This document shows positions 1-64,000 of a DNA stretch of 64,000 nt, one piece after another. Each line of letters begins with the position of its first letter. Within the stretch, counting starts at the first letter, position 1. The notes below the pieces were generated by a model. The model had not been told where the DNA came from and did no database searches. It was given only the letters and a program-made list of their open reading frames with translations. Source of the DNA: an uncultured Acidobacteriota bacterium (lineage in GTDB: Bacteria; Acidobacteriota; UBA6911); the NCBI GenBank assembly GCA_964474425.1, contig CAYYTC010000002.1, positions 39,859 through 103,858 of the forward strand, given 5' to 3'. Both the position numbers and the translations under genes were made by a program.

Positions 1-348
1 GTCATGAGCGTGTGAATGAGTGTCGCCGCCCAATGTTTCAGGCCTTTCAATATAGGCAAACCCAATCGCCAGGCTGGATCCCGGAATGTCTTTGGCGCCC
101 CATGCCGTGATCATTGGAGCCGTAATCGAGGCGTGCATAGATTTCCACGGCTTAAACTCAACGACGTTGGGTTCCCTCAAGGCATTCGCCAGTTTGCTCA
201 TATCGAAGGATTCGTAGGTCGGCTTCTGAGGACCCATCATAGCCGATGCATTTAATGCGGATAGGACACTGGCAAAAGCCACGCCTGCCGCTCCAGCCGA
301 TACATCCTGAAAGAAATTCCGTCGGTCCGTTCGCTTCTTATGGGTCAT
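1..348 (-). CDS. Tat-signal exported protein, N-terminal 116 codons (gene continues past the window start)
   Basis: Not in the ORF track because there is no stop inside the window. Minus-strand ATG at 346-348 is preceded by GGGAGGG. The translation MTHKKRTDRRNFFQDVSAGAAGVAFASVLSAL... has a twin-arginine motif plus a hydrophobic region and reads ...GGDTHSHAHD at the window edge. The N-terminus parallels CDS 38880-39593. Confidence 0.6.
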   Translation of the reverse strand, partial: MTHKKRTDRRNFFQDVSAGAAGVAFASVLSALNASAMMGPQKPTYESFDMSKLANALREPNVVEFKPWKSMHASITAPMITAWGAKDIPGSSLAIGFAYIERPETLGGDTHSHAHD

Positions 349-951
349 TTGCTTCCCTCCCTGAAGAATTGTTGCCCTATTCATGACAGATGCTGCGCAA
401 AACCATTCGGCGAGTTTCAGGCGCGCATGCTCCTGAGACAACTTTTTTCAATGATTTTGATTGCCTGGTCACAGGAGGCCTATTATAGGAGGTGGGTGCC
501 GATGGCGAAAGCTAAATCAACAGCCGCCCGCGAAGCGGATTGCCGGGTTAAGTGAGGAAATCCTGGGGATGGGGACAGGACCCAAGGGGGGCAATAATGC
601 AGCCGCAGGATTGGCCCCGCAAGCGATGGCGCCTTTGGCTCACAGGACTCGGTTCTGGCAACGCAAGCCTGGCATTCGGGTGCGCGCCATAGGCTCTCCC
701 AGCCACCTTCATTCCAACGAGGCTGCCTGCGTGGGCTTCCCGGCAGGCCGGGCAATCGGATCATCCATGGATGGGTTTGAAAATGCTACCGATGCAGTTA
801 TTGATAAGCGACACCAATCATCGTGTCTGCGGCATAGGATCACCTGTTCCATCCGCTTTTCGCGCGGAGTCAACCCTATTGCTGCTTCGAGGCTGTTCCT
901 TTGCTCAAAGACTCAAAGGCCAAACAAAAAGCAATATAGGTCCGGCTGCCT

Positions 952-2223
952 CTACTTTTCCGGAAGATCGGGCTGTTTTATGGTCCCGGCTTCGGGTCTT
1001 GCAGCCGGCGCCGGATCTGCGCTTTCCTCGGCGGTTTTCTTCACGATATTGGGCGCTGCAATCTTTTGCATGGTTTCCACGCTAAAAAGCTCAAAATCCG
1101 AATATAGATGCGTATTGCGGAGAACTTTGCCTTCCCAATTCAGGGTAACGGTCACCTGCTTCGGCAGCCATAATTTCTTTGTCGTTCGATTCAGCTGGAC
1201 CTCGTCGAACTCAATATCTGTTTTTTGTTTTTCAAGCCGGATGAGGGGCAGAGGTTCCAGGAGGTCCGAGACAACGCGGATGATTTGGAAGGAATCCGCG
1301 TCAATCCAGACCATTCCCTGCTTGAATATCGTGCCTGTGTTTTGCCGGAGCCGATAGGTTCCAAACAGACGGGATTGGGCGGGAATCTGTGCATACCCTA
1401 TTACGAGGGTATTTCGGCTTCTCAGCTTTTGACGCCCGAGCAGCCGGAAAGAACTCCCCTTCTGATGGGCCGGGTGGAATATCAACGGAGCCGAAATGAA
1501 TCCTGAGGTCAGCATGTAGCCCTCCTTCGAACCCGGCGGGGAAACCTCGCGTCCCTTTGTATCCGATCGGTATTCGATGAAGGATGGCCCCCATTTTTCG
1601 TTTGTCGCTATGCCCAGATAGAGGCACTTGAATTTCAGACTCGAACGGACTTCTCCCTGACGATTTATCTTGTCCAGGAGCACATTTTCTACGGCAGAGA
1701 TATTGAGGAGGTCCGCGAAAAGCCTGGAGACACTCTTTCCCATGGCAGTGAGGATGCCTGCGAGCGGCGCCTGGTCGTTAGCCGGTTCAAAGTCCGGCAG
1801 ATCCTCCGGGGGGCGGTTAAGGTAATCGATGGATTCCTCGTCCTGTTTCTCAGCCCTTCGGTTCGCGGTCTGCAATCCGGTTTCGTCCTTCTTCCGAGCT
1901 CCAGTGAGTTCGGGAGGAATATGTGCGCGCGGCGGCATCCTGTTCATGTTGCGGCCGTCCGGATAGACAGTGGTTTCGGCATCTGCTTGGTCATTCCGGT
2001 CATTGGCTTGGAAAGCCTTACATGGATTCCCCTTATCGTTTGCGGCCGCCAACCTGGCATTGGATACCGGATCGCCTTCGGGCGCCGGGATCTCGCCCGC
2101 AACAACCCTCCGTGATTCGAGCCTTAAAGCCGGGTTCATGGTAACGACGTCCGGCCTGCCCGGAATCGCGGGAAAAAAGACAGGGGACGCATACAAGAGA
2201 ATGAGTCCGTATCCGTATCTCAT
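952..2223 (-). CDS. hypothetical secreted protein (423 aa)
   Basis: Long uninterrupted ORF with a hydrophobic signal-like N-terminus (MRYGYGLILLYASPVFFPAIPG). No family recognised from sequence alone. Confidence 0.6.
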   Translation of the reverse strand: MRYGYGLILLYASPVFFPAIPGRPDVVTMNPALRLESRRVVAGEIPAPEGDPVSNARLAAANDKGNPCKAFQANDRNDQADAETTVYPDGRNMNRMPPRAHIPPELTGARKKDETGLQTANRRAEKQDEESIDYLNRPPEDLPDFEPANDQAPLAGILTAMGKSVSRLFADLLNISAVENVLLDKINRQGEVRSSLKFKCLYLGIATNEKWGPSFIEYRSDTKGREVSPPGSKEGYMLTSGFISAPLIFHPAHQKGSSFRLLGRQKLRSRNTLVIGYAQIPAQSRLFGTYRLRQNTGTIFKQGMVWIDADSFQIIRVVSDLLEPLPLIRLEKQKTDIEFDEVQLNRTTKKLWLPKQVTVTLNWEGKVLRNTHLYSDFELFSVETMQKIAAPNIVKKTAEESADPAPAARPEAGTIKQPDLPEK

Positions 2224-2561
2224 GATGCACGCCCACTATGCCCAATGTGTCGTAATGGCTGGCAACCTAAGCTCTGTTATGTCCATTTCGAACATCCTCA
2301 GCTTGGAATGCTGCCCGAATGCCTGGAAAAATCCCCGGTTTAATACCGTGAAACTTGAGGATTAGGGCGCATGCTTTACCTGATGTCGCGGATATCGAGG
2401 AGCTGGAAAAATTCCGAAGCCATTTGCAGAATCCGAATATCCTTCTGAACCTGATTTATGGATCAGATCATTAGTCTATTACCAACCTGAACAGCAATCA
2501 ACATTGGCAATAAGAACGGTAATTCAACAATCCTCGGCGAAGGCAGGAAATGCCGGTGCAT

Positions 2562-3533
2562 TTACTTGCGGAGTTGCCGGAGCACCTCTTTGGCGCGGGG
2601 AGCCATCGGGCTCTCCGGATTTTCTTTCAGGTAAGTTTCAAGCTCCAAAATAGCCTTGGAAGTCTCTCCCGCATTGTTATAGAGATCCGCGAGCAGAAGC
2701 CGGATCCTGGAAGGGACATTCTTGCGTTCCAGTGCCAGCCTGCCCATGGCGATGCCTTTCTCCCATTGACGCATCTTGCCGTAGCACATGCCCAGTTCAA
2801 AGGGCCACTGCCAGCTTTCCGGGTCCTCCCGGAACGGTTTGAGCAACAGTTTCTCCGCTTCTTCGTAATGTTGCTGGAAGATCAAAAGCTCAGAGAGCGG
2901 GTAATAGGGGTCAAAGAACCCGGGATTGATTTCGATAGCTCTGCGCAGCGATGCCTCCCCATCCAGGGCTTTGCCCATTTTGAGGTAGGCCATTCCAAGC
3001 ATGTAATGCGCTTCGTAGTAATTCGGAAAAGCATCGATGGCTTTCCGGAAATGGCCGATGCCTCCCTGGAGATCATTCCCGGCACCCATCAGGTCCAGGC
3101 CGGCTTTGAACTCCCTGCGGGCCGCCTCCGGGATGCCCAGGAGGCGTGCCGATATCACTCCGCCGGGCGGGGCATCTTTGACCGGAACTCTCTGCATGCG
3201 CACCCAGATTGTCGGAGCTTCCATGGACAAGCGGTTGAGGTCGACCGATTCCTCGTACGGTTGGTATCCGTTTTTGGTTGCGCGCAGCAGAAACAGGCTC
3301 TGTTCGATGCGCCGAAACTCCACGCTGCCGGCGCTGTTCGTAAAAGCCATTTGCGCGATCGTGTCCGGGAAGATAACGATCTCAACCCGGACCTGTTCCA
3401 GCGCGGATCCTGTGTCCTGGTCCGAGATGCGAACGATCAGGTCCTGCGCACACGCGATGCCGGAAAAACCCAGCAGTGCATACCAGAAAGCTGCGGCGCG
3501 GAGGATATTCATGGGCATCAGGCCGGTTCTCAA
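2562..3533 (-). CDS. secreted TPR-repeat protein with an N-terminal beta-sandwich (carboxypeptidase-regulatory-like) segment
   Basis: Signal peptide ...AFWYALLGFSGIACAQD. TPR-like repeats are visible (AHYMLGMAYLKMGKALDGEASLRRAIEINP; ELGMCYGKMRQWEKGIAMGRLALE). Confidence 0.8.
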   Translation of the reverse strand: MRTGLMPMNILRAAAFWYALLGFSGIACAQDLIVRISDQDTGSALEQVRVEIVIFPDTIAQMAFTNSAGSVEFRRIEQSLFLLRATKNGYQPYEESVDLNRLSMEAPTIWVRMQRVPVKDAPPGGVISARLLGIPEAARREFKAGLDLMGAGNDLQGGIGHFRKAIDAFPNYYEAHYMLGMAYLKMGKALDGEASLRRAIEINPGFFDPYYPLSELLIFQQHYEEAEKLLLKPFREDPESWQWPFELGMCYGKMRQWEKGIAMGRLALERKNVPSRIRLLLADLYNNAGETSKAILELETYLKENPESPMAPRAKEVLRQLRK

Positions 3534-3918
3534 TATGCGGTAACGATTACAGGAAGCTCCTGTATGTTTCCCTGGTCCGCAAAGCGGCTATTACTTGTAT
3601 CATATGTCCCGATCCAGCTTCCCGTCAAGGCAGCCCGGAGAGCATCTGCGACGGGCACCGGTCGTGATGGAACAGGCGAAACGTGGCTTCATTCGCCACA
3701 AATATCATTGAAGCTTTTTGAATCGCGGAAAGTCAATTTCGAGGTCCCTCTGCGGGCCGGCTTTACCGGCGTTTCCGGGCATGCGTGCACGCTGCAATTC
3801 AGGCTTGGGACAACAAGCGGACATCCAATGAGCGCGATCCTGATGCCGCATCGACCGCGCGTCAACCGGCGCACCCAAAAGACAAGGGGTCGGCAACTCC
3901 TTGCGAACGGACAGCCTC

Positions 3919-5253
3919 CTACAACTGCTTCAACAGTTGCTGGGCAGCGATGTGAATCGGATCCCATGCCGGGCTGAACGGAGGCGCGTAGGCAAAATCC
4001 AGATAGGCGATCTCGTCAAGCCGCATACCGGTCCAGAGGGCGCAGGAAAGGGTATTGATTCTTTCCACGGCGCCTCTTGCGCCGACAGCCTGGGCTCCCA
4101 GGAGCGTCCCTGTCGCCCGGTCGGCCACCATTTTGATGCCCAGCCTTTTTTCCCCGGGAAGCGAACGGGCGATCGAATCTCCCCAGATAATCGTGCTGAC
4201 GGGGTGGTATCCGCTTTCCTTCGCTTCGCGTTCATCAATGCCGACTGCAGCCACTCCGAGGTCGAATATCCTGAAGGACTGGGCGCCCACGACTCCGGGG
4301 AATATCATGGAACCGCCCCCTATATTGACTCCCGCCACGCGTCCCTGTTTATTGGCGACATCTCCGAGGGGGATGTGCGTCCATTGTCTGCTCACGCGAT
4401 GGTACACCTCGCAGCAGTCTCCTACCGCATATATGTTTTCATCCGAAGTTTCCTGGGAAAAATTGACCAGGATTGCTCCGGATTTGCCGATTCGCAGGCC
4501 GGCGTCGACTGCCAGCTTGGCGTTCGGCCTAATTCCGATGGCAATCAGAACCAGGTCGGCCTCCATGAAACCGTTGTTTGTGTTCAGGCGAAGACGGTAG
4601 TCCTTCCCTGCCTCAATCGATGACAGGCCCGTATTTGGAGAAAAGCCCACCTCATGGCGGGCCATCTCTTCATGGATCATTTTTGAAAACTCGGGATCCC
4701 ATCGTGTCGCGGGGCGCTCAGCGAGATCCAGGACTTCCGTGGCGACATTCAGGCCTTTCAATGCCTCGCACATCTCAAGCCCGATGAAACCGGCGCCGAC
4801 GATCAGCGCCTTCCTGCATTGTTTTTCCCGCAAATAGCTCTTGATGGCGATGGCATCGGGAAGCGTTTTGAGCACAAAAACGCCTTCCATTCCCACGCCG
4901 GGAGCGTTCGGCACAAATGCGGTGGTTCCCGTCCCCATCACCAGTATGTCGTATGGGAGCGTCGTTCCGTCCGACAGCCGCACGGCCTTTTTGTCCCGGT
5001 CCAACTTATCAGCCCGGACGTCCAGCCGCACGTCCACTCCCGTTTCCCTGAATTTTTCAGGCGTCCTTGCGATAAGGCTTTTAGAATCCTTTATTACATC
5101 CCCGATGTAATAGGGCATGGGTCAAGCCGCGGTGGATACATTTTTCCCCTGCTCTATCATTATTACGGAAAGTGCCGGGTCGCGCCGTTTTGCTTCAGCC
5201 GCAACCGAAGCCCCGCCGGCGCCGCCTCCGATGATGACAAGATTTCTGTTCAT
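3919..5253 (-). CDS. pyridine nucleotide-disulfide oxidoreductase of the CoA-disulfide reductase/NADH oxidase type, predicted selenoprotein (UGA at codon 44)
   Basis: The ORF track gives only 3919-5118. Extending the same frame through TGA 5122-5124 reaches ATG 5251-5253 (AGGAGG 5 nt upstream) and adds MNRNLVIIGGGAGGASVAAEAKRRDPALSVIMIEQGKNVSTAA, which contains the GxGxxG FAD fold. The TGA sits in STAA-U-PMPYYIG, aligned to the family motif SFANC(A/G)LPY(V/Y)IG. The C-terminus YAPPFSPAWDPI is typical of the family. Confidence 0.8.
5092..5112 (-). promoter_or_regulatory. SECIS-like hairpin 9 nt downstream of the in-frame UGA
   Basis: The minus strand reads UAUUACAUC-GGG-GAUGUAAUA, a perfect 9-bp stem with a G-rich apical loop. 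It begins 9 nt after UGA 5122-5124. Confidence 0.6.
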
Positions 5254-5840
5254 GGCAGCCTCCTGGTTTGCGGATCATCAAGTAATTCCATGATAACAGT
5301 CCTACCCCTCCGGCTTGCAGGGGATCAGTCACCGGCGCAGGCTGTTGACGCATCCATTGCCGGCGGCCCTCAGCGTTTTTGTCGGCGCATTTCAGCGCTT
5401 GCCGGGCCGATGGTCCCAAATAGCGATTATGACAGGAAAACGCCCCGACGCGCAATGCAAGCAGACGTTTGCCTGATACCTCAGGACGCCTTATGATAAA
5501 AACCAGCGGTTCGCCGCCCAATATCTTTCCTTCATCCACCAATGTGACTTCCCTGCACCGTCCGGCCAAAAAGTTTGCCAGACCGCAAGCCGTTACGAGT
5601 TTTGATGAATGAGGCATCCTGTGCAACACTGATTGCGTTTTGAAGCATTCATTATCTTATGGCTATATCCAGGTCCCGATTCTTTATGGAAAGCGGGCAG
5701 AATTCCCTCGATAAAGGACATCCTATTTGCACGTCTGTGTAAGCCCTGCAAAAAATTGAACGTCGCTATATTATATTTTTCTGTTACACTTAAGGTTTTA
5801 AAGGCCGGCATGTCGGCAGGAGCGTTACCAGGCGGCGACT

Positions 5841-7385
5841 ATGACCTTTATGCAGAGGATCGTGGATTTCTTCACGCGGAAATCCACCGTTTCAAAAGGC
5901 GGCGGCGAGCAGGCCATCAGCAAACAGAAGGCCGGCGGAAAGTTGACTGCACGGGAGCGGATCGCTGCTTTGCTGGATGAAGGCTCTTTCCATGAATACG
6001 ACCTTTTTGTCGAGCACAACTGCCAGGATTTCGGCATGGACGGCAAAGAGCTTGCCGCTGACGGCGTCATAACGGGCTCGGGAACTATCGGGGGCCGCCC
6101 GATCTGCATCTATGCGCAGGATTTCACCGTGGCCGGCGGTTCCCTCGGCCTTATGCATGCCCGCAAGATCACCAAGGTGCTGGACCACGCAATCAAGATG
6201 GGTATCCCCATAATCGGCATCAACGACTCCGGGGGCGCGCGCATACAGGAAGGCGTCAACTCCCTGGCCGGCTACGGCGAGATTTTCTACCGCAATACCC
6301 TGGCTTCCGGCGTCGTACCCCAGATCTCCGTGGTCCTCGGGCCATGCGCCGGAGGTGCCGTCTATTCCCCGGCGCTGACCGATTTCGTTTTCGTCGTCAA
6401 TCAGATTTCCAAAATGTTCATCACCGGGCCGGAAGTCGTCAAAACGGTGCTCGGCGAGGAAATCTCGATGGAAGAGCTGGGCGGCGCCCGCGTCCAGGCC
6501 GAGACGGCCGGCAACGCCCACTTCTTTGCCAACAGCGAGCAGGAGTGTTTTGACCAGATTCGCAAATTGATCAGCTTCCTGCCCGACAGCAACAGGCAGA
6601 AGGCGGAGACCGTCGAGCCGAAGAAGCCCAAGCCGGCTTACAGGATAGAGCACCTGATCCCCAAAGACTCCAAGATCCCGTTCGACGTGCGCGATATTGT
6701 GCGCGCGTTGGTCGACGACTCGGAATTTTTCGAGGTTCAGGAACTGTTCGCCACCAATGCGGTTATCGGTTTCAGCCGGATCAACGGGGAAACGGTCGGC
6801 ATCATCGGCAACCAGGCAATGGTGCTCGCCGGCGTTCTGGACATCGACGCTTCGGACAAGATCGCCCGCTTCGTCCGGTTCTGCGATAGTTTCGGCATTC
6901 CTCTGGTCACCCTGGTCGATATCCCCGGCTATCTTCCGGGCTCCGACCAGGAACATAACGGCGTAATCCGCCACGGCGCCAAGGTTCTTTATGCCTATAG
7001 CGAAGCGACCGTACCCAAGATTACGGTGATTTTGCGCAAAGCTTACGGCGGCGGCTACATCGCCATGTGCTCTCTCCACCTTCGCGCCGACTTTGTCTTC
7101 GCCTGGCCGACCGCCGAAATTGCCGTGATGGGGCCCGAAGGGGCCGCAAACATCATATTCCGCAACGAAATCATGTCGGCGGAAAATCCTGAGGAAATGC
7201 GCAAGATCAAGGTCAAGGAGTACACCGACAAATTCGCCAATCCCTATGTCGCGGCTTCCAGCGGTTATGTGGATGCGGTCATCACCCCGGAAGAGACACG
7301 CGCCTATGTTGCCCATGCCCTCAAGATGGCGCGCAATAAAGGCGTATCGCTGCCGGCCAGGAAACATGGCATCCCGCCGTTCTAA
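5841..7385 (+). CDS. acyl-CoA carboxyltransferase (propionyl-CoA carboxylase beta / methylmalonyl-CoA carboxyltransferase 12S type)
   Basis: 514 aa with hallmark stretches GKLTARERIAALLDEGSF, DFTVAGGSLG, INDSGGARIQEGV and GPCAGGAVYSPALTDF. Confidence 0.9.
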   Translation: MTFMQRIVDFFTRKSTVSKGGGEQAISKQKAGGKLTARERIAALLDEGSFHEYDLFVEHNCQDFGMDGKELAADGVITGSGTIGGRPICIYAQDFTVAGGSLGLMHARKITKVLDHAIKMGIPIIGINDSGGARIQEGVNSLAGYGEIFYRNTLASGVVPQISVVLGPCAGGAVYSPALTDFVFVVNQISKMFITGPEVVKTVLGEEISMEELGGARVQAETAGNAHFFANSEQECFDQIRKLISFLPDSNRQKAETVEPKKPKPAYRIEHLIPKDSKIPFDVRDIVRALVDDSEFFEVQELFATNAVIGFSRINGETVGIIGNQAMVLAGVLDIDASDKIARFVRFCDSFGIPLVTLVDIPGYLPGSDQEHNGVIRHGAKVLYAYSEATVPKITVILRKAYGGGYIAMCSLHLRADFVFAWPTAEIAVMGPEGAANIIFRNEIMSAENPEEMRKIKVKEYTDKFANPYVAASSGYVDAVITPEETRAYVAHALKMARNKGVSLPARKHGIPPF

Positions 7386-7406
7386 GTTTCAGATGGGAGA
7401 CCCACG

Positions 7407-7724
7407 TTGAGCGAGCAGGAAAAATTCAGCAAGATCGAGCTGGAAAACGGTGTCTTCGAAACGCGGCTGACCAAAAAGTTTGCCCTTCGTAAACCCTATG
7501 AGAGAAGCGATCCGCGCGTCATCAAGGCGCTTATTCCGGGCCTGGTGGCCGAGATCGACACCAGGGTCGGAAAAACCGTCAGGAAGGGCGATACAATGAT
7601 GATCCTCGAGGCGATGAAGATGCTCAACAGGATTAAGGCGCCCCAGGATGGAACCGTCAAGGTGATCCGCATCGCCGCGGGCGAAAAGGTGGCCAAAGGC
7701 CAGATTCTGATGGAACTTGAATAG
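7407..7724 (+). CDS. small biotin carboxyl carrier protein (free-standing biotinyl domain)
   Basis: 105 aa, TTG start 6 nt after GGGAGA and 21 nt after the carboxyltransferase stop. Biotinylation motif ILEAMKMLN. Confidence 0.85.
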   Translation: MSEQEKFSKIELENGVFETRLTKKFALRKPYERSDPRVIKALIPGLVAEIDTRVGKTVRKGDTMMILEAMKMLNRIKAPQDGTVKVIRIAAGEKVAKGQILMELE

Positions 7725-7790
7725 CGCGCCGGATGCCCAAAACCGGCGCAAGCGGCTCATCAAAATTCCTGCATCACTCCATCTCCGAAC

Positions 7791-9146
7791 TTATTTATCG
7801 ATGTACGTCCGCGTTACCAGGTCGCGCACCTTTTTCCTGATCCGGGATGCCAGAAGGATACCCGCCGCCACCAGCCCGGCCAGGAAACCATACCAGACGC
7901 CTTCAGCCCCCATATTCAAGGTAAAAGCGCAAAAGTAGCTGACAGACAGGCCGACGATCAGGTAGGAGAACCCTGCGATGGCCATGGGTGCTCTGACGTC
8001 GGCAAAGCCGCGCAATATGCCCAAGCAGACCACCTGGAGACCGTCAAAAAGCTGAAACAACGCGGCGATAACCAGCAACGAAGCCGACAGATCAATCACG
8101 CGCGCATCATGGGTGAAAATATAGGGCAACCGGTAGCGGAATAGCAGGAATCCCAAACCGCAGAGTCCCATGTAGGTAACCACCAGGTGCATGGCCGAAA
8201 AGGCAACCCGCTCCACACTCTCGAAATTGCGCGTCCCCAATTGAAAGCTGACGCGGATGGTCGTTGCCATGGCCACTCCGTTGGCAATCATGAAGGTGAA
8301 GCTGGCCAGTCCCATAGCCACCTGGTGCGAAGCGAGGGGGACGTCGCCCAGCCAGCCCATCATCACGGCGCTGAGAGTAAAAGCGGAGACCTCCAGGACC
8401 AGTTGACCGGAGATGGGCAGGCCCACGCTGAAAATTTTCCGGATCTGATTCGAGGCGGCCTGAACCGTGCGCATCAATGCGAAATAATTCCGGATGGACT
8501 TGAGATACATGAATCCGGCATAAAGCAGCAACGGCATGGCGATTCGCGAGATAAGCGTAGCGTATCCGGCTCCCAGCAAACCCAGTTTCGGAAAACCCAG
8601 TTTCCCGAATATCAGTATGTAATTCAAAACGACATTCAGAAGGTTCGACAGGATTGTGGCCACCATGGCCATAATCGTGTTCCCCAATCCTTCTCCGATC
8701 TGTTTCAGCAGCGCAAAAAGAAGGAACGGGATGACGGAGACGACAAGGGTGCGATAGTACGGGATTGCCAGACGGACCACGTCCTCCGGTTGACCCATGT
8801 GAGGCATGAGCCAGACAAGCGACCACGAAGCGAGCGTGATGACTGGAAGCAGTAACGCCGAGAGGGCAAAGCCGCTTTTCATCACAGTGGCCACCAGCCG
8901 ATCGTCGTTGGCGCCGCGGGCGTGTGAGGTCAGGGGCGTCACGCCCAAGAAGAGTCCCAGTCCGAACAGCATGATCACGATGTAGATGCTGTTAGCAAAC
9001 GACGCTGCGGCCAGGTCTGCGGTGCCGACACGGCCAATCATGGCATTGTCGACCAGCTGGACGGTCATCTGTCCGGCCTGGGTCAGCACCAAAGGAATCG
9101 CCAGGTTCAATAGCCGGACATAATGGGGAATATATTTATCAAGCAT
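7791..9146 (-). CDS. MATE family efflux transporter
   Basis: 451 aa and polytopic. The N-terminus LNLAIPLVLTQAGQMTVQLVDNAMIGRVG is typical of NorM/MATE pumps. Confidence 0.9.
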   Translation of the reverse strand: MLDKYIPHYVRLLNLAIPLVLTQAGQMTVQLVDNAMIGRVGTADLAAASFANSIYIVIMLFGLGLFLGVTPLTSHARGANDDRLVATVMKSGFALSALLLPVITLASWSLVWLMPHMGQPEDVVRLAIPYYRTLVVSVIPFLLFALLKQIGEGLGNTIMAMVATILSNLLNVVLNYILIFGKLGFPKLGLLGAGYATLISRIAMPLLLYAGFMYLKSIRNYFALMRTVQAASNQIRKIFSVGLPISGQLVLEVSAFTLSAVMMGWLGDVPLASHQVAMGLASFTFMIANGVAMATTIRVSFQLGTRNFESVERVAFSAMHLVVTYMGLCGLGFLLFRYRLPYIFTHDARVIDLSASLLVIAALFQLFDGLQVVCLGILRGFADVRAPMAIAGFSYLIVGLSVSYFCAFTLNMGAEGVWYGFLAGLVAAGILLASRIRKKVRDLVTRTYIDK

Positions 9147-9393
9147 ACATAGTCTTGCCGCAGCCGTCCTCCGGTGTTCTCCTCTTCCGAAGCTCCCAAA
9201 GCGTTGCAGAAAACGATATCACCTTTTCGCGCCTGAGAGTCAACGGCCTGAAGCTTTGCCGATGAAGTTATCCCTCGTATTCGCCAATGTGTCACGGGAA
9301 AAACTCCGTACCCCGGCGAACCGGACAATGGACCCAGCTTTGTCCTTGACTCGTCCCTTTTTTCATACACAATCAAACACTGGGAGAAAGCGC

Positions 9394-9723
9394 ATGGATT
9401 CCGGCGGCTGTGCAGGCAAAATATTCAGCATTAACCTGACACACCAAACCTCGAAAGAGGAACCGCTGCAGGAATAATCGGCCCGGGATTTCATTGGCGG
9501 CGCCGGTTTTGCCGTTCAATGCATCTATGACGAGGCGAAAGCCGGGACGGCGCCTCTCAAAGCAGGCGTCTCCATGGGGCCGGTGATCACCAAAACGCAG
9601 CCGGACACGATGCGTGAGGAATAATATTCGCAGCAGGGATGGGATGCGCAGAAAGGGATGCCCGCCCGCGCAAAACTCTCTGAGCTGGGACTGGAATGCA
9701 TGGCGGACGCGTTGAATTTATAG
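9394..9723 (+). pseudogene. internally deleted relic of an aldehyde:ferredoxin oxidoreductase (tungsten AOR family) gene
   Basis: One frame reads MDSGGCAGKIFSINLTHQTSKEEPLQE*SARDFIGGAGFAVQCIYDEAKAGTAPLKAGVSMGPVITKTQPDTMREE*YSQQGWDAQKGMPARAKLSELGLECMADALNL*. The first 75 codons match the AOR N-terminus (GR.lrVnLs...GGrGla...PL...GPltGt). The last 30 match the AOR C-terminus (rGWd..G.P....L.eLGl). About 500 codons are missing and there are two in-frame TAA stops (9475-9477, 9622-9624). Confidence 0.7.
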
Positions 9724-9735
9724 GTTTGGATTTTC

Positions 9736-10023
9736 ATGAAGATTACGCTTCAAACAGTACTGGGGCTCAAGCAGGTCGTCGGCCAGAGGCTGATGGAGAT
9801 CGAGCTTCCTCAGGGATCGACGGTTGACGACTTCGTGGCATATATGAAGAAAAGATGGAGGGGCAGGCTCTCCCCTCATTTTATCAACCCCCATAACGGC
9901 AATGTTCATCCCCACGTGCGCATCATGGTCAACGGCCAAACGATTGAATTTCCCAAGGGGATGAAGACCAGGCTGAATGAGGGGGATGAAGTTGCGATCC
10001 TGCCGCTGGTTTCCGGCGGATAA
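9736..10023 (+). CDS. MoaD/ThiS-family small sulfur-carrier protein
   Basis: 95 aa ending in ...AILPLVSGG (C-terminal Gly-Gly) with a beta-grasp-like length. It lies directly downstream of the AOR relic, as in AOR gene clusters. Confidence 0.8.
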   Translation: MKITLQTVLGLKQVVGQRLMEIELPQGSTVDDFVAYMKKRWRGRLSPHFINPHNGNVHPHVRIMVNGQTIEFPKGMKTRLNEGDEVAILPLVSGG

Positions 10024-10213
10024 ATCCAAGGCTCCAAATACGACGCCGCGGATAACGCGGCGCCATAGGAATCGTGTCGATGCGATCCATGGTGTTTTTG
10101 CATTTGCGCGCCTGAAGCGTGATTGGAGGGAATCGGGTAGCTCCTGCAGAACCGGGGGATTACCAATGTAATTGCCGGATATGGCGAATGTGGAATTGGT
10201 GGCTACCTACTGA

Positions 10214-10573
10214 ACTCTGGCGGGAGCGGAGAACGGCGGGATCATGATCGACCTCTGGCACGTGGTGAAACTGGGCATCCCGTACGAGGATGTAGCCCGC
10301 ATCCCCTCCCGCTATTTGCTCGGCATCGAGATCAACGACGGGACGCTGGAGTGCCCCTGGGACCTGCATGAGGACACCATCAATCACCGGAAATATTGCG
10401 GTGAAGGAATCGATGTGAAGGGTTTCGTCGATTGCATGCTGAAGGCCGGCTATAAAGGGCCCTGAGGAATAGAGGTCCTGAGCCAGGACATCCGGTCCCT
10501 ACCCATGAATGTGCGGGCGATGCGCGCCTTAAACACCACAATCGCCCAGTTCTCCGACATGGAAAGGAGATGA
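10214..10573 (+). pseudogene. C-terminal relic of a sugar-phosphate isomerase/epimerase (xylose-isomerase-like TIM barrel) gene
   Basis: The frame reads ...MIDLWHVVKLGIPYEDV...GFVDCMLKAGYKGP-TGA-GIEVLSQDIRSLPMNVRAMRALNTTIAQF. Only about the last 110 codons are present. The TGA at 10463-10465 falls where family members normally have Trp (G.dGpW.iEv). Confidence 0.55.
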
Positions 10574-10577
10574 CGAC

Positions 10578-11543
10578 TTGGATCTCAGCCGAAGAATACT
10601 GATTGACCTTTATGCGACCATGCTGAAGATCCGGCGTTTCGAGGAACGTGTGGTCCGGGAGGTCTACGCCGGAAACGTCCCGGGTTTTGTGCACTCCTAC
10701 ATCGGCGAAGAAGCCATCGCCGCCGGAGTCTGCGTCCACCTGGGCAAGGAGGACCGCATCGTCAGCCATCACCGCGGCCACGGCCACTGCATCGCCAAGG
10801 GCGCGGACATGAAGAGGATGATGGCGGAGATCTACGGGAAAAAAACCGGCTACTGCAAAGGCAAAGGCGGTTCCATGCACATAGCCGATTTCAGCATAGG
10901 CATGCTCGGGGCGGACGGGATCGTCGGAGCCGGGCTGCCGATCGCCACCGGCGCGGCTCTCGCAGCCCAACTCGAAGGCAAGGGGAGGATCGCGGCCATC
11001 TTTTTTGGGGATGGGGCATGCCAGGAAGGCGAATTCCACGAAGCGCTGAACCTCGCTTCTATCTGGAAGTTGCCTTTGCTCTTCGTATGTGAAAACAACC
11101 ACTACGGCGTGAACACTTCCGCGCAGTATTCGCTGGGCGCCGGAGAAATCACACGGATGCCGGAAGCGTATCACATCGCCAGTAAAGCGATCTATGGCAA
11201 CGACGTCGAGCTCGTGTACCGGACCGCAAAAGAGGCCGTTGCAGGGCTGAGAGAAGGCAGCGGCCCATTTTTCCTGGAATGCCAAACCTACCGCTGGCAC
11301 AAGCATTATCTCTCGGAGGCGCTCGAGGACTTGCGGCCCAAAGAGGAGCTCGAGGCATGGAAGAAAAAGTGCCCGGTGGCCGCTTTTGAACGTAGGCTCC
11401 TTGAACGGGGAGTTCTTACCCCTGCAAAGATCCAATCCATCGACACAAGGATCCTGGCGCAGGTCGAGGAAGCGCACGGTTTTGCTCTTGCAAGCCCCTA
11501 CCCTCAACCGCAGGACGCCCTGGCAGATATCTATTCCCTGTGA
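10578..11543 (+). CDS. thiamine-diphosphate-dependent 2-oxoacid dehydrogenase E1 alpha subunit (acetoin/pyruvate dehydrogenase type)
   Basis: 321 aa, TTG start after AAGGAG. Motifs SHHRGHGHCIAKG and GDGACQEGEFHEALNLASIWKLPLLFVCENNHYG are present. Confidence 0.9.
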   Translation: MDLSRRILIDLYATMLKIRRFEERVVREVYAGNVPGFVHSYIGEEAIAAGVCVHLGKEDRIVSHHRGHGHCIAKGADMKRMMAEIYGKKTGYCKGKGGSMHIADFSIGMLGADGIVGAGLPIATGAALAAQLEGKGRIAAIFFGDGACQEGEFHEALNLASIWKLPLLFVCENNHYGVNTSAQYSLGAGEITRMPEAYHIASKAIYGNDVELVYRTAKEAVAGLREGSGPFFLECQTYRWHKHYLSEALEDLRPKEELEAWKKKCPVAAFERRLLERGVLTPAKIQSIDTRILAQVEEAHGFALASPYPQPQDALADIYSL

Positions 11544-11559
11544 ATTGAAGAGGCACGCA

Positions 11560-12513
11560 ATGCGAGAAATCACATACGAACAGGCGGCCAACGAAGCCAT
11601 ACAGGAGGAATTCCGCAGAAACCCGCGGACGGTCCATTTATCGACCGATCTGGCCGCCGATTTGCAGCAAGAGTTCGGGGCAGAGCGAATCAGGGTTACG
11701 CCCATAGCGGAGAACAATTTCGTGGGAGCGGCAATCGGGCTGGCAGGTTCCGGCTTCCGCACAGTTTGCAACCTGCGCATGGCCACTTTCGGTTTCGTGG
11801 CCATGGACCAGATGATGAATCACGCCGCAAAAATCACCTACATGTTCGGCGGCCAGGCCAAGTTCCCTATTTTGATCCGGATGACCGTAGGCGCGGGTTT
11901 CTCGGGCGCCGCCGAGCACTCCATAAGCCCCTATTCCATGTTCATGAATGTGCCGGGGCTGAAGATCCTTCTGCCCACAACTCCTTATGATGTAAAGGGC
12001 CTGCTCAAGACCGCGCTGAGGGACCCGAACCCGGTAATCTCGTTCGAGAATTTCCTAATCGGCAAAGTCAAAGGCGAAGTGCCGGACGACGATTACCTGG
12101 TGCCGATGGGCAAAGCCTGCGTGCGCAGGAAGGGTTCGGATGTGACCGTGGTCGCTTTGGCCAGAATGGTTTACGAGGCGCTGCAGGCCGCAGAAGAGCT
12201 ATCGAAAGACGGCATTTCGGTGGAAGTTATCGATCCCAGAACGCTGGTCCCGCTGGACAGAGGAGCAATCATCAAATCCGTCAGAAAAACGGGCCGCCTG
12301 GTGGTTGTGGATGAAGCCTGTCAGACGTGCGGCGCCGCAGCGGAGATTTTGGCGCTGGCGACATCCGACAGAGGCGCTTTCAAAAAGCTTAAGTCGGCGC
12401 CGGCCAGAGTCTGCGGGCTGGATATCCCGATCCCCTTCAGTCCGCCGATGGAAAAATTCGCCATCCCGGATAAGGCAAAAGTCGTCAAGGCCATCAGAGC
12501 GGCGCTGCGCTAG
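11560..12513 (+). CDS. 2-oxoacid dehydrogenase E1 beta subunit
   Basis: The track ORF 11386-12513 was trimmed to ATG 11560 (MREITYEQAANEAIQEEF...), 17 nt after the alpha stop. It has typical transketolase-like pyrimidine-binding and C-terminal domains. Confidence 0.9.
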   Translation: MREITYEQAANEAIQEEFRRNPRTVHLSTDLAADLQQEFGAERIRVTPIAENNFVGAAIGLAGSGFRTVCNLRMATFGFVAMDQMMNHAAKITYMFGGQAKFPILIRMTVGAGFSGAAEHSISPYSMFMNVPGLKILLPTTPYDVKGLLKTALRDPNPVISFENFLIGKVKGEVPDDDYLVPMGKACVRRKGSDVTVVALARMVYEALQAAEELSKDGISVEVIDPRTLVPLDRGAIIKSVRKTGRLVVVDEACQTCGAAAEILALATSDRGAFKKLKSAPARVCGLDIPIPFSPPMEKFAIPDKAKVVKAIRAALR

Positions 12514-12781
12514 GAGCGGCCGCGGATTTTACGGCGCGGCCGGGCGGCCGCGATCCCGCGGATGTTAATTCGGAAAACGGCCCTTCCAGAAAGTATCCTC
12601 CGCCGGATCAGGCGGGAGAAAAAATTGCCCCAGTCAGGTACCTCCGGCAAGCCCTGACTGCGGGACACACTTGACACTGTGGGCAGGCTGCTTTTATTTC
12701 CGGATGAGATTAGGTTCAGGCAGCCTGCCGGCTACGGTTTGCTTGCCACATTCTACGCCGAAGGCTTTACGTCCCAGAGCC

Positions 12782-12814
12782 CAGGGTTGACCGCGCTTTT
12801 TGCGGTCAACCCTG
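12782..12814 (+). terminator. 13-bp stem-loop (cagggttgaccgc-gcttttt-gcggtcaaccctg), possible terminator or structured-RNA element
   Basis: Perfect 13-bp inverted repeat with a 7-nt loop, 270 nt after the E1 beta stop. It is one of at least five stable hairpins between 12600 and 12960. The downstream U-tract is weak. Confidence 0.35.
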
Positions 12815-13035
12815 TGTCTTTGGGACTCAGCCCCGTTGGGGCTGAATGCATTAGGGAAGGAAAAAGGAAGGTTGGGACACGGCCACCGTGTCACGTGTGG
12901 GCAACAGTCAGGACAGAGCCGGGGGGTTACCCATGTAATCAGCGGGAAGCCGCTTTGTATTTCTCAAATATCTTTGCTGCCAACGGGAATGAATTCAGAT
13001 CCCCATCCCTGTCATAAATAAGGAGAAGAGGATTC

Positions 13036-14226
13036 ATGGCCAATGCATTGGAGGGCGTCAGGGTTTTGGATTTTACACAGTATTTATCCGGTCCTCATTG
13101 TACGTCGGTTCTGTGCGAACTCGGCGCCGAGATCATAAAGATTGAAATGCCGGGCAAGGGCGAACCGGAGAGGCTCGCCATGCCCATGACGCCCAAACGG
13201 GAGTCGTATCAGTTTCTATCTTATAACCGGGGAAAGAAAAGCATCACCCTAAACCTTAAGAGTTCGAAAGGGCTAGAGATTGCCAGGAAACTGGCGGGCA
13301 AAGTGGATGTCCTGGTCGAGAACTTTGCCCCCGGTGGCATGGAACGGCTGGGCCTGAGTTACGAAGAGGTAAGCAAAATCAATCCGCGGATCATTTACGC
13401 CTCCATTTCCGGCTTCGGGCAGACCGGACCCCGCCGCAACGACGTCAGCTATGATGTGGTCGCACAGGCAATGGGAGGGCTGATGAGCGTCACTGGCTAT
13501 GCCGACGGGGAACCGCTGAAGGCGGGCATCTCGCTCGGCGACTACATGGGAGGCTACAACGGCGTCATCGCCATCCTGGCGGCCCTGTATTACCGGATGG
13601 TAACGGGTAAGGGACAGTCCATCGACATTTCCATGCAGGACGGCATCTGGGCGATGGTTTTCCCGGACCGAGCCGACTACTTTGACACTCGCATCGTCCC
13701 CAGGAGAATCGGCAACAAGCTGAGCAGTTCCGCTCCATTCGGCGCTTACAATGCCCGGGACGGGCATGTGGTGATTTGCACGATCACGGATCCTCAATGG
13801 CAAAAGGTCCTCCAGGCAATGGGCCGTGAGGACCTGAGCGGCGAACCGCGCTATGCCACGCGTGAGAAGAGGACTCAAAATATGGAAGAAGTGGACGGCC
13901 TGGTTCAGGCGTGGTGCAGGGAAAAAACCGTCGAGGAGGTCCTAGCAATCCTCAAGAAATACGGGGTGCCCTGCTCCCCTCTGCCCGCTTTCGATCAGGT
14001 CGCCGGCGATCCCCAATTGCTGAGCAGAGAGATGATTGTCGAGGTTGAACAGCCCGTTTCGGGAAAGGTGAAGCTCAGCGGTTCAGTCTATAGGATGTCC
14101 AAAACGCCCGGCGATCGCAGGAAACGCGTTCCTGCCGTGGGAGAGCACAACGAGGAAATCTATGGCGGTCTCCTGGGGATCGATGCGCAGGGGATGCAGG
14201 AGCTCAGGCAGGAGGGAATCATCTGA
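13036..14226 (+). CDS. family III CoA-transferase (CaiB/BaiF type)
   Basis: 396 aa. The N-terminus LEGVRVLDFTQYLSGPHCTSVLCELGAEIIKIE and the ENFAPGGMERLGL segment are characteristic. Confidence 0.9.
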   Translation: MANALEGVRVLDFTQYLSGPHCTSVLCELGAEIIKIEMPGKGEPERLAMPMTPKRESYQFLSYNRGKKSITLNLKSSKGLEIARKLAGKVDVLVENFAPGGMERLGLSYEEVSKINPRIIYASISGFGQTGPRRNDVSYDVVAQAMGGLMSVTGYADGEPLKAGISLGDYMGGYNGVIAILAALYYRMVTGKGQSIDISMQDGIWAMVFPDRADYFDTRIVPRRIGNKLSSSAPFGAYNARDGHVVICTITDPQWQKVLQAMGREDLSGEPRYATREKRTQNMEEVDGLVQAWCREKTVEEVLAILKKYGVPCSPLPAFDQVAGDPQLLSREMIVEVEQPVSGKVKLSGSVYRMSKTPGDRRKRVPAVGEHNEEIYGGLLGIDAQGMQELRQEGII

Positions 14227-14387
14227 TCGTCCCGCGCCCATTTTATTGTTTACAAAATTTGCAGTTCAATCTAGAATTAACATTTTTTCAAGTGATGCAA
14301 TGTTTGGATTTGTCCCGCCGTAAGGTTATCGGCTCTTCCAACAAAGCCAGCACTTAATTATCACTATAGGTTTGGAGGGAAATCTAT

Positions 14388-15050
14388 ATGCCAGAATTTC
14401 TGGATGTGCTCACATCGAGAAAGAGTATCCGAAGATACAAACCCGACGAGATATCGGATGAGATGATTGACAAGATCCTTGAGGCGGCGCGATGGGCGCC
14501 CACGGGCGAAAACTATCAGCCGTGGAGGTTTATTGTTATCCGGGACCAGGAAACAAGGGACAAGATCGGCGATCTGTCCAGACAGGGGAGCGGATCGCGC
14601 ATGACAGCCTGGTACTGCCTCAATGAACTGCAGCAGAGGTTTGAGGGGATCGAAGATCCTGTCAAGAGGACCGAGGTATTGGAGTTTATGTACTCGGGCA
14701 GAGTGTCGGAATTCAGCAAGCAGGCGCCCGTAATCATTGCCGTGATCGGAGATTTGCGAGTGGGAAGCGTCGATGTCCCCTACGACCTTTGCGCCGCCAT
14801 CGAGAATATGCTCCTGCAGGCCCATTCCATGGGACTCGGCGCATGCTGGGTTCACGGACCGGTGGCCAGCACGAGGGATGCAAAGAGATTCAAGGAAATA
14901 TTGGGGATTCCGACCGGGATGGGAGACTATAAGGTCATCGCTTATCTCGCATTCGGATGGCCTAAAGAACAACGCAAACATCCCAGGCCAAAACTGCCGC
15001 TTAAGGAAATGGTGTACTGGGAAAAATTTGGAAATAAGGAGAGGATCTAA
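14388..15050 (+). CDS. nitroreductase-family flavoprotein
   Basis: 220 aa containing RKSIRRYKPDEISDEMIDKILEAARWAPTGENYQPWRFIVI. Confidence 0.85.
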   Translation: MPEFLDVLTSRKSIRRYKPDEISDEMIDKILEAARWAPTGENYQPWRFIVIRDQETRDKIGDLSRQGSGSRMTAWYCLNELQQRFEGIEDPVKRTEVLEFMYSGRVSEFSKQAPVIIAVIGDLRVGSVDVPYDLCAAIENMLLQAHSMGLGACWVHGPVASTRDAKRFKEILGIPTGMGDYKVIAYLAFGWPKEQRKHPRPKLPLKEMVYWEKFGNKERI

Positions 15051-15598
15051 TGGATAGCATAAAATATTGCAACGAGCTGCTTTCGAGACTGGAAACTCTC
15101 GCCTATCATGAACTCTCCGGGATGATCCACTGGAAATGCGAGTATGTCGGAGTCGACTTCATTCGCGCCAAGCAGATCGAGGGGAAAAACGTAAACGAAA
15201 TCGTCACGAGCTGCTGCAAGGCGATCACCGAAGACGGAATCGCCAAGGAAATTGCCTTTAAAGTGGGGCCGGATGGGGTGATGCTCAAACTGAAGATCAA
15301 GGGATGCATCCACCATCTCAAGGAAGCCCAGACGAGGGCGGAAGGCATTGCGCCCTATCTCTGTCCGGTGGCCAACATGGTCCTGGACCAGATCCACGAA
15401 AAGCTGAAATACACGACGAGCTATTTGGCAAAACTCGCCATCGACAGCGACAAGAAGCAGTGTCTCGTGTATATGGCGCTTTACGAGACCGGAAGCAAGA
15501 TCGGTCAAGTCTCGGATTGGCTCGCGGACGATGAAGATGCGGATTTCGTGAAGAACCAACCTTCTCAGATCCTTGCCGCAGCCGACAGGAAAAAATAA
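15050..15598 (+). CDS. hypothetical protein (182 aa), translationally coupled to the nitroreductase
   Basis: Its start overlaps the upstream stop (TAATG). Composition is coding-like and Cys-containing (CCKAI, GCIHH, CPVANM). No family recognised. Confidence 0.6.
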   Translation: MDSIKYCNELLSRLETLAYHELSGMIHWKCEYVGVDFIRAKQIEGKNVNEIVTSCCKAITEDGIAKEIAFKVGPDGVMLKLKIKGCIHHLKEAQTRAEGIAPYLCPVANMVLDQIHEKLKYTTSYLAKLAIDSDKKQCLVYMALYETGSKIGQVSDWLADDEDADFVKNQPSQILAAADRKK

Positions 15599-15635
15599 AG
15601 GCTGCGTCTTCTCGTGGGCAATTCAGGTTTCTACA

Positions 15636-15684
15636 AAAAGCCGCGCAACCGGAGCTTGCGGCTCCTATTGCGCGGCTTTTTGTT
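15636..15684 (+). terminator. rho-independent terminator
   Basis: aaaAGCCGCGCAA-ccggagcttgcggctccta-TTGCGCGGCT followed by TTTTGTT, about 40 nt after the stop of CDS 15050-15598. Confidence 0.7.
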
Positions 15685-15858
15685 GCGCCGTCGAATTTTG
15701 GGGGCTGCCGTTCCCTTGCGATGGATCAAAAATCCGCCGGATCTTCAAGGCCGCCAGGCGGGCGAATCCCTATTGCATGGCACGAACGGTTGTTGTATCA
15801 ATACGTATGAAAAGCCGGCCGGCTATGGACGTTCCATAGGCAGAGAACAAAACGGAGG

Positions 15859-16050
15859 ATGTCAATGAAAAAAGCCGAGATGCCCTGTGCAATGCATGAT
15901 GAACACCTGTGTTATCTGGTAAATATGGGCTATGTTGAGAACAGTTTGAGCGACTATAAAGCGCTGGTCAAGGATGCAAAGTTCGTATGCAAGAAATGCG
16001 GACGAAGCGCCAATTCGGATGAAAACCTCTGCCGGCCCGTAAAGATCTAG
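15859..16050 (+). CDS. small Cys-rich protein (63 aa), unknown function
   Basis: A strong SD (ACGGAGGA) precedes the ATG. The sequence has C..H....C near the N-terminus and CKKCGR...C near the C-terminus, suggestive of metal binding. Confidence 0.5.
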   Translation: MSMKKAEMPCAMHDEHLCYLVNMGYVENSLSDYKALVKDAKFVCKKCGRSANSDENLCRPVKI

Positions 16051-16347
16051 CGGGCTGCGCCCTGCAGACAGGCACACACGAATTCGCATGAAATAACCTC
16101 AAAAATCATATTCCCTTAAACATGGAGGAGCCCCTAGGCTCCCGCCGTCAGGACGCACCCTAAGTTTGGGGCGTCATCGCCGGCGCGATGGCCGGCCGGC
16201 CCCGATTTCAAGCTCTACGTTCCGACGCGGAAAGGGATAAATTCGAGTTTTCGGAGCAATATGCAGCGAGGGTATACACTCTCGCTGGTTGCTCCCTTCG
16301 GGTTTTTCATCGTCTGCAATTGTGCGCGGCAGGATGCACCTTCCGGC

Positions 16348-17106
16348 TTATCCTACATACATGCGCCCGGGGTCGATGACTTCCCGGATCAGGCGGAGTT
16401 GTTCCGCCGACGGCGGTTCGGTTACGGAAACCTCCTTCGGGATAAGTGGGCGAAAGCCCATCGTTGAGAGGACGTCTTCGAGATTGTTCCCCGGATGGAT
16501 CGAAAGCAGCATCATCTGCTTTGTTTCCGGATGAAATCCGAATATTGCTTTATCGGTGATCACCCGGCTTGGACCGCCGACCAGGCCGGCCTTTGCCCGG
16601 CTTTCGCCGCCGTCGAGATACCCGGGACTGGTAACGAAGGAAATCGTTTCCCGGAACTTGCCTTCCTCCTGGCGCATGATCAGGATGGTCTTCTTCGCGC
16701 AGGAGGCGATATCGTTCGCGCCGCCGCTGCCGACCATATGACGGAATTTCCCCTTCGGGTCCCCCACGAGCGTCGTATTTAGATTGCCGAACCGGTCCGC
16801 TTCGAGCCCTCCCAGAAAACCGACATCGACCCTGCCGCGATGAAGAACGGTTCCCAGTATGTCGATAAAGCTGCTCAGCGCTTTAGCCCGGTACCATACC
16901 CTGGGATCGGCAAGCCCCACGCCGGTATGAATCGGTTCCGGGTCGATCACTCCCAGCTCAAACAGAACGGTCATGTCGGGAGCATGGCTTTTTTTCGCCA
17001 GGAAAGTCGCCACCATCGGAAGCCCGATCCCGACGGCGACAACCTGGCGGTCCTCCAGTTCGCGGGCGCCTGAAACTGCCATTAACTCGGATGGAGTATA
17101 GTCCAT
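16348..17106 (-). CDS. family I CoA-transferase subunit B (glutaconate CoA-transferase-like)
   Basis: The track ORF was trimmed to MDYTPSELMAV... (GAGGGAAAGAA before the ATG, 10 nt after the subunit A stop). Motif GGLEADRFGNLNTT...GSGGANDIA is present. Confidence 0.85.
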   Translation of the reverse strand: MDYTPSELMAVSGARELEDRQVVAVGIGLPMVATFLAKKSHAPDMTVLFELGVIDPEPIHTGVGLADPRVWYRAKALSSFIDILGTVLHRGRVDVGFLGGLEADRFGNLNTTLVGDPKGKFRHMVGSGGANDIASCAKKTILIMRQEEGKFRETISFVTSPGYLDGGESRAKAGLVGGPSRVITDKAIFGFHPETKQMMLLSIHPGNNLEDVLSTMGFRPLIPKEVSVTEPPSAEQLRLIREVIDPGRMYVG

Positions 17107-17116
17107 TTCTTTCCCT

Positions 17117-18016
17117 CTAATATCCCAGGATTGGATCGGCCCGGAGGCTCTTGAGACGGCGGAGGCCTCCGACAAGATCGAGATATTCCCAGTGGTCTGT
17201 CACGCCGTAGACATATTTGTCCAGGTATGCCTTCCACAGCTCGGGCTTTTGGAAAGCCTCGACGTATCTCCGGATCTCGTCGGCGTCGTAATCGTACTCA
17301 TGATATAGGGAGGTCGGATGGGCCCCGAAGGGCAGTTCCACGACATGAGAGACAAGGAGACTGGGAATCACGCACCGTTCGGGTTCCCTGCGAATGATGT
17401 CCGTCGGCACCACATGCTCGGCGATAACGATCGTGCGTGTGCTGGCTTTCACCTGTTCCGGAGAGTCCCATTTCGGCCCCGTGATCCAGGCGTTTCCCTC
17501 TTCGTCACAGATCTGGACTTGCAGCACGGCCACATCCGGAAGCAGGGGCTTCAACGCAAGCCACCGGTCGCCGGTAAAGGGATCATTGATAAAGGCCACA
17601 TCGGATCCCGTCCTCTCCTGAATCCGGCTCAGCAGGCCGGACCCGGACAGCGACCGTATGGGGATGAAGGGAAGCCCGAGCGAGCCGGCCAGATAGCGGA
17701 AGGCAATCGACAGGCTGCTGTATTCTTCGGCCTGGATCGAGCCGCTCTCAATGCCCGCGTTTATGCATCCAAGCCTTCCGAAACGGTCGAGCGCTCCTCC
17801 CCCGTAAATTACGCGCTCGACCGAACCGCCTCCCACCAGAAGATCCGTATCCATTGCTCCGAGGCACTGCGATATCGTCAGCTTTTTGATGCCCTGACGA
17901 ATGACCTCGCGCGCAAAGGCCATGGCGCATCGCGTGATTGCGAAGCCCGAAACGGCGACATGGGCCCCCGAGGGTATGGAGGCGACGGCCTCGCTCAAAC
18001 TGGATAATCTGTTCAT
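17117..18016 (-). CDS. family I CoA-transferase subunit A (glutaconate CoA-transferase-like)
   Basis: 299 aa starting SLSEAVASIPSGAHVAVSGF. It is adjacent to and co-directional with subunit B. Confidence 0.85.
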   Translation of the reverse strand: MNRLSSLSEAVASIPSGAHVAVSGFAITRCAMAFAREVIRQGIKKLTISQCLGAMDTDLLVGGGSVERVIYGGGALDRFGRLGCINAGIESGSIQAEEYSSLSIAFRYLAGSLGLPFIPIRSLSGSGLLSRIQERTGSDVAFINDPFTGDRWLALKPLLPDVAVLQVQICDEEGNAWITGPKWDSPEQVKASTRTIVIAEHVVPTDIIRREPERCVIPSLLVSHVVELPFGAHPTSLYHEYDYDADEIRRYVEAFQKPELWKAYLDKYVYGVTDHWEYLDLVGGLRRLKSLRADPILGY

Positions 18017-18454
18017 GAAATGCTCCTATGCGTCCGGCCCGCGGGCGCGTGCACGATTTTTGGAAATGCGCTCCGGCTCGCCTTAGGATGCGCCCTGCCT
18101 TTCTGCAGTAGGCTTTTGCAGTGGAAGCTCGTCTGGCCTTGTGAGGCAACCGCCGCGGAATACCGTAAATGCCGAAAATTCATGGTTAGACAATACATCA
18201 AAAGTACAGCGGCCGGATCCGGAAAATTGGCTATTTCGGCCCCTGTGCGGGTATGCCGTATTCGGGAACCCGGGCGAAGCAAACCGCCTGGAGGGCGGCC
18301 TGGGCCGCTTATTTCTGTGATTTCAGCGACTGGATGCCCGGCAGCCCCGCAATGCGACGGAAACACAAGCCGTTTCATAGCGCTTTCGGACAATCCTCTG
18401 CCGGCGGCAAATTCAGGTGGCAGTCACCGAAAATTCGCGATATCTTTCCAGGCC

Positions 18455-20188
18455 ATGAATGCATCTGCGGATTTGAACACAAGAAGGATACTCAGCGAAG
18501 TCGCCTTGGGACAGATTGCGCCCGATACGGTTATCCGGAACGGCAGGTTATTCAATTCATTTACGGGAGAATTTATTGCGCGGCAATCCGTCTGGGTGAA
18601 GGATGGAAGGATCGCGTACGCGGGAATGGACAACGATCCACTCATTTCCGAAGAAACCCGGATCATCGACGCGGACGGCCAGGTGCTGCTGCCCGGCCTG
18701 ATTGAAGGCCACACACATATATTAAGCAGCCGCTACAGCATAGAAGAGTTCATCCGATATGCAATCCCCTGCGGCGTGACGACGGTAGTAACAGAAGCCT
18801 TGGAATACATGGTGATCGTCGGGAAAGACGGGCTGGACTACGTGCTGAGGGGTTTGAAGCATCAGCCGATCCGCATTTACTGCACAATTCCTCCCTTGTG
18901 CGGCCTTACGCCGTCGGAAGAAATTCACGCTCTGGCCGATGCCGATGCCCTGCCGTTCCTGGAGGACCCTTCCTGCCTGGGAGTCGGAGAAATCTATTGG
19001 AGCAATCTGCTGCTGGAGGGAGACCAGGGAGAGCGCTGCCGGAGACTCGCAGCGCTCGCGCTGGAAAAAGGCAAAACCGTTGAAGGACATACGGCGGGCG
19101 CCTCGGGAAGGAAGCTTCAGGCCTACACCTGTTTCGGCGTCTCCTCCTGCCATGAGCCCATCACCGAAGAAGATGTGCTGGAAAGACTGCGGCTCGGCTA
19201 TTGGGTTATGATTCGGGAAGGATATGTCAGAAAGGAGCTGGAGGGCGTTAAGGGAATTTTTAAGCGGGACATCGATTTCCGGAGGCTGTCGCTTGCAACC
19301 GACGGCGTCGATCCCTCGGGGTTTCTCGATAACGGATATCTGGATGCCGCCGTCCGAAGAGCGATGAGACTCGGGGCGCCGCCGCACGTCGCCTATCAGA
19401 TGGTAACACTGAATGCGGCGGAGCACTTTCGCCTCGACCCGCTGATCGGATCCCTTTCCCCCGGAAAGATGGCCGACATCGTGATCAGCCCCGCACCCGA
19501 TAACTTCGCGCCGCAGCTGGTGATGTGCAACGGAAGGGTTTTGTATGAAAACGGCAAAAGGCTGGCGGAACCCGAAAAGATCTTTTTTCCGGAGCACATG
19601 TACAATACGGTCCAGCTGGGGAAATATGGCCTGCCGCGCGTTCCGGAAAAGGGCAGGGTGAGGGCTATGGATCTCGTAACCAGGCTCGTGACCCGCGAAG
19701 AGATCGTAAACCTCGAGGATCCCCGGGAAGCCGGGTTTTTGAACCTGGTTTTTGCATTGGACCGCCTGGGAAGCGGAAAAGGATTTATGGGCTACCTGAA
19801 AGGTTTCGGCCTCAGGCAGGGCGCCTATGGAACAACCATGGCTTGGGACACGAGGGACATGATTCTGGTGGGGTGTGATTATGCCTCAATGCTCACGGTG
19901 ATCGAGCGGCTTAGGGAAATAGGGGGCGGCGGTGTTTTTGCCGAGGGAAAGGAAATTGTGGCCGAATTCCCTGCCCCCATCTGCGGCATATCGTCTCCGA
20001 AACCGATGACAACCATCCGGCAGGAAACGCAGAAACTGGATGACGTTCTGAGAGAGCATGGCGTCTCATGGCAAACACCCATCCTGACGGTCGACACCTT
20101 AGCGACCGGGGCCATCCCCCATTTCCGCATCAACCACAACGGTTATGTGAGATTGAAAGACAGGAAGGTATTGCCTGTCGCCCTCTAG
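18455..20188 (+). CDS. adenine-deaminase-like metal-dependent amidohydrolase
   Basis: The track ORF 18020-20188 was trimmed to ATG 18455 (MNASADLNTRRIL...). VIRNGRLFNSFTGEF...VWVKDGRIAYAG...DADGQVLLPGLIEGHTHI matches the family N-terminus. The 145 upstream codons are Arg/Pro/Cys-rich and not protein-like. The start site is uncertain. Confidence 0.8.
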   Translation: MNASADLNTRRILSEVALGQIAPDTVIRNGRLFNSFTGEFIARQSVWVKDGRIAYAGMDNDPLISEETRIIDADGQVLLPGLIEGHTHILSSRYSIEEFIRYAIPCGVTTVVTEALEYMVIVGKDGLDYVLRGLKHQPIRIYCTIPPLCGLTPSEEIHALADADALPFLEDPSCLGVGEIYWSNLLLEGDQGERCRRLAALALEKGKTVEGHTAGASGRKLQAYTCFGVSSCHEPITEEDVLERLRLGYWVMIREGYVRKELEGVKGIFKRDIDFRRLSLATDGVDPSGFLDNGYLDAAVRRAMRLGAPPHVAYQMVTLNAAEHFRLDPLIGSLSPGKMADIVISPAPDNFAPQLVMCNGRVLYENGKRLAEPEKIFFPEHMYNTVQLGKYGLPRVPEKGRVRAMDLVTRLVTREEIVNLEDPREAGFLNLVFALDRLGSGKGFMGYLKGFGLRQGAYGTTMAWDTRDMILVGCDYASMLTVIERLREIGGGGVFAEGKEIVAEFPAPICGISSPKPMTTIRQETQKLDDVLREHGVSWQTPILTVDTLATGAIPHFRINHNGYVRLKDRKVLPVAL

Positions 20189-20277
20189 CCGGCAGCCCGG
20201 CATCTTTGGCGAATGGGCGCCGGCCCCGCATGCTATTCATAATATTCCTATCGTGCAGCAACTGGGCTGTGGCAGAT

Positions 20278-20520
20278 CCGGAGGCTTTGTGCGTGCTGGC
20301 CTGTCAAAGGGGCTCTATCCAAACCGATAAAAATAAAAGTGGTTTCATGGGTCATCGATCTCTTCCAGGCTTTTTAAAACCGCAGAATGTCGAATAAAGA
20401 ATGTTGGATTTTGAAGTCCTTCTGCGGTTCGATATTCGACATTCGATATTCGGGAAGGGCATGCTTCAGTATTTGTCAAACTGAGGCTCTCTCACCGGCA
20501 GAGCCGGCGGATCTCCCGTT
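20278..20520 (+). repeat. interspersed repeat family, copy 1 (boundaries approximate)
   Basis: Shares blocks with copies at about 38590-38860 and 52346-52590: CCGGAGGCT (20278-20286), AACCGCAGAA (20378-20387) paired with TTCTGCGGTT (20420-20429), a heptamer run ttcgatattcgacattcgatattcg, GCATGCTTC, and CCGGCAGAGCCGG (20495-). Confidence 0.75.
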
Positions 20521-20613
20521 GGAGGGTCCTATTCCAAAGCATATTCCGGCCCGGGTTTTTTGCTGCGACAGCTCCTCGCATGGCCCTGATTCGCGGTCCA
20601 GGGCCGTGGCGCT

Positions 20614-21726
20614 TCAAAACCCGAGGTCGTGGCCGGTTATGTTGAGCTCGGTACGGAGAGTGCGCAGAGCTCTTTGAAGGTTGGGCCCGACTTTCACACC
20701 GTCCCGCATCACCTGCAGCTCGTTGTAATAGGCCTTTTCCCCTGCAGTATAAATTTTCATTTCGACGGAGCCTTTGCCATACCGGCGCAGCTCGCGCAGA
20801 ATGTTCCCGGCTGTTTTGCGGAAACGCTCCAAAGGGACGAACTTTTCAATATTGATTGCCATGAAGAAATGCCCGATGCGCGAGGGATGCGGATTTCCGG
20901 CAGTATCCCTGTCATACAGCTCGGAAAGAAACGCACCGTCCTGGAGAGCCGCGCAAAGAATCTCGACCACCGTCGCAAGACCGTAACCTTTATGACCTCC
21001 CATCAGCTCCCCGATGCCGCCGAGCGGCAGCAGAGCGGCCTTGCCCTTGTTCATTTGCTCGATCAGCTGATCGCTATCGGTCGCCAGCGTTCCGTCCGGT
21101 TTGATGACCCATCCTTCCGGGATAGGATTGCCGGTGCGCTCCGCAATTTCGATTTTGCCCCGCGGAGCAATGGAAGTGGCGGCATCGAACGTGAAGGGGA
21201 ACTCCTCGTCGGTTGGAGCACTGAATGCGATCGGGTTCGTGCCCAGCAGCGGCTTCACTCCAAATGTCGGCGCGATGGACGGGTGCGAGTTCGTGAAGCT
21301 CATCCCGACCATCCCTTCGCCGGCAGCCATCCGTGTGTAATAGCCGGCAATTCCGAAATGGCTCGAGTTGCGAACGGCGACGGCTCCCAGTCCGTTGGTG
21401 CGGGCCTTGTCTATCGCAATCTTCATCGCATGGTAACCCACCACCATCCCCATGCCGTTGCCCCCGTCCATCACGGCGGTTGTTGGAGACTCCTGCACGA
21501 GGGTCCAGCAAGTGGCGGATTGCTGCAATCCTGTCTTGATACGCTGATAATACATCTTGAGATGGGCGAGGCCGTGGGACCGCACTCCGTAAATGTCGGC
21601 TGCGAGAATCACATCCGCAGCGATTTCCGCATCCGCGCGCGGCACCCCCATTTTGAGAAGCGCATCGACCGCAAAGTCGGTCAGCTGTTTCACCGGCACA
21701 TACACGCTGGCATCTGCCATAGTCAT
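20614..21726 (-). CDS. Ldh_2-family (malate/L-lactate/sulfolactate dehydrogenase type 2) oxidoreductase
   Basis: 370 aa containing ADVILAADIYGVRSHGLAHLKMY, RNSSHFGIAGYY and LGGHKGYGLA. Confidence 0.9.
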   Translation of the reverse strand: MTMADASVYVPVKQLTDFAVDALLKMGVPRADAEIAADVILAADIYGVRSHGLAHLKMYYQRIKTGLQQSATCWTLVQESPTTAVMDGGNGMGMVVGYHAMKIAIDKARTNGLGAVAVRNSSHFGIAGYYTRMAAGEGMVGMSFTNSHPSIAPTFGVKPLLGTNPIAFSAPTDEEFPFTFDAATSIAPRGKIEIAERTGNPIPEGWVIKPDGTLATDSDQLIEQMNKGKAALLPLGGIGELMGGHKGYGLATVVEILCAALQDGAFLSELYDRDTAGNPHPSRIGHFFMAINIEKFVPLERFRKTAGNILRELRRYGKGSVEMKIYTAGEKAYYNELQVMRDGVKVGPNLQRALRTLRTELNITGHDLGF

Positions 21727-21975
21727 CTCTCCGTGGATTGAATCTTTCTGCAGTCCTGATCTTTTAACATCTTGCCCGGGTTCAGGATGTTCATCGGATC
21801 CAGCACCGTGTGGAGCGCGCCGTCCTTTTCTGCGGCCCGCACAAGATCTTCAAGGATGCTCCTTCCCATTCGCACCCCCGTAAGCCTCATCCAGCAAAGT
21901 CACCGGATTTTCCCCCGGCAAATACGGCATCCCGGCAAACAACGTCTTGCGTCTTACTCCCGGTATCCGGCGCCT
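21723..21975 (-). pseudogene. frameshifted C-terminal relic of an FAD-linked oxidase (GlcD-like) gene
   Basis: The minus strand reads ...FAGMPYLPGENPVTLLDEAYG, then after a +1 shift VRMGRSILEDLVRAAEKDGALHTVLDPMNILNPGKMLKDQD...TER*. DP.nILNPGK is the characteristic C-terminal signature of FAD-linked oxidases. The stop overlaps the downstream Ldh_2 start (ATGA). Upstream of about 21975 the sequence is AT-rich promoter-like DNA. Confidence 0.45.
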
Positions 21976-22004
21976 GAAAGTGAGTGCCCTAATCCATAGG
22001 ATTG

Positions 22005-22040
22005 GTTTCGCATAACGAAACTCTGTTTCGTAGAGTAGAA
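22005..22040. promoter_or_regulatory. tandem 15-bp dyads TTTCGCATAACGAAA (22006-22020) and TTTCGTAGAGTAGAA (22026-22040), operator-like
   Basis: TTYC-N7-RGAA dyads spaced 20 bp start-to-start. The same pair with the same spacing occurs at 24713-24747. Confidence 0.55.
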
Positions 22041-22159
22041 TAGCGTGTTTTGTCAGAGTTGTCAATCCGGACCCCTGCGAAAATTCTCCGCAATTGCTTG
22101 AATATTGCGATTTGATTGAAATAGAATAGGGATGCGTAAAGGCAATTTTTGAAACTCAT

Positions 22160-22174
22160 TTCCATAGATTGGAA
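22160..22174. promoter_or_regulatory. 15-bp dyad TTCCATAGATTGGAA, operator-like
   Basis: Same TTCC-N7-GGAA architecture as 24953-24967 (TTCCGCATAATGGAA). It lies 85 nt upstream of ATG 22259. Confidence 0.5.
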
Positions 22175-22258
22175 CCGACGAGAAATCGGTGCATTTGGAG
22201 TTCTTTTCGCGAAGCCATTAGAAGGTTCCGGAGAGCCTGACTGGAACGAAGGAGGAGT

Positions 22259-23341
22259 ATGAGCAGAGGCCTTGTCAAGTACGAAGAGCTGTTGTCCTAC
22301 ACCAAGAGGATCCTGAAAAAGCTGGGATATCCCGATAAGCAGGCGGACGTTACTGCGTGGATTCTTGCGGAGGCGGATGCGCGCGGCGTTAATTCCCACG
22401 GAGTCGGGCGGCTGGAATTCTATGACTCCAATATCAAGAGCGGTTTCAACTTCCCGGAGGCGGAACCTGAGATCGTCCACGAAACGCCTCTGTCTCTAGT
22501 CGTCGATGGACACAATGGCGTCGGCTCATATATCGCTCAATTCACCATGAAGCGTGTCATCGAAAAAGCGAAGAAATCGGGAGCCGGTTTCGGCGCGGTC
22601 CGCAACTCCAACCATTTCGGAATGGCGGCGCTCTGGGCGGAAATGGCCCTGGCGGAAGGTTTCATAGGAATGTCTTTCTGCAACACGCGCATCTGCTCCA
22701 TTGTCACCAATGGGAAGGACCGCATTCTGGGCACGAATCCTTTATGCTTCGCTTTCCCATCCTCGGGCAAGGTCCCCTTCGTACTGGATATGGCAACGAC
22801 CACGGTCGCGCATGGAAAGATCGAGGTCTATGAGCGCCTCAATAAAGCCATGCCGCTCGGCTGGGTGGTCGACGAGAACGGGCTGGACACCACGGATGTG
22901 CATGCCTTCCAGAAAATTTATCGCGAGAAGAAAACCGGCGGGCACCTGTTCCTGGGCGGCGCGGGCGAAGAGCTCGGCGGGCACAAGGGCTACGGGCTCG
23001 GCCTGTTCGTGGATATCCTGTGCGCGGGAATGTCGATGGGAGCCTGGAGCCGCGACACTTTCATTAAAAACGGCGGCGCCAGAGTCGCGCACTTCTTCGG
23101 GGCCATGCGCACCGATCTTTTCGGGAAATCTTCCGAAATCGAGGCCCATGTGGAATCGATCCTGCAGGGAGTGCGTGAAAGCGCCAAAGCGGAAGGCCAC
23201 GACAGGATTTATATCCACGGGGAAAAAGAGATCGAGAGGCGGGCAAAGTCCATGAAGGAAGGAGTCCTCTTGGACGACGGCGAATGGAAGATGCTCGACG
23301 AATTTGCCGAAAGGTTCGGCCTCGAGAAGCTGCGCCCCTAG
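22259..23341 (+). CDS. Ldh_2-family oxidoreductase (second paralogue)
   Basis: 360 aa with GAAGGAGGAG before the ATG. Contains AEADARGVNSHGVGRLEFY, RNSNHFGMAALW and LGGHKGYGLG. Confidence 0.9.
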   Translation: MSRGLVKYEELLSYTKRILKKLGYPDKQADVTAWILAEADARGVNSHGVGRLEFYDSNIKSGFNFPEAEPEIVHETPLSLVVDGHNGVGSYIAQFTMKRVIEKAKKSGAGFGAVRNSNHFGMAALWAEMALAEGFIGMSFCNTRICSIVTNGKDRILGTNPLCFAFPSSGKVPFVLDMATTTVAHGKIEVYERLNKAMPLGWVVDENGLDTTDVHAFQKIYREKKTGGHLFLGGAGEELGGHKGYGLGLFVDILCAGMSMGAWSRDTFIKNGGARVAHFFGAMRTDLFGKSSEIEAHVESILQGVRESAKAEGHDRIYIHGEKEIERRAKSMKEGVLLDDGEWKMLDEFAERFGLEKLRP

Positions 23342-23366
23342 CGATACCGGCGTTTTGGATCCTCCA

Positions 23367-23399
23367 GGGTTGAACGTTCGAATGTTGAACGTTCAACCC
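23367..23399. terminator. perfect 13-bp palindromic hairpin between convergent genes
   Basis: GGGTTGAACGTTC-gaatgtt-GAACGTTCAACCC lies between stop 23341 (+) and stop 23402 (-). There is no clear U-tract. It is built from the same GAACGTTC unit as the array at 24798-24849. Confidence 0.55.
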
Positions 23400-23401
23400 G
23401 A

Positions 23402-24388
23402 TTATCCCCAGTTCCGCGCGTCCAGTATTGCCTTCACGATTCCGTCTTCATGACGCTCGTACATCTCAAAGGCTTTTGCCGCATCCCGGATGGGCAGCCG
23501 GTGAGTCACAAGCCTCGACAGCTCTTCCCTGTTTTTAAGGAAAAGGTCGCGCGCTTTTTCAAGATAGATGTTCCAGTCCGGCGTGACGGCCGCGATGAGC
23601 TGCGCGTTTTTGCGGAAAAACACTTCATATTCCAGGGCATACACATCCTGATCGGGGACTCCGAAAGCGACCACGGTGCCGTATTTTCCCACCAGCGCGA
23701 GGCAGTCATTGACCGTCTCCATTTGATGGCCTGCGGCCTCGATGCATAGGTCCGGGGAGATCCACTGGTCGGGGTTCAACCGCGCCTCGTGGACCATTTC
23801 AATTCCGCGCCGGCAGAGCGTCTGCGCTGCGCCCAGCGATTCGGCCATATGGCAGCGTGCCGGCACAGGATCGACGCCGACGATGGGGCCGGCGCCCGCC
23901 CGCCTCAGCAGCCAGCAGAACAACAATCCTATGGAACCTAGTCCGAGCACCGCGACCGCTTTTCCCCGCAGGTCCCCGAGGCGGTCCACGGCATTCATGA
24001 CCGTCGAGAGCGGCTGCAGGATACAGGCCGCACCCGCGTCCCCGATATCGGCGCCGAGTGCCGTGGCCTTGGAGACGCGTGCCAGAAAATATTCCGCCAG
24101 TCCCTGGTCTCCGTCCGGTATGGCAAGGACCCTGTCCCCGGCATGAAACAGGTCGGACGCGCTTTCCACAACTTCTCCGACGCATTCATGGATCGGGGCT
24201 CCGGGAGCCAGAGGATAAGATTTGAAGCGTTTGCCGCCGGTGAAAAACGGAATATCGCTGCCGCACATCGATACGAAGGCAGTACGCACCAGTATGCGGT
24301 CGTTCGCGCCGGACGGCAGCTGAGGGATTGGGGCTTCAATCAGGTCAAAGGACCGGGGCCGCGGAACCTGCAGTGCTTTCATTGGCAT
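23402..24388 (-). CDS. zinc-type alcohol dehydrogenase / medium-chain reductase family protein
   Basis: The track ORF was trimmed to MPMKALQVPRP... (GGGAGGA before the ATG). Contains CGSDIPFF, PIHECVGEVV and a Rossmann GLGSIGLL. Confidence 0.85.
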   Translation of the reverse strand: MPMKALQVPRPRSFDLIEAPIPQLPSGANDRILVRTAFVSMCGSDIPFFTGGKRFKSYPLAPGAPIHECVGEVVESASDLFHAGDRVLAIPDGDQGLAEYFLARVSKATALGADIGDAGAACILQPLSTVMNAVDRLGDLRGKAVAVLGLGSIGLLFCWLLRRAGAGPIVGVDPVPARCHMAESLGAAQTLCRRGIEMVHEARLNPDQWISPDLCIEAAGHQMETVNDCLALVGKYGTVVAFGVPDQDVYALEYEVFFRKNAQLIAAVTPDWNIYLEKARDLFLKNREELSRLVTHRLPIRDAAKAFEMYERHEDGIVKAILDARNWG

Positions 24389-24712
24389 GGCTATCCTCCC
24401 TGTACGGCAGGCGGCGTCCAAAGCGCGCGCGGCGCGAGCAACCGGTTTGGGCAGGACCGCGTAATGTCTGTGAAAACGATGCGGGCACGCATGCCGGGAC
24501 GAGCCGTCTCGCAAAGAGGCGGCGTACCGAGCGGATGCACCAGGGCAGCCGCCGCTGTTTCACCTTCAATAGGACCGAATGGCATCGAAACTATCGGAGA
24601 AACCCTCATTGCAGGCGGCAGCGAGTATTGAATTGTCCCCTTCCCATACGGCACCGTATACATTCTTATTGCCCCTTATTCATTATATATTCCAATGCAC
24701 TGGGCGCTAAAG

Positions 24713-24747
24713 TTTCATATAACGAAATCTGGTTCCGTAGTGCAGAA
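24713..24747. promoter_or_regulatory. tandem 15-bp dyads TTTCATATAACGAAA (24713-24727) and TTCCGTAGTGCAGAA (24733-24747), operator-like
   Basis: Paralogous to 22006-22040, with identical 20-bp spacing and conserved flanks (gtttc.yataacgaaa.ct.gtt.cgtag.g.agaata). Confidence 0.55.
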
Positions 24748-24797
24748 TAAATCGCCCTTCCCATTTTGTCAACCTCCCGCAGCCTTCCCCACCTCAG

Positions 24798-24849
24798 GAA
24801 CGTTCACACGTTCACACGTTCAAACGTTCAAACGTTCAGACGTTCAACG
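24798..24849. repeat. tandem array of six 8-bp units (ACGTTC + 2 nt)
   Basis: gaACGTTCacACGTTCacACGTTCaaACGTTCaaACGTTCagACGTTCaacgc, with ACGTTC at 24800, 24808, 24816, 24824, 24832 and 24840. Confidence 0.9.
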
Positions 24850-24952
24850 CTTTTTTCATGCGCCCGGCTATCGCGTCTCAGAAACCAATTCCAATACACG
24901 AAAATGATTGACATAGAATGGAATCCAACTTATCATAAAACACGAAACACGA

Positions 24953-24967
24953 TTCCGCATAATGGAA
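24953..24967. promoter_or_regulatory. 15-bp dyad TTCCGCATAATGGAA, operator-like, 19 nt upstream of the cupin start codon
   Basis: Same architecture as 22160-22174. It abuts the SD (GGAGGG) of CDS 24986. Confidence 0.5.
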
Positions 24968-24985
24968 CAAATTGGAGGGTTTCTG

Positions 24986-25348
24986 ATGAGCAAAGTGCCA
25001 TTTGTCAGGGCAGCTGATGTGGAAGGCGAGTTTCGGACTCCGCCTCGGACATCAAAACTTTTGCTGGCTCCCAAGTTTGGTGGAGTCACCAACGTATCGA
25101 TGGGCATGAACATCACTGAGGTCGGAAGCATGATCCCCGACCATGCCCACGACAAATCCGAAGAGGTTTTATTTTTGATCAGCGGGCGTGCGCGGATTGT
25201 TATCGAGGGAGAGGGTTCCTGGGAAATCGGCCCGGAGACCGCCTTCTACTCGCCGCTCGGAAAGAAACACAGGGTGGAAAACATCGGCGACGAGCCGCTC
25301 AGGATCGTTTGGTGTTACTGCCCCCCATTGCCGTCTCATTGCAGCTAA
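24986..25348 (+). CDS. cupin-domain protein
   Basis: Start moved to ATG 24986 (GGAGGG 6 nt upstream). Cupin motifs are present: GSMIPDHAHDKSEEVLFLISG and the conserved His in GKKHRVENIG. Confidence 0.8.
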   Translation: MSKVPFVRAADVEGEFRTPPRTSKLLLAPKFGGVTNVSMGMNITEVGSMIPDHAHDKSEEVLFLISGRARIVIEGEGSWEIGPETAFYSPLGKKHRVENIGDEPLRIVWCYCPPLPSHCS

Positions 25349-25378
25349 TTTCCATAATTTTCCAAGGAGATGTTTGTC

Positions 25379-26296
25379 ATGATTTTCGAATCAACACGCA
25401 AGGCTATGAAAAAGCTTGGGCTTCCGGAAGGCGACGCCTTCGACATGCCCACTTCAACAAAAAGGTTCCCTGACGGTGCGGCCTTCCGCATTGAATGCCC
25501 GACGGTCAATTCTGCGGAAACTGTTGCCGCCCTTCTGGATACCGCCACGAAGACCGGCGTCACGATCAACCGCATCACCGAGACCTTCGGCATGTTCCGC
25601 CACACAGCAACCGAGATAAAACAATACTGCAAGCTCTGCAACGAGTACGGCTGCGAGCTTTTGCTATCCACCGGCCCCCGTGCGACCTATGATACGGGTG
25701 CAACGGTTCTGTCTCCGCAGGGTGTCCGAGTCAGCTATCGCCTCCGCGGGATGGAACAGCTCCTGCGCGCCATCGAAGACATCAAGCGCGGCTACGAACT
25801 CGGCTGCCGTGGTTTCCTGATTTACGACGAAGGCATGCTGTGGGTGGTCAACGAAATGCGCAAGAACGGCGACCTTCCGAAAGATATCGTATTCAAGGTC
25901 TCCGCTCATCTGGGCCACTGCAACCCGGCTTCCATCAAGCTTCTGGCGGATCTCGGCGCCGACAGCATCAATCCGATCCGCGACCTGCAGATCCCGATGC
26001 ACGCAGCGTTGCGCCAGACGATCGACACTCCGCTCGACGTCCACACCGACAATCCTCCGGGATCCGGCGGGTTCATCCGCGTGTACGAAGCTCCCGAAAT
26101 CGTTCGTGTGGCTGCTCCCGTACACTGCAAGACCGGCAATTCCGTCATCGGCGGCCACGGGGAAATGACCGGCGCCACCGAGGGAAAGAGAATGGCGGAA
26201 CAGGCAACCATCGTTGTCGAGATGATCAACCGATTCGCTCCGGAACTGAAGCAGTCCGGCAAGCGGACCAAAGACATGCATATTCCTGTTGTGTAA
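25379..26296 (+). CDS. conserved-looking hypothetical protein (about 305 aa), family not recognised
   Basis: AAGGAG lies 9 nt before ATG 25379. Composition is coding-like throughout, and alternating beta/alpha-like segments suggest a barrel enzyme. It lies between the cupin and creatininase genes with 30- and 48-nt gaps. Confidence 0.7.
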   Translation: MIFESTRKAMKKLGLPEGDAFDMPTSTKRFPDGAAFRIECPTVNSAETVAALLDTATKTGVTINRITETFGMFRHTATEIKQYCKLCNEYGCELLLSTGPRATYDTGATVLSPQGVRVSYRLRGMEQLLRAIEDIKRGYELGCRGFLIYDEGMLWVVNEMRKNGDLPKDIVFKVSAHLGHCNPASIKLLADLGADSINPIRDLQIPMHAALRQTIDTPLDVHTDNPPGSGGFIRVYEAPEIVRVAAPVHCKTGNSVIGGHGEMTGATEGKRMAEQATIVVEMINRFAPELKQSGKRTKDMHIPVV

Positions 26297-26344
26297 ACCT
26301 ACACCTTGTTCCGCGGACGTCTGTTCCGCAGATTAGGAGGAGTC

Positions 26345-27307
26345 ATGGGAAATTGGGAACTGCCGCCTAAGGGTGGGCTCATGGAAACCCCGGGCGTGTA
26401 TCTCCAGACCATGAACATGACGCAAATCAATGAGCGGCTCAAGAAAAACGACCTGATCCTCATCCCGGTCGGAAGCACGGAGTGCCACGGAGCCGCTCAG
26501 CCTCTGGGCGAGGACACCTTTCTTGTAACACGCATGGCCGAGCAGGTCGCGCAAAAGATGGGGTGCACGGTTGCCATGCCGGTCTGGTACGGTTCGCATC
26601 CGTATAACCATCTCGGCATGCCGGGCACAGTCGTGGTCCCGGAAGAGACATTTCTGGCCAACCTGCGGGCCATCATTGCCGGCCTGTGGAATATGGGCTT
26701 TCGCAAGCAGATATTCCTCAACGGTCATGGTCAGGAAGAAGTCATCCCCCTCGCGCTTCACCAGTGGGCGAAGAAGTACCAGGTGCCGTGCATGCTGATT
26801 TCACTGCACTGGCCGACAGTGATCCACGACTATCTCAAGGACAAAGCTCATGGAGGCATCTTCGACACGCGGTTCCAACATGCGGACGAAGCGGAAGCCT
26901 CCTATTCTCTGGCGCTTTTCCCGGAATTCTGTGACATGAAGCTGGCTGTGGACAACAAGCCGGAGGGATTCCTTCCTCCGGGTCACGTGGACGGGGGCGG
27001 AGAGGTGTATCACTCCCCGATCAAAGGCCATGAACACGTTGGATTGAGCGGCACGGAGGTCCTGGTCTATCCCGAGGGCGTAATCGGCAGCCCGACGCGC
27101 GCCAGCGCGGAAAAAGCTTTCAAAGGCCTTGACGTGCTGCTTGATTATATGTGCAAGCTGATCGACGACATCATGACGCGCTTCCCTGCCGGGCAGCTTC
27201 CGCCGGCTTCGAAGACGACCATGCGCGATCCCGCAGAGATCGAAGCGCTGCTGAAGGGACCCCTGAAGGGCGGCAAGCATCTGTACACGATCGCCTACCC
27301 ACCCTAA
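26345..27307 (+). CDS. creatininase-family amidohydrolase
   Basis: Start set at ATG 26345 (AGGAGGAGTC before it). LILIPVGSTECHGAAQPLGEDT...GHGQ matches the family's metal-binding motifs. Confidence 0.85.
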   Translation: MGNWELPPKGGLMETPGVYLQTMNMTQINERLKKNDLILIPVGSTECHGAAQPLGEDTFLVTRMAEQVAQKMGCTVAMPVWYGSHPYNHLGMPGTVVVPEETFLANLRAIIAGLWNMGFRKQIFLNGHGQEEVIPLALHQWAKKYQVPCMLISLHWPTVIHDYLKDKAHGGIFDTRFQHADEAEASYSLALFPEFCDMKLAVDNKPEGFLPPGHVDGGGEVYHSPIKGHEHVGLSGTEVLVYPEGVIGSPTRASAEKAFKGLDVLLDYMCKLIDDIMTRFPAGQLPPASKTTMRDPAEIEALLKGPLKGGKHLYTIAYPP

Positions 27308-27434
27308 GAATCCCTGGTTTTCAAACCCTGCAGGGGGGAGCTGCTTCTATGCAATCGGCTCCCCCCCCACTTTTTATCGCGGGATTGTTCAGGACGGCTC
27401 TAAATCATCCATCCACCTTGAGGGAGGACCTGCA

Positions 27435-28220
27435 TTGTCTCAATCCGTACGCGCCGTCGAGAGGGCACTGGATATCCTGCTGTGTTTCACCCACGAAGAG
27501 CCCACCCGCTCCCTGACGCAGATCGCCGAATCCATCCACATGTCCAAGACGACCGTGCACCGTCTTCTGGCGACGCTTGAAAACAAGCGATTCATCACCC
27601 GGGACAAAGCCACCGGTCTCTATCGCCTCGGTTTCCGCTTCATCGAAATGGCGTCGCTCGTCCTTCAGGATGTCGATCTTCACCGCTGGGCCAAACCCTA
27701 CCTGCAGCGTCTTTCGGCAGAGTATGGAGAGACGGTCGACCTGTCCATCCTGGACGGGTCCCATGTCATCTATCTCGATGTCATCGAAAGCCCCCAGCGC
27801 GTCAAGCTGGCGGCTGCAGTCGGACAGAGACTCCCGGCGCTTTACACAGCCTCGGGCAAGGCCCTGCTGGCATATCTGCCGGAAGATCTGGCCAAAAAGA
27901 TAATCGGCGAGAATCTGTCGGAAGCCTCCCAAAACACCCCGCTTTCGGAAATATTCGCTGATCTGCGCACAACCGCCGAGCGGGGCTATTCGATAGCGGA
28001 GCAGGAATACGAGGACGCTATCAACGCCGTAGCTGCGCCCATTTTTGGAGAGGACAGACAGCCGGTGGCCTCGATTGCCATTGTCGGTCCATCGTTCCGG
28101 CTCACCCGGGACCGTCTTCCAGCCATGGGAGAATCGCTCCGACAGATGACCCAGACCATCTCCAGCGAAATCGGGCTTGTTGCCCTATCCGCGATCGTCA
28201 GCAAAACACGCACGCGCTAA
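27435..28220 (+). CDS. IclR-family transcriptional regulator
   Basis: 261 aa, TTG start. VERALDILLCFTHEEPTRSLTQIAESIHMSKTTVHRLLATLENKRFI is the wHTH, followed by an IclR effector domain. Confidence 0.9.
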   Translation: MSQSVRAVERALDILLCFTHEEPTRSLTQIAESIHMSKTTVHRLLATLENKRFITRDKATGLYRLGFRFIEMASLVLQDVDLHRWAKPYLQRLSAEYGETVDLSILDGSHVIYLDVIESPQRVKLAAAVGQRLPALYTASGKALLAYLPEDLAKKIIGENLSEASQNTPLSEIFADLRTTAERGYSIAEQEYEDAINAVAAPIFGEDRQPVASIAIVGPSFRLTRDRLPAMGESLRQMTQTISSEIGLVALSAIVSKTRTR

Positions 28221-28530
28221 AAGGTATTTCCCGGACTTCCCGAAAAAAAAGAGGCGCCACGGATACGCCGCCAGGCTGCTGATACATCAGAATCTGCATC
28301 CCGCATGGGAGCAAAATATGGCACAAAGATATTTTCGAAGCAGGCTGATTGGTTCCCGTGTTGGAAGCCTCGGTGCGTGGGTATCGGCACGCAGGGGTAT
28401 TTTTGTGCCGCAGAGGATGCTGCCCGGTGGGCTCAGAAATCTGCCATGCGGAGGGACAGGCACGAAAGAAACCGAGTGCTTTCTATATATAGAGTAAGGG
28501 AGAAATTGATGATCGAAACAGAAATGGCCG

Positions 28531-28755
28531 ATGTATCAAAATCTGGCGGTTACCGAAAGAGCAGTCCTCAGACTGATCGAGGGAAAGCTCACAATGGTGG
28601 AAATAGCGCCGGGCATCGATCTGGAGAAAGACATCCTGGCGCACATGGATCTCAAGTCTCACATTTCCCCGGATCTCAAGCTGATGCCCGAAGAGATCTT
28701 TTATCCGGAGTGGGGAAAACTGAAACAGCATATGCTGGCGAAGAGGGAAAAATAG
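28531..28755 (+). pseudogene. C-terminal relic of an acyl-CoA:acetate/3-ketoacid CoA-transferase (YdiF-like) gene
   Basis: 74 codons, ...VTERAVLRLIEGKLTMVEIAPGIDLEKDILAHMDLKSHISPDLKLMPEEIF, match only the last roughly 70 residues of about 520-aa family members. Stops occur in all frames immediately upstream. Confidence 0.55.
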
Positions 28756-28878
28756 TCCCCGTTTTCTCTGGATGGCCGGATTCCAAAGCTCGCGTCGACC
28801 TTTTCCCAATCCAGGCACCGCAGCCAGCAAACAGGCTCGCCGGCTTATGAAGATATCCGCACATGGGAGTCGCAGCCT

Positions 28879-29643
28879 ATGACGGATCCGACACAGCGCT
28901 TTTCCAGCCGGGTTGACAACTACGTCAAGTATCGTCCGCGTTATCCAAAGGAAGTGGTTGAGACACTTCGGCAGGAGTGCGCCCTTAACTCCTCCTCGAC
29001 GGTTGCCGACATCGGCGCCGGCGCCGGCGCTCTGACGGAACTGTTCCTTGAAAACGGAAACCTTGTCTATGCCGTCGAGCCCAATCGGGAAATGAGGAAA
29101 GCCGCAGAGCGTCTCCTACAGGGATATCCGGGCTTCCGCAGCGTTGCAGGCAAAGCGGAAGCCACGAAGCTAAAAGATCAATGCGTGGATCTTGTCGTGG
29201 TCGGTCAGGCGTTCCACTGGTTTGACATGGGGGAAACGCGCCGTGAATTCCTGCGCATCCTCCGTCCTCCATCCTGGGTCATGGTGGTGTGGAATGAGCG
29301 GGAATTCCAGGCGACACCCTTCCTTGCAGCCTACGACCGGCTCCTTCAGCGCTATGCGCCGGATTACGCCAGGGTGGCGCATAAACGCGTTTACGATACC
29401 GCCTTGTCCGATTTCTACGGAACCTCCGGTTTCACCTCCAAAACCTTCCCCTATAGGCAGGAATTAAATTTCGCGGGCGTACGAGGACGGATGCTGTCGT
29501 CATCCTATACGCCCGAACCCGGCCATCCCAACCACGAGCCGATGATGGCCGAACTTGTAAAAATCTATGAGGCCCACGAGGTGAATGGGCGGGTAACATT
29601 CGAGTACATCACCAGGATGTACTACGGCCGATTGACAGGCTAG
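28879..29643 (+). CDS. class I SAM-dependent methyltransferase
   Basis: 254 aa. Motif I VADIGAGAGALTE, then VYAVEPNREM and VVVGQAFHWF. Confidence 0.85.
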   Translation: MTDPTQRFSSRVDNYVKYRPRYPKEVVETLRQECALNSSSTVADIGAGAGALTELFLENGNLVYAVEPNREMRKAAERLLQGYPGFRSVAGKAEATKLKDQCVDLVVVGQAFHWFDMGETRREFLRILRPPSWVMVVWNEREFQATPFLAAYDRLLQRYAPDYARVAHKRVYDTALSDFYGTSGFTSKTFPYRQELNFAGVRGRMLSSSYTPEPGHPNHEPMMAELVKIYEAHEVNGRVTFEYITRMYYGRLTG

Positions 29644-29817
29644 CTCCGCCCCTGCCCCGGAAATCCTCTTTCGGCCCGGATCCCGCAGCCTTCCCCCCGA
29701 AAGGGTTGCAGATTACAGGTCACAGGTCAAAAAGCCGCTCGCAGGGCGATGGAAGTTGAAGAGAAATGCAGAGAAAATCGATTACGGGGAAAGGTATTAG
29801 GGGGGCAGTGGTGCACT

Positions 29818-30024
29818 TCAGGCGGTTTCCTCGTACCAGGCGCCATTCGGCTCGGATTCGAGCTCTGCCAGTGATGAAATCCGGTATAGCTCCAATAAAA
29901 GCAACGGCGGAATGGCATCCAATTGCAGCGACATCCGACGCTCGCATTCAGAGCAGCCGCGCAGGAACAGCCACGTTAGGATCAGGAGAACCAGATAAAT
30001 CGCCAATCCGATAATCCAATACAT
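29818..30024 (-). CDS. possible small membrane protein (68 aa)
   Basis: MYWIIGLAIYLVLLILTWLFLRG gives one clear TM helix followed by an acidic tail. The SD is weak and no homology is recognised. Confidence 0.3.
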   Translation of the reverse strand: MYWIIGLAIYLVLLILTWLFLRGCSECERRMSLQLDAIPPLLLLELYRISSLAELESEPNGAWYEETA

Positions 30025-30578
30025 ATCTGCCCACCCTGGTAAAAAAGGGTTGATGCCAATTTCAAATCGAAACAAGCTTTGGATGCAATTTACAAAAGCA
30101 AAATCCACGCCAAACGGGATCTTCGCGATCTGGCATCATAATCTATTGATAATAATAATTTTATCGCAGGCGTTCGGCATTGGGGGACCTGCCGCCGCAA
30201 AAACCACTTTCAGGGCATAAACGGACTGCACCAGGGCCATAATCCTGCATTTTATTAATAAATAATCACTTATCCCATAAGGGAAAATTTCCCCGATCCC
30301 GTTCGCTTTTTGCAGACTCAAAGGACTATGGCTTGCGGGGAATTCCCTGCCCCGCATCGATTGCAGGGTGTATACTCGGATTTCGGCAGGAGTGCCGCAT
30401 GCCTTCGGAATCCCGTGCGGCGCCGACGTTTCATGTGCCGATGCCTGTCGCCAAGGATTTTCGTCAGCGTCTGATAGAGCGTATGCCGATGCGCGTCACT
30501 GCCCTTCGAAGTCCTTTCTGACGGATATGCGTCCGGGGCATGCAGTCCCGGGGAAGAACAGGTGATGGGAGGCTAAAA

Positions 30579-32384
30579 ATGGAAAAACGCCAAAAGTTTT
30601 CCGTCTGGTACGTCCTTCTGGGCATATGGGTGGTACTGATCATCCAGAGTTACATCGCCTCCATGCTCGCAGCCCAAATGATGCCGTACAGCCGTTTCCT
30701 GGACCTCCTTAAGAACGGAAAGATTGTTGAGGTGGCGGTTACGGCCAATCAGATCGAGGGCAAGATGAAAGTGGACGGAGGGGCGCCCGGAGAGACAACG
30801 GCCTTCCACACCGTCCGTGTGGACCCGGAATTGTCCACCCTGCTCGACCAGTACAAGGTTGTTTTCAAAGGGGAAATCGAGTCGACGTTTTTGCGCGACA
30901 TCTTTTCATGGGTTTTTCCCCTGCTGCTGTTTGTGGGCATCTGGTACCTCTTCATTAAAAGAATGGGCTCCCAGCAGGCGGGCTTCATGACGCTCGGCAA
31001 AAACAAGGCAAAGATTTATGTACAGGATGAATTGAACGTTACATTCAAGGACGTTGCCGGCGTGGATGAAGCCGAGCAGGAACTGGTCGAAGTTGTCGAA
31101 TTCCTGAAATCCCCGGGGAAATTCACGGAACTGGGCGGGAGGATACCCAAGGGCATTCTCCTCGTGGGTCCTCCGGGTTCCGGGAAAACACTTCTGGCCA
31201 AAGCTGTAGCCGGGGAGAGCGGCGTGCCTTTCTTCAGTCTCTCAGGATCGGAGTTCGTCGAAATGTTCGTGGGCCTTGGGGCGGCCCGCGTGCGCGACCT
31301 TTTCGCCCAGGCCAAAGAGAAAGCCCCGTGCATCATATTTATCGATGAACTCGATGCCCTGGGAAAGGCCCGGGGAGTTGCTGCCATCGGCGGACACGAC
31401 GAAAGGGAACAGACCCTCAATCAGCTCCTGGTGGAAATGGATGGCTTCGATCCGAACGTAGGAGTTATTCTGATGGCCGCAACCAACAGGCCGGAGATTC
31501 TGGACCCCGCCCTCTTGAGACCGGGCCGGTTCGATCGCCATGTCCTCGTAGACCGGCCGGATAAAGCAGGTCGAGTGGAAATCCTCAAGGTGCACCTGAA
31601 AAAAATAAAAACGGTTTCGGATCTTGACGTGGAGAAGCTCGCCGGCATGACATCCGGGATGGTAGGGGCGGACCTTGCCAACCTGGTCAATGAAGCTGCG
31701 CTGCTTGCCGTCAGGCGGAACAGGAAAGAAGTGGGGATGGCGGAGTTCGAGGAGGCTGTCGAGCGAATCGTGGCAGGGCTCGAAAAGAAAAATCGCCTGA
31801 TAAATCCGGAAGAGAGGAAAGTCGTTGCGTATCACGAGATGGGCCATGCCCTGATAGCCCTCTCTTTGCCCGGCACGGATCCCGTGCAAAAAATTTCCAT
31901 CATTCCGCGCGGCATCGCCGCTTTGGGCTACACCATGCAGGTCCCGACCGAGGATCGCTTCCTGATGAAGAAGACCGAGCTTCTCAACAAGATCGCATCC
32001 CTGCTGGGAGGCAGGGCTGCGGAGGAGATCATATTCGGGGATGTCTCAACCGGCGCTCATAACGATCTGGCCAGGGCTACAGATATAGCGAAAAGCATGA
32101 TCAAGGAATACGGCATGAGCGACAAATTGGGTCAGGTATACTTCTCCCGGGAAAAGCGCCAGCAGTTTCTCGACCTGGGCGTGCAGGAAACAGCGGATTA
32201 CAGCAACGCCACGGCAGAGTCCATAGACCGGGAAATCAGCGCGATCATCAACAGGGAATACGCCCGGGCGATGGAAATTCTCAAAAGCAGGAAAGGCACC
32301 CTCGAAAAAGGGGCTGCCCTGCTGCTCGAAAAAGAAAAAATCGAGGGGCCGGAACTGCAGGCGCTTGTTGCCGCAAACCTATGA
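30579..32384 (+). CDS. ftsH: ATP-dependent zinc metalloprotease FtsH
   Basis: Start at ATG 30579 (GGGAGG upstream). Walker [12 protein letters not shown] region and HEMGHAL zinc motif are present, with two N-terminal TM segments. Confidence 0.95.
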
Positions 32385-32412
32385 ATGTTCATTCATCCTG
32401 GAGCAGACTATC

Positions 32413-32637
32413 ATGAGTTCCAATCCTTTGCAGCGGACATCCGTTATTGCCCAACTCCTGAGGCGTCTGAACCTGCGGTACCCGACGCTATTCCTCCTCA
32501 TGGGCGGCCTGACGCTGCTCGATTTCCTGGTGCCCGACTTCATCCCTTTTGTGGATGAAATCGGGCTCGCCTGTCTCACAATTTTGTTGGGATCATGGAA
32601 AGGCCGTAAGGTCCCCCCATCGGACGAAACCTCCTGA
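32413..32637 (+). CDS. small membrane protein (74 aa), unknown function
   Basis: MSSNPLQRTSVIAQLLRRLNLRYPTLFLLMGGLTLLDFLVPDFIPFVDEIGLACLTILLG has two hydrophobic segments. It starts 28 nt after the ftsH stop. Confidence 0.5.
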   Translation: MSSNPLQRTSVIAQLLRRLNLRYPTLFLLMGGLTLLDFLVPDFIPFVDEIGLACLTILLGSWKGRKVPPSDETS

Positions 32638-32649
32638 CACGCGATCACC

Positions 32650-32895
32650 CTACTCGATCTCTCGGGTATTGTTTCGGCCGGGCACGTAGCCGCCGAACCA
32701 GCTAAACCACCCGAATTTCCACGAAGCGCCGACGACGACCAGCCCCCCGGCCCGCACCGTCTCGTCGAATATGCCGAAGCAGAGGATCCGGGTGAAATAC
32801 CCTTTCACCCCGTCAAAACACAAAAGGTTCTCCTTGTGGCCGAACCCGTGGCGGTTCTCCCTGGTTTCCCGCGACAGGATTCCGATGTTGCTCAT
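32650..32895 (-). CDS. hypothetical protein (81 aa)
   Basis: It starts 4 nt after the stop of the transglutaminase-like gene, so coupling is likely. It is Trp/Gly-rich (SWKFGWFSWFGGYVPG). No family recognised. Confidence 0.45.
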   Translation of the reverse strand: MSNIGILSRETRENRHGFGHKENLLCFDGVKGYFTRILCFGIFDETVRAGGLVVVGASWKFGWFSWFGGYVPGRNNTREIE

Positions 32896-32898
32896 CCC

Positions 32899-33594
32899 CT
32901 AAACCTTTACGACTTCTTCAACATCAAATCGCCCTCGCCGGACTTCCCCGTACTTTTCGAAACTGTTTATCCAGCCCCGGACCCTTTCCTCACCATAGGC
33001 TTTTTTAAATGCGGCCACTATTTCCGCTACGGGGATATCCGCGTAACTGCCATAAAACTCCACATATTCCATAAACCTTCTTCTGTCGGTGCTGTATGCC
33101 TGAAAAATCGAGTCTTCCCGGCCGTTGAAATCGAGCGGTTTTACGCCATGCCGCTCGCACAGTTCCCTGTTGAAAGCGGGCGTGGCTTTGACCCATTGGC
33201 CATCCAGGTAAAATTCCGTAAAGGCATGGTAGACAAATAGGTCCGACCCCATGAATTCCAGCAATTGCCGTGTCGCCAGGTGGTTCCGCACGGTGGCGAA
33301 GCCGATGCGCGACGGGATGCCGCCGGCTCTTCCAAGGGCGCACAGGAGCGACGCTTTGGGAATGCAGAATCCCCGCCCCCCGCTCAGTACGTTGCTGGCG
33401 CGGTACCATTCAGGGCTATGGAACGGATAGTAGGGATCATACCAGATGCCGTCCCGCACGGCATAGTAGAGGCGTATGGCCCGTTCGACGGGACCCTGAG
33501 CGTCTCCGATCTTCTCCCGGGCGAATGCCCGGATTCCCGCGTGATCGCTGTCGATGATGGCCGTAGGTTTCAGATAAAGCGCCAGCAAATCCAT
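32899..33594 (-). CDS. transglutaminase-like cysteine-protease-fold protein
   Basis: 231 aa. GRGFCIPKASLLCALGRAGGIPSRIGF matches the transglutaminase-core Cys motif. Confidence 0.8.
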   Translation of the reverse strand: MDLLALYLKPTAIIDSDHAGIRAFAREKIGDAQGPVERAIRLYYAVRDGIWYDPYYPFHSPEWYRASNVLSGGRGFCIPKASLLCALGRAGGIPSRIGFATVRNHLATRQLLEFMGSDLFVYHAFTEFYLDGQWVKATPAFNRELCERHGVKPLDFNGREDSIFQAYSTDRRRFMEYVEFYGSYADIPVAEIVAAFKKAYGEERVRGWINSFEKYGEVRRGRFDVEEVVKV

Positions 33595-33707
33595 AATTCC
33601 GTCCTCCCTGTGCCGAAGGCATTATAAACCATTTGCGAATGCAGCCGCTGCCCTGAAAGATCCCGGATTTCTGAATTGGCGTTGCGGGATCCGTTTATTA
33701 TATAGTT

Positions 33708-35759
33708 ATGGGCATGGATAGTGTTTCGAAGCGTTATCACACGCTGCTCGAAATATCCGAAGCCATCGCTGCCCATCATCACTTTTCAGATTTTTTTCAG
33801 TCTTTGAAAAGCAGCCTTGGCCGGATTATTCGGTTTGACAGCCTCGGCATTTCACTGTATGACGCGGAGCAGAGGACAAGCCGGCTGTACATGCTCGAAC
33901 CCGACATGCCCGGCGAATTCCCAATCGGCAGGATTTTTCGCGCGGATGAAACCCCGAATGCCTGGGCACTCGAAACGCTGCAGCCCTATTACGCCCCGGA
34001 TGTCGAGCAGGACGTCCGTTTCCCTGACCTGTCCCGGTCTATGCGGCGCCAGGGAATCGGGAGCTGCTGCGTGCTGCCCCTTTACACGGCACGACGGAGG
34101 CTGGGGGTCCTTTTTTTCGGGGCTTCGGGAAAAAATGCCTACCCGGGAGAGGACATCGAATTCATGCAGGATGCAGCCCGTCAGATCGCCGTGGCGCTGG
34201 AAAACCTGCTGAATCACGAAGCTGCCGCAGCGATGCAGCTGGAACTGGCAAGCGAGCGGGATCATCTCGAGCTGTTGCTCGATGTGAGTCATGCGGTGGC
34301 TGCGGAACTGGAAATCCGGAAACTCTTTGTCTCCATCTCGACCTGCCTGAGGAAGCTGCTGAAAGCCGAATTCGCAAGTCTCACGCTCATCGACGAGGAC
34401 ACAGGGCTCCTGCGGCGCCTGTCGCTTGATTTCCCGGGCAGCCGTGGGGTGTTCGAGGAAAACGTATTGCTGCCGCGCGAAGGGACTCCCGCAGGCGAAG
34501 CGCTATCCAAAAGGGCTCCGGTTCTGTGGCTCCGTGAAAAGCTCGAAAGCGTCAAGCAACCCTGGGCCGGCGCCCTGCTCCGGGAGGGATTGGTCGAGTT
34601 CTGCGCAGCCCCTCTGATATCGCGGCGGCGCGAACTCGGCACGCTCAACCTTCTCAGCCGGCGTGAAGGTGGTTTCAGCGAATCCCGAATCAGACTGCTC
34701 CAGGAAGTCGCAGCGCATTTCGCGATCGCGCTCGACAACGCTCTTGCATACCGGCGCATCGAGGAGCTGAATCAGAAGCTGGCGAAGGAAAACCTTTACC
34801 TGGCCGACGAGATCCGCAGCAATTATTTCTTCGAAGAAATCATCGGCGAAAGCAAAAGCCTGCAGAACGTCCTCAAACAGGTTGACCTTGTGGCCCCTTC
34901 CGATTCGACGGTGCTGATTTGCGGCGAGACAGGAACCGGCAAAGAACAGATCGCCCGCGCCATCCACAACCTCAGCGTGCGCCGGCTGAGCACGTTCGTC
35001 AAACTCAACTGCGCGGCCATCCCGACAGGACTGATCGAGAGCGAAATGTTCGGACATGAAAAGGGAGCATTCACCGGCGCCATCGCGCAGCGCATCGGCC
35101 GTTTCGAACTCGCGCATCGCGGCACGCTGTTCCTGGACGAAATCGGCGACATCCCGCTCGATCTCCAGTCCAAGCTGTTGCGCGTGTTGCAGGAACAGGA
35201 ATTCGAGCGTCTGGGGAGCGCAAGCACCATCCGGGTGGATGTTCGCCTTGTCGCCGCAACCAACCGGAATCTTCCGGAAATGGTGGAAAAGGGCGCATTC
35301 CGGAATGACCTGTTTTACCGGCTGAATGTTTTCCCGATTGTTTTGCCGCCGCTGCGGCAGCGCAACGAGGACATTCCGCTGCTGGTCCGATATTTTGCGC
35401 AGCAGGTCGCCCGGCGCATGGGAAAGAAGATCCGCACCATCCCCGCAGAGACCATGGAAAAGCTGGTTCGCTATCCCTGGCCGGGCAACGTGCGGGAACT
35501 GCAGAATCTGATTGAAAGGGCCGTAATCCTTTCTCCCGGCGACGTGCTGCAGGTACCGATTACCGAACTGAAAACCCCTTCCGGGCCAACCGTACATCCG
35601 GCACAGACTCTCGAACAGGCTGAGCGCCTGCACATCCTTGATGCGCTGCGCGAGACGAACTGGGTCGTCGGCGGGCCGCACGGAGCAGCCGCGCGGCTGG
35701 GCATGAAACGCTCCACCCTTCAGTCCCGCATGCAGAAGCTTGGCATCCGCAAAACATAG
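33708..35759 (+). CDS. sigma-54-dependent transcriptional activator with tandem GAF sensor domains (FhlA-like architecture)
   Basis: 683 aa. The AAA+ core has GETGTGKE, the GAFTGA loop (EKGAFTGA) and RVDVRLVAATN, followed by a C-terminal Fis-type HTH (AAARLGMKRSTLQSRMQKLGI). Confidence 0.9.
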   Translation: MGMDSVSKRYHTLLEISEAIAAHHHFSDFFQSLKSSLGRIIRFDSLGISLYDAEQRTSRLYMLEPDMPGEFPIGRIFRADETPNAWALETLQPYYAPDVEQDVRFPDLSRSMRRQGIGSCCVLPLYTARRRLGVLFFGASGKNAYPGEDIEFMQDAARQIAVALENLLNHEAAAAMQLELASERDHLELLLDVSHAVAAELEIRKLFVSISTCLRKLLKAEFASLTLIDEDTGLLRRLSLDFPGSRGVFEENVLLPREGTPAGEALSKRAPVLWLREKLESVKQPWAGALLREGLVEFCAAPLISRRRELGTLNLLSRREGGFSESRIRLLQEVAAHFAIALDNALAYRRIEELNQKLAKENLYLADEIRSNYFFEEIIGESKSLQNVLKQVDLVAPSDSTVLICGETGTGKEQIARAIHNLSVRRLSTFVKLNCAAIPTGLIESEMFGHEKGAFTGAIAQRIGRFELAHRGTLFLDEIGDIPLDLQSKLLRVLQEQEFERLGSASTIRVDVRLVAATNRNLPEMVEKGAFRNDLFYRLNVFPIVLPPLRQRNEDIPLLVRYFAQQVARRMGKKIRTIPAETMEKLVRYPWPGNVRELQNLIERAVILSPGDVLQVPITELKTPSGPTVHPAQTLEQAERLHILDALRETNWVVGGPHGAAARLGMKRSTLQSRMQKLGIRKT

Positions 35760-35916
35760 AAACCATCCCGTTTATCAAAGACGCATTTCATCCATGACTT
35801 TTCCCCGCCTGCCCGCATATGCCGAAAGCCTGGCACGTGCCGACATCCCGGCGCCGAAAAATCGGCAATCTGTCCCGATAAATCTCTAAGTCTTTATCTT
35901 TCAACATGCAAGATAT

Positions 35917-35932
35917 TGGCATGCATTTTGCT
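35917..35932 (+). promoter_or_regulatory. sigma-54 (-24/-12) promoter
   Basis: TGGCAT-gcatt-TTGCT against the consensus TGGCAC-N5-TTGCW. GG is at 35918-35919 and GC at 35930-35931, which is exact 12-nt spacing. It lies 28 nt upstream of ATG 35960 and 158 nt downstream of the activator gene. Confidence 0.7.
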
Positions 35933-35959
35933 ATTAGAAACTCAGGGGGGACAAATAAA

Positions 35960-36244
35960 ATGCTCAAAATTACCACCATCGATGTAAATGGGACCAGGAA
36001 GCTAAAACTTGAAGGGAAGCTCAAAGAGGCATGGGTTCTCGAGCTTGAGCAGTGCTGGCGGAGTTTCGACGGGCAAAAGAAGCTCGTCGTCGACCTGACG
36101 GACGTCGATTTTGTGGACACGGCCGGAAAATATCTGCTGGCTCTCATGTATGGCCGCGGCGCCCGGTTTGTTGCGGATAGCCCGATGATGAAGCAATATC
36201 TTGCCAAGCTCATAGCCACTTCCAAGCGCCTCGCAAACAATTGA
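35960..36244 (+). CDS. STAS-domain protein (anti-sigma-factor-antagonist fold)
   Basis: Trimmed to MLKITTIDVNGTRKLKLEGKL...LVVDLTDVDFVDTAGKYLL. Length and pattern are typical of STAS/SpoIIAA-like proteins. Confidence 0.7.
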   Translation: MLKITTIDVNGTRKLKLEGKLKEAWVLELEQCWRSFDGQKKLVVDLTDVDFVDTAGKYLLALMYGRGARFVADSPMMKQYLAKLIATSKRLANN

Positions 36245-36326
36245 AATCCGACAGACCTCCGAATCCGGGAAGTTGAAGTCACGCCCGAGCTCATCCAAAA
36301 CGGACGGGGTTCTGCGAGGAGTTAGA

Positions 36327-36521
36327 ATGATCGGCAAAGAACGATGGGTTGAAATTATGCAGGCAGCAGGCCTGGACGATCGAGATCTGCGCAACTGGCA
36401 TGAGCAATTCGAGAAACTGGAGCCCGGCGCGCACCAGGAATTTCTCGAGTTCCTGGGCATTGAAGCCGCCGAAATCAAAAAAATACGCGAATGGAGCCGC
36501 GGCGCCAGCCCATCCCGTTAA
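36327..36521 (+). CDS. small hypothetical protein (64 aa)
   Basis: GAGGAG lies 6 nt before ATG 36327. It is helical and charged (ERWVEIMQAAGLDDRDLRNWHEQFEKLEP...). No family recognised. Confidence 0.45.
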   Translation: MIGKERWVEIMQAAGLDDRDLRNWHEQFEKLEPGAHQEFLEFLGIEAAEIKKIREWSRGASPSR

Positions 36522-36777
36522 CGAGCCCGGGGACACGAAATTTACGAATGCCCCAAAATGAATGGTGGGCCGTTTGTATATTTCGCGTTCCCGCAGGCTT
36601 GCAGCTCATACCCAACACACCCTATCCATTTTCCCAACAATAAAAAGGCCTTCTTCCCTGTCTTCTGGCGTATAGTCGAAGCACCCGCTGATTTCATTTG
36701 CAGTCCGCGGATAAGACCTATTCTGCTCGAGGACAGAAGCACTATGTCCTGCATGTGGTCCAAACAGGAGCGAAGAA

Positions 36778-38517
36778 ATGAGCCAAAACTGGCGGGAGCT
36801 CATCAGTCAACCCAAGTACGGCATCAAAACCGAAAAGGATGTTTTTGCGCCCATGCGGGACGGAATTCGCTTGTGCGTGAATATCTACCGTCCTGACGCA
36901 GCCGGGAAATTCCCTGCATTGCTGGCCATGGGCGGGTACGGCAAGGAATTGCAGGAACTGCTGATCCCGCCGCAGCCGCTTTCCAAAAGCGCCGTCTGGG
37001 ATGGAAACATCGAGGCCGGGGATACACCGGACATCGTGCCCCGCGGTTACGTCCATGGAATCGCCGACGCGCGCGGGACAGGCAAATCCGAGGGGGAATT
37101 CCCAGGCATGTGGTCCTCACAGGAAGGCCGCGACGGCCACGATCTGGTCGAGTGGATCGCGCAGCAGCCCTGGTGTGACGGGAACGTGGGAATGATCGGC
37201 TACTCGTACTATGGCTGCCTCCAGCTGAAAGTGGCGATCGAGCAGCCGCCGCACCTGAAGGCAATTTTTGTTTCCCACCTGGTCAACGATTTCTACCGCG
37301 ACGGCGTGTACGGCGGGGGTGCGCTCGGCCTGTTTTACTACGGGATCTGGGACGGCCGGCACGGCACGAGCGGCTTTGCTCCCAAAAACGCTCCGGTGCT
37401 TTCCATGAAGGAATTTTCCGGCGAGGAATTCGAGCGCAGGCGCCAGGCTCTGTTGAACGACCCGGACATCCGGCACTATCCCAATATCTACCATCTGCTG
37501 AACTATCCCCAGAAAAATCCGTGGGTCTTCGACATGCTCCTGCATCCTTTGGACGGCCCGTTCTGGCGGGACCGGTCCATTTATCCCTATTTTGACAGAA
37601 TAAAGATACCCGTGTACGTGGTCGGCAAAGCCGCCCACGGCGCCGGCGCTTTCTGGGATATTTACAGCGGCATTCAATCGACCAAAAAGCTGCTGGTCAA
37701 ACCTTTTGGGCCGGAGGAGAGGCCGTGGCGCGAGGATACCGAACTCATCATCCGCTGGTACGATCATTGGCTGAAGGGCTTGGACACCGGAATAATGAAC
37801 GGACCGCCCATTCATATGTTTGTCCAGGGAATCAACCGGTGGCGCGATGAGACGGAGTGGCCCCTCCCTGGAACCGAGTGGGTTAAATGCTACCTCCGCC
37901 GATGGGAGAACCTGTCTTTCGCCCCTGAGCGTTATCAGAATCACCCGGACTGCTTCCTTCAGCAGCCGCTCTACCTGTCCAACAAGCGAGACTCCGTCAA
38001 GTATGTTAGCGCACCCATGCCTGAGGATTTAACGGTTATCGGGCCATCGGCATTCAACTTTTACGCTTCTATCGACACCGACGATACCAACTGGATCATC
38101 AAACTAAGCGATGTGGCTCCGGGCGGCGCGGAGACGCCTCTGGCCAAGGGCATCCTGAAAGCTTCGCATCGCGCCCTGGACCGGGAAAAATCCAGGCCCT
38201 ATGCCCCCTATCACACACACGTCCAATCGGATCCGGTCGTGCCAGGCGAGATCAACGAGTACAATGTAAGTCTGGGCAAGACAACCAATGTCTTCAGGGG
38301 AGGCCACCGCATCAAACTCGAAATACTGAGTCTGGAGTCTCCCAGGGATCCTGAGATGCAGATTCATTATCACCCGACGCTGCCCAGCAGCAGGACCACC
38401 CTGCACAAAATTTACCGCAATAAGGAGTACCCTTCGCACCTCGTGCTCCCAATCGTGGGCAGGAAGGACAGCGTGATGGAATACCTGAGCGACGAGAATA
38501 TGGTGGGGGCGCTTTAG
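36778..38517 (+). CDS. CocE/NonD-family (X-Pro dipeptidyl-peptidase S15-like) hydrolase
   Basis: 579 aa containing VFAPMRDGIRLCVNIYRP, GTGKSEGEF, the nucleophile region GMIGYSYYG, and a C-terminal beta-sandwich region. Confidence 0.85.
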   Translation: MSQNWRELISQPKYGIKTEKDVFAPMRDGIRLCVNIYRPDAAGKFPALLAMGGYGKELQELLIPPQPLSKSAVWDGNIEAGDTPDIVPRGYVHGIADARGTGKSEGEFPGMWSSQEGRDGHDLVEWIAQQPWCDGNVGMIGYSYYGCLQLKVAIEQPPHLKAIFVSHLVNDFYRDGVYGGGALGLFYYGIWDGRHGTSGFAPKNAPVLSMKEFSGEEFERRRQALLNDPDIRHYPNIYHLLNYPQKNPWVFDMLLHPLDGPFWRDRSIYPYFDRIKIPVYVVGKAAHGAGAFWDIYSGIQSTKKLLVKPFGPEERPWREDTELIIRWYDHWLKGLDTGIMNGPPIHMFVQGINRWRDETEWPLPGTEWVKCYLRRWENLSFAPERYQNHPDCFLQQPLYLSNKRDSVKYVSAPMPEDLTVIGPSAFNFYASIDTDDTNWIIKLSDVAPGGAETPLAKGILKASHRALDREKSRPYAPYHTHVQSDPVVPGEINEYNVSLGKTTNVFRGGHRIKLEILSLESPRDPEMQIHYHPTLPSSRTTLHKIYRNKEYPSHLVLPIVGRKDSVMEYLSDENMVGAL

Positions 38518-38589
38518 AAGATTGGATATGATGGATTTCCGGGCGGCCTCCCGTACGTCCCTGCCAAGCCGTCGTCACCCTGCAGCTGA

Positions 38590-38860
38590 GCCGGCTCAAC
38601 AGTTTCGGGCCCTTGAAAAGGGCCTGATCAGAACCGATTACAGACAATATCCGTTCTGTACGAGATACAGATTTTTAAAGCACTGGGAACCGCAGAATGC
38701 AGGATCCAGAATGATGGATTTCGAAGTCCGGTTCTGACTTCTGCGGTTCGACATTCGATATTCGCTATTTCTTCCGGTTGCTGAAAAAAGCCGGGATAAA
38801 GGCATGCTTCCTCATCTGTGCCGCTTATCCTGCCCCGCCGGCGGAGCCGGGAGATCTCGC
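38590..38860 (+). repeat. interspersed repeat family, copy 2 (boundaries approximate)
   Basis: AACCGCAGAA (38688-38697) pairs with TTCTGCGGTT (38739-38748). It also has ttcgacattcgatattcg, GCATGCTTC (38802-) and CCGGCGGAGCCGGGAGATCTCGC (38838-38860), all colinear with copies 1 and 3. Confidence 0.75.
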
Positions 38861-38879
38861 AACGGCCCGGGACACGGGT

Positions 38880-39593
38880 CTATTTCGACGATGGCGGTAG
38901 TCTCTTGGGCCTGGGTTTTCCCTTTTCCGAGGAGCCGTCCGAATCAATAAAGATGTATTTGCTTCTCATATCGGCGGGCACAAGGTCTCTGAGGGCCGTT
39001 TCGACAATCTTGGTTGCGTACTGCGCCTGGATGAATATGAATGGCCTCGTCACTTTCGTCACGGTAAAGGGACAATGGATAAAATCGGGTGGAATATAGA
39101 TGAGGGCCGGCTTTGAGACCACATGCTTTTCCATCTCCGGTCCCATACAAACGAAAAATTCGGCACCCAGTTCCTGCGGATGATTGATATCGGTGCCCAG
39201 AGCAACCAAAACCTCCGGATCCCTATGCTTGTGAGGACCATGCCCGGCAATCTTGGTTGCGCTTTCACCCATCAGCATGGCGGAAAAGAAGTGGCACCCC
39301 TCGATGATGTCGCCGTCGCAAAAGACGAGGAACATATTCTTGGCCGCGCCGAAGCCTATCTCCAATTCCTCAGGCCTGAGCTCGGTCGTGAAGTATTTTC
39401 GATACTTCAGCTCCCCCGCCTGCGGAGCAGCGGGTTGGACAAGCGGGCCCGGCGCCGCGATCAACTGGTCGCTTGGGGGCTTGAGGGCTGCGCCCAAGGC
39501 GCCGGCAAACGCCGCGCCGGCCGCGCCGACAGCCACATCCTTGACAAATCCTCTCCGCGATGTGCTTCTCTTATCAATCCTGATGAGACTCAT
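38880..39593 (-). CDS. Tat-signal exported protein with a His-rich cupin-like core
   Basis: 237 aa. SRRGFVKDVAVGAAGAAFAGALG is a twin-arginine signal, and GHGPHKHRDPEVLV...IPPDFIHCP follows. It is a paralogue of the partial gene at 1-348. Confidence 0.7.
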   Translation of the reverse strand: MSLIRIDKRSTSRRGFVKDVAVGAAGAAFAGALGAALKPPSDQLIAAPGPLVQPAAPQAGELKYRKYFTTELRPEELEIGFGAAKNMFLVFCDGDIIEGCHFFSAMLMGESATKIAGHGPHKHRDPEVLVALGTDINHPQELGAEFFVCMGPEMEKHVVSKPALIYIPPDFIHCPFTVTKVTRPFIFIQAQYATKIVETALRDLVPADMRSKYIFIDSDGSSEKGKPRPKRLPPSSK

Positions 39594-39787
39594 TGATTTT
39601 CTCCTTTACCGATGGATATTTGAGTTTCCTTCCTGGTGTTTCGCGCGAATTCCTGGATAATGACGGCATGATATCCCATCTTCCCGCGTTATTCACCCAC
39701 TATCGAACATAAGCTCGCCTCCTTAAAAGATACAGAGAGATTAAAGGCAGGAAGCCGGGAGCCGGACATCCCCATATTTTGCGGGAC

Positions 39788-40852
39788 TCAACAACCGCTT
39801 TTGGGAGGCTCCTCATGGATATGGATGGTTCGCGTCGGAAAGGGTATTTCGATATTGTCCTGTCGCAGGCGGGCCAAAATCCGCTTGCGCAGTTCATGCT
39901 GAACCCGGTATTGATCGGCAAATTCCCCTATCTGGCATATAAGCGAAAAATCCAGGGAAGAATCGCCAAAGCCGGGATTGAACCGCACCACAGGAGCGGG
40001 GTCCGCCAGCAGGCCTGGAATCTCCGGCGTGGCCTTCTGGATCACCTCCATCAGAATTTGTTCGATGCGATCCGGATCGCTGTCATAGCCGACCGACACG
40101 CGGATGGAGAGGCTGATACGCTTTTCAGGCAGATGATAATTCGTGACAATGGCCTGGGCCAGTTTGAGGTTCGGGATAATGATGAGATTGTTCGCAAGCG
40201 CCTTTATGGTGGTCGCGCGCCAGCCGATGTCCGCCACGTGGCCCTCCTCCCCGCTGCTGAGCTTGATATAGTCCCCCGGACGCACATAGCCGGAGAGGCT
40301 GATATGGAAGCCGGCGAAGAAATTCGCCAGCGTATCCTGAAGGCCCAGCGCCACGGCAAGGCCGCCTACGCCTAATGCCGTCAGCAGGGGAGTGATCGAA
40401 ATCCCGAGAAAATTCAGGATAATGAGGATTCCGATGACGACCACCGTAACCTGGGCCAGGTTCTGGGTCAGGCTTGTTACCGGGAGCGTTCCCTGCATCC
40501 GCTTCCCGTATACCCGGACAATTCCTCCGGCTATCTTGGAGCCGGCTGCCGTCATGGAGATAATCATCAGGAAAAGCAGTATCCTGGTAATGAGATTACT
40601 GGTTTTGGCCGGCATCGGCGAGACCTGGGCCGCCAGGTGTATTCCCAGCATCAGGACCCATATCATAAAAGGCCCTTTGATCGCGTGAACGATGATGTCG
40701 TCGAATTGCCCTGTGGTTTTTCTCGCCCACCGCGCCAGGGACGCGAAGAGCAGGCGCCTGGCCCCATAACCCGCAATCAGGGTGACAAACAGGGCGAGCA
40801 CGGGCGGCAGCAATTGATACCCGTAGGTCTGCAGAAGCTTAATCAGGTTCAT
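39788..40852 (-). CDS. mechanosensitive ion channel (MscS family)
   Basis: 354 aa with multiple N-terminal TM helices and the MscS core LGVGGLAVALGLQDTLANFFAGFHISLSGYVRPGDYI. Confidence 0.9.
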   Translation of the reverse strand: MNLIKLLQTYGYQLLPPVLALFVTLIAGYGARRLLFASLARWARKTTGQFDDIIVHAIKGPFMIWVLMLGIHLAAQVSPMPAKTSNLITRILLFLMIISMTAAGSKIAGGIVRVYGKRMQGTLPVTSLTQNLAQVTVVVIGILIILNFLGISITPLLTALGVGGLAVALGLQDTLANFFAGFHISLSGYVRPGDYIKLSSGEEGHVADIGWRATTIKALANNLIIIPNLKLAQAIVTNYHLPEKRISLSIRVSVGYDSDPDRIEQILMEVIQKATPEIPGLLADPAPVVRFNPGFGDSSLDFSLICQIGEFADQYRVQHELRKRILARLRQDNIEIPFPTRTIHIHEEPPKSGC

Positions 40853-41017
40853 GAGTCTTCCTCACATCAGAAATCCCTCGAGGGACGCTAAAAGCCGATA
40901 CAGGCAATGGATCATTATATGGATTCGAGATCCGAGATTAAAAACAAAAGGATCGGGGCCCCTTCACCGGTATTCGATCAAAAATCGGGCGCCTTGCTCC
41001 CTGGTGGCGCAGGGGGG

Positions 41018-41812
41018 CTAACCCCCCGTATCCTTCCACCTTTCCAGGAGACCGAGGCGCCGGAATTCCTGTTTGCAGCGCCGGGTGAGGTCCGTCATCA
41101 TGGCCGGCCGGTACCGGTGATCGAACACATAACCTTTCAGCTTTAAAATCATGAAGGGCGACTCGGTATAGGCATCTTGCAGAACCACGGCTCTGCGGCG
41201 TCTGAGAAGAACATAGGGGCAGGTCACCAGCGCATCGTTGCCGATGCGGATTGCCAAATCAGGATCTGTGCTCGGCGGAAGATACAATTCTGTAGATACC
41301 AGGCACTCGGGAACTCCGGCGTTGTCATTAAAAGAAAAGGAGTCGAGGATGCGGGAGTTGGGGATAGTAACCAGCGTGTCGTCGGGTGTCATCATCTTCG
41401 TGCTGCGAAGCCCGATCCGCATGATCTCCCCATCGGCGTCGCCAATTTTCACACGGTCTCCTATCTGGTAGGGACGGTCGGCGACGATGACGAATCCCCC
41501 GATGAGGTTCTTGATCAGGTCCTGCGCTCCCAAACCGATCGCGATCGCCGCCGAGCCGATTGCGGCGAGGAAGGCATCCTGAGATGGGGCCAGAAGGCTG
41601 ATCGCAAACAGGATCGCCGCAAACCAGGATAGAATGCGCAGCGCAGGCTCTATCATCCGGACGATGAAACGCGCGCGCGGTCTGGCCTGCGCCAGTGAGG
41701 CGAACATGCGGCTCAAGTAATGAAGGATTACCCATACCGCGCCGAATACGGCCAGAACCAGCAGGAGGTTGCCCGGGGTCAAAGTGGTAAGTATTTGAGG
41801 TCCGTTTGCCAT
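41018..41812 (-). CDS. small MscS-family mechanosensitive channel
   Basis: 264 aa containing IGSAAIAIGLGAQDLIKNLIGGFVIVADRPYQIGDRVKIGD. The start is 9 nt after the stop of the NTPase gene (GAGAGGA SD). Confidence 0.85.
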   Translation of the reverse strand: MANGPQILTTLTPGNLLLVLAVFGAVWVILHYLSRMFASLAQARPRARFIVRMIEPALRILSWFAAILFAISLLAPSQDAFLAAIGSAAIAIGLGAQDLIKNLIGGFVIVADRPYQIGDRVKIGDADGEIMRIGLRSTKMMTPDDTLVTIPNSRILDSFSFNDNAGVPECLVSTELYLPPSTDPDLAIRIGNDALVTCPYVLLRRRRAVVLQDAYTESPFMILKLKGYVFDHRYRPAMMTDLTRRCKQEFRRLGLLERWKDTGG

Positions 41813-41821
41813 CGCATCCTC

Positions 41822-44335
41822 TCAAATCATATTCAGGCGTTGCAGGAGGTCGTTGACGAAAAGCTGCGCTTCCGGCCGGACGCGCAAGCCGGAGTGATCC
41901 GGGTCGGGCGCAACCAGATCCAGCGCAGCCAGGCGTTCGAGGCGGAGGCGGCTTGAAGAGGCCGGCTCCAACAGCACAAGGGACAATTCCTCCGCGGTCA
42001 ACGAGCCGTGTTGCTGGATCGATAGGAGTGAGAAATGATCCATCTGATTCATCTCGCGGCGCAGGGGACCGAAATCGGGCGCCAGAGGCTGTTTCATTTC
42101 GACTTTGCCGGCTTCCACGCGCTGGATGGAAGACTGCCACAGTTCAAACGCCGACCGGAATATGCCGCCGGACTGTTCGTATAGTGAATCAAAGAACATC
42201 TCCTCCGGATCGTCCTCGATCCCGATGAAGCTGCGTACGCGGTTGATGCGAGGATCGCCGGGAGGCGGGGGCGCAAAGCTCACCCGGAGGCCAGACAGGT
42301 TGTGGCGCTGCAGAATAGCCTTTACGAGGTCGCCTCGCTGGACACTCATGGCATTGATCCGGTGGGAAAAGGAAGTTCCGAATCCGACGGCCTGATCGAG
42401 CAACTGGAACGCGAAATCGTTCAGGGCGAGAATCCAAAAAGCCGCAGATGCCGTGGACTGGATCAGTTCCAGCAGGCGGCGAACGGCGTCGAAGCCGCCA
42501 ATGGTTTTGAGAAACGTCCGCTCGATTTCCTCAAGGATAACTATCCGGCGGGATCCTCCCAATCCTTCCACGAAAGTGTCCATCCGGTCTGGTTCCGTGA
42601 TGCGATCGGAAAACTGAGCCTGAACGACGGTTTCGCCGCCCAAAAGACTCGATATGGCGCAGTTCAGCAGGCTCGTTTTGCCGCTGCCTCTCGCCCCGAT
42701 CAGAAGGCAGGCTGCCGATTCCCCGGCGCGCCAGGCTTCAAACGCCTGCTGAAAGCCCAGCATTTCTTCGTCCCTGCCCACAAGAAATCGCGGATCCTGC
42801 ACGGGGCTGAGGCGGAAAAGCCGCCGATAGAGGGCCGGCAGCTGTTGTGCCGCCGCTTCAAGGTCCATTGCCTCTCGCAGCTGCATCCGGTGGACGACAG
42901 GCGGCAATGGCGGCCGCTTCGGCAGCCTCCAACCGAGTTTGATCTGTAAAGCTTCCACCCATCGGGAAGCGGCCGAACCGACACAGGCAGCAGCACGAGA
43001 GGCGACCCTGCGGATGAACAGCCATGAAAGCTCGTAGACGCGGCGGCCCTGCCGCCTGGTCACAAGAGCCAAAAATCCGGCACGGCCCAGTTCGAGCACT
43101 CCGCTGGCTTCCCGTCCGGCAGCAAGCAAGGACGCTCTTGCGGAATCTTCCAGACCGGCGGCTTCTGCCGGCGTGGATCGGTCGCATTGTTCGAGCAGGG
43201 TCTTCGCGTTGTTGAGAGCTTCACCCAGCAGGTTTTCCCCTGTATCCCCCGCTCCCTGCGCGTAGAGAATAACCTCGTTGGCGCGCTCCATATCCCGGGC
43301 GATTGCCAGGTTCTGCTCGATCGCATTCCCAAGACCGGCAGCCAGCGCCGGCCGGGTCGAGGCGCGCAATGCGTTCCAATAAGCGGAACGCGGTTCGATG
43401 GTGCGCCAGCGATTCCAGAATGATGGGAGGGCACTGCGCGGCTCGGTGACCTCGACCTGTTCGGGCAGAAAGGTCTGGAGCGTTTTGTCAATTCGAGCCT
43501 GCCAAACATCCAGCCTCTCTTCAAGGCTGACAATTCGGGCATCGGTATCGGGAGGATTATAGGCGCCTCCCGCCCAGGCGCCCAGATACTCAGCCTGCCA
43601 GCGGAGAGCCCGGTGCAGATCTTCCCGCTCCAACCGCACGTCATTCAGGGTGCCGGCAGTTATGTTGAGGGTCTCCAGAGTCATCCGTACGAGTTGCGCC
43701 TCCAGTTCAAGGCTGTCTGCGACCGCCCGCTGGCGTCGCCACCAGAAAGCCAAATGGCACTGATGTATTTCTTCCTGTCTTCGAGTAGGTTTGACTTTAG
43801 GAGCTTTGGCGGCATTTTTCTCGAACCAGGACCGATACCGGGAAATCACCTGCTCCGCGGCTCGCCGGTCGCGATCCAGCGCAGTCACCCAGTCGGCCCA
43901 TTCGCCCCTCCGCGAAAGGATCCTGTTCCTGTACTGAAACGGCTGTTGCCTGAGATTTCTATACAGGATCCATGGATCACACAGGCGGAGGCTGGCACGA
44001 GCCAAAAGCAGGTGCATCTGGCCGTCGATGCCCGCCCGCCGGAGTGCCATCGGAACACCCGCGGCGCTGTCAAATTCTTCCTGAGAAGCCAAAGCGCGTT
44101 GTGCAGGACGGCGGCGCCTGTACTGGGCATAAAAATCCAGGTAGAGGCCCCGGCCGGCTTCGGAAAGGCTCTGAATTTCGTCGCGGAAAGATCCGCCCGT
44201 CTGCAGTCTGTCAAGGTGCTGCAGAAATGCTTGACGCAGTGCTTCCAGCAGCGCTGCCAAATCAGCCCATGCAGCAGACTGCTCCTCCAAAAACCACCGG
44301 CTTCGGTCGGCGGCTGGCTCCGTGACTTCCGGCAT
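41822..44335 (-). CDS. large P-loop NTPase (about 837 aa) with a long helical N-terminal region and a C-terminal winged-helix-like tail; function unknown
   Basis: The track ORF extends to a TTG at 44458. ATG 44335 has GGGAG 9 nt upstream. Features are FLVGRDEEM, Walker A LIGARGSGKTSLLN, a Walker B-like RRIVILEEIE, and a C-terminal LSIQQHGSLTAEELSLVL...RLERLAALDLV. Confidence 0.8.
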   Translation of the reverse strand: MPEVTEPAADRSRWFLEEQSAAWADLAALLEALRQAFLQHLDRLQTGGSFRDEIQSLSEAGRGLYLDFYAQYRRRRPAQRALASQEEFDSAAGVPMALRRAGIDGQMHLLLARASLRLCDPWILYRNLRQQPFQYRNRILSRRGEWADWVTALDRDRRAAEQVISRYRSWFEKNAAKAPKVKPTRRQEEIHQCHLAFWWRRQRAVADSLELEAQLVRMTLETLNITAGTLNDVRLEREDLHRALRWQAEYLGAWAGGAYNPPDTDARIVSLEERLDVWQARIDKTLQTFLPEQVEVTEPRSALPSFWNRWRTIEPRSAYWNALRASTRPALAAGLGNAIEQNLAIARDMERANEVILYAQGAGDTGENLLGEALNNAKTLLEQCDRSTPAEAAGLEDSARASLLAAGREASGVLELGRAGFLALVTRRQGRRVYELSWLFIRRVASRAAACVGSAASRWVEALQIKLGWRLPKRPPLPPVVHRMQLREAMDLEAAAQQLPALYRRLFRLSPVQDPRFLVGRDEEMLGFQQAFEAWRAGESAACLLIGARGSGKTSLLNCAISSLLGGETVVQAQFSDRITEPDRMDTFVEGLGGSRRIVILEEIERTFLKTIGGFDAVRRLLELIQSTASAAFWILALNDFAFQLLDQAVGFGTSFSHRINAMSVQRGDLVKAILQRHNLSGLRVSFAPPPPGDPRINRVRSFIGIEDDPEEMFFDSLYEQSGGIFRSAFELWQSSIQRVEAGKVEMKQPLAPDFGPLRREMNQMDHFSLLSIQQHGSLTAEELSLVLLEPASSSRLRLERLAALDLVAPDPDHSGLRVRPEAQLFVNDLLQRLNMI

Positions 44336-45057
44336 AGAGGTGGCTCCCAAATCCTGGATAGTCTGTAAAAATTGGCGATTTGTTACAAAATCCAATTTAT
44401 CCGACGCATCGGCCCCGGTGAGAGGCTCTGATGTGCTGGCCCGCGGATTGTTCCGCAATCCTGTGTTCGCCGGCCACGCGAATTATATACTGGAACCGGC
44501 AGGTAAGTCATTGCCGGGAGGCATCGGTCCGCTTCGGGTGCCCAAACGGAATAACTCTTCAATGCTTTGAGACTCTACCGCACCTAAGGCTTTCTCCGGC
44601 TTTCAAAGCCGGATTTGTGCGCCAGGGGCGGCCCGCAAGATTGTGCCCGCAGTTTTGCCTGAATCCCCATGATTTTGCATTGACAATGTTTGGCCGCTAG
44701 ATTATCAAACTAATACCCGGCGCCATGCGCCCGGATGGCTTTACTCACTGTTCATTTCTGGATGGGCTGGGCTTCTGTTGCGAATCATTGATGTTTTTTC
44801 CAAATTGCAATCATCCGGCATTCAATCAGGCAGGCAGTGTGTGGCAGGAGCCCGTTCAATCGGGAGGGTCGCGGTTTGATACATTTTGCTGCCGTTTCAA
44901 TCCATGAACCGCGGATCGAGAGCCCCTGGCGGACAAAAGCTCATGGCTCATTCGGCGGCCGGCCGCGGCGCGGGATGCGTCCGGCGGAGTTGTCCTATCA
45001 ATCCCGGCTTTCTGCCGCCTCCGCCGGCAGAAAGCTCGATCGAGCAAGGTTTGGTCC

Positions 45058-46344
45058 ATGTCCATAGCCATCGTCGGAATGCTGGATGAGAGAGAAGAAG
45101 CCCTCAGAATCATCAGGGACTGCGTCGTGCGACGCGGCCACAGGCCCCTATTGATGGATATCAGCGTTGGAACCGGCGCCATTGTTTCTTCGCTCCAGGC
45201 GGATGTCCGCTGCGAGGAGTTGCTTGAATTGGGCAGAAAAAGCGCAGAACCGGATTCAGGGGGCAGCAGAACCCTGACATCCATTATGGCCGAGGGGCTG
45301 AAGGTAAAGGTCCTGGATCTTCAGCAATCGGGGGAACTGCAAGGCATCATTGCCATCACCGGGATGACCGGAGCGCTCATATCGCTGACAGCCATGAAAG
45401 CGTTGCCTTTCGGCGTCCCCAAGCTTCTCGTATCCGGCGCCACCGCCCAGCCTGCCCACGCAAGCCAGTTCGCCGATTATTTCGCGGTGCGCGATATAAC
45501 CGTGATGAACACCGTGGTCGACACCGTGGGGATGAATGCGCTGGTTCGGACGCTCGCCGTCAACGGAGCCAACGCCATTTCCGGCATGGTGGAGGGAGCC
45601 GAGGGATTCCGGTCTGAGGGCAGGCCTTCCATCGCCATAACCGAATTCGGTTTTTGCGAGAAGGGGGCGCATCACATCAGGGCGATTCTGGAGAAGGAAT
45701 ACGACCTCGTCTCATTTCATGCCACCGGCCTGGGCGACAAAGCCGTCATGGATTTGTTGCCCCAGGGGATCTTTCTGGCATTTGTCGATCTTGTCCCGGG
45801 GGCGTTCAGCGAAAACCTTCTGGGAGGCAACAGGGGCTTCGTGGGACCGAACCGTCTGGATGCGGCTTCCGCTCTGCCGTTGCCCTACATTTTTTGTCCG
45901 GGAGGTTTTGACATCATAAGCTGCGGGCCCATGGAAAGAAGAGACAGAAACGACCCGCTCTGGACATCGCGCAGGCTTGCGGAGAGGAAACTCTACGTGC
46001 AGGACCCTCCCAGGGTCCAGGCCAGGATGAATCCCGAGGAAACGGAATATGTAGCCGCGGCCGCCGCAGAAAGACTGAATCAGTATAGCTTCAAGGCAAG
46101 GGTCAAAGCCGTAATCCCGAGGAAAGGTTTTTCCTGCATCAGTGTTGAAGGGGGACCGCTTCACGATCCCGCCGCAGACAGGGTTTTTGCGGCCGCCTTC
46201 AAAGAGCGTTTGGATCCCGAAATAGAGATCATCGAGGTGGATTCGGACATAAACAGCCCCGCTTTCGCAGAGGCCGTGGCGGGGGCGTTGGCACGCGCCA
46301 TGACAGGAGAAACCGGAAAGGGAGGTTCATCGCAGCATGGATAA
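45058..46344 (+). CDS. UPF0261 / Tm-1-like ATP-binding-domain protein (paralogue 1)
   Basis: 428 aa. The N-terminus MSIAIVGMLDEREEALRIIRDCVVRRGHRPLLMDISVG and the overall length fit the UPF0261 family. Confidence 0.75.
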   Translation: MSIAIVGMLDEREEALRIIRDCVVRRGHRPLLMDISVGTGAIVSSLQADVRCEELLELGRKSAEPDSGGSRTLTSIMAEGLKVKVLDLQQSGELQGIIAITGMTGALISLTAMKALPFGVPKLLVSGATAQPAHASQFADYFAVRDITVMNTVVDTVGMNALVRTLAVNGANAISGMVEGAEGFRSEGRPSIAITEFGFCEKGAHHIRAILEKEYDLVSFHATGLGDKAVMDLLPQGIFLAFVDLVPGAFSENLLGGNRGFVGPNRLDAASALPLPYIFCPGGFDIISCGPMERRDRNDPLWTSRRLAERKLYVQDPPRVQARMNPEETEYVAAAAAERLNQYSFKARVKAVIPRKGFSCISVEGGPLHDPAADRVFAAAFKERLDPEIEIIEVDSDINSPAFAEAVAGALARAMTGETGKGGSSQHG

Positions 46345-48073
46345 GATCGAATTCGTCGATCAAACCATCCGGGACGCTCAGCAGAGCCTCTGGGGCCTGA
46401 TGATGCGGACCGACCACATAGTCCCGATTGCGGAAACCATGGGCAAAGTGGGATACCGGGCCGTCGCGACCGTCGGCTCCCAGGCATTCACCGTGCAGGT
46501 GCGCAAACATCAGGAAGATCCCTGGGAGAGGATCCGAATTCTCTCTCGGCTTATGCCCCAGACCTGCCTGCGCGGGTCCTACCAGACGGCCAGCCTTTCT
46601 GCATTCGACCTCAGCACTCCCCGAAGCGTCATAGTACTCTGGATACAGCGGTCCGTGGCCAACGGCATCCGAAGCTTCTGGATCTGCGACTACCAGGAGA
46701 ATATGGAGAGGTTCCGCTATTTCGCCCACATAGCCCGGGCCGAGGGAGCCGAGATCGTCACGGCGCTGATGCACACGCAGAGCCCGGTCCATACCGATGA
46801 GCATTGGGCGCAAAAAGCCCGGCTGATAGCGGACTCGAAGGACTGCATCGACCGCATCATGATCGAGGACGCCTCCGGTATCCTGACGCCGGAGCGAACG
46901 CGCAAGCTGGTCTCCACGGTTCAGAAGAATTGCGGCGGCATTCCGCTCGAGTTCCACGGTCACTGCAATTCCGGGCTGGCGCCTCTCTGCTACCTGGAAG
47001 CTATTGAATCAGGCGTCACGACCGTCCATACCGCGGTTGGGCCTCTTGCCAACGGCACCTCCATGCCCTCGACGGAGAACATATTGAGAAACGCGCGCCG
47101 CCTGGGCTATGAATCCGATCTGAACGAGGATGCTCTTTCCACCGTATCTGCACATTTCAGGGCGATTGCCCAAAAGGAAGGATTACCCGTCGGCGTGCCC
47201 GTGGAATATGACCTCTTCCATTTTGAGCACCAGGTTCCCGGGGGGATGATGACAAACCTGACGCGGCAGCTCCGGGAGGTGGGAATGGAGCACCGTTTGA
47301 GTGAAATCCTCCCCGAGGTCGCAAAAGTGCGCAAGGAATTCGGATATCCCGTGATGGCGACCCCTTATTCCCAGATTGTCGGATCGCAGGCTGTCGAGAA
47401 CATTGTCTCGGGCGAACGATATAAAAAGATCACAGACGAGACGATTAAATATGCCCTGGGCTACTATGGCCGGCCCGTCGTTCCACTGGATCCGAATCTG
47501 ATGGACAAAATCCTGAGCTTGCCCAGGACAAGGGAATTTCAAAACTGGGAGCCGGAAGGATTCCACAAGTCTATTGAACAGCTGCGCGAGGAAATCGGGC
47601 CGGAGCTTTCCGACGACGACCTGTTGCTCCGGGTTCTGATTCCCGGCAAACCGCTTCAGCGCGGCGGGCCAGAGGCTCGGACCCATGCGCCGGCCGCTCC
47701 CGCTCAAGCGTCGGGCAGGCCATCCATGGGGATCCGGAGCGTTGCGGGAAGATTCAGCGTGGAGGTGGACGGAGAAATATTCAACGTGAAAATCTCGTCC
47801 ATACCGGATGAATCCGCAAAAACCGTCGAAGCCGGGCAGTCCCGGACCCCGAAATTGCCCGAAGGATCGGTGGTTTGCGACATAGCGGGGCTGGTACTCT
47901 CGATCGATGTGAAAGTGGGGGACCGCGTGCTTGAGGGAGATCCGGTCGCGGTGATCGAGGCGATGAAAATGAGGAGGCAGGTTCGCTCGCCGCGCGAAGG
48001 GCTGGTCCGGAATATTCTGGCAAGAGAAGGCGAGATCGTCGACATCCACGACGTTCTGATGGTGGTGTCCTGA
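46337..48073 (+). CDS. TIM-barrel (5S / PycB / OadA-type) carboxyltransferase fused to a C-terminal biotinyl domain; divergent active site
   Basis: 578 aa. FVDQTIRDAQQSLWG (canonical RDAHQS), IEDASGILTP (canonical KDMAG), EFHGHCNSG (HxH), and C-terminal VIEAMKMRRQV. It overlaps the upstream gene by 8 nt. Confidence 0.85.
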   Translation: MDKIEFVDQTIRDAQQSLWGLMMRTDHIVPIAETMGKVGYRAVATVGSQAFTVQVRKHQEDPWERIRILSRLMPQTCLRGSYQTASLSAFDLSTPRSVIVLWIQRSVANGIRSFWICDYQENMERFRYFAHIARAEGAEIVTALMHTQSPVHTDEHWAQKARLIADSKDCIDRIMIEDASGILTPERTRKLVSTVQKNCGGIPLEFHGHCNSGLAPLCYLEAIESGVTTVHTAVGPLANGTSMPSTENILRNARRLGYESDLNEDALSTVSAHFRAIAQKEGLPVGVPVEYDLFHFEHQVPGGMMTNLTRQLREVGMEHRLSEILPEVAKVRKEFGYPVMATPYSQIVGSQAVENIVSGERYKKITDETIKYALGYYGRPVVPLDPNLMDKILSLPRTREFQNWEPEGFHKSIEQLREEIGPELSDDDLLLRVLIPGKPLQRGGPEARTHAPAAPAQASGRPSMGIRSVAGRFSVEVDGEIFNVKISSIPDESAKTVEAGQSRTPKLPEGSVVCDIAGLVLSIDVKVGDRVLEGDPVAVIEAMKMRRQVRSPREGLVRNILAREGEIVDIHDVLMVVS

Positions 48074-48074
48074 A

Positions 48075-49550
48075 ATGATCCGAAAGATTCTCATAGCCAA
48101 TCGCGGTGAAATCGCGGTCCGTGTCATGAGGGCATGCCGCGAAATGGGAATCGCATCAGTCGCGGTGTATTCGGAAGCGGATAGGGACGCGCTGTTTGTC
48201 AGATACGCGGACGAATCTCACGGGATCGGCCCGGCGCCGGCTTCCCGGAGCTATCTCAATATCCCCAAAATAATTCAGACCGCCAGAGAATGCAGGGCCG
48301 ATGCGATCCATCCCGGATACGGATTCCTGGCGGAAAATCCGGAATTCGCCCTCGCATGCGAAAAGGAGAGGATCCGATTTATCGGGCCATCCAGCGGCGT
48401 GCTCAGACTCCTGGGCGACAAGCTAGCTGCAAGGCGCGAGATGATCAAGGCAGGCATCCCTGTTGTGCCGGGAACGGTTGAGCGCGTGGAGAGCTTCGAG
48501 CATGCCCGCAGCGCCGCCGGAGCCATCGGATATCCCGTGATGATCAAGCCGTCGGGAGGCGGCGGGGGGATCGGGATGGCGGTGGTCGGGAACGAAAGCG
48601 AGCTGGCGAACGCGCTGGAATCCGCACGCGCGATCGCCACAACGACTTTCGGACTCGGAGACGTGTACATCGAAAAGTACCTGCTGCATCCGCGCCACAT
48701 TGAATTCCAGATACTGGGAGATTCCGGAGGCAATGTCATCCATCTGGGCGAACGGGAATGCTCCATTCAGCGAAGGCATCAAAAGCTGATCGAGGAATCG
48801 CCGTCGACGGCGCTAACTCCCGAGCTGCGTGAAGTCATGGGCGCGACCGCGGTGAATGCCGCCCGGTGTGTCGGGTATGAAGGTGCGGGCACCGTGGAGT
48901 TTCTCTTTGCGGATGGAAGCTTCCATTTCCTTGAGGTAAACGCCAGGGTGCAAGTGGAGCACCCGGTTACGGAGATGGTGACGGGGATTGATATCGTGAA
49001 GGAACAGATTCGGATTGCCGCAGGAATGCCGCTTCGTTTCAGGCAGCAGGACGTGAGGATCCGGGGGACTGCCATCGAGTGCCGCATCAATGCGGAGGAT
49101 CCGCTGAACGGCTTTGTTCCCGCGCCGGGAAAGATACACACCTACCACGCTCCCGGCGGCACGGGCATCCGGGTGGACAGCGGAGTCTGCAGCTCCAGCT
49201 CAATACCGCCCTTCTATGATCCGCTGATATCAAAGCTCATCGCCTGGGGCATGGACAGGGATGAGGCGATCGGAAGGATGCAACGGGCCCTTTACGAATA
49301 TGTGATCCTCGGCGTCGCGAGCAACATCCCGTTCCACCAGGCGGTGATGGAGAATCCGCGGTTCCGGGCAGGAGAACTGGGGACCGGCTTCATAGACCGC
49401 GAAGTTTCACTGAGCGCTGAAATAAGACGGATGGCGGAGACTGGAAGGCGGCTCCAGGATGGATTTCCCTGCCAGAATGAAAACAGGAAAAAGGTCGTCG
49501 CGATGGCGGTTGCCGCCGCTCTGTCCGGCGCGCTCGAGCCGACGCAATGA
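48075..49550 (+). CDS. biotin carboxylase (AccC/PycA type)
   Basis: 491 aa. MIRKILIANRGEIAVRVMRACREMGI, an ATP-grasp region, and EVNARVQVEHPVTE. It starts 1 nt after the upstream stop. Confidence 0.95.
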   Translation: MIRKILIANRGEIAVRVMRACREMGIASVAVYSEADRDALFVRYADESHGIGPAPASRSYLNIPKIIQTARECRADAIHPGYGFLAENPEFALACEKERIRFIGPSSGVLRLLGDKLAARREMIKAGIPVVPGTVERVESFEHARSAAGAIGYPVMIKPSGGGGGIGMAVVGNESELANALESARAIATTTFGLGDVYIEKYLLHPRHIEFQILGDSGGNVIHLGERECSIQRRHQKLIEESPSTALTPELREVMGATAVNAARCVGYEGAGTVEFLFADGSFHFLEVNARVQVEHPVTEMVTGIDIVKEQIRIAAGMPLRFRQQDVRIRGTAIECRINAEDPLNGFVPAPGKIHTYHAPGGTGIRVDSGVCSSSSIPPFYDPLISKLIAWGMDRDEAIGRMQRALYEYVILGVASNIPFHQAVMENPRFRAGELGTGFIDREVSLSAEIRRMAETGRRLQDGFPCQNENRKKVVAMAVAAALSGALEPTQ

Positions 49551-49637
49551 AGCCGCAGTCCTGACCGGGCCGCCCTGGAATCGATGCCGCGGAATCGGAC
49601 CGGGTTGTATGGCGCCCGGAATCATCGGAGGTTTTCT

Positions 49638-50870
49638 ATGAGTAACAAGCCGAAAGTCATGATGATTGTTACGATGGACACCAAAGAGGCTGAGGCCCGC
49701 TTTACCCGAAGGTGTCTCGAAGACGCCGGCCTCGAGGTCTACCACCTCGACGCCAGCATACTCCGGACGATTGATTGCGGGGCTTCCATCACCCCGGATC
49801 AGATCGCCGCGGCGGTCGGCAAAACGATGCCCGAGGTCCGGGCTCTCAACCACGAAGCCAAATGCCTGGCCATTATGATTGAGGGTGCCATCTTATGTGC
49901 CCAGAATCTCCACCGGCGGGTCGGGCTGAGCGGAATCATCGCTGCGGGAGGTTCGCTGGGGACTGTTCTCGGCTCGGCGGTTATGCGGACATTCCCGTTC
50001 GGCCTTCCCAAGATGATGATCTCGACCATGGCGTCCGGAAATACACTGCCCTACGTAGGCACCCGCGATATCGTCATGGTTCCCTCAATATGCGACGTTG
50101 CCGGTTTAAACACCGTGACACGATGCGTGTTTCAAAATGCGTCCCGCGCCCTCGCCGGAATGGCTCATGGCTACAAACCTCTTCCGGCTTCAGACAAACC
50201 CCTGATCGCGATTTCAACCCTCAGCACCACCGAAAAATGCTGCACCGCGATTCGAGAAGCCCTCGAGCAGCGAGGGTTTGAAGTGATGGTCTTCCACACA
50301 CAGGGAACCGGCGGCGGCGCCATGGATGCAACCGTCCGCGAGCAGGACGTCTCCATCGCCGTGAACCTGTCGCTGATTGAAGTCAGCGATTTTCTGGTCC
50401 AGGGCCTGTTCAGCGGAGGCCCCGACAGGTGCAAGGCATCCCTTGAAAAGGGCATCCCGACGATCTTTGTGCCGGGCAACATCGACTTCATGGTTGCGGG
50501 CCCGATTGAAGACGCGAAGGTCCGCTTTCCCGGCAGGCGCTATCACATTCACAACGAAGTGCTGACGGCGGTTCGAGCGCAGGCCGGGGAGTTCAAGCGT
50601 GTGGCCGATCATTTGGCGGGGCTGGTTCGGGAAGCGAAGGGGCCCGTGGCGTTTCTTGTTCCGCTGCTCGGATTTTCCAATCATGACAGTCCGCAAGGTT
50701 ATTTGCACGATCCGTCCCTTCCGCCTGTTTTCGCCGAATATATAAAGCAGGCAATGCCCGAAAGTGTGCCGATGGCGTTTCTCCCCCATCACATCAACGA
50801 CAAGCCTTTTGCCGAGGCCATTATTCAGCAGGTCCTCGCTTTTCAGAAAAACACTGGAGCAGCGGGCTGA
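49638..50870 (+). CDS. UPF0261 / Tm-1-like ATP-binding-domain protein (paralogue 2)
   Basis: Trimmed to ATG 49638 (GGAGG 7 nt upstream). KVMMIVTMDTKEAEARFTRRCLEDAGLEVYHLDAS matches the family N-terminus (DTKg.E). Confidence 0.8.
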   Translation: MSNKPKVMMIVTMDTKEAEARFTRRCLEDAGLEVYHLDASILRTIDCGASITPDQIAAAVGKTMPEVRALNHEAKCLAIMIEGAILCAQNLHRRVGLSGIIAAGGSLGTVLGSAVMRTFPFGLPKMMISTMASGNTLPYVGTRDIVMVPSICDVAGLNTVTRCVFQNASRALAGMAHGYKPLPASDKPLIAISTLSTTEKCCTAIREALEQRGFEVMVFHTQGTGGGAMDATVREQDVSIAVNLSLIEVSDFLVQGLFSGGPDRCKASLEKGIPTIFVPGNIDFMVAGPIEDAKVRFPGRRYHIHNEVLTAVRAQAGEFKRVADHLAGLVREAKGPVAFLVPLLGFSNHDSPQGYLHDPSLPPVFAEYIKQAMPESVPMAFLPHHINDKPFAEAIIQQVLAFQKNTGAAG

Positions 50871-51170
50871 CCTGCATGAAAACATAATCGGATTGCGCGT
50901 TTCCGCCTTGACGCGACCCAAGATGGAGTTTCGTCTGGCACGACGGTTCCGGCATGCTCCGGCATTACTCGCAGGCTCTTCGCAAGCGCGCGTAACGGTC
51001 CAGAAGTTCCAAAAATTGAGAAGCCCCTCGCCCATCGTCTTCGTGCAACTATGAGGTTGCAGCGCCTGTCGATGAAGGTCTAGAATTCGCATCAGGAACG
51101 GGAACGTTCGCTGATTTCCAGGTGATTATCCGTCTCGCAAATAAGCCGGAAAATATCCGAGGAGGTTTTT

Positions 51171-52265
51171 ATGGGAAAGATAAAGATTGCATGGGCTCCT
51201 GCAATCCTGCTTTTTGCTGTTGCGGCCTTGGGCCAGATCAACCAGCCGAACCATCTGCCATACAAGGACCTTATTTTCGCTCAGCTCGCCGCGGGCGGAA
51301 TCTGGGAAACACAAATAACGGTTACCAACCGCGGAACTCAGCCATGGGAGGGAGATTTTAATTTCTATACCGGCGAGGGATCGGCGTGGAATCCCTATGT
51401 GAACGGCGCCCAATTGATCGGAGGCAGCCTCGCGGTAACGCTTAATCCCAAAAGAACTGCAACCTATAAAATTACCGTACCCGGCTCCGCGATTGAGCCG
51501 GGATTCGTGATGGCCATTGCCGACAACACCGATCTGGACAATTTCATTGAAGGCAACTTGACATGGTTCGTCAAAGACGCAGACAAGGTCACGGACAGTA
51601 TCGGAGTGCTGCCTTCAAATCCCATCATGGCAGCGACTGTTCCATTTGAGAATTTCAACTCGGTCAGCGTGGCATTCGCCAACACCGACGCGCAGGGCAG
51701 AACCGCCCATTTGAAATTGAAGCTGTATTCGGAATCGGGCAGCCGTGTGGGCGACATCTTTGAGTGGACCCTCGACGCCCGGGAACACCTTCCCCGCTAT
51801 CTTCGGGAACTATTTACAGGGGTGACGCTCGGCCGGGGCCGTGTCGACATTTCATCCGATGTCCCCATCAGCGGCGTGGCCCTGATCCAGACAGAATCCC
51901 AGTTCGCCTCTCTTCCCTTCAATTCCACTGTCCGAACCTATCAAATCGATGCCTATGGTTCGGAGGTGAACTTCGCGCGGATGACTCTGTGGACCGAGGG
52001 CCTTTTCATAAGCGGCTACGTTGCCATGGAGCGCGAAAGCGTCCTGAGCCTGTTTGCCATAACCGGAAGCATCAAAGACGGGAAAGCGCTGCTGCATTTC
52101 GACGGCGACAACGAGACGACAAGCGACTATGGCGTCTACGGTTTCATCATTCCCAACGGCACCCTCGATCCCGATCAGACATCGTTCAGCGGCACGTATT
52201 CCGTGGCCATCCCATCCGAATATGAATTCGAAAACGGGTGGTTCGATGCCACTCTGGTTCCCTGA
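51171..52265 (+). CDS. secreted hypothetical protein (364 aa)
   Basis: GAGGAGG SD and a signal peptide MGKIKIAWAPAILLFAVAALGQ. It is beta-rich and contains an FAQLAAGGIWETQITVTN motif. Confidence 0.7.
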   Translation: MGKIKIAWAPAILLFAVAALGQINQPNHLPYKDLIFAQLAAGGIWETQITVTNRGTQPWEGDFNFYTGEGSAWNPYVNGAQLIGGSLAVTLNPKRTATYKITVPGSAIEPGFVMAIADNTDLDNFIEGNLTWFVKDADKVTDSIGVLPSNPIMAATVPFENFNSVSVAFANTDAQGRTAHLKLKLYSESGSRVGDIFEWTLDAREHLPRYLRELFTGVTLGRGRVDISSDVPISGVALIQTESQFASLPFNSTVRTYQIDAYGSEVNFARMTLWTEGLFISGYVAMERESVLSLFAITGSIKDGKALLHFDGDNETTSDYGVYGFIIPNGTLDPDQTSFSGTYSVAIPSEYEFENGWFDATLVP

Positions 52266-52345
52266 CAGATTCATCGGCAGCCTTCCGGCTATGCCGGGAT
52301 GAGACGGGTTTTGACATCCTGAAAATGCAGGCATCCCCAGGATAA

Positions 52346-52590
52346 CCGGAGGCTGTATGGGCGTCGTCCCTTCAAGGGGTTCGGTCGCAACCGGCGGCAA
52401 TGAATGGAATATTCATGCAACATGGATATCTCTAAAGCCTTTTGAACCGCAGAATGCCGAATAACGAATGTCGAATTTCGAAGCCCTTTTCTGTTCGACA
52501 TTCGACATTCGATATTGGATATTGTCCGCACCCTGGAACAAAATAATCCGGGATTCGTCAAACGCCTGCTTCTTCCCCGGCAGAGCCCTG
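52346..52590 (+). repeat. interspersed repeat family, copy 3 (boundaries approximate; right arm degenerate)
   Basis: CCGGAGGCT (52346-52354), AACCGCAGAA (52445-52454), degenerate right arm TTCTG--TTCG (52489-52497), ttcgacattcgacattcgatattgg, and CCGGCAGAGCC (52577-52587). Confidence 0.7.
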
Positions 52591-52799
52591 ACTGTTACCC
52601 GCAGGTTGCTTGAACATCGTCCAAGCCGGAATCAATACCGGCCTGCCCGCAGGCTCAAATGTATCTCACAGTCCGGGCAGCGCCGGGGGATCTCCTAACG
52701 GATTCGTAGCGGACCAAGGAATATTCACGGTTCAATGCCGCCACAGGGGGGCCGGTTTTATCTGTAGGAAATTGCCGTGACTCCGAATACTATGGACCC

Positions 52800-54911
52800 A
52801 TGATTTTGTACGCCGGAACCGTTTTTGTCGGTGCCTTTTTGCTGTTTCTGGTTCAGCCGCTTTTGGCCAAATACATCCTGCCCTGGTTTGGCGGCAGTCC
52901 CGGAGTCTGGACAACCTGCCTGTTGTTTTTCCAGGTTCTGCTGCTGGCCGGGTATAGTTTTGCCCACTTCCTGGCCCGAAGATTCCATCCTCGCGCGCAG
53001 GCAGGAATCCTTGTGGCTCTTCTGCTGCTGACTCTGGCCTTGCTGCCCATAACCCCCTCCAGGGCATGGCTTCCGGAAAACCTTTCGGCGCCCACATGGC
53101 ATATCCTCAGGCTTCTTGCAGCAAGTGTCGGCGTATGCTATTTCCTTCTGTCTTCCATGAGCCCGTTGATGCAATCCTGGTTCAGTCTTTCTTTGCCCAA
53201 CGCTTCCCCCTATCGCCTGTACACGCTCTCAAATCTTGGCTCGCTGATTGCCATCGTCAGTTACCCGTTTTGGATCGAGCCCGGCCTGGGTCTGGAATTT
53301 CAAACAAAGCTCTGGTCGCTTTCCTACGCCTGTTTTGTGGCCCTCTGCATCGGGAGCGCGTTCAGGATGTGGAACCTGGGATCGGAATCAGCGGGTTCTC
53401 GCATCCGCGTGGCCGATGAAGACAAAGCCGATCCGGAGGTTTCCTCTTCCGTGGCGGATCGGTCCTTGTGGCTGATTTTGACCGCCCTCAGCTCGACCAT
53501 GCTGCTGGCCACGACCAATCAGATGTGCCTGGATGTAGCGGTCATCCCGCTTTTGTGGCTGCTTCCCATGGGGCTTTACCTGCTCTCGTTCATTCTCTGC
53601 TTTGAAAGCGACCGGTGGTACTCGCGCACAGGTTTCGGCATCGCCCTGGCGGCTGCGCTGGCGCAGAACAGTGTCGTTCTCTATCGGGGCATATACATAG
53701 GGATTCCGGCTCAAATCGCTTCCTACAGCTTTACCCTTTTCATCTGCTGCATGGTCTGTCACGGCGAACTGGTGCGATTGAAACCCCGGCCCCGCCATCT
53801 GACTTCCTTCTACCTGATGATTTCGGCCGGAGGAGCTTTGGGTGGAGTTTTTGTGAACCTGGTTGCGCCCTATATATTCAAGGGCTATTGGGAATATCAC
53901 CTCGCGCTCGCGGGAACCGCCATGGCTTTTCTCATCGTCCTGTTCCGCGACCGCAGCGGGCGCCTCCGCGGCGGCCGGCCCTTCTGGGCATGGGCCCTTC
54001 TGAACCTGGCCTTCCTCGCGCTGATCCTGGTCCTGGGCGCGCAGATACACGACACCTTCAAAGACGCCATCGCGATGCGGCGCAACTTTTTTGGAGTTTT
54101 AAAGGTGCTGAAGGATGGCAAAAAGGATGATACCGGGCAGCGCCTGGTCCTCATGCACGGGCGCATCGAGCACGGCTACCAGTTTGCCGATCCGGACAAG
54201 CGCTATTGGCCGACCTCGTACTTCGGTCCGACCAGCGGTGTGGGCTTCGCAATACACTTTCACCCCAGGCGCCTCGATCCTTCCCGGCGGCACCTGAGAA
54301 TCGGCGTGGTTGGCCTGGGGACAGGCACACTGGCGGCATATGGAGAGGAGGGAGATTATTTCCGTTTTTATGAGATCAATCCCGAGGTCCTTCGGTTATG
54401 CGAAGACTATTTCACATACCGCAAAGACACCTCGGCCAGGGTGGATGTGGTTTTGGGGGATGCGCGCATATCGATGGAACGCGAGCGCAGCCTGCATCAG
54501 CCGGGAGACTACGACGTCCTCGCAGTGGACGCATTCGCTAGCGATGCCATCCCTGTGCACCTGCTGACCCGCGAATGCTACCGGAGCTACCGGTATCACC
54601 TGAAAAAGGACGGGATTCTGGCCATGCATGTCAGCAGCCGGTATTTCAATCTCGGCCCGGTGATCCGCAGCCTCGCGGAGCTCGATTCGGAGAGTGGCGC
54701 GAAAGCGCTGCTCTTTCAGGATGGCGGCAGCAGGTTGCAGGGGACGGATGCGACGCGCTGGATTCTGTTGACCTCCAACGAAGAGTTCCTCAAAGATCGA
54801 AAGGTGCAGGATGCCGTCAGCCCCTGGGCGCCCGACGATTACCCCTCCCTTCTCTTTACCGACGATTACAGCAACCTCTTCCGCCTCCTTCGAAAAAAAA
54901 CCTTCTTCTAG
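52800..54911 (+). CDS. fused polytopic membrane / spermidine-synthase-like protein
   Basis: 703 aa. The roughly 400-aa N-terminal part has many TM helices (LFLVQPLLAKYILPWFGGSPGVWTTCLLFFQ). The C-terminal SAM-fold region has VVGLGTGTLAAYG...FYEINPEV...GDARI...DVLAVDAFASDAIPVHLLT. Confidence 0.85.
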   Translation: MILYAGTVFVGAFLLFLVQPLLAKYILPWFGGSPGVWTTCLLFFQVLLLAGYSFAHFLARRFHPRAQAGILVALLLLTLALLPITPSRAWLPENLSAPTWHILRLLAASVGVCYFLLSSMSPLMQSWFSLSLPNASPYRLYTLSNLGSLIAIVSYPFWIEPGLGLEFQTKLWSLSYACFVALCIGSAFRMWNLGSESAGSRIRVADEDKADPEVSSSVADRSLWLILTALSSTMLLATTNQMCLDVAVIPLLWLLPMGLYLLSFILCFESDRWYSRTGFGIALAAALAQNSVVLYRGIYIGIPAQIASYSFTLFICCMVCHGELVRLKPRPRHLTSFYLMISAGGALGGVFVNLVAPYIFKGYWEYHLALAGTAMAFLIVLFRDRSGRLRGGRPFWAWALLNLAFLALILVLGAQIHDTFKDAIAMRRNFFGVLKVLKDGKKDDTGQRLVLMHGRIEHGYQFADPDKRYWPTSYFGPTSGVGFAIHFHPRRLDPSRRHLRIGVVGLGTGTLAAYGEEGDYFRFYEINPEVLRLCEDYFTYRKDTSARVDVVLGDARISMERERSLHQPGDYDVLAVDAFASDAIPVHLLTRECYRSYRYHLKKDGILAMHVSSRYFNLGPVIRSLAELDSESGAKALLFQDGGSRLQGTDATRWILLTSNEEFLKDRKVQDAVSPWAPDDYPSLLFTDDYSNLFRLLRKKTFF

Positions 54912-55067
54912 CCCGCATTCCTGCGTGGATTTCGCGATGATCGGTTGCAGGATAAAACCGCGCCCCTGCAAATTGCGGCCGGTACCTGGTGAAGAGCGAT
55001 TGCCGTCCTGCCGTCGCCAACTGATGGAGATCCCGTGGAATGGCGCCGAACGGTGAGTATGCTTCAA

Positions 55068-55095
55068 TTCGTCATTCGTCAATCGTCATTCGTCA
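55068..55095. repeat. four tandem heptamers (TTCGTCA/ATCGTCA)
   Basis: ttcgtca ttcgtca atcgtca ttcgtca, ending 9 nt before the EF-G stop codon on the other strand. The 15-mer gtcattcgtcaatcg recurs at 59525-59539. Confidence 0.85.
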
Positions 55096-55103
55096 ATATG
55101 TTG

Positions 55104-57164
55104 TTATACCCAGGACTTGGCCGGCTGGTAATCATAGGGTTCCATGGAAAAACTGCCTCGCCCCTGGGTGAGAGACCGGACCTGCGTGGAGTAGCCGAAC
55201 ATCTCGGCCAACGGCACATATCCCCGGACCACGGCGACACCGGCCAGCAATTCCGTGTCATGGATCTCCGCTCTCCGGGAACCCAGGTCCTTCATCACAG
55301 GGCCGAGGCAATCGTCCGGGGTGCGGACCTCGAGGTTCATAACCGGTTCGAGCACGATGGTCTGCGCCTGCGCGACGGCTTCTCTCAATGCGAGCGTGAG
55401 GGTCCCCATCAATGGAACGGCGATATCCGGAGGATCGTTGTGGCGGAATTCAAGGATGCGCACGGTGAGGTCGACCACGGGGTAGCCATGGGAACCTCCG
55501 GAATCACAGCCCCTCAGAAGTATTTCTTCCGCTTCGCGCTGAAGGGCGGGCGACAGTTGTCGGGATATGCGGGAGATGTCTATCTCCACGGGAGGCAGAC
55601 TTCGATCCCCGGGGGTCCTCGTCCTCGGCAAAACTTCGACCGCGGCGCGGCCGCTGACCAGCACATCGCCGATGCGCTTTTCAAATTCCCCCTTGCCGAC
55701 GCTGCGCGACGTTATGGTCTCGCGATAGGAGACGCGCGGCCGCCCAAAAAAGGCGGCAACGTTGAACTCCCGCTGCATGCGGTTTCGGGTTACCTCCAGG
55801 TGCAGTTCGCCCATGCCGGAGAGGATCATCTGACCGGTTTCTTCATCCGTTCCGACGCGAAGCGTAGGATCTTCCCGCAACAGACGGTTGACCATTTCAA
55901 ACAGCCGGTCTCTGTCCGCGGAGGTTTGCGTCTCCACCGCCATGGAAACAACAGTTTGCGGAAAGTGGATCGGTTCGTAAGTGATCGGGTGCTGGGGATC
56001 GCACAGAGTGTCTCCGGTTGCAATATCCTTCAGCCCGTGGACTGCGACGATATCCCCGCATCGAGCTGCGTCAACAGGCTCGGTCCGGTCGGCATGGAGG
56101 CGGAGGATTCGCCGGAGCCGGAGACGGGTTTTTGAGCGTGGATGATAGCAGCGTTCCTCCGTCGTCAGGGAACCGGAATAAACGCGCAACCATAAAAAAT
56201 CGGTGCTTGAGGTCGCCACAACTTTGAAAACCAGCGCGGAAAACGGCGCCTCCAGCTTCAGTGGGCGCTCGAGCGGGGAGCCGGTCGCAGGGTCCATGCC
56301 CTGAGCCGGAGGGCGGTCGAGAGGAGACGGGAGGTAATCGCAGATCGCATCCAGGACCGGCTGAATGCCTGTGTCCCGCAATGCGGCGCCGCACAATACG
56401 GGTATCAGGCCGCCGCTGAGGGTAGCTTCCCGTATGGCCCGCCTGAGGTCTTTGGCATCCACGGGCTGGCCGGCCAGATAGATGTCGGCAAGCCAATCCA
56501 CGCAGTTGGCAGTGTTCTCGACAAGATGATTGCGCGCCTCTTCCGCAAAAGACTTGAACTCATCCGGGATTTCCCGGACCTCGAGTTCGCGTCCGTATGT
56601 CATCGGGTTGAACAGGATGAGCCGCCGTTCCACAAGATCGATGATTCCTTCCAGGCGGTTCTCGAGGCCGTGTGGGAGGTTGATGAATGCCGCTCGAGCC
56701 CTGAGCCGCGATTCCACCTGTTTGAGAACGCGCTCATGGTCGGCGCCGGCCCGGTCCAGCTTATTAACGAATGCCAGCCGGGGGACCTGATAGCTATCGG
56801 CCTGCCGCCAGACAGTTTCGCTCTGGGGTTCCACCCCCTCGACTCCGGAAAAGATGACCACCGCGCCATCCAGAACGCGCAGGCTGCGCTCCACTTCGGC
56901 CGTAAAGTCCACATGCCCGGGGGTATCGATCAAATTGACCTGGTGATTCCTCCAAGGAAAGGTGGTTGCGGCGGCCGATATGGTGATTCCCCGCTCCCGT
57001 TCGTCCGCCCGGAAATCCATAACGGCCTGGCCATCGTGGACCTCGCCCATCTTGTGGGTTTTCCCGGAAAAAAAAAGAAAGCGCTCGGTGACTGTGGTCT
57101 TCCCTGCGTCGATGTGGGCGATAATTCCGACATTCCGCACGCGCTCGAGCGGTGTTAAGGCCAT
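55104..57164 (-). CDS. elongation factor G paralogue (EF-G2-like translational GTPase)
   Basis: Start at ATG 57164 (GGAGGA 5 nt upstream). Contains RNVGIIAHIDAGKTT, DTPGHVDF and NKLD, with full EF-G domain length. Confidence 0.9.
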   Translation of the reverse strand: MALTPLERVRNVGIIAHIDAGKTTVTERFLFFSGKTHKMGEVHDGQAVMDFRADERERGITISAAATTFPWRNHQVNLIDTPGHVDFTAEVERSLRVLDGAVVIFSGVEGVEPQSETVWRQADSYQVPRLAFVNKLDRAGADHERVLKQVESRLRARAAFINLPHGLENRLEGIIDLVERRLILFNPMTYGRELEVREIPDEFKSFAEEARNHLVENTANCVDWLADIYLAGQPVDAKDLRRAIREATLSGGLIPVLCGAALRDTGIQPVLDAICDYLPSPLDRPPAQGMDPATGSPLERPLKLEAPFSALVFKVVATSSTDFLWLRVYSGSLTTEERCYHPRSKTRLRLRRILRLHADRTEPVDAARCGDIVAVHGLKDIATGDTLCDPQHPITYEPIHFPQTVVSMAVETQTSADRDRLFEMVNRLLREDPTLRVGTDEETGQMILSGMGELHLEVTRNRMQREFNVAAFFGRPRVSYRETITSRSVGKGEFEKRIGDVLVSGRAAVEVLPRTRTPGDRSLPPVEIDISRISRQLSPALQREAEEILLRGCDSGGSHGYPVVDLTVRILEFRHNDPPDIAVPLMGTLTLALREAVAQAQTIVLEPVMNLEVRTPDDCLGPVMKDLGSRRAEIHDTELLAGVAVVRGYVPLAEMFGYSTQVRSLTQGRGSFSMEPYDYQPAKSWV

Positions 57165-57300
57165 CCGGTCCTCCACACCCGGTAGGTAGTATCCTGGGGC
57201 GGCATCACCGGGCCTGCTTTTGTTCCGCCCAAAACACAGAAAGCAGTACTTTTACAGCTGGATGTGATTTCGTCAAGCAAATCGATCAAAGGAGTTTCCG

Positions 57301-57328
57301 GTTCCCAGTTTCGAGTTCCCAGTTTCGA
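57301..57328. repeat. perfect tandem duplication of a 14-mer (gttcccagtttcga x2)
   Basis: 57301-57314 and 57315-57328 are identical, and a partial unit (gtttccg) lies immediately upstream. Confidence 0.9.
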
Positions 57329-57461
57329 ATGACAGCCCGCAATTTAAGACAGGCTGGATTGAAGGCTGAAAGCCTGTCGGGAAACGGGGGGCACAAAATT
57401 TGATTTGCCAGTCTGGCCATTTTCCATGCAAAATCTATTGTTTGGCAATTGCGTGAGGTTT

Positions 57462-58193
57462 ATGAGAAAAGTCATTGAAATTGAAGTACGCGAGGTCACG
57501 CCGAGCCCCGGTGAAGTTCTGGAAAGCCTGGGAATGGCGGGCCGGGAAAATCTGCCGGCCCGCATTGGTGTGCTCCTCGATTCGGCTCTGGAATTATTCG
57601 GGCAGCTTGCCGAGCCTCGGGGGCTGCTTCAGGATTGGCCGATTGCGGAGTTTCCGTCCGTATACGACGGAAATGGATTGAATTCCCCGGAGGGCCCGGT
57701 TCCGCTTATTGTTCCAAAGGCGGACGGCCTGGCCCTTTTTGCGGCCACCCTGGGCGGGGCGCTGATTGCCAAAAGCAGCGAGCTTTTCGCAAAGGGAGGC
57801 CCTGCGCTCGGTTTTATGCTGGATGCGGTCAATTCCTCCGGGGCCGAAAGGCTGGGGATGCTCATGGGACAGCGTTTTCTTGAGCTTTTACCTGAAGGAT
57901 TGCGCCGATCCGGGAAACTGAAGGCCCAATACTACTGTCCCGGCCACTGCGGCTGGCACATCTCGGGGCAGGCAAAGCTGTTCGAGATCCTGCGCCCGGA
58001 GGAAATTGGCATCACGCTGAACACGAGATGGGTCATGCAGCCAACCAAATCAATCTCAGGCATTCTTGTCGTCGGAGACATGGAAATTCACAGGTTCCGG
58101 CCGAATTTCCCTTTCTGCAAGGATTGCAGAGAACACAAATGCATCAAAAGGCTGGCGTTCCTGGAGGATATAAACCAGTTGATTCCTGAATAA
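57462..58193 (+). CDS. stand-alone protein resembling the AdoMet-binding activation domain of cobalamin-dependent methionine synthase
   Basis: Trimmed to MRKVIEIEV... (GAGG upstream). YYCPGHCGWHISGQAKLFEILRPEEIGITLNTRWVMQPTKSISGI parallels the MetH activation-domain stretch PGYPACPEH..K..iwelL......gm.LTesfaM.P.aSVSG. Confidence 0.65.
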   Translation: MRKVIEIEVREVTPSPGEVLESLGMAGRENLPARIGVLLDSALELFGQLAEPRGLLQDWPIAEFPSVYDGNGLNSPEGPVPLIVPKADGLALFAATLGGALIAKSSELFAKGGPALGFMLDAVNSSGAERLGMLMGQRFLELLPEGLRRSGKLKAQYYCPGHCGWHISGQAKLFEILRPEEIGITLNTRWVMQPTKSISGILVVGDMEIHRFRPNFPFCKDCREHKCIKRLAFLEDINQLIPE

Positions 58194-58261
58194 AATGGAG
58201 CCGCGAATCAGCATGAATCCTGATAAGCACCTACCTATGAGGGAGAATCGAGCGGGATCTT

Positions 58262-59161
58262 ATGGAAAACATTATTGAACGTCTGCGTCGGGGCGAAGTG
58301 ATCGTCGGGGACGGCGCGCTCGGCACGCAGCTTATGAAGCGCGGTTTGAAACATGGGGATCCTCCGGAGTCCTTCAATCTCACAAGACCCCGCGTCCTCG
58401 AGGAGATCGCCTCTCTATACCTGGAGGCCGGGGCGGAAATCGTCACGACCAACACCTTCGGGGCCACTTCCCTGAGGCTGAAGCAGTTCTCTTTGGAGAC
58501 GGATGTCGATGAAATCAACCGGAGCGCTGTTCATGCCGTGCGCAAAGCAGTCGGCGACAAAGCTTATGTTTCCGCTTCGGTGGGTCCTACGGCACAGATG
58601 ATCAAGCCTTTCGGCGACGCGGAACCCGATGCGGTGTATTCCAGCTTTCAGCAACAGGTGCGGGCGCTCCTGGACGCGGGTGCGGACATGATCTGCATTG
58701 AAACCATGACAGACCTGACGGAAGCTACGCTGGCGATCCAGGCAGTGCGTTCGATCGATCTGAAAATTCCGGTTATGGCGACCATGACCTTCAGCAGGAT
58801 GGCTCAGGGATTTTTCACATTGATGGGATCCTCGGTGGCGAACGCGGCGGCGGCGCTGGAAAAGGCCGGAGCGGATATTGTCGGCTCCAACTGCGGCGAC
58901 GGAACGGAGAGTATGGTCGGGATTGCGCGGGAGTTCCGTCAACATTCCCGGCTTCCGATAGCCATTCAGGGCAATGCGGGGCTGCCCACAGCTTCGGACA
59001 CCGGCCTGATATATCCGGAAACGCCCGATTTCGTTGCAGGCAAAGCCCTTGAAATGCTGAATCTGGGCGTACAGATCATTGGCGGGTGCTGCGGCACGGG
59101 CCCCGAACACATTCGCGCTATACGAAAGGTTGTGGATAATCAGAGGCAGTCGGTCCGCTGA
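58262..59161 (+). CDS. homocysteine S-methyltransferase domain protein (MetH Hcy-binding module)
   Basis: 299 aa containing IVGDGALGTQL, TNTFGAT, and the Zn-ligand pair in IIGGCCGTGPEHI. Confidence 0.85.
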   Translation: MENIIERLRRGEVIVGDGALGTQLMKRGLKHGDPPESFNLTRPRVLEEIASLYLEAGAEIVTTNTFGATSLRLKQFSLETDVDEINRSAVHAVRKAVGDKAYVSASVGPTAQMIKPFGDAEPDAVYSSFQQQVRALLDAGADMICIETMTDLTEATLAIQAVRSIDLKIPVMATMTFSRMAQGFFTLMGSSVANAAAALEKAGADIVGSNCGDGTESMVGIAREFRQHSRLPIAIQGNAGLPTASDTGLIYPETPDFVAGKALEMLNLGVQIIGGCCGTGPEHIRAIRKVVDNQRQSVR

Positions 59162-59268
59162 TTGCCGTTTCAACAGGACGGTGTTTTGCGCCCGGATTTC
59201 CGCTCGATATTTCCGGAGCGCTCTATTCGGATACACCGGAGGCTCACATTCCTCAACCGGGAGCAAAT

Positions 59269-59454
59269 ATGAGAATTGCGGCCAGGCATATGATTTCCAC
59301 GGTATTGCTTCTAGCGGTGATTTCCGCCGGGCATGGTCAGGATGCCAAAATTGCGGTCCTGAATCCTCGCGGGAATCCCCCTCCGGTCCCTCTGGCACCC
59401 ATGGCTCCAAGGCTCCCAGGCCTGGACGGCAAAACCATAGATCCCTGGAGATAA
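59269..59454 (+). CDS. short ORF (61 aa) with a signal-like N-terminus; possibly a truncated gene fragment
   Basis: GGGAG lies upstream of the ATG. The sequence MRIAARHMISTVLLLAVISAGHG is followed by a Pro-rich stretch. The ORF ends in the convergent terminator zone before the TOBE gene. Confidence 0.3.
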   Translation: MRIAARHMISTVLLLAVISAGHGQDAKIAVLNPRGNPPPVPLAPMAPRLPGLDGKTIDPWR

Positions 59455-59532
59455 AAACAGCCGCAGGCTGCAAATCAAAAACCTGCGGCTTGCAGCCCGC
59501 GGCCGGCTTATTTCTCTTCAACCTGTCATTCG

Positions 59533-59742
59533 TCAATCGACGGCAATCATCACATTGGAAGCCTTGATCACCGCGTAGGCTTCTTTGCCGGGGGTCAACT
59601 GGAGCTTTTCCGCGGATTCTTTGGTGATAATGGAGACAATTTCCACACCCTTCATCACTTCCAGAACCACTTCCGAATTGACGGCGCCTGCCTTGACCTG
59701 TTTGACGGTTCCCTTCAGCACATTTCGGGCACTCAGCCTCAT
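59533..59742 (-). CDS. TOBE-domain (Mop-like molybdate/tungstate-binding) protein
   Basis: The track ORF was trimmed to 69 aa, MRLSARNVLKGTVKQVKAGAVNSEVVLEV...AVIKASNVMIAV, after AGGAGG. This is the classic single-TOBE pattern. Confidence 0.8.
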   Translation of the reverse strand: MRLSARNVLKGTVKQVKAGAVNSEVVLEVMKGVEIVSIITKESAEKLQLTPGKEAYAVIKASNVMIAVD

Positions 59743-59834
59743 ACTCTGCCTCCTTGGATAGCAAATTATACCATACCGGCTTCGGCGCCCTCGCCGATCG
59801 TGATAGCATAGACAGCCGGAAAGGCGGTTTGGAA

Positions 59835-60482
59835 ATGGGATTCGGCAGATTTGAAGAATCCGGCCCGGGCCATCTGGTAGCATCGCAGATCCGGCCCCCT
59901 GCAGACGAGGACGGGTTGCCGGAATCGCTTGCGTGGGAAAGCGCCTCACCTGTCAGCTATTGTTCCGATTGGCGGGGCGAGAATCAGGATCCGGAGCGCG
60001 AAACAGAAGCGCGCCTCCTATGGTCGGCCGATCGGTTTTTCATACGCTTCCGGTGCCGCTACCGCGCGATATTCGATTACGAAGCGCATAACGAACGGTG
60101 CGACCGGCTCTGGCTACGGGATGTGGCCGAGGTCTTTATACGACCATGCGGCGATGAAATCCGGCATTACAAAGAATTCGAAATCAGCCCGCATGGAAAC
60201 TGGCTGGATTTGAAAATAGCCGAGGGAAACAAATCCATCCTATATTGCGATCTGAAAAGCAAAGTTGTTATGGACCCGGCAGCCCGTGTCTGGACTGCGG
60301 AGATGGGCATACCGATGACCAGCCTCACCGCTTGCTTCAATCCTCGGGATACCTGGCACATCAATCTTTTCCGCATCGAGGGAAAGGACCCGAACCGGTT
60401 CTACTCCGCGTGGCGCCCCACAAGGACGCCTCGGCCGAACTTCCACGTCCCGGAGCTGTTCGGAGAGCTGCATTTTTCCTGA
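59835..60482 (+). CDS. carbohydrate-binding-family-9-like (DOMON-like) protein
   Basis: Trimmed to MGFGRFEE.... ARLLWSADRFFIRF...LWLRDVAEVFIRP...YKEFEISPHGNWLD...WTAEMGIPM resembles the CBM9-like fold pattern. Confidence 0.6.
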   Translation: MGFGRFEESGPGHLVASQIRPPADEDGLPESLAWESASPVSYCSDWRGENQDPERETEARLLWSADRFFIRFRCRYRAIFDYEAHNERCDRLWLRDVAEVFIRPCGDEIRHYKEFEISPHGNWLDLKIAEGNKSILYCDLKSKVVMDPAARVWTAEMGIPMTSLTACFNPRDTWHINLFRIEGKDPNRFYSAWRPTRTPRPNFHVPELFGELHFS

Positions 60483-60798
60483 ATCTCACAGCGCCTTCTC
60501 TGTCCTCGCGCGGGGGCTTTTTGCCGGGAGCGGCGTCCGGCGGAACAGACTGCCCGCGCTCGCCTCAAATACTTCATCTAAAAGTGTTGTAGATCACATC
60601 TCCGCCCCCGGAAAGCCATAATTAAAAAGCCTCCGAAAGCCGAATAGTTCTCCATGTCCCATAAAGAGATCCGGCAATGCTATGGGGCAAAGTATCAAAT
60701 GCACGATATGGGTCTGCTTTTACGAACTCACAGCAGAACATCCGGTTGAAGCGCATTCTCTGTTCCGAAAATCGCGGCAGAGATAACGAGGCAAGTTC

Positions 60799-62964
60799 AT
60801 GATCCTGGGTCCCGATTCGCTGCTGGTAGTGGACAATGACGATGCAAACCGCAATCAAACGGTGCAGCGCCTGCTTAAATGCGGATTTGACGCAAAGGCG
60901 GCCGCCAACGCCGGAGAAGCATTGGCATGGATTGATTCCCAGCAGATCGACCTTGTGCTCCTGAGCACCTCGATGCCCGGCATGAAGGGGATAGAGATCC
61001 TCTCGATGCTCCGCAAAACATATCCCCCCGAAAAACTCCCCGTGCTCCTGATTATGGACAGGGCCGGTGCCGAGGAAGAGGCTGCCGTGTTGGCGGCGGG
61101 CGCGAACGATTTCATGACCCGGCCCGTTGTTTTTCCCGTAGTGCTTGCCCGCATGCATGCCCATCTGTCGCGCAAGCGTGCCGAGGATGCGCTGCGTGAG
61201 AGCACCGAACGATATTCTCTGGCGGCCCGGGTCGCCAACGACGGCCTGTGGGACTGGGATCTTGTCACGGACAAGATTTACTTTTCTCCCCGATGGAAGC
61301 TGATGCTTGGCTGGGAAGAGCATGAAATCGGCACCGATCCCGATGAATGGTTCCGGCGCATCCATCCCGATGACGTCGACAGGGTGCGCGCGGATATCAC
61401 GTCGCATCTCGAGGAGCAGACGCCCATTTTTGAAAATGAATACCGGGTGCTCCACAGGGATGGGAATTACCTCTGGATGCTCTGCCGTGGACTTGCCGTC
61501 CGCGGCCCCGACGGGAAGCCTTTGAGGATGGCCGGATCCCAGACAGACATCACACGGGGAAAGGTAGTGGATATCCTGACAGGTCTACCCAACCGCGTCC
61601 TCTTTATGGACAGGCTGGGCCGGTCTTTTGAGCGGGCCAAGAGACAGAAGGATAAAACCCTCGCCGTAATCTTCCTGGACCTGGACAGTTTCAAACTGAT
61701 CAATGACAACCATGGACACCTCATGGGCGACCAGCTTCTAGTGGCCATTGCGGGCCGGCTTGAAGCGACGGTGAGGTCCAGCGACAGTGTCGTGCGGTTC
61801 GGGCGCAACCACACAATCGCGCGACTTGGCGGCGACGAATTTACCATATTGCTGGAAGACATTTGGAACGCCCATGATGCGACGCAGGTCGCGGAGCGCA
61901 TAGCCAAAGAACTGTCCATACCATTCGTGGTCGGCGGCCAGGAACTGTTCCCCACCGCCAGCATGGGCGTTGCCCTATACAGCCCTTCCTACCGCACTCC
62001 GGACGAAATGCTGCGCGATGCGGACACGGCCATGTACAGCGCCAAGGCTCTCGGTAAGGGGCGTTACCAAGTCTTCGACGCCGGGATGCGCGCTCATACC
62101 ATAGCCCGCCAGCAGCTCGTCACAGAGCTTCGGCGAGCGCTGGAGCACAAGGAGTTCGAGCTTCATTATCAATCCCTAGTGTCGCTGGAAACCGGCAGGA
62201 TCTGGGGATATGAAGCACTGGTCCGGTGGCGCCATGCCACCCGCGGGCTCGTGTCGCCCAAAGAATTCATACCCGTTGCGGAAGAGAGCGGACTCATAGT
62301 CGGGCTTGGCCAGTGGGTCCTCGAAACGGCGTGCCAGCAGATGCGCACTTGGCAGTCGCGTTTCCCGGACGATCCGCCGCTGTTCATCAGCGTCAACCTT
62401 TCCGCCAGACAGTTGCTCCAGACCGACCTTGTCCAGCAGTGCCGCACAGTTCTCGAAGAAACCCAGCTGATGTGCAACAGCCTCAGCCTGGAATTCACCG
62501 AAAGCGCGATGATGCCGGACCCCGAATCGGCAATCAAATTGATGTGTCAGCTGAAAACCCTCGGCATCAAGATTGCCCTCGACGATTTCGGTACAGGCTA
62601 TTCGTCGCTCGGCTACCTCCATCGTTTCCCGATCGACAGTCTCAAGATCGACTGTTCGTTCGTATCCCGCATGATGAAGGACGACGAAACCGTCCGCACC
62701 ATTATCAGCCTGGGACAAAATCTGGGACTGAAAGTGATCGCCGAGGGAGTTGAGACGGCTGACCAGGCCGCGAAACTGCGCGAACTGGGATGCGAACTCG
62801 CCCAAGGCTATTACTTCTCGGTGCCGGTCAGCGCCCAGGAGGCCACGGATATGCTGGCCGCCAACCGCCATTGGGCCACATCCATTAAAACCGCAAAATT
62901 CGTGCGCGGTGACCGCCGGCAGGCGGCAATCATCCTGCCGCGCCGCTATGTCCGTTCCGGCTGA
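60799..62964 (+). CDS. response regulator with REC-PAS-GGDEF-EAL domains (c-di-GMP turnover)
   Basis: 721 aa. REC (LLVVDNDD...DLVLLSTSMPGMKG), PAS (NDGLWDWDL), RLGGDEF, EALVRW and DDFGTGYSSL. Confidence 0.9.
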   Translation: MILGPDSLLVVDNDDANRNQTVQRLLKCGFDAKAAANAGEALAWIDSQQIDLVLLSTSMPGMKGIEILSMLRKTYPPEKLPVLLIMDRAGAEEEAAVLAAGANDFMTRPVVFPVVLARMHAHLSRKRAEDALRESTERYSLAARVANDGLWDWDLVTDKIYFSPRWKLMLGWEEHEIGTDPDEWFRRIHPDDVDRVRADITSHLEEQTPIFENEYRVLHRDGNYLWMLCRGLAVRGPDGKPLRMAGSQTDITRGKVVDILTGLPNRVLFMDRLGRSFERAKRQKDKTLAVIFLDLDSFKLINDNHGHLMGDQLLVAIAGRLEATVRSSDSVVRFGRNHTIARLGGDEFTILLEDIWNAHDATQVAERIAKELSIPFVVGGQELFPTASMGVALYSPSYRTPDEMLRDADTAMYSAKALGKGRYQVFDAGMRAHTIARQQLVTELRRALEHKEFELHYQSLVSLETGRIWGYEALVRWRHATRGLVSPKEFIPVAEESGLIVGLGQWVLETACQQMRTWQSRFPDDPPLFISVNLSARQLLQTDLVQQCRTVLEETQLMCNSLSLEFTESAMMPDPESAIKLMCQLKTLGIKIALDDFGTGYSSLGYLHRFPIDSLKIDCSFVSRMMKDDETVRTIISLGQNLGLKVIAEGVETADQAAKLRELGCELAQGYYFSVPVSAQEATDMLAANRHWATSIKTAKFVRGDRRQAAIILPRRYVRSG

Positions 62965-63164
62965 TCCCATCCACCGGGGATTCGGCGGGATCCTCCGGGA
63001 AAACGCGCGGGTGAGGACATGTTGAGAATGATTCCACCTCCCGCCGGCCTACACCCACCATGTGAACGATATCGAGGCGCATGGCACGCGCCATGCGTTC
63101 AAGCCCTTCAATATCCGGTTGCGCCCTGATTGTTTCCACCTTCGGACCTTTTCTCAATGGAGGG

Positions 63165-63698
63165 CTATTTCTTGTCGATACCGAAATCGAATCCCCGGTC
63201 GGCATAGCCGAAAACGAGCATATACTCCCCGGCCTTCAGTTCCCTCTCCGGTATAACGGAAAAGGAGCCGTCGGAAAAGACAACCGTCGCCGTTTTAAAG
63301 ATATCCTTCTCTTTGAATCCGCCCTTGTTCCCCGTCGTGGCATCGGCCGACGACGTCTCGAAACTCCGGCGGCTCTTTTTCTGATCAAGCCGGATGATCA
63401 TCGCGTCGTCCGGGGAAACGGCGCCGCGCACATAGAACGTCGGACGGCGTTCGGGGATGCGAGCGGCGGATCTTGGATTTTCAAGCACGCCTTGGGTCCC
63501 CAGGCTTGTATATCCGCCGGTATCCACGAATAGCTCCAGGCCTTTCGCCGTCACATCCGCCATAGCAGCGGGATTGAGACTCATCCACCCGCCGCTGTTC
63601 AAACGGCAGTAGACTCCCGTCCCGGCCGGCATACCGGTTGGAGGCTCGGGCCCGGGAACCTGCATCAAAAACAAAACAGCCAACGCTATAGCGCGCAT
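63165..63698 (-). CDS. secreted hypothetical protein (177 aa)
   Basis: Signal-like MRAIALAVLFLMQVPG. Composition is coding-like. No family recognised. Confidence 0.6.
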   Translation of the reverse strand: MRAIALAVLFLMQVPGPEPPTGMPAGTGVYCRLNSGGWMSLNPAAMADVTAKGLELFVDTGGYTSLGTQGVLENPRSAARIPERRPTFYVRGAVSPDDAMIIRLDQKKSRRSFETSSADATTGNKGGFKEKDIFKTATVVFSDGSFSVIPERELKAGEYMLVFGYADRGFDFGIDKK

Positions 63699-63833
63699 GG
63701 GATAATCCTATCACAACCCTTTTGGGGGAAAACAAGAGGAAGCATTCCCCCGGCCTGTGCTGAAAGACGTTCCAGCCGGTTGCGATTCTCCGGGGCGCGT
63801 CTGAGACCGGTTCGACGCAAAGGTTCTGCTCAT

Positions 63834-64000
63834 TCATTGTCTATTGAAGAGTATCAACCCCACGTACGCTACCGTGTTTTTCCCATGGTAAATGGGGATG
63901 CCGGCACTTTTCTCCATTGCGATAACATTCATGCCGTACGCTTCAACGGACGAAACCGCCTGGTCCGGATGGCGGCAGGGTTCTCCGTCGAGGTATGCGC
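63834..64000 (-). CDS. C-terminal end of a gene that starts beyond the window
   Basis: The minus frame is open from the window edge and reads ...AYLDGEPCRHPDQAVSSVEAYGMNVIAMEKSAGIPIYHGKNTVAYVGLILFNRQ*, with TGA at 63834-63836. Function unknown. Confidence 0.4.
   Translation of the reverse strand, partial: AYLDGEPCRHPDQAVSSVEAYGMNVIAMEKSAGIPIYHGKNTVAYVGLILFNRQ

Follow-up and report, generated by a model that had tools for sequence, protein, structure and literature searches.

CoADR-type FAD-dependent oxidoreductases are a catalogued selenocysteine (Sec) family, listed under COG0446/TIGR03385 with the motif UGxP and represented by WP_011365774.1 from Geobacter metallireducens (PMC1794560, PMC9312934, PMC13188914). 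The original prediction had called the family not new, in agreement with this literature. Single-Cys PNDORs that bind CoA tightly act as reductases of di-, per-, and polysulfides, and NADH oxidase activity is known for some of them as well (PMC6026696, PMC7969121); sequence is a poor predictor of function in this group (PMC6026696). In the published model of the bacterial SECIS (bSECIS), a small apical loop with a leading G is carried on an upper stem of 4–16 bp, and the loop lies 16–37 nt past the UGA (PMC13188914).

The gene described here comes from an uncultured Acidobacteriota bacterium and lies in the window, the whole 64,000-nt stretch of DNA that was analyzed. Positions 3919–5253 very probably make up one intact 444-codon gene for an FAD flavoprotein in which Sec would be inserted at UGA codon 44 by way of a SECIS hairpin. 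At the family level (TIGR03385/COG0446) it is, on sequence grounds, a new member of the known Sec family, though it does not carry the UGxP motif. It shares with the catalogued members the same Pfam architecture, the same best TIGRFAM model, and the placement of Sec on the column of the single redox Cys, where the UGxP/UAxP-type genes likewise have a TGA at column 44. Like the gene here, the catalogued family is predicted by computation only. The motif differs, being UPMP here, and the UGxP/UAxP-type genes form a sister group with 35–41% identity to this gene. The representative WP_011365774.1 is placed in the UGxP clade by the motif column of the review and not by sequence alignment.

The SECIS hairpins also differ between the two types. 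The one found here has the form AUUACAUC-GGN-GAUGUAAU, is encoded by YYIGDVI, and has its loop 18 nt past the UGA, whereas the UGxP type has the form CAUCGGCA-GGGU-UGUCGAUG, is encoded by YY(I/V)GRVVD, and has its loop 22 nt past the UGA. The gene is a member of a U-x-x-P-YYIGDV subclade with a near-invariant predicted SECIS of its own.

Mammalian thioredoxin reductase also uses an FAD/NAD(P)H disulfide-oxidoreductase scaffold with a redox-active Sec, as is proposed here. Its Sec lies in a C-terminal GCUG extension that takes electrons from an N-terminal CxxxxC disulfide, and its SECIS is of the eukaryotic kind found in the 3′ UTR. In the gene described here, by contrast, Sec would replace the flavin-proximal N-terminal catalytic Cys, and the SECIS lies within the coding sequence.

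Gene anatomy and family

The table-11 open reading frame spans 3919..5118 on the minus strand and encodes 399 amino acids with the N terminus MPYYIGDVI. The original prediction had extended this frame from 5118 upstream through the TGA to an ATG preceded, at a distance of 5 nt, by AGGAGG, and a rereading of the sequence agrees on every element (Table 1). The peptide gained is MNRNLVIIGGGAGGASVAAEAKRRDPALSVIMIEQGKNVSTAA-U-PMPYYIGDVIKD, which places the TGA at codon 44 in a frame of 444. It is the only in-frame TGA, and the frame contains no further stop or frameshift. Orthologs have purine-rich, Shine–Dalgarno-like sequences at the equivalent site upstream of the start. Standard ORF calling had been said to miss the gene, and gene callers do return it as a 43-aa and a 399-aa ORF. 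RNA from one probable metatranscriptome run, in the form of two 151-nt contigs, covers positions 3968–4263 only.

Table 1. Features of the predicted selenoprotein gene, in window coordinates
Feature	Position	Strand	Remarks
Complete predicted selenoprotein CDS	3919..5253	minus	444 codons plus TAG stop at 3919–3921
Shine–Dalgarno sequence AGGAGG	5259..5264	minus	5 nt 5′ of ATG 5251–5253
FAD-binding GxGxxG (G9–G14, GGGAGG)	5212..5229	minus	Within the 43 codons removed by table-11 ORF calling
UGA codon 44, predicted to be read as Sec	5122..5124	minus	Aligned with the family's redox-active Cys
Predicted SECIS hairpin UAUUACAUC-GGG-GAUGUAAUA	5092..5112	minus	Codons 48–54, YYIGDVI
Conserved core of the hairpin, 8-bp stem	5093..5111	minus	Apical GGG loop 5101–5103
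Second dinucleotide-binding GxGxxG (G153–G158, GAGFIG)	4780..4797	minus	NAD(P)H domain
Cys280–Cys281	4411..4416	minus	Immediately 3′ of the FAD-binding GD motif
C-terminal dimerization domain (residues 329–430)	3964..4269	minus	Pyr_redox_dim

The joined protein has a full-length family architecture, with Pfam matches to Pyr_redox_2 over residues 4–293 (E 1e-54), Pyr_redox over 148–219, and Pyr_redox_dim at the C terminus. It shows the features of the single-Cys CoADR/Npsr/Nox/Npx enzymes, namely two GxGxxG motifs, a dimerization domain, and a lone redox position at residue 44, the full-length CDS containing no CxxxxC motif. The best NCBIfam models, which cover residues 5–437, are the CoA-disulfide reductase models TIGR03385 and NF007123, at 380.1 and 372.8 bits against equivalog cut-offs of 578.8 and 458 bits. 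NF010037 (225.3 against 394 bits) and the H2O-forming NADH oxidase model NF046103 (230.2 against 600 bits) fall short as well. Since the scores lie under every equivalog cut-off, a substrate is not assignable from these models; by its domains and motifs the gene belongs to the single-Cys group, but it cannot be called a CoADR equivalog.

Homology extends over the full length of characterized enzymes, including Npsr from A. fulgidus (6PFZ), CoADR from P. horikoshii (5L1N/4FX9), CoADR from S. aureus (1YQZ), the "NADH oxidase" 6RUZ, and Npsr from Shewanella (3NTD), with E values of 1e-53 to 1e-89. These enzymes have the same FAD and NAD(P)H GxGxxG motifs and dimerization domain, and their active-site Cys42/43/48 aligns with residue 44 here. 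The N-terminal stretch GGxAGGAS is CoADR-like. Nox/Npx enzymes have a His in this stretch that is absent from the gene here. There are further differences from the characterized enzymes besides the scores beneath all equivalog cut-offs. Residue 44 is predicted to be Sec here and is Cys there, the C-terminal rhodanese domain of Npsr is absent (444 aa here, 551–574 aa in Npsr), and the tyrosines of the YYPG motif are replaced by S-L/M-P-G in the subclade. Cys280, after the GD motif, is common to this gene and 6PFZ (GDCVE), while 6RUZ and 5L1N have Val.

The catalytic column and selection around the UGA

The original prediction placed the UGA exactly on the redox Cys of the family, and the alignments bear this out. 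Column 44 is Cys, rather than a gap or another residue, in 13 of 13 full-length homologs, with the motif AACPMPYYIG, and the active-site Cys of the NADH oxidase, Npsr, and CoADR structures (6ruz, 6pfz, and 5l1n; E 1e-89 to 1e-77) is aligned to residue 44. The glycine motifs G9–G14 and G153–G158 are invariant in the full-length homolog alignment.

The TGA itself is widely conserved. It is present at codon 44 in all 10 close loci (62–100% identity) and in 24 of 30 loci from another phylum (42–80% identity), the remaining six having Cys. The sampled orthologs sharing the TGA thus number 34, at 42–100% identity and from independent assemblies. More distant homologs at 35–41% identity, selected for having one in-frame TGA, also have it at column 44 (20/20). 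Among the 120 nearest database proteins, which are cluster representatives, 89 begin with MPYYIGDV, an identical truncation at the same Met, and 30 are Cys-type.

These counts bear on the possibility that the gene is a pseudogene, or that a Cys-type gene was given its TGA by faulty sequencing or assembly. TGA is one base away from TGC and TGT, and the genome, which was assembled from a metagenome, has an estimated contamination of 4.9%. This explanation is effectively refuted by the 34 sampled orthologs and the 20 distant relatives selected for one in-frame TGA, by 444 codons that hold no other stop or frameshift, and by strong purifying selection on both sides of the TGA. Contigs from two different metagenome studies are identical over the site, with 0 differences, and the same TGA in both is therefore not an assembly error.

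The codons upstream of the TGA evolve as those downstream do. The variable sites per codon position are 0.52/0.38/0.98 upstream and 0.54/0.37/0.97 downstream, and the median dN/dS is 0.10 both for the 42 upstream codons and for the 390 downstream codons. Because codon-position variability and dN/dS match the rest of the gene, the upstream 42 codons appear to be translated in this frame, contrary to the possibility, raised with the original prediction, that they are untranslated.

The same constraint makes it highly improbable that translation truly stops at the UGA and that the only product is a 399-residue protein from Met46, made by independent initiation or by termination–reinitiation two codons on. 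Just as remote is the corollary that the 43-aa ORF is a separate peptide or is untranslated. Met46 does lie two codons past the UGA and is conserved, and every gene caller yields this split. However, Met46 is equally conserved in Cys-type homologs (CPMPYYIG), which makes it part of the family motif and not a start signal, and it is the ATG at 5251–5253, not Met46, that is preceded by a Shine–Dalgarno sequence. The 399-aa product would have neither the GxGxxG FAD fold nor the catalytic residue, and a true stop leaves unexplained both the dN/dS of 0.10 upstream and the frozen synonymous sites of the hairpin described below.

The hairpin and the decoding machinery

The perfect 9-bp hairpin with a GGG loop that had been described 9 nt past the UGA is present as stated. 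Its loop begins 18 nt past the UGA, and loop, stem (8–9 bp), and spacing all fall within the published bSECIS ranges. Like the bSECIS consensus, the stem-loop stands directly 3′ of the UGA and inside the CDS; it differs in having a minimal triloop. The SECIS of E. coli fdhF has a bulged U, which is not seen in the hairpin here.

Comparative evidence agrees with the claim that the hairpin occupies the position of a bacterial SECIS. Base pairing of the eight inner positions holds in 248 of 248 cells across 31 distinct sequences. Two compensatory double changes are seen: U-A has become C-G on three occasions, two U-G intermediates being present as well, and C-G has become U-A on one. The loop in orthologs is a GGN triloop whose wobble base varies among G, T, A, and C. 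Synonymous variation is also frozen in the stem. Only 8 of 175 degenerate codon columns with an invariant amino acid are invariant in codon, and stem codons 48, 49, 50, 52, and 53 account for five of these eight (hypergeometric P = 2.6e-7). In Cys-type homologs the hairpin is clearly kept in two of nine (L035 and L044) and has decayed in most.

Folding energies say less. The isolated 21-nt hairpin, at -6.5 kcal/mol, falls a little short of the -7.5 kcal/mol that the bSECIS model sets as its threshold (PMC13188914). In its 71-nt context the energy is -16.6 kcal/mol, with z = -0.56 against shuffles, no better than chance, a score that is uninformative because the hairpin is so short. It is the pairing, the compensatory changes, and the frozen synonymous sites across sequences that put the hairpin beyond chance. 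Rfam at gathering thresholds gave no SECIS family in the whole window; at E ≤ 10 over 5030–5160 it again gave no SECIS family, returning chance snoRNA and antisense matches only. Comparative support for the hairpin as a bacterial SECIS is strong.

A search of the genome for selA, selB, selC, and selD, proposed with the original prediction, found all four. The matches to selA (563.5 bits), selB (385.8 bits), and selD (340.4 bits) lie above curated cut-offs, and tRNA-Sec, with the anticodon TCA, scores 70.1 bits, also above its cut-off. The selD gene itself has one in-frame TGA; past it comes a 7-bp stem whose GGC triloop lies 20 nt from the UGA, so that the genome's own selD has a G-first triloop hairpin shortly after the UGA, as does the gene here. 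General reassignment of TGA as a sense codon is rejected: among the window's 33 long ORFs, 12 terminate at TGA, and the reading frames of selA, selB, and other genes are free of internal stops.

The machinery also bears on whether the UGA might be decoded partly or conditionally as something other than Sec, through near-cognate Trp or Cys read-through when selenium is scarce, or through a Sec-like tRNA-Cys(UCA)/SelB* pair, so that Sec and Cys enzymes would be produced side by side. The base after the UGA is C, and UGAC is a weak termination context; Cys at this position is compatible with function, as the Cys-type share of the nearest homologs indicates. This explanation is nevertheless improbable, given that one TCA-anticodon tRNA was identified among the tRNA-Sec-model matches above cut-off and that the genome has a single SelB above cut-off. 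The tRNA-Sec model had two matches over its cut-off, the second being tRNA-Ser(TGA), and eight further matches below threshold. The next match to SelB fits only the GTPase part of that protein; this 414-aa frame, which lies beside a 700-aa EF-G-like frame, is taken to be EF-Tu.

Proposed mechanism and annotation

From the anatomy of the site and its conservation across orthologs, we infer that Sec is actually inserted at UGA 44. The hairpin, spanning codons Y48–I54, would recruit SelB-GTP-Sec-tRNA(Sec) to the ribosome, leading to Sec insertion instead of termination. The product would be a 444-residue, homodimer-type FAD flavoprotein of the single-cysteine CoADR/persulfide reductase/NADH oxidase group. 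By homology, NAD(P)H would reduce FAD, which would then reduce residue 44. NADH is weakly favored as the donor by an Asp that closes the second beta-alpha-beta unit (VLDLAERP). Residue 44 may exist as a selenenylsulfide (Se-S-CoA or Se-S-protein) or a selenenic acid, where the Cys enzymes have Cys-S-S-CoA or Cys-SOH. The reduced selenolate would attack an S-S or O-O bond in the substrate, for which CoA disulfide, a persulfide or polysulfide, and peroxide or O2 are candidates.

A bolder proposal, which is improbable at present, is that the U-x-x-P-YYIGDV subclade is a Sec-ancestral lineage apart from UGxP and that Sec44, rather than working through bound CoA, forms an intramolecular selenenylsulfide with Cys280, which would serve as the resolving thiol. 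Limited support comes from Cys280, invariant in all 169 homologs examined, from the loss of the YYPG tyrosines in the subclade, from Cys-type members that nest, on long stem branches, within groups of the Sec type, and from the relic hairpins of two Cys-type genes. If true, a "single-Cys" PNDOR would become a two-center Se/S enzyme.

The value of the finding lies mainly in annotation correction, the enzyme family being already a listed selenoprotein, and the gene adds no new type of system. Public records carry this gene, like most of its closest homologs, as a 43-aa fragment and a 399-aa "FAD-dependent oxidoreductase" that has neither the FAD fold nor the catalytic residue. A family-specific rule, in which a TGA at the CPMPYYIG column is followed by the subclade's GGN-loop hairpin, would put hundreds of records right and give better selenoproteome counts for organisms of anaerobic bioreactors, sediments, and soils.

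A survey of its own phylum at E ≤ 1e-100 found homologs in only 2 of the 301 genomes, which points to a patchy distribution, and a search of genome contigs with the single protein as the query matched one locus (L022). One Sec position in one enzyme family is here served by two different SECIS solutions. The Sec forms, Cys forms, and SECIS relics offer a clean natural series in which to study Sec/Cys exchange.

Gene structure and active-site alignment

The flavoprotein gene on the minus strand at 3919-5253 (444 codons) proved to have the structure proposed from sequence alone: re-reading bears out the ATG start behind AGGAGG and the hairpin with a GGG loop beyond the in-frame TGA, and the whole gene is indeed missed by standard ORF calling, which under table 11 yields only two separate ORFs, 3919..5118 (399 aa) and 5122..5253 (43 aa). 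Zero differences separate it from contigs of two different bioreactor-metagenome studies; one contig spans the whole of 3919-5300, and the contig from the other study, over 4900-5300, includes the TGA.

Features of the Sec-type gene, its surroundings and the loci compared with it
Feature	Location	Strand	Remarks
Shine-Dalgarno AGGAGG	5259-5264	minus	5 nt before ATG 5251-5253
Upstream part, 43 sense codons	ends at TGA 5122-5124	minus	MNRNLVIIGGGAGGASVAAEAKRRDPALSVIMIEQGKNVSTAA
Downstream part	open frame until TAG 3919-3921	minus	Pro-Met-Pro-Tyr-Tyr-Ile-Gly after TGA
Hairpin	5092-5112	minus	UAUUACAUC-GGG-GAUGUAAUA; starts 9 nt 3' of UGA
Cys280 (with Cys281)	4411-4416		after FAD-binding GD motif
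R363-S-L-P366	4156-4167	minus	site of YYPG replacement
TPR protein	2562-3533	minus	323 aa, many TPR families; flanks the gene
Carboxyltransferase	5841-7385	plus	divergent, other flank
selA	window's genome		563.5 bits
selB	window's genome		385.8 bits
selD (own locus L010)	G000:C4:64414-65334		340.4 bits; one in-frame TGA, locus nt 1531
Cys-type homologue L035	gene 2501-3838		relic 8-bp stem, one G-U pair
Cys-type homologue L044			relic 8-bp stem, 5-nt loop after D-to-N change
Distant UGxP/UAxP Sec-type loci	L067-L086, e.g. L071, L075, L085		TGA same column, other SECIS
Sec-type paralogue in genome G302	G302:C122:18304-19632		57% identity, one TGA
Relatives with NifU-to-CutA1 order	L025, L026, L028-L032

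Read with C in place of U, the 444-aa protein aligns along its full length with Pyr_redox_2, Pyr_redox and Pyr_redox_dim. The top NCBIfam models are the CoA-disulfide reductase model TIGR03385 (380 bits) and NF007123 (373 bits), and the product scores under these and every other NCBIfam equivalog cut-off. The closest solved structures are 6RUZ (E 2e-89), deposited under the name 'NADH oxidase', Archaeoglobus fulgidus Npsr 6PFZ (9e-86) and Pyrococcus horikoshii CoADR 5L1N (2e-77). Residue 44 pairs with the active-site Cys in all three alignments (VSYGACGLPY, VSLGRCGLPYY and VSHAPCGIPY against VSTAACPMPYY), and the same column is an invariant Cys within the motif AACPMPYYIG in 13 of 13 full-length homologues (58-70% identity), which bears out the original prediction that the UGA sits on the catalytic Cys.

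In characterised relatives, this Cys holds a tightly bound CoA in a mixed disulfide, and the enzymes reduce di-, per- and polysulfides, some with NADH oxidase activity (PMC6026696, PMC7969121). By homology, NAD(P)H would supply electrons that reach residue 44 by way of FAD, and oxidized Sec would take the form of either a selenenylsulfide or a selenenic acid. According to the literature, sequence is a poor predictor of function in the single-Cys CoADR/Npsr/Nox group. Neither a rhodanese extension nor a CxxxxC motif was found in the 444-aa protein. All 169 homologues checked carry Cys280, and most close ones also have Cys281. Where the solved CoADR/Nox enzymes have the YYPG tyrosines, this subclade has S-L/M-P-G; these features may reflect a remodelled active site.

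Conservation of the UGA and of the upstream codons

Of the 120 cluster representatives closest to the protein, drawn from a collection of 5.8 billion proteins, 89 start exactly at MPYYIGDV, and the other 31 are full-length with Cys. DNA was obtained for eight of the truncated forms (62-81% identity) and for a 92% orthologue from another Acidobacteriota MAG, and all nine loci have the same layout of a 43-codon ORF, TGA, Pro, Met and then a 399-codon ORF. When 401 genomes from the phylum of the relative G301 were surveyed, a homologue at E <= 1e-60 was present in 260, and about 59 of the roughly 150 matches listed contain exactly one TGA; it lies at column 44 in 24 of 30 loci fetched from that phylum. 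The TGA is also at column 44 in 20 of 20 more distant homologues (35-41% identity), which were picked from those containing TGA. In ten close Sec-type genes, the fractions of variable sites at codon positions 1, 2 and 3 are 0.52, 0.38 and 0.98 for codons 2-43 and 0.54, 0.37 and 0.97 for codons 55-444, and median pairwise dN/dS is 0.10 for both; both segments thus behave as a single reading frame under equal constraint.

The predicted SECIS hairpin and the Sec machinery

The same ten genes encode an invariant degenerate amino acid at 175 codon columns, only 8 of which use a single invariant codon. Five of these eight are stem codons 48, 49, 50, 52 and 53 (TAT TAC ATC .. GAT GTA; hypergeometric P 2.6e-7), and all four bases occur at the wobble position of Gly51, which supplies the third base of the loop. 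Standard pairing is kept at the eight inner pairs in 248 of 248 cells across 31 distinct Sec-type sequences, with pair 15-31 found as U-A (26 times), C-G (three) and U-G (twice) and pair 18-28 as C-G (30) and U-A (once); the outer ninth pair forms in only nine, the window among them. A clear hairpin is gone at the same peptide in seven of nine Cys-type homologues, with typical codons TAC TAC ATC GGC GAT CTC. The relic stems in the remaining two are consistent with recent Sec-to-Cys conversion.

In loop, stem and spacing the hairpin conforms to a published bacterial SECIS model (3-nt loop with G first, 8-9-bp stem, 18 nt from UGA to loop), and in isolation its energy of -6.5 kcal/mol falls slightly short of that model's threshold of -7.5 kcal/mol (PMC13188914). 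Folding of the hairpin region as a single sequence gave a nonsignificant z-score, and no Rfam family matched the hairpin. Independent support for the SECIS region comes from three metagenomes, in which contig depth rises 6-40-fold in the bin 5094-5140 only. The peak arises because contigs from other organisms align solely over pieces inside 5086-5141, mostly 5093-5127, which comprises the TGA, spacer and hairpin; many such genes are therefore present in those communities.

The window's genome (98% complete, 4.9% estimated contamination) encodes the Sec machinery whose presence the original prediction had asked to be checked: selA, selB, selD and a tRNA with anticodon TCA, called tRNA-SeC by ARAGORN. 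SelB with Sec-tRNA(Sec) would bind the hairpin and insert Sec at codon 44. Just one selD scores above the cut-off, and its sequence too reads as a selenoprotein (AAG-U-ASKMSP); 13 nt beyond its UGA lies a 7-bp stem capped by a GGC triloop, so that it shares the design of the oxidoreductase SECIS. Elsewhere TGA serves as a normal stop codon, terminating 12 of 33 long nonoverlapping ORFs in the window. The UGA, SECIS and machinery evidence supports the reading as a Sec-containing CoADR/Nox-type flavoprotein; the gene is real and misannotated.

Family relationships and genomic distribution

As had been recognized, the family is not new. The Geobacter metallireducens "NADH oxidase" was listed as a selenoprotein family by Zhang et al. 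in 2006 (PMC1794560), and the family also occurs in an Olavius symbiont and in GOS data sets; the window gene is thus a new member of a known selenoprotein family. UGxP/UAxP-type genes from our own survey are only 35-41% identical to the window gene and have Sec at the same column. Their hairpin, CAUCGGCA-GGGU-UGUCGAUG, is encoded by YY(I/V)GRVVD and has its loop 22 nt past the UGA, whereas in the window's U-[PESLD]-x-P subclade the hairpin is encoded by YYIGDV(I/V/A) and capped by a GGN triloop. One family therefore contains two SECIS solutions for one Sec position.

In a maximum-likelihood tree built quickly from the 120 closest homologues (shared 399 residues, midpoint root), at least 5-6 Sec/Cys changes are needed, and Cys-type groups are nested within Sec-type groups on long stem branches (0.25-0.37). 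This nesting and the two relic hairpins suggest repeated Sec-to-Cys replacement, a direction inferred with the root only a midpoint. The genome G302 holds both types, a Cys-type gene (G302:C189:11602-12933, 70% identity) together with a paralogue of the Sec type.

A common gene order (NifU, TrxR-like flavoprotein, Lgt, the oxidoreductase gene, SpoU methylase and CutA1) recurs in several relatives and is absent around the window gene. Within the window's own phylum, a homologue at E <= 1e-100 (42% identical) occurs in just 1 of 300 other genomes (2 of 301 including the window's), a rate not strictly comparable with the 260 of 401 found in the phylum of G301 at the looser cut-off of E <= 1e-60. 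Rarity in its own phylum, the contrast with the G301 phylum and the missing gene order suggest that a few lineages of Acidobacteriota gained the gene horizontally.

A terminator-like hairpin and T-run at 5504-5518 (minus strand), about 250 nt upstream of the gene start, suggests transcription of the selenoprotein gene from a promoter of its own; from that hairpin to the start codon, the minus strand gave no convincing match to a sigma-70 promoter. A 475-aa plus-strand ORF at 2550-3977, antisense to the TPR gene and with no Pfam match, is probably spurious.

What the first reader, a model, noticed from the sequence alone, without database searches (positions are those of the whole stretch)
45058..50870. 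Four-gene operon: a divergent biotin-dependent carboxylase bracketed by two UPF0261 (Tm-1-like ATP-binding) paralogues
The gene order is UPF0261, then TIM-barrel carboxyltransferase fused to BCCP, then biotin carboxylase, then UPF0261. The junctions are an 8-nt overlap, a 1-nt gap and an 87-nt gap, so this is one transcription unit. The middle pair resembles two-subunit pyruvate/2-oxoglutarate carboxylases, which as far as I know are not associated with UPF0261 genes. Bacterial UPF0261 proteins are functionally uncharacterised ATP-binding proteins. To my recollection they usually sit next to a PEP-hydrolase-like TIM-barrel gene, which is absent here. Two extra ATP-binding subunits around a carboxylase with an altered active site (see the next finding) suggest an undescribed ATP-dependent activation-plus-carboxylation system acting on a non-standard substrate. 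This would be conceptually similar to the multi-subunit carboxylases of anaerobic ketone or aromatic metabolism.
Basis: inference. Interest (0 to 1): 0.7.

Follow-up and report, generated by a model that had tools for sequence, protein, structure and literature searches.

The report
Phenolic-ketone kinase plus biotin carboxylase operon
This conserved four-gene operon from uncultured, mostly Acidobacteria-like bacteria probably phosphorylates a phenolic methyl ketone such as 4-hydroxyacetophenone and then carboxylates it with a biotin enzyme, making it a new variant of a pathway described in 2022-2025, with an extra kinase-like protein whose relatives also sit beside phenol carboxylase genes.

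Summary
Four co-directional genes encode UPF0261 (g1), a TIM-barrel carboxyltransferase fused to BCCP (g2), biotin carboxylase (g3) and a second UPF0261 (g4). Junctions are -8, +1 and +87 nt. The order recurs in every related locus with enough sequence.

This is activation plus carboxylation, but the logic is already described.
- g4 is 52% identical to MarK, the first UPF0261 shown to be a kinase (acetovanillone kinase, ATP to ADP). It keeps MarK's Lys16 and its phenol-pocket histidines.
- g2 is the sister group of AcvE-type carboxyltransferases, which act on phospho-hydroxyphenylethanones. It is not a true PycB.
- In a Desulfobacteraceae relative, a two-subunit PpsAB/HpeHI-like dikinase replaces both UPF0261 genes. 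This mirrors the known MarK versus AcvAB/HpeHI swap.

New features:
- BCCP is fused to the carboxyltransferase.
- The carbamylated metal-ligand Lys is invariably Glu.
- No HAD phosphatase is linked.
- 3-oxoacid CoA-transferase genes are adjacent in some relatives.

g1 belongs to a distinct, strongly conserved UPF0261 subfamily. Its sister clade lies between phenylphosphate carboxylase-beta (UbiD) and UbiX genes. Its role is unresolved.

Verdict: a real feature and a new variant of a known kind. Interest 0.6.

The parts
44459..45057 (+). 600-nt upstream intergenic region, the presumed promoter/regulatory region of the operon
   Evidence: Lies between the divergent 878-aa AAA_16 gene and g1. No sigma-70-like + strand site was found. 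No -24/-12 sigma-54 site was found here or upstream of g1 in 16 related loci.
45058..46344 (+). g1: divergent UPF0261 (428 aa) of a distinct carboxylase-associated subfamily. It has D10-E-R12 where MarK has D14-T-K16, and TGMTG where MarK has GGSxG. It keeps the phenol-binding Gly and His221 (= MarK H219).
   Evidence: Pfam PF06792 + PF23189. 27% identity to MarK and 28% to g4. The subfamily signature is invariant in 80 sequences. Orthologues at 59-95% identity.
46337..48073 (+). g2: carboxyltransferase (HMGL-like TIM barrel + PYC_OADA) fused to BCCP, 578 aa. Key residues: D13, E177 (in place of the carbamylated Lys), H207/H209, catalytic-type T342, biotinyl K544 (EAMKM).
   Evidence: Pfam and NCBIfam. 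PDB alignment to 5ks8_C, 2nx9 and 1rqb. Motif table. 39% identity, E 3e-121, to the AcvE-type carboxyltransferase of L082. Sister to that clade in the tree. Residue coordinates.
48075..49550 (+). g3: biotin carboxylase subunit (491 aa)
   Evidence: Biotin_carb_N, CPSase_L_D2 and Biotin_carb_C. NF006406 at 754 bits, above its cut-off of 739. 47% identity to the AcvD-type biotin carboxylase of L082.
49638..50870 (+). g4: MarK-type UPF0261 aryl kinase (410 aa) with native K16, H220, H305 and H349
   Evidence: phmmer against PDB 9MPY: E 3.8e-132 over the full length. 52% identity. Key residues conserved across the clade. Clade is sister to MarK and the plasmid MarK homologues. GGAGG ribosome-binding site before the ATG at 49638.

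Best explanation
The operon encodes a phospho-activation plus carboxylation module for phenolic aryl methyl ketones (hydroxyphenylethanones such as 4-hydroxyacetophenone or acetovanillone). It is homologous in logic and in parts to MarK-AcvCDE(F), HpeHI-HpeCBA-HpeD and XccABC.

Step 1 (inferred from close homology): g4, a MarK-type UPF0261 kinase, transfers the gamma-phosphate of ATP to the phenolic OH and releases ADP.

Step 2 (inferred from homology): g3 carboxylates the biotin on the C-terminal BCCP domain of g2, using ATP and bicarbonate. The TIM-barrel carboxyltransferase domain of g2 then moves the carboxyl group to the acetyl methyl of the aryl phosphate, giving a phospho-aroylacetate. 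The g2 metal site would be Asp13, Glu177, His207 and His209, with Thr342 as proton shuttle.

Step 3 (inferred from context only): the phosphate is removed. The beta-keto acid is converted to its CoA ester, by a 3-oxoacid CoA-transferase in related loci, and then cleaved thiolytically. These genes are not in this window.

g1 belongs to a separate, strongly constrained UPF0261 subfamily that accompanies carboxylases acting on aryl phosphates. My preferred reading, at about 1 in 3, is that it handles the phosphoryl group at the carboxylase stage. It would do the job of the missing HAD phosphatase, by hydrolysis or by transfer back to ADP. Nearly as likely, it is a second kinase with a different pocket, or the partner protomer of g4.
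For: g4 as kinase:
- Full-length match to the MarK crystal structure sequence 9MPY (E 3.8e-132) at 52% identity.
- D14, T/S15 and K16 conserved. Substrate-pocket residues H219, F283, H304 and H348 conserved; G195 to S/G and I285 to V.
- MarK is an ADP-forming acetovanillone kinase, the first gene of an operon with acvCDEF (PMC12624787).

g2 as aryl-ketone carboxyltransferase:
- In plasmid marK-acvCDEF clusters, the carboxyltransferase is HMGL-like + PYC_OADA.
- It is 39% identical to g2 (E 3e-121), closer than any PycB (30-36%).
- The two families are sisters in the NJ tree.
- g2 lacks features of pyruvate-handling enzymes. The carbamyl-Lys position is Glu in 15/15 family members, against Lys in all 64 canonical sequences. 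RGQN and FDALND are replaced. The HxH and RD motifs and the catalytic Thr are kept.

Kinase swap:
- The Desulfobacteraceae orthologue pair (66% and 71% identity) is preceded by PPDK_N + PEP-utilizers genes and has no UPF0261.

Beta-keto acid product:
- CoA_trans A/B genes abut the cluster in L002, L154 and L159.

Conservation:
- 24/24 loci with room downstream, and 11 complete four-gene sets.

g1:
- Invariant subfamily motifs.
- Its sister clade lies between phenylphosphate carboxylase-beta and UbiX genes, often with PpsAB-like genes nearby.
- No HAD gene in any of these loci.
- HpeCBA accepts only the phosphorylated ketone, and HpeD dephosphorylates the product (PMC9618137).
Against: - There is no biochemical evidence for any of the four proteins. 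Substrate identity rests on pocket residues shared with MarK, which is itself promiscuous.
- The window contains no thiolase, aryl-CoA or ring-reduction genes near the operon. No HAD phosphatase is present, so the pathway is incomplete as encoded here.
- The Lys-to-Glu change and other substitutions distinguish g2 from AcvE-type carboxyltransferases too, which keep Lys. The substrate may therefore differ from that of Acv/Hpe.
- I could not include authentic XccA/HpeA/AcvE or CfiB sequences. The AcvE-type reference is a plasmid homologue identified by synteny.
- The tree is a simple neighbour-joining tree without support values.
- g1's role is not resolved. L003 and L005 lack both g1 and a HAD gene, so a missing HAD gene in a cluster is weak evidence.
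Confidence: 0.65

Rival explanations
1. g2+g3 form an ordinary two-subunit pyruvate carboxylase (PycAB) or a related oxaloacetate or 2-oxoglutarate enzyme, as public annotation says. The UPF0261 genes are merely neighbours with an unrelated function.
For: - NCBIfam NF006761 'pyruvate carboxylase subunit B' scores 412 bits against a cut-off of 402.
- The best PDB hit is the beta subunit of a two-subunit pyruvate carboxylase, 5ks8_C.
- Homologues are named 'pyruvate carboxylase subunit B' in NCBI MAGs.
- The architecture, carboxyltransferase-BCCP plus a separate biotin carboxylase, matches PycAB and CfiAB.
Against: - NF006761 is a 'domain'-type model. Every equivalog model is far below its cut-off.
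- The carbamyl-Lys is Glu, and RGQN and FDALND are replaced, in all family members.
- Identity to PycB is only 30-36%, against 39-41% to AcvE-type carboxyltransferases. The tree puts the family with the latter.
- Linkage to aryl-kinase genes of two unrelated types is conserved across phyla.
Confidence: 0.05
2. The carboxylase acts on a non-aromatic carbonyl compound, such as acetone or another small ketone giving acetoacetate or a homologue. The UPF0261 proteins would make an enol-phosphate or phosphorylate a different hydroxyl, closer to the first reader's idea.
For: - Adjacent 3-oxoacid CoA-transferase genes in L002, L154 and L159 would also fit acetoacetate.
- A g1-type gene sits next to hydantoinase A/B (acetone/acetophenone-carboxylase family) genes in L150.
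- The g2 active site differs from AcvE-type carboxyltransferases as well.
Against: - g4 keeps the aromatic-stacking His304 and the phenol- and ketone-binding His219 and His348 of MarK.
- The sister clade of g1 is embedded in phenylphosphate-carboxylase clusters with a phenol-pathway porin and a PaaK-like ligase.
- The alternative kinase in L005 is of the aryl-phosphate synthase type.
Confidence: 0.1
3. g1 and g4 form one obligate heteromeric kinase. MarK is a dimer with its ATP and substrate sites 25 A apart. One protomer would supply the nucleotide site and the other the aryl site. There would be no separate role for g1 after carboxylation.
For: - MarK dimerises through its N-domains, and phosphoryl transfer in trans has been proposed (PMC12624787).
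- All 11 complete Acidobacteria-type clusters carry both paralogues.
- In L005 both are replaced together by a two-subunit dikinase.
- Some PpcB clusters also carry a pair of unlike UPF0261 genes.
Against: - L154 has the carboxylase with only a g1-type gene.
- L147, L116 and L160 have PpsAB + PpcB with only the g1-type gene.
- g4 keeps every residue that MarK, a homodimer, needs on its own.
Confidence: 0.2

Closest known systems
MarK-AcvCDEF operon (Novosphingobium aromaticivorans Saro_1862-1858; plasmid copies in Pseudomonas putida YC-AE1, Sphingobium yanoikuyae YC-JY1 and Sphingomonas bisphenolicum)
   Same: A UPF0261 aryl kinase sits in one operon with a biotin-dependent carboxylase whose carboxyltransferase is HMGL-like + PYC_OADA. 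g4 is 52-55% identical to MarK and its plasmid homologues. g3 is 47% identical to the biotin carboxylase, and g2 is 39% identical to the carboxyltransferase.
   Different: In this window:
- BCCP is fused to the carboxyltransferase instead of being a separate 158-aa protein.
- The carbamyl-Lys is Glu.
- There is no HAD phosphatase (AcvF).
- There is no acetoacetate-CoA-ligase-type gene.
- A second, divergent UPF0261 (g1) is present.
- The hosts are uncultured Acidobacteria-like bacteria rather than aerobic Proteobacteria.
HpeHI-HpeCBA-HpeD (Rhodococcus rhodochrous GD02), AcvAB-AcvCDE-AcvF (Sphingobium sp. SYK-6) and XccABC (Aromatoleum aromaticum EbN1)
   Same: The order of reactions is the same: phosphorylate the phenol, then carboxylate the acetyl group with a biotin enzyme that accepts only the phosphorylated ketone (PMC9618137). 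The Desulfobacteraceae relative L005 uses this dikinase type with the g2/g3 orthologues.
   Different: The kinase here is the ADP-forming UPF0261 type, not an AMP-forming two-subunit dikinase. The phosphatase and CoA ligase are absent. I had no authentic Hpe, Acv or Xcc sequences to compare directly.
Two-subunit pyruvate carboxylase PycAB, oxaloacetate decarboxylase OadA and transcarboxylase 5S
   Same: The domain architecture of g2 and g3 matches. The HxH and Asp metal ligands, the catalytic Thr motif TPxSQ and the EAMKM biotinylation site are all present.
   Different: Lys to Glu at the carbamylated ligand. The RGQN and FDALND motifs are lost. Identity is only 24-36%. The family sits in a separate clade.
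Phenylphosphate synthase / phenylphosphate carboxylase (PpsABC / PpcABCD) of Thauera aromatica, and the PpcB-only clusters of strict anaerobes
   Same: Both follow phosphorylate-then-carboxylate logic on a phenolic compound. The sister clade of g1 (about 60% identity) is encoded between PpcB-type UbiD and UbiX genes, with PpsAB-like genes nearby.
   Different: The carboxylase in the window is biotin-dependent, not prFMN/UbiD-dependent. It would carboxylate a side-chain methyl group, not the ring.
Tm-1 and bacterial UPF0261 + PEP-hydrolase-like gene pairs
   Same: Both share the two-domain UPF0261 fold family.
   Different: There is no PEP-hydrolase-like partner here. That partner is present in Rhizobium. 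Tm-1 acts by binding a viral replicase, not as a metabolic kinase.

Membership tests
Two-subunit pyruvate carboxylase (PycA/PycB) | Separate biotin carboxylase subunit, plus a carboxyltransferase (HMGL-like + PYC_OADA) with C-terminal BCCP | tested here: met
   Pfam architecture of g2 and g3.
Two-subunit pyruvate carboxylase (PycA/PycB) | Metal site of Asp, carbamylated Lys, His-x-His | tested here: not met
   The Lys position is Glu177 in g2 and in 15/15 family members. All 64 canonical sequences keep Lys. Asp13 and H207/H209 are kept.
Two-subunit pyruvate carboxylase (PycA/PycB) | Pyruvate-binding RGQN Arg/Gln region. The role of this region is from my knowledge of R. etli PC R621. | tested here: not met
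   The aligned segment is LRGSYQTAS, with Gln where the Arg aligns. An LRG lies 4 residues upstream, so the register is somewhat uncertain.
Two-subunit pyruvate carboxylase (PycA/PycB) | Falls within the PycB/OadA clade and passes the equivalog models | tested here: not met
   Only the 'domain' model NF006761 passes (412 versus 402 bits). Equivalog models are far below their cut-offs. The NJ tree puts the family with AcvE-type carboxyltransferases.
Hydroxyphenylethanone kinase-carboxylase system (MarK/AcvAB/HpeHI + AcvCDE/HpeCBA/XccABC + AcvF/HpeD) | Aryl kinase encoded with the carboxylase | tested here: met
   g4 is 52% identical to MarK with the key residues conserved. The dikinase type is found in L005.
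Hydroxyphenylethanone kinase-carboxylase system (MarK/AcvAB/HpeHI + AcvCDE/HpeCBA/XccABC + AcvF/HpeD) | Biotin carboxylase, BCCP and an AcvE-type (HMGL-like) carboxyltransferase | tested here: met
   All three functions are present. The carboxyltransferase is 39% identical to the AcvE-type one and belongs to its sister clade. BCCP is fused rather than separate, and Lys is replaced by Glu, which AcvE-type carboxyltransferases do not show.
Hydroxyphenylethanone kinase-carboxylase system (MarK/AcvAB/HpeHI + AcvCDE/HpeCBA/XccABC + AcvF/HpeD) | HAD-family phosphatase (AcvF/HpeD) in the cluster | tested here: not met
   tblastn with the L082 HAD protein finds nothing in the 64-kb window or in any related locus.
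Hydroxyphenylethanone kinase-carboxylase system (MarK/AcvAB/HpeHI + AcvCDE/HpeCBA/XccABC + AcvF/HpeD) | ATP- and bicarbonate-dependent carboxylation of the phosphorylated ketone only | not testable with these tools
   Needs enzyme assays.
MarK-type UPF0261 aryl kinase | UPF0261 N + C domains, D14-T15-K16, and phenol site G195/H219/H304 | tested here: met
   This row is for g4: D-T-K, S195 (the contact is through the backbone N), H219, H304 and H348.
MarK-type UPF0261 aryl kinase | The same features, tested in g1 | tested here: not met
   g1 has D-E-R, TGMTG in place of GGSxG, H304 to Q and H348 to I/L. It keeps G195 and H219. It belongs to the UPF0261 family but is not MarK-type.
UPF0261 + PEP-hydrolase-like TIM-barrel pair (Tm-1-like) | Adjacent or fused PEP-hydrolase family gene | tested here: not met
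   None among the genes scanned between 30.5 and 63 kb. One is present after the Rhizobium UPF0261.

The most novel reading that the evidence does not exclude
The g1-type UPF0261 subfamily would be an aryl-phosphate phosphotransferase that works with carboxylases in energy-limited anaerobes. After or during carboxylation it would take the phosphoryl group off the aryl phosphate. It might return that group to ADP, in place of the HAD phosphatases AcvF/HpeD and PpcD. This would make it the missing partner of the 'PpcB-only' phenylphosphate carboxylases of strict anaerobes. Their activity has never been reconstituted, and their ATP cost is unexplained (PMC6114531). The window's operon would then cost one ATP per carboxylation instead of two or three.
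Probability: 0.2. Interest if true: 0.85.

Novelty: new variant of a known kind. Interest (0 to 1): 0.6.

Why it matters
**Annotation.** Thousands of metagenome and MAG proteins now labelled 'pyruvate carboxylase subunit B', 'acetyl-CoA carboxylase biotin carboxylase' or 'Tm-1-like ATP-binding protein' would be re-read as one pathway for phenolic ketones. These compounds are lignin- and plant-derived, and include 4-hydroxyacetophenone, acetovanillone and bisphenol breakdown products.

**Ecology.** The phosphorylate-then-carboxylate strategy has so far been shown only in a few aerobes and one denitrifier. This would extend it to Acidobacteria-like and Desulfobacterota lineages.

**Enzymology.**
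- A two-polypeptide version of the carboxylase, with BCCP fused to the carboxyltransferase, may be simpler to engineer for lignin valorisation than the three-subunit enzymes.
- The natural replacement of a carbamylated Lys by Glu is a ready-made experiment on the metal site of the DRE-TIM carboxyltransferases.

**Open question.** The g1-type subfamily is linked to biotin-type and UbiD-type carboxylases and, in one locus, to a hydantoinase-type one. This makes the question of how strict anaerobes pay for activating phenolic compounds directly testable.

Tried and rejected
- **Sigma-54 promoter.** I searched for a -24/-12 promoter upstream of g1 in the window and in 16 related loci, because sigma-54 activators lie near the cluster in L001, L002 and L005. 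None was found.
- **Downstream pathway genes.** I searched the window and related loci by tblastn for a HAD phosphatase, an acetoacetate-CoA ligase, Amidohydro_2 and BKACE homologues of the plasmid acv clusters. None was found.
- **Source contig.** I tried to recover the window's own contig with precomputed annotation. Only a 5.4-kb Logan contig was returned. One look-up failed for lack of a slot.
- **Papers not held.** Woehlbrand 2008 (Xcc) and Schleinitz 2009 (Geobacter phenol cluster) are not in the library. The Tm-1/ATP-gamma-S structure paper was not found, so I could not map Tm-1's nucleotide contacts onto g1.
- **'Altered' His in RDAHQS.** I rejected this as diagnostic, because RDAQQS also occurs in many canonical enzymes.
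- **Apparent missing carboxyltransferase in L131.** This was a tblastn reporting artefact. blastx shows it is present at 78% identity.
- **Structure prediction.** I did not run it. Both UPF0261 domains and the carboxyltransferase fold are already unambiguous from sequence. The tool returns no coordinates, so site geometry could not be measured.
- **PpcC/PpcD-like genes.** I looked among the recurrent small ORFs of the PpcB clusters. None was found, apart from one weak HAD-like ORF in L116.

Full report
**1. What is in the sequence**

Four + strand ORFs occupy 45058-50870.
- g1 (45058-46344, 428 aa) hits both UPF0261 domains. The hit is weak: NF002674 scores 266 bits against a cut-off of 335.
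- g2 (46337-48073, 578 aa) is HMGL-like TIM barrel + PYC_OADA + biotinyl domain.
- g3 (48075-49550, 491 aa) is a complete biotin carboxylase (NF006406, 754 bits against 739).
- g4 is a strong UPF0261 match (476 bits against 335).

The g4 start that fits the ribosome-binding site GGAGG and the family alignments is 49638. No terminator-like site on the + strand falls in a junction. A 600-nt intergenic region precedes g1.

The surrounding genes are unrelated: FtsH, a sigma-54/GAF activator 9 kb away, an S15 peptidase, two MscS channels, an 878-aa AAA_16 protein, a secreted protein of unknown family, EF-G, and a GGDEF/EAL regulator. The operon is therefore a self-contained module.

**2. The arrangement is conserved**

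g2 has thousands of homologues. The best 120 are 69-100% identical and come mostly from JGI/ENA metagenomes and Acidobacteria MAGs.

The same four genes in the same order occur in:
- a 657-kb ENA contig (L001);
- an Acidobacteria MAG (L002) and a MAG labelled Actinomycetota (L004);
- a closed 6.9-Mb contig (L167);
- metagenome contigs L093, L094, L109, L123, L129 and L131.

A metagenome scan with g1 recovered 80 g1 relatives. Every one of the 24 in the window's clade with at least 200 nt downstream has g2 next to it. Many entries in the g1, g2 and g4 homologue lists also share the same longest-contig length.

**3. g4 is a MarK-type aryl kinase**

The UPF0261 family is no longer uncharacterised. 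Hall et al. 2025 (PMC12624787) showed the following for Saro_1862 (MarK) of Novosphingobium aromaticivorans:
- It phosphorylates the phenolic OH of acetovanillone, 4-hydroxyacetophenone and related compounds.
- It forms ADP.
- It is the first gene of an operon with the biotin carboxylase acvCDE and the phosphatase acvF.

g4 matches the MarK crystal-structure sequence (9MPY) over its full length, with E 3.8e-132 and 52% identity. Across the g4 clade:
- The ATP-site triad D14-T/S15-K16 is conserved. Lys16 is the residue whose restoration raised MarK activity about 1600-fold.
- The acetovanillone-pocket residues H219, F283, H304 and H348 are conserved.
- G195 is S or G (the contact is through the backbone), and I285 is V.

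In a neighbour-joining tree, the g4 clade is sister to MarK and its plasmid homologues.

**4. g2/g3 belong with the aryl-ketone carboxylases, not with pyruvate carboxylase**

A tblastn search with g4 against plasmids found marK-like genes (53-55% identity) on plasmids of Pseudomonas putida YC-AE1, Sphingobium yanoikuyae YC-JY1 and Sphingomonas bisphenolicum. Each is followed by BCCP, biotin carboxylase, a 492-aa protein and a HAD hydrolase, which is acvCDEF. The 492-aa protein is HMGL-like + PYC_OADA. It is 39% identical to g2 over 494 residues (E 3e-121). The nearest PycB proteins are 30-36% identical and full-length pyruvate carboxylases 24-26%. The NJ tree places the g2 family and the AcvE-type carboxyltransferases as sisters, apart from PycB/OadA and PC.

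A motif table of 15 g2-family, 2 AcvE-type and 64 canonical sequences shows:
- **Kept in g2:** the RD, HxH and TPxSQ (catalytic Thr) motifs, and the EAMKM biotinylation site.
- **Changed in g2:** the carbamylated metal-ligand Lys is Glu (IMIEDASG) in every member. RGQN is replaced by GSYQTAS, and FDALND by CDYQEN.
- **AcvE-type carboxyltransferases:** they also lack RGQN but keep the Lys.
- **Not diagnostic:** the His-to-Gln change in RDAHQS, which also occurs in many canonical enzymes.

Loss of the region that holds the pyruvate carboxylate in PC fits a substrate without an alpha-carboxylate. The role of that region is from my knowledge of the R. etli enzyme. Public annotation as 'pyruvate carboxylase subunit B' rests on a domain-type model that g2 passes by 10 bits. 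All equivalog models fail by hundreds of bits.

**5. An independent kinase swap supports the functional link**

Two Desulfobacterota genomes carry g2/g3 orthologues (65-66% and 71-72% identity, with the same Glu) but no UPF0261 gene. In the Desulfobacteraceae MAG (L005), the two genes immediately upstream on the same strand are a PPDK_N protein (342 aa) and a PEP-utilizers protein (560 aa). This is the architecture of phenylphosphate synthase and of the acetovanillone dikinases AcvAB/HpeHI (PMC9618137; bioRxiv 10.1101/2022.04.28.489975). The same replacement, MarK versus AcvAB/HpeHI, is documented for the acv/hpe pathway (PMC12624787). Two unrelated aryl-kinase types linked to one carboxylase family is the strongest contextual argument that the carboxylase takes a phosphorylated phenolic substrate. 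HpeCBA does exactly this: it carboxylates only the phospho-ketone.

**6. Downstream chemistry**

Subunits A and B of a family-I (3-oxoacid) CoA-transferase lie directly beside the cluster in L002, L154 and L159. This is what a beta-keto-acid product needs. It replaces the acetoacetate-CoA-ligase-type gene of the aerobic clusters. Fer4 + AFOR-family genes follow the cluster in L001 and L109, and an AFOR gene lies near it in L003. No HAD phosphatase occurs in the window or in any related locus. The window itself has only a distant CoA_trans pair 27 kb away.

**7. g1 is a different kind of UPF0261**

g1 is 27% identical to MarK and 28% to g4.

Its subfamily carries motifs that are invariant in 80 sequences spanning 59-95% identity:
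- GMLDEREEAL, with D-E-R where MarK has D-T-K;
- A-I/V-T/A-GMTG where MarK has GGSxG;
- TEFGFC, SFHATGxGD, LGGNR and CPGGFDxISCGP;
- two insertions;
- GFSSLS where MarK has GFSSHD.

It keeps the two residues that hydrogen-bond the phenolic oxygen (G195, H219). It replaces the stacking and ketone-binding histidines (H304 to Q, H348 to L/I). Such strict conservation argues for a functional, chemically different site rather than a decaying one.

About 45 of the 80 metagenome relatives form a sister clade (about 60% identity) in a different context:
- Core: a LysR gene, then UbiD, the g1-like gene and UbiX.
- Often upstream: PEP-utilizers + PPDK_N genes, sometimes with a second UPF0261 only about 30% identical to g4.
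- Also nearby: a Phenol_MetA_deg porin, a PaaK-like ligase and a CTP-dependent riboflavin kinase.

The UbiD proteins pass the equivalog model for phenylphosphate carboxylase subunit beta (509-657 bits against 469). No PpcC- or PpcD-like gene was found among the recurrent small ORFs. In one locus of a third small clade, the g1-like gene is followed by hydantoinase A and B genes, the acetone/acetophenone-carboxylase family. The g1 type is therefore linked to biotin-type and UbiD-type carboxylases and, in one locus, to a hydantoinase-type one. The only organism name recovered for the UbiD-linked clade is a Deltaproteobacteria MAG.

**8. Most likely mechanism**

*Shown by sequence:* the parts list, the homologies and the conserved linkage.

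*Inferred from homology:* g4 phosphorylates a phenolic methyl ketone (ATP to ADP). g3 carboxylates the biotin on g2's BCCP domain. g2's TIM barrel (Asp13, Glu177, His207, His209 and Thr342) transfers CO2 to the acetyl methyl of the aryl phosphate.

*Inferred from context only:* dephosphorylation, CoA transfer and thiolysis follow.

For g1 I see three readings of similar weight.
- **(a) It deals with the phosphoryl group at the carboxylase stage, replacing the HAD phosphatase and possibly returning the phosphate to ADP.** Four observations favour this: it co-occurs with a separate primary kinase (g4 or PpsAB) in both contexts; it sits next to the carboxylase genes; HAD/PpcD genes are absent; and its nucleotide-site motifs are altered.
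- **(b) It is a second kinase with a different pocket.** Kinase is the only activity known in the family, and L154 has the carboxylase with only a g1-type gene.
- **(c) It is the partner protomer of g4.** MarK is a dimer whose ATP and substrate sites are 25 A apart. Both UPF0261 genes are replaced together by a two-subunit dikinase in L005.

I prefer (a) at roughly one in three. L003 and L005 lack both g1 and a HAD gene, which weakens the argument from absence.

**9. Comparison with known systems and novelty**

In function and ancestry, the operon is a member of the hydroxyphenylethanone kinase-carboxylase kind (Hpe/Acv/Xcc with MarK). It is not a true PycAB, because the defining Lys, the RGQN motif and clade membership were tested and not met.

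It departs from the described systems in several ways:
- a fused carboxyltransferase-BCCP;
- Lys replaced by Glu;
- no HAD phosphatase;
- CoA-transferase instead of ligase in relatives;
- a second UPF0261 of a new subfamily;
- its hosts, which are uncultured Acidobacteria-like and Desulfobacterota lineages.

I found no paper linking Tm-1-like/UPF0261 proteins to carboxylases other than the MarK paper. I therefore rate it a new variant of a known kind.

The side observation on PpcB-UPF0261-UbiX clusters may be the more consequential lead. Xie and Mueller (PMC6114531) note three things about strict anaerobes: they have only ppc-beta in the cluster, their carboxylase activity could not be shown, and the energy cost is unexplained.

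**10. Limits**
- There is no biochemistry.
- The trees are simple NJ trees without support values.
- An anaerobic lifestyle for the host is inferred from relatives and neighbouring genes, not shown.
- The hydantoinase link rests on one locus.

Noticed in passing
L104-L164 (about 45 loci), e.g. L122:1218-4672 and L157:2924-11914: A sister clade of g1 (about 60% identity) is encoded between a phenylphosphate carboxylase-beta-type UbiD gene (TIGR02724, above its cut-off) and UbiX. PpsAB-like dikinase genes are often nearby, sometimes with a second UPF0261. A LysR gene, a phenol-pathway porin, a PaaK-like ligase and a CTP-riboflavin kinase also recur. No PpcC or PpcD was recognised.
   Followed up: partly
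L150:205-5717: A g1-type UPF0261 gene is followed directly by Hydantoinase_A and Hydantoinase_B genes, the acetone/acetophenone-carboxylase family. This would be a third carboxylase type linked to the subfamily, but it is seen in a single locus.
   Followed up: partly
L107, L115, L127, L153 (e.g. L115:3350-4009): An HD-domain (metal-dependent phosphohydrolase) gene lies next to g1-type UPF0261 genes in several loci.
   Followed up: no
L005:5338-15657; L003:2058-19507: The Desulfobacterota g2/g3 orthologues have no UPF0261.
- L005 has PPDK_N + PEP-utilizers genes directly upstream, plus isochorismatase, DUF2284, glyoxalase and a sensor kinase.
- L003 has Amidohydro_2, two AMP-binding ligases, AFOR, a CO_deh_flav_C protein and DUF169.
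   Followed up: partly
L082 (NZ_CP047312 202851-222050), L083 (NZ_CP047221 1-15126), H4 (NZ_AP018819): marK-acvCDEF clusters sit on plasmid segments of three strains: P. putida YC-AE1, Sphingobium yanoikuyae YC-JY1 and Sphingomonas bisphenolicum. I recall these strains as bisphenol-A degraders. The L082 and L083 segments are transposase-flanked; the H4 region was not inspected. The carboxyltransferase there is annotated 'biotin carboxyl carrier protein'.
   Followed up: partly
L100:2170-2997: An AbiEii-like nucleotidyltransferase ORF is inserted between g1 and g2 in one metagenome contig.
   Followed up: no
window 41018-44458 (- strand): An 878-aa protein with only a weak AAA_16 hit and an adjacent MscS-like channel gene lie divergently upstream of the operon. 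This neighbourhood is shared only with the 92%-identical relative L085.
   Followed up: no
window 51171-52265 (+): A 364-aa ORF with a signal-peptide-like N-terminus and no Pfam or NCBIfam hit lies 300 nt downstream of g4, preceded by a GGAGG site. It is not conserved next to the operon elsewhere.
   Followed up: no
window 13036-18016: A family-III CoA-transferase (13036-14226) and a CoA_trans A/B pair (16348-18016, - strand) lie about 27 kb from the operon. The A/B pair is only 26% identical to the CoA-transferases adjacent to the cluster in L002.
   Followed up: partly
L001:9730-12498: The biotin carboxylase and second UPF0261 genes are split by frameshifts in this 657-kb contig, probably long-read assembly errors.
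   Followed up: no
g1 subfamily alignment (window 45058-46344 and relatives): Three cysteines (FGFC, CPGGFD/PCGFD, SCGP) are conserved in the g1-type subfamily and absent from MarK-type proteins.
   Followed up: no
L001:12752-15530; L109:14558-17340: A Fer4_11 protein and an AFOR-family (tungsten/molybdenum aldehyde oxidoreductase or BamB-like) gene follow the four-gene cluster in two loci.
   Followed up: no
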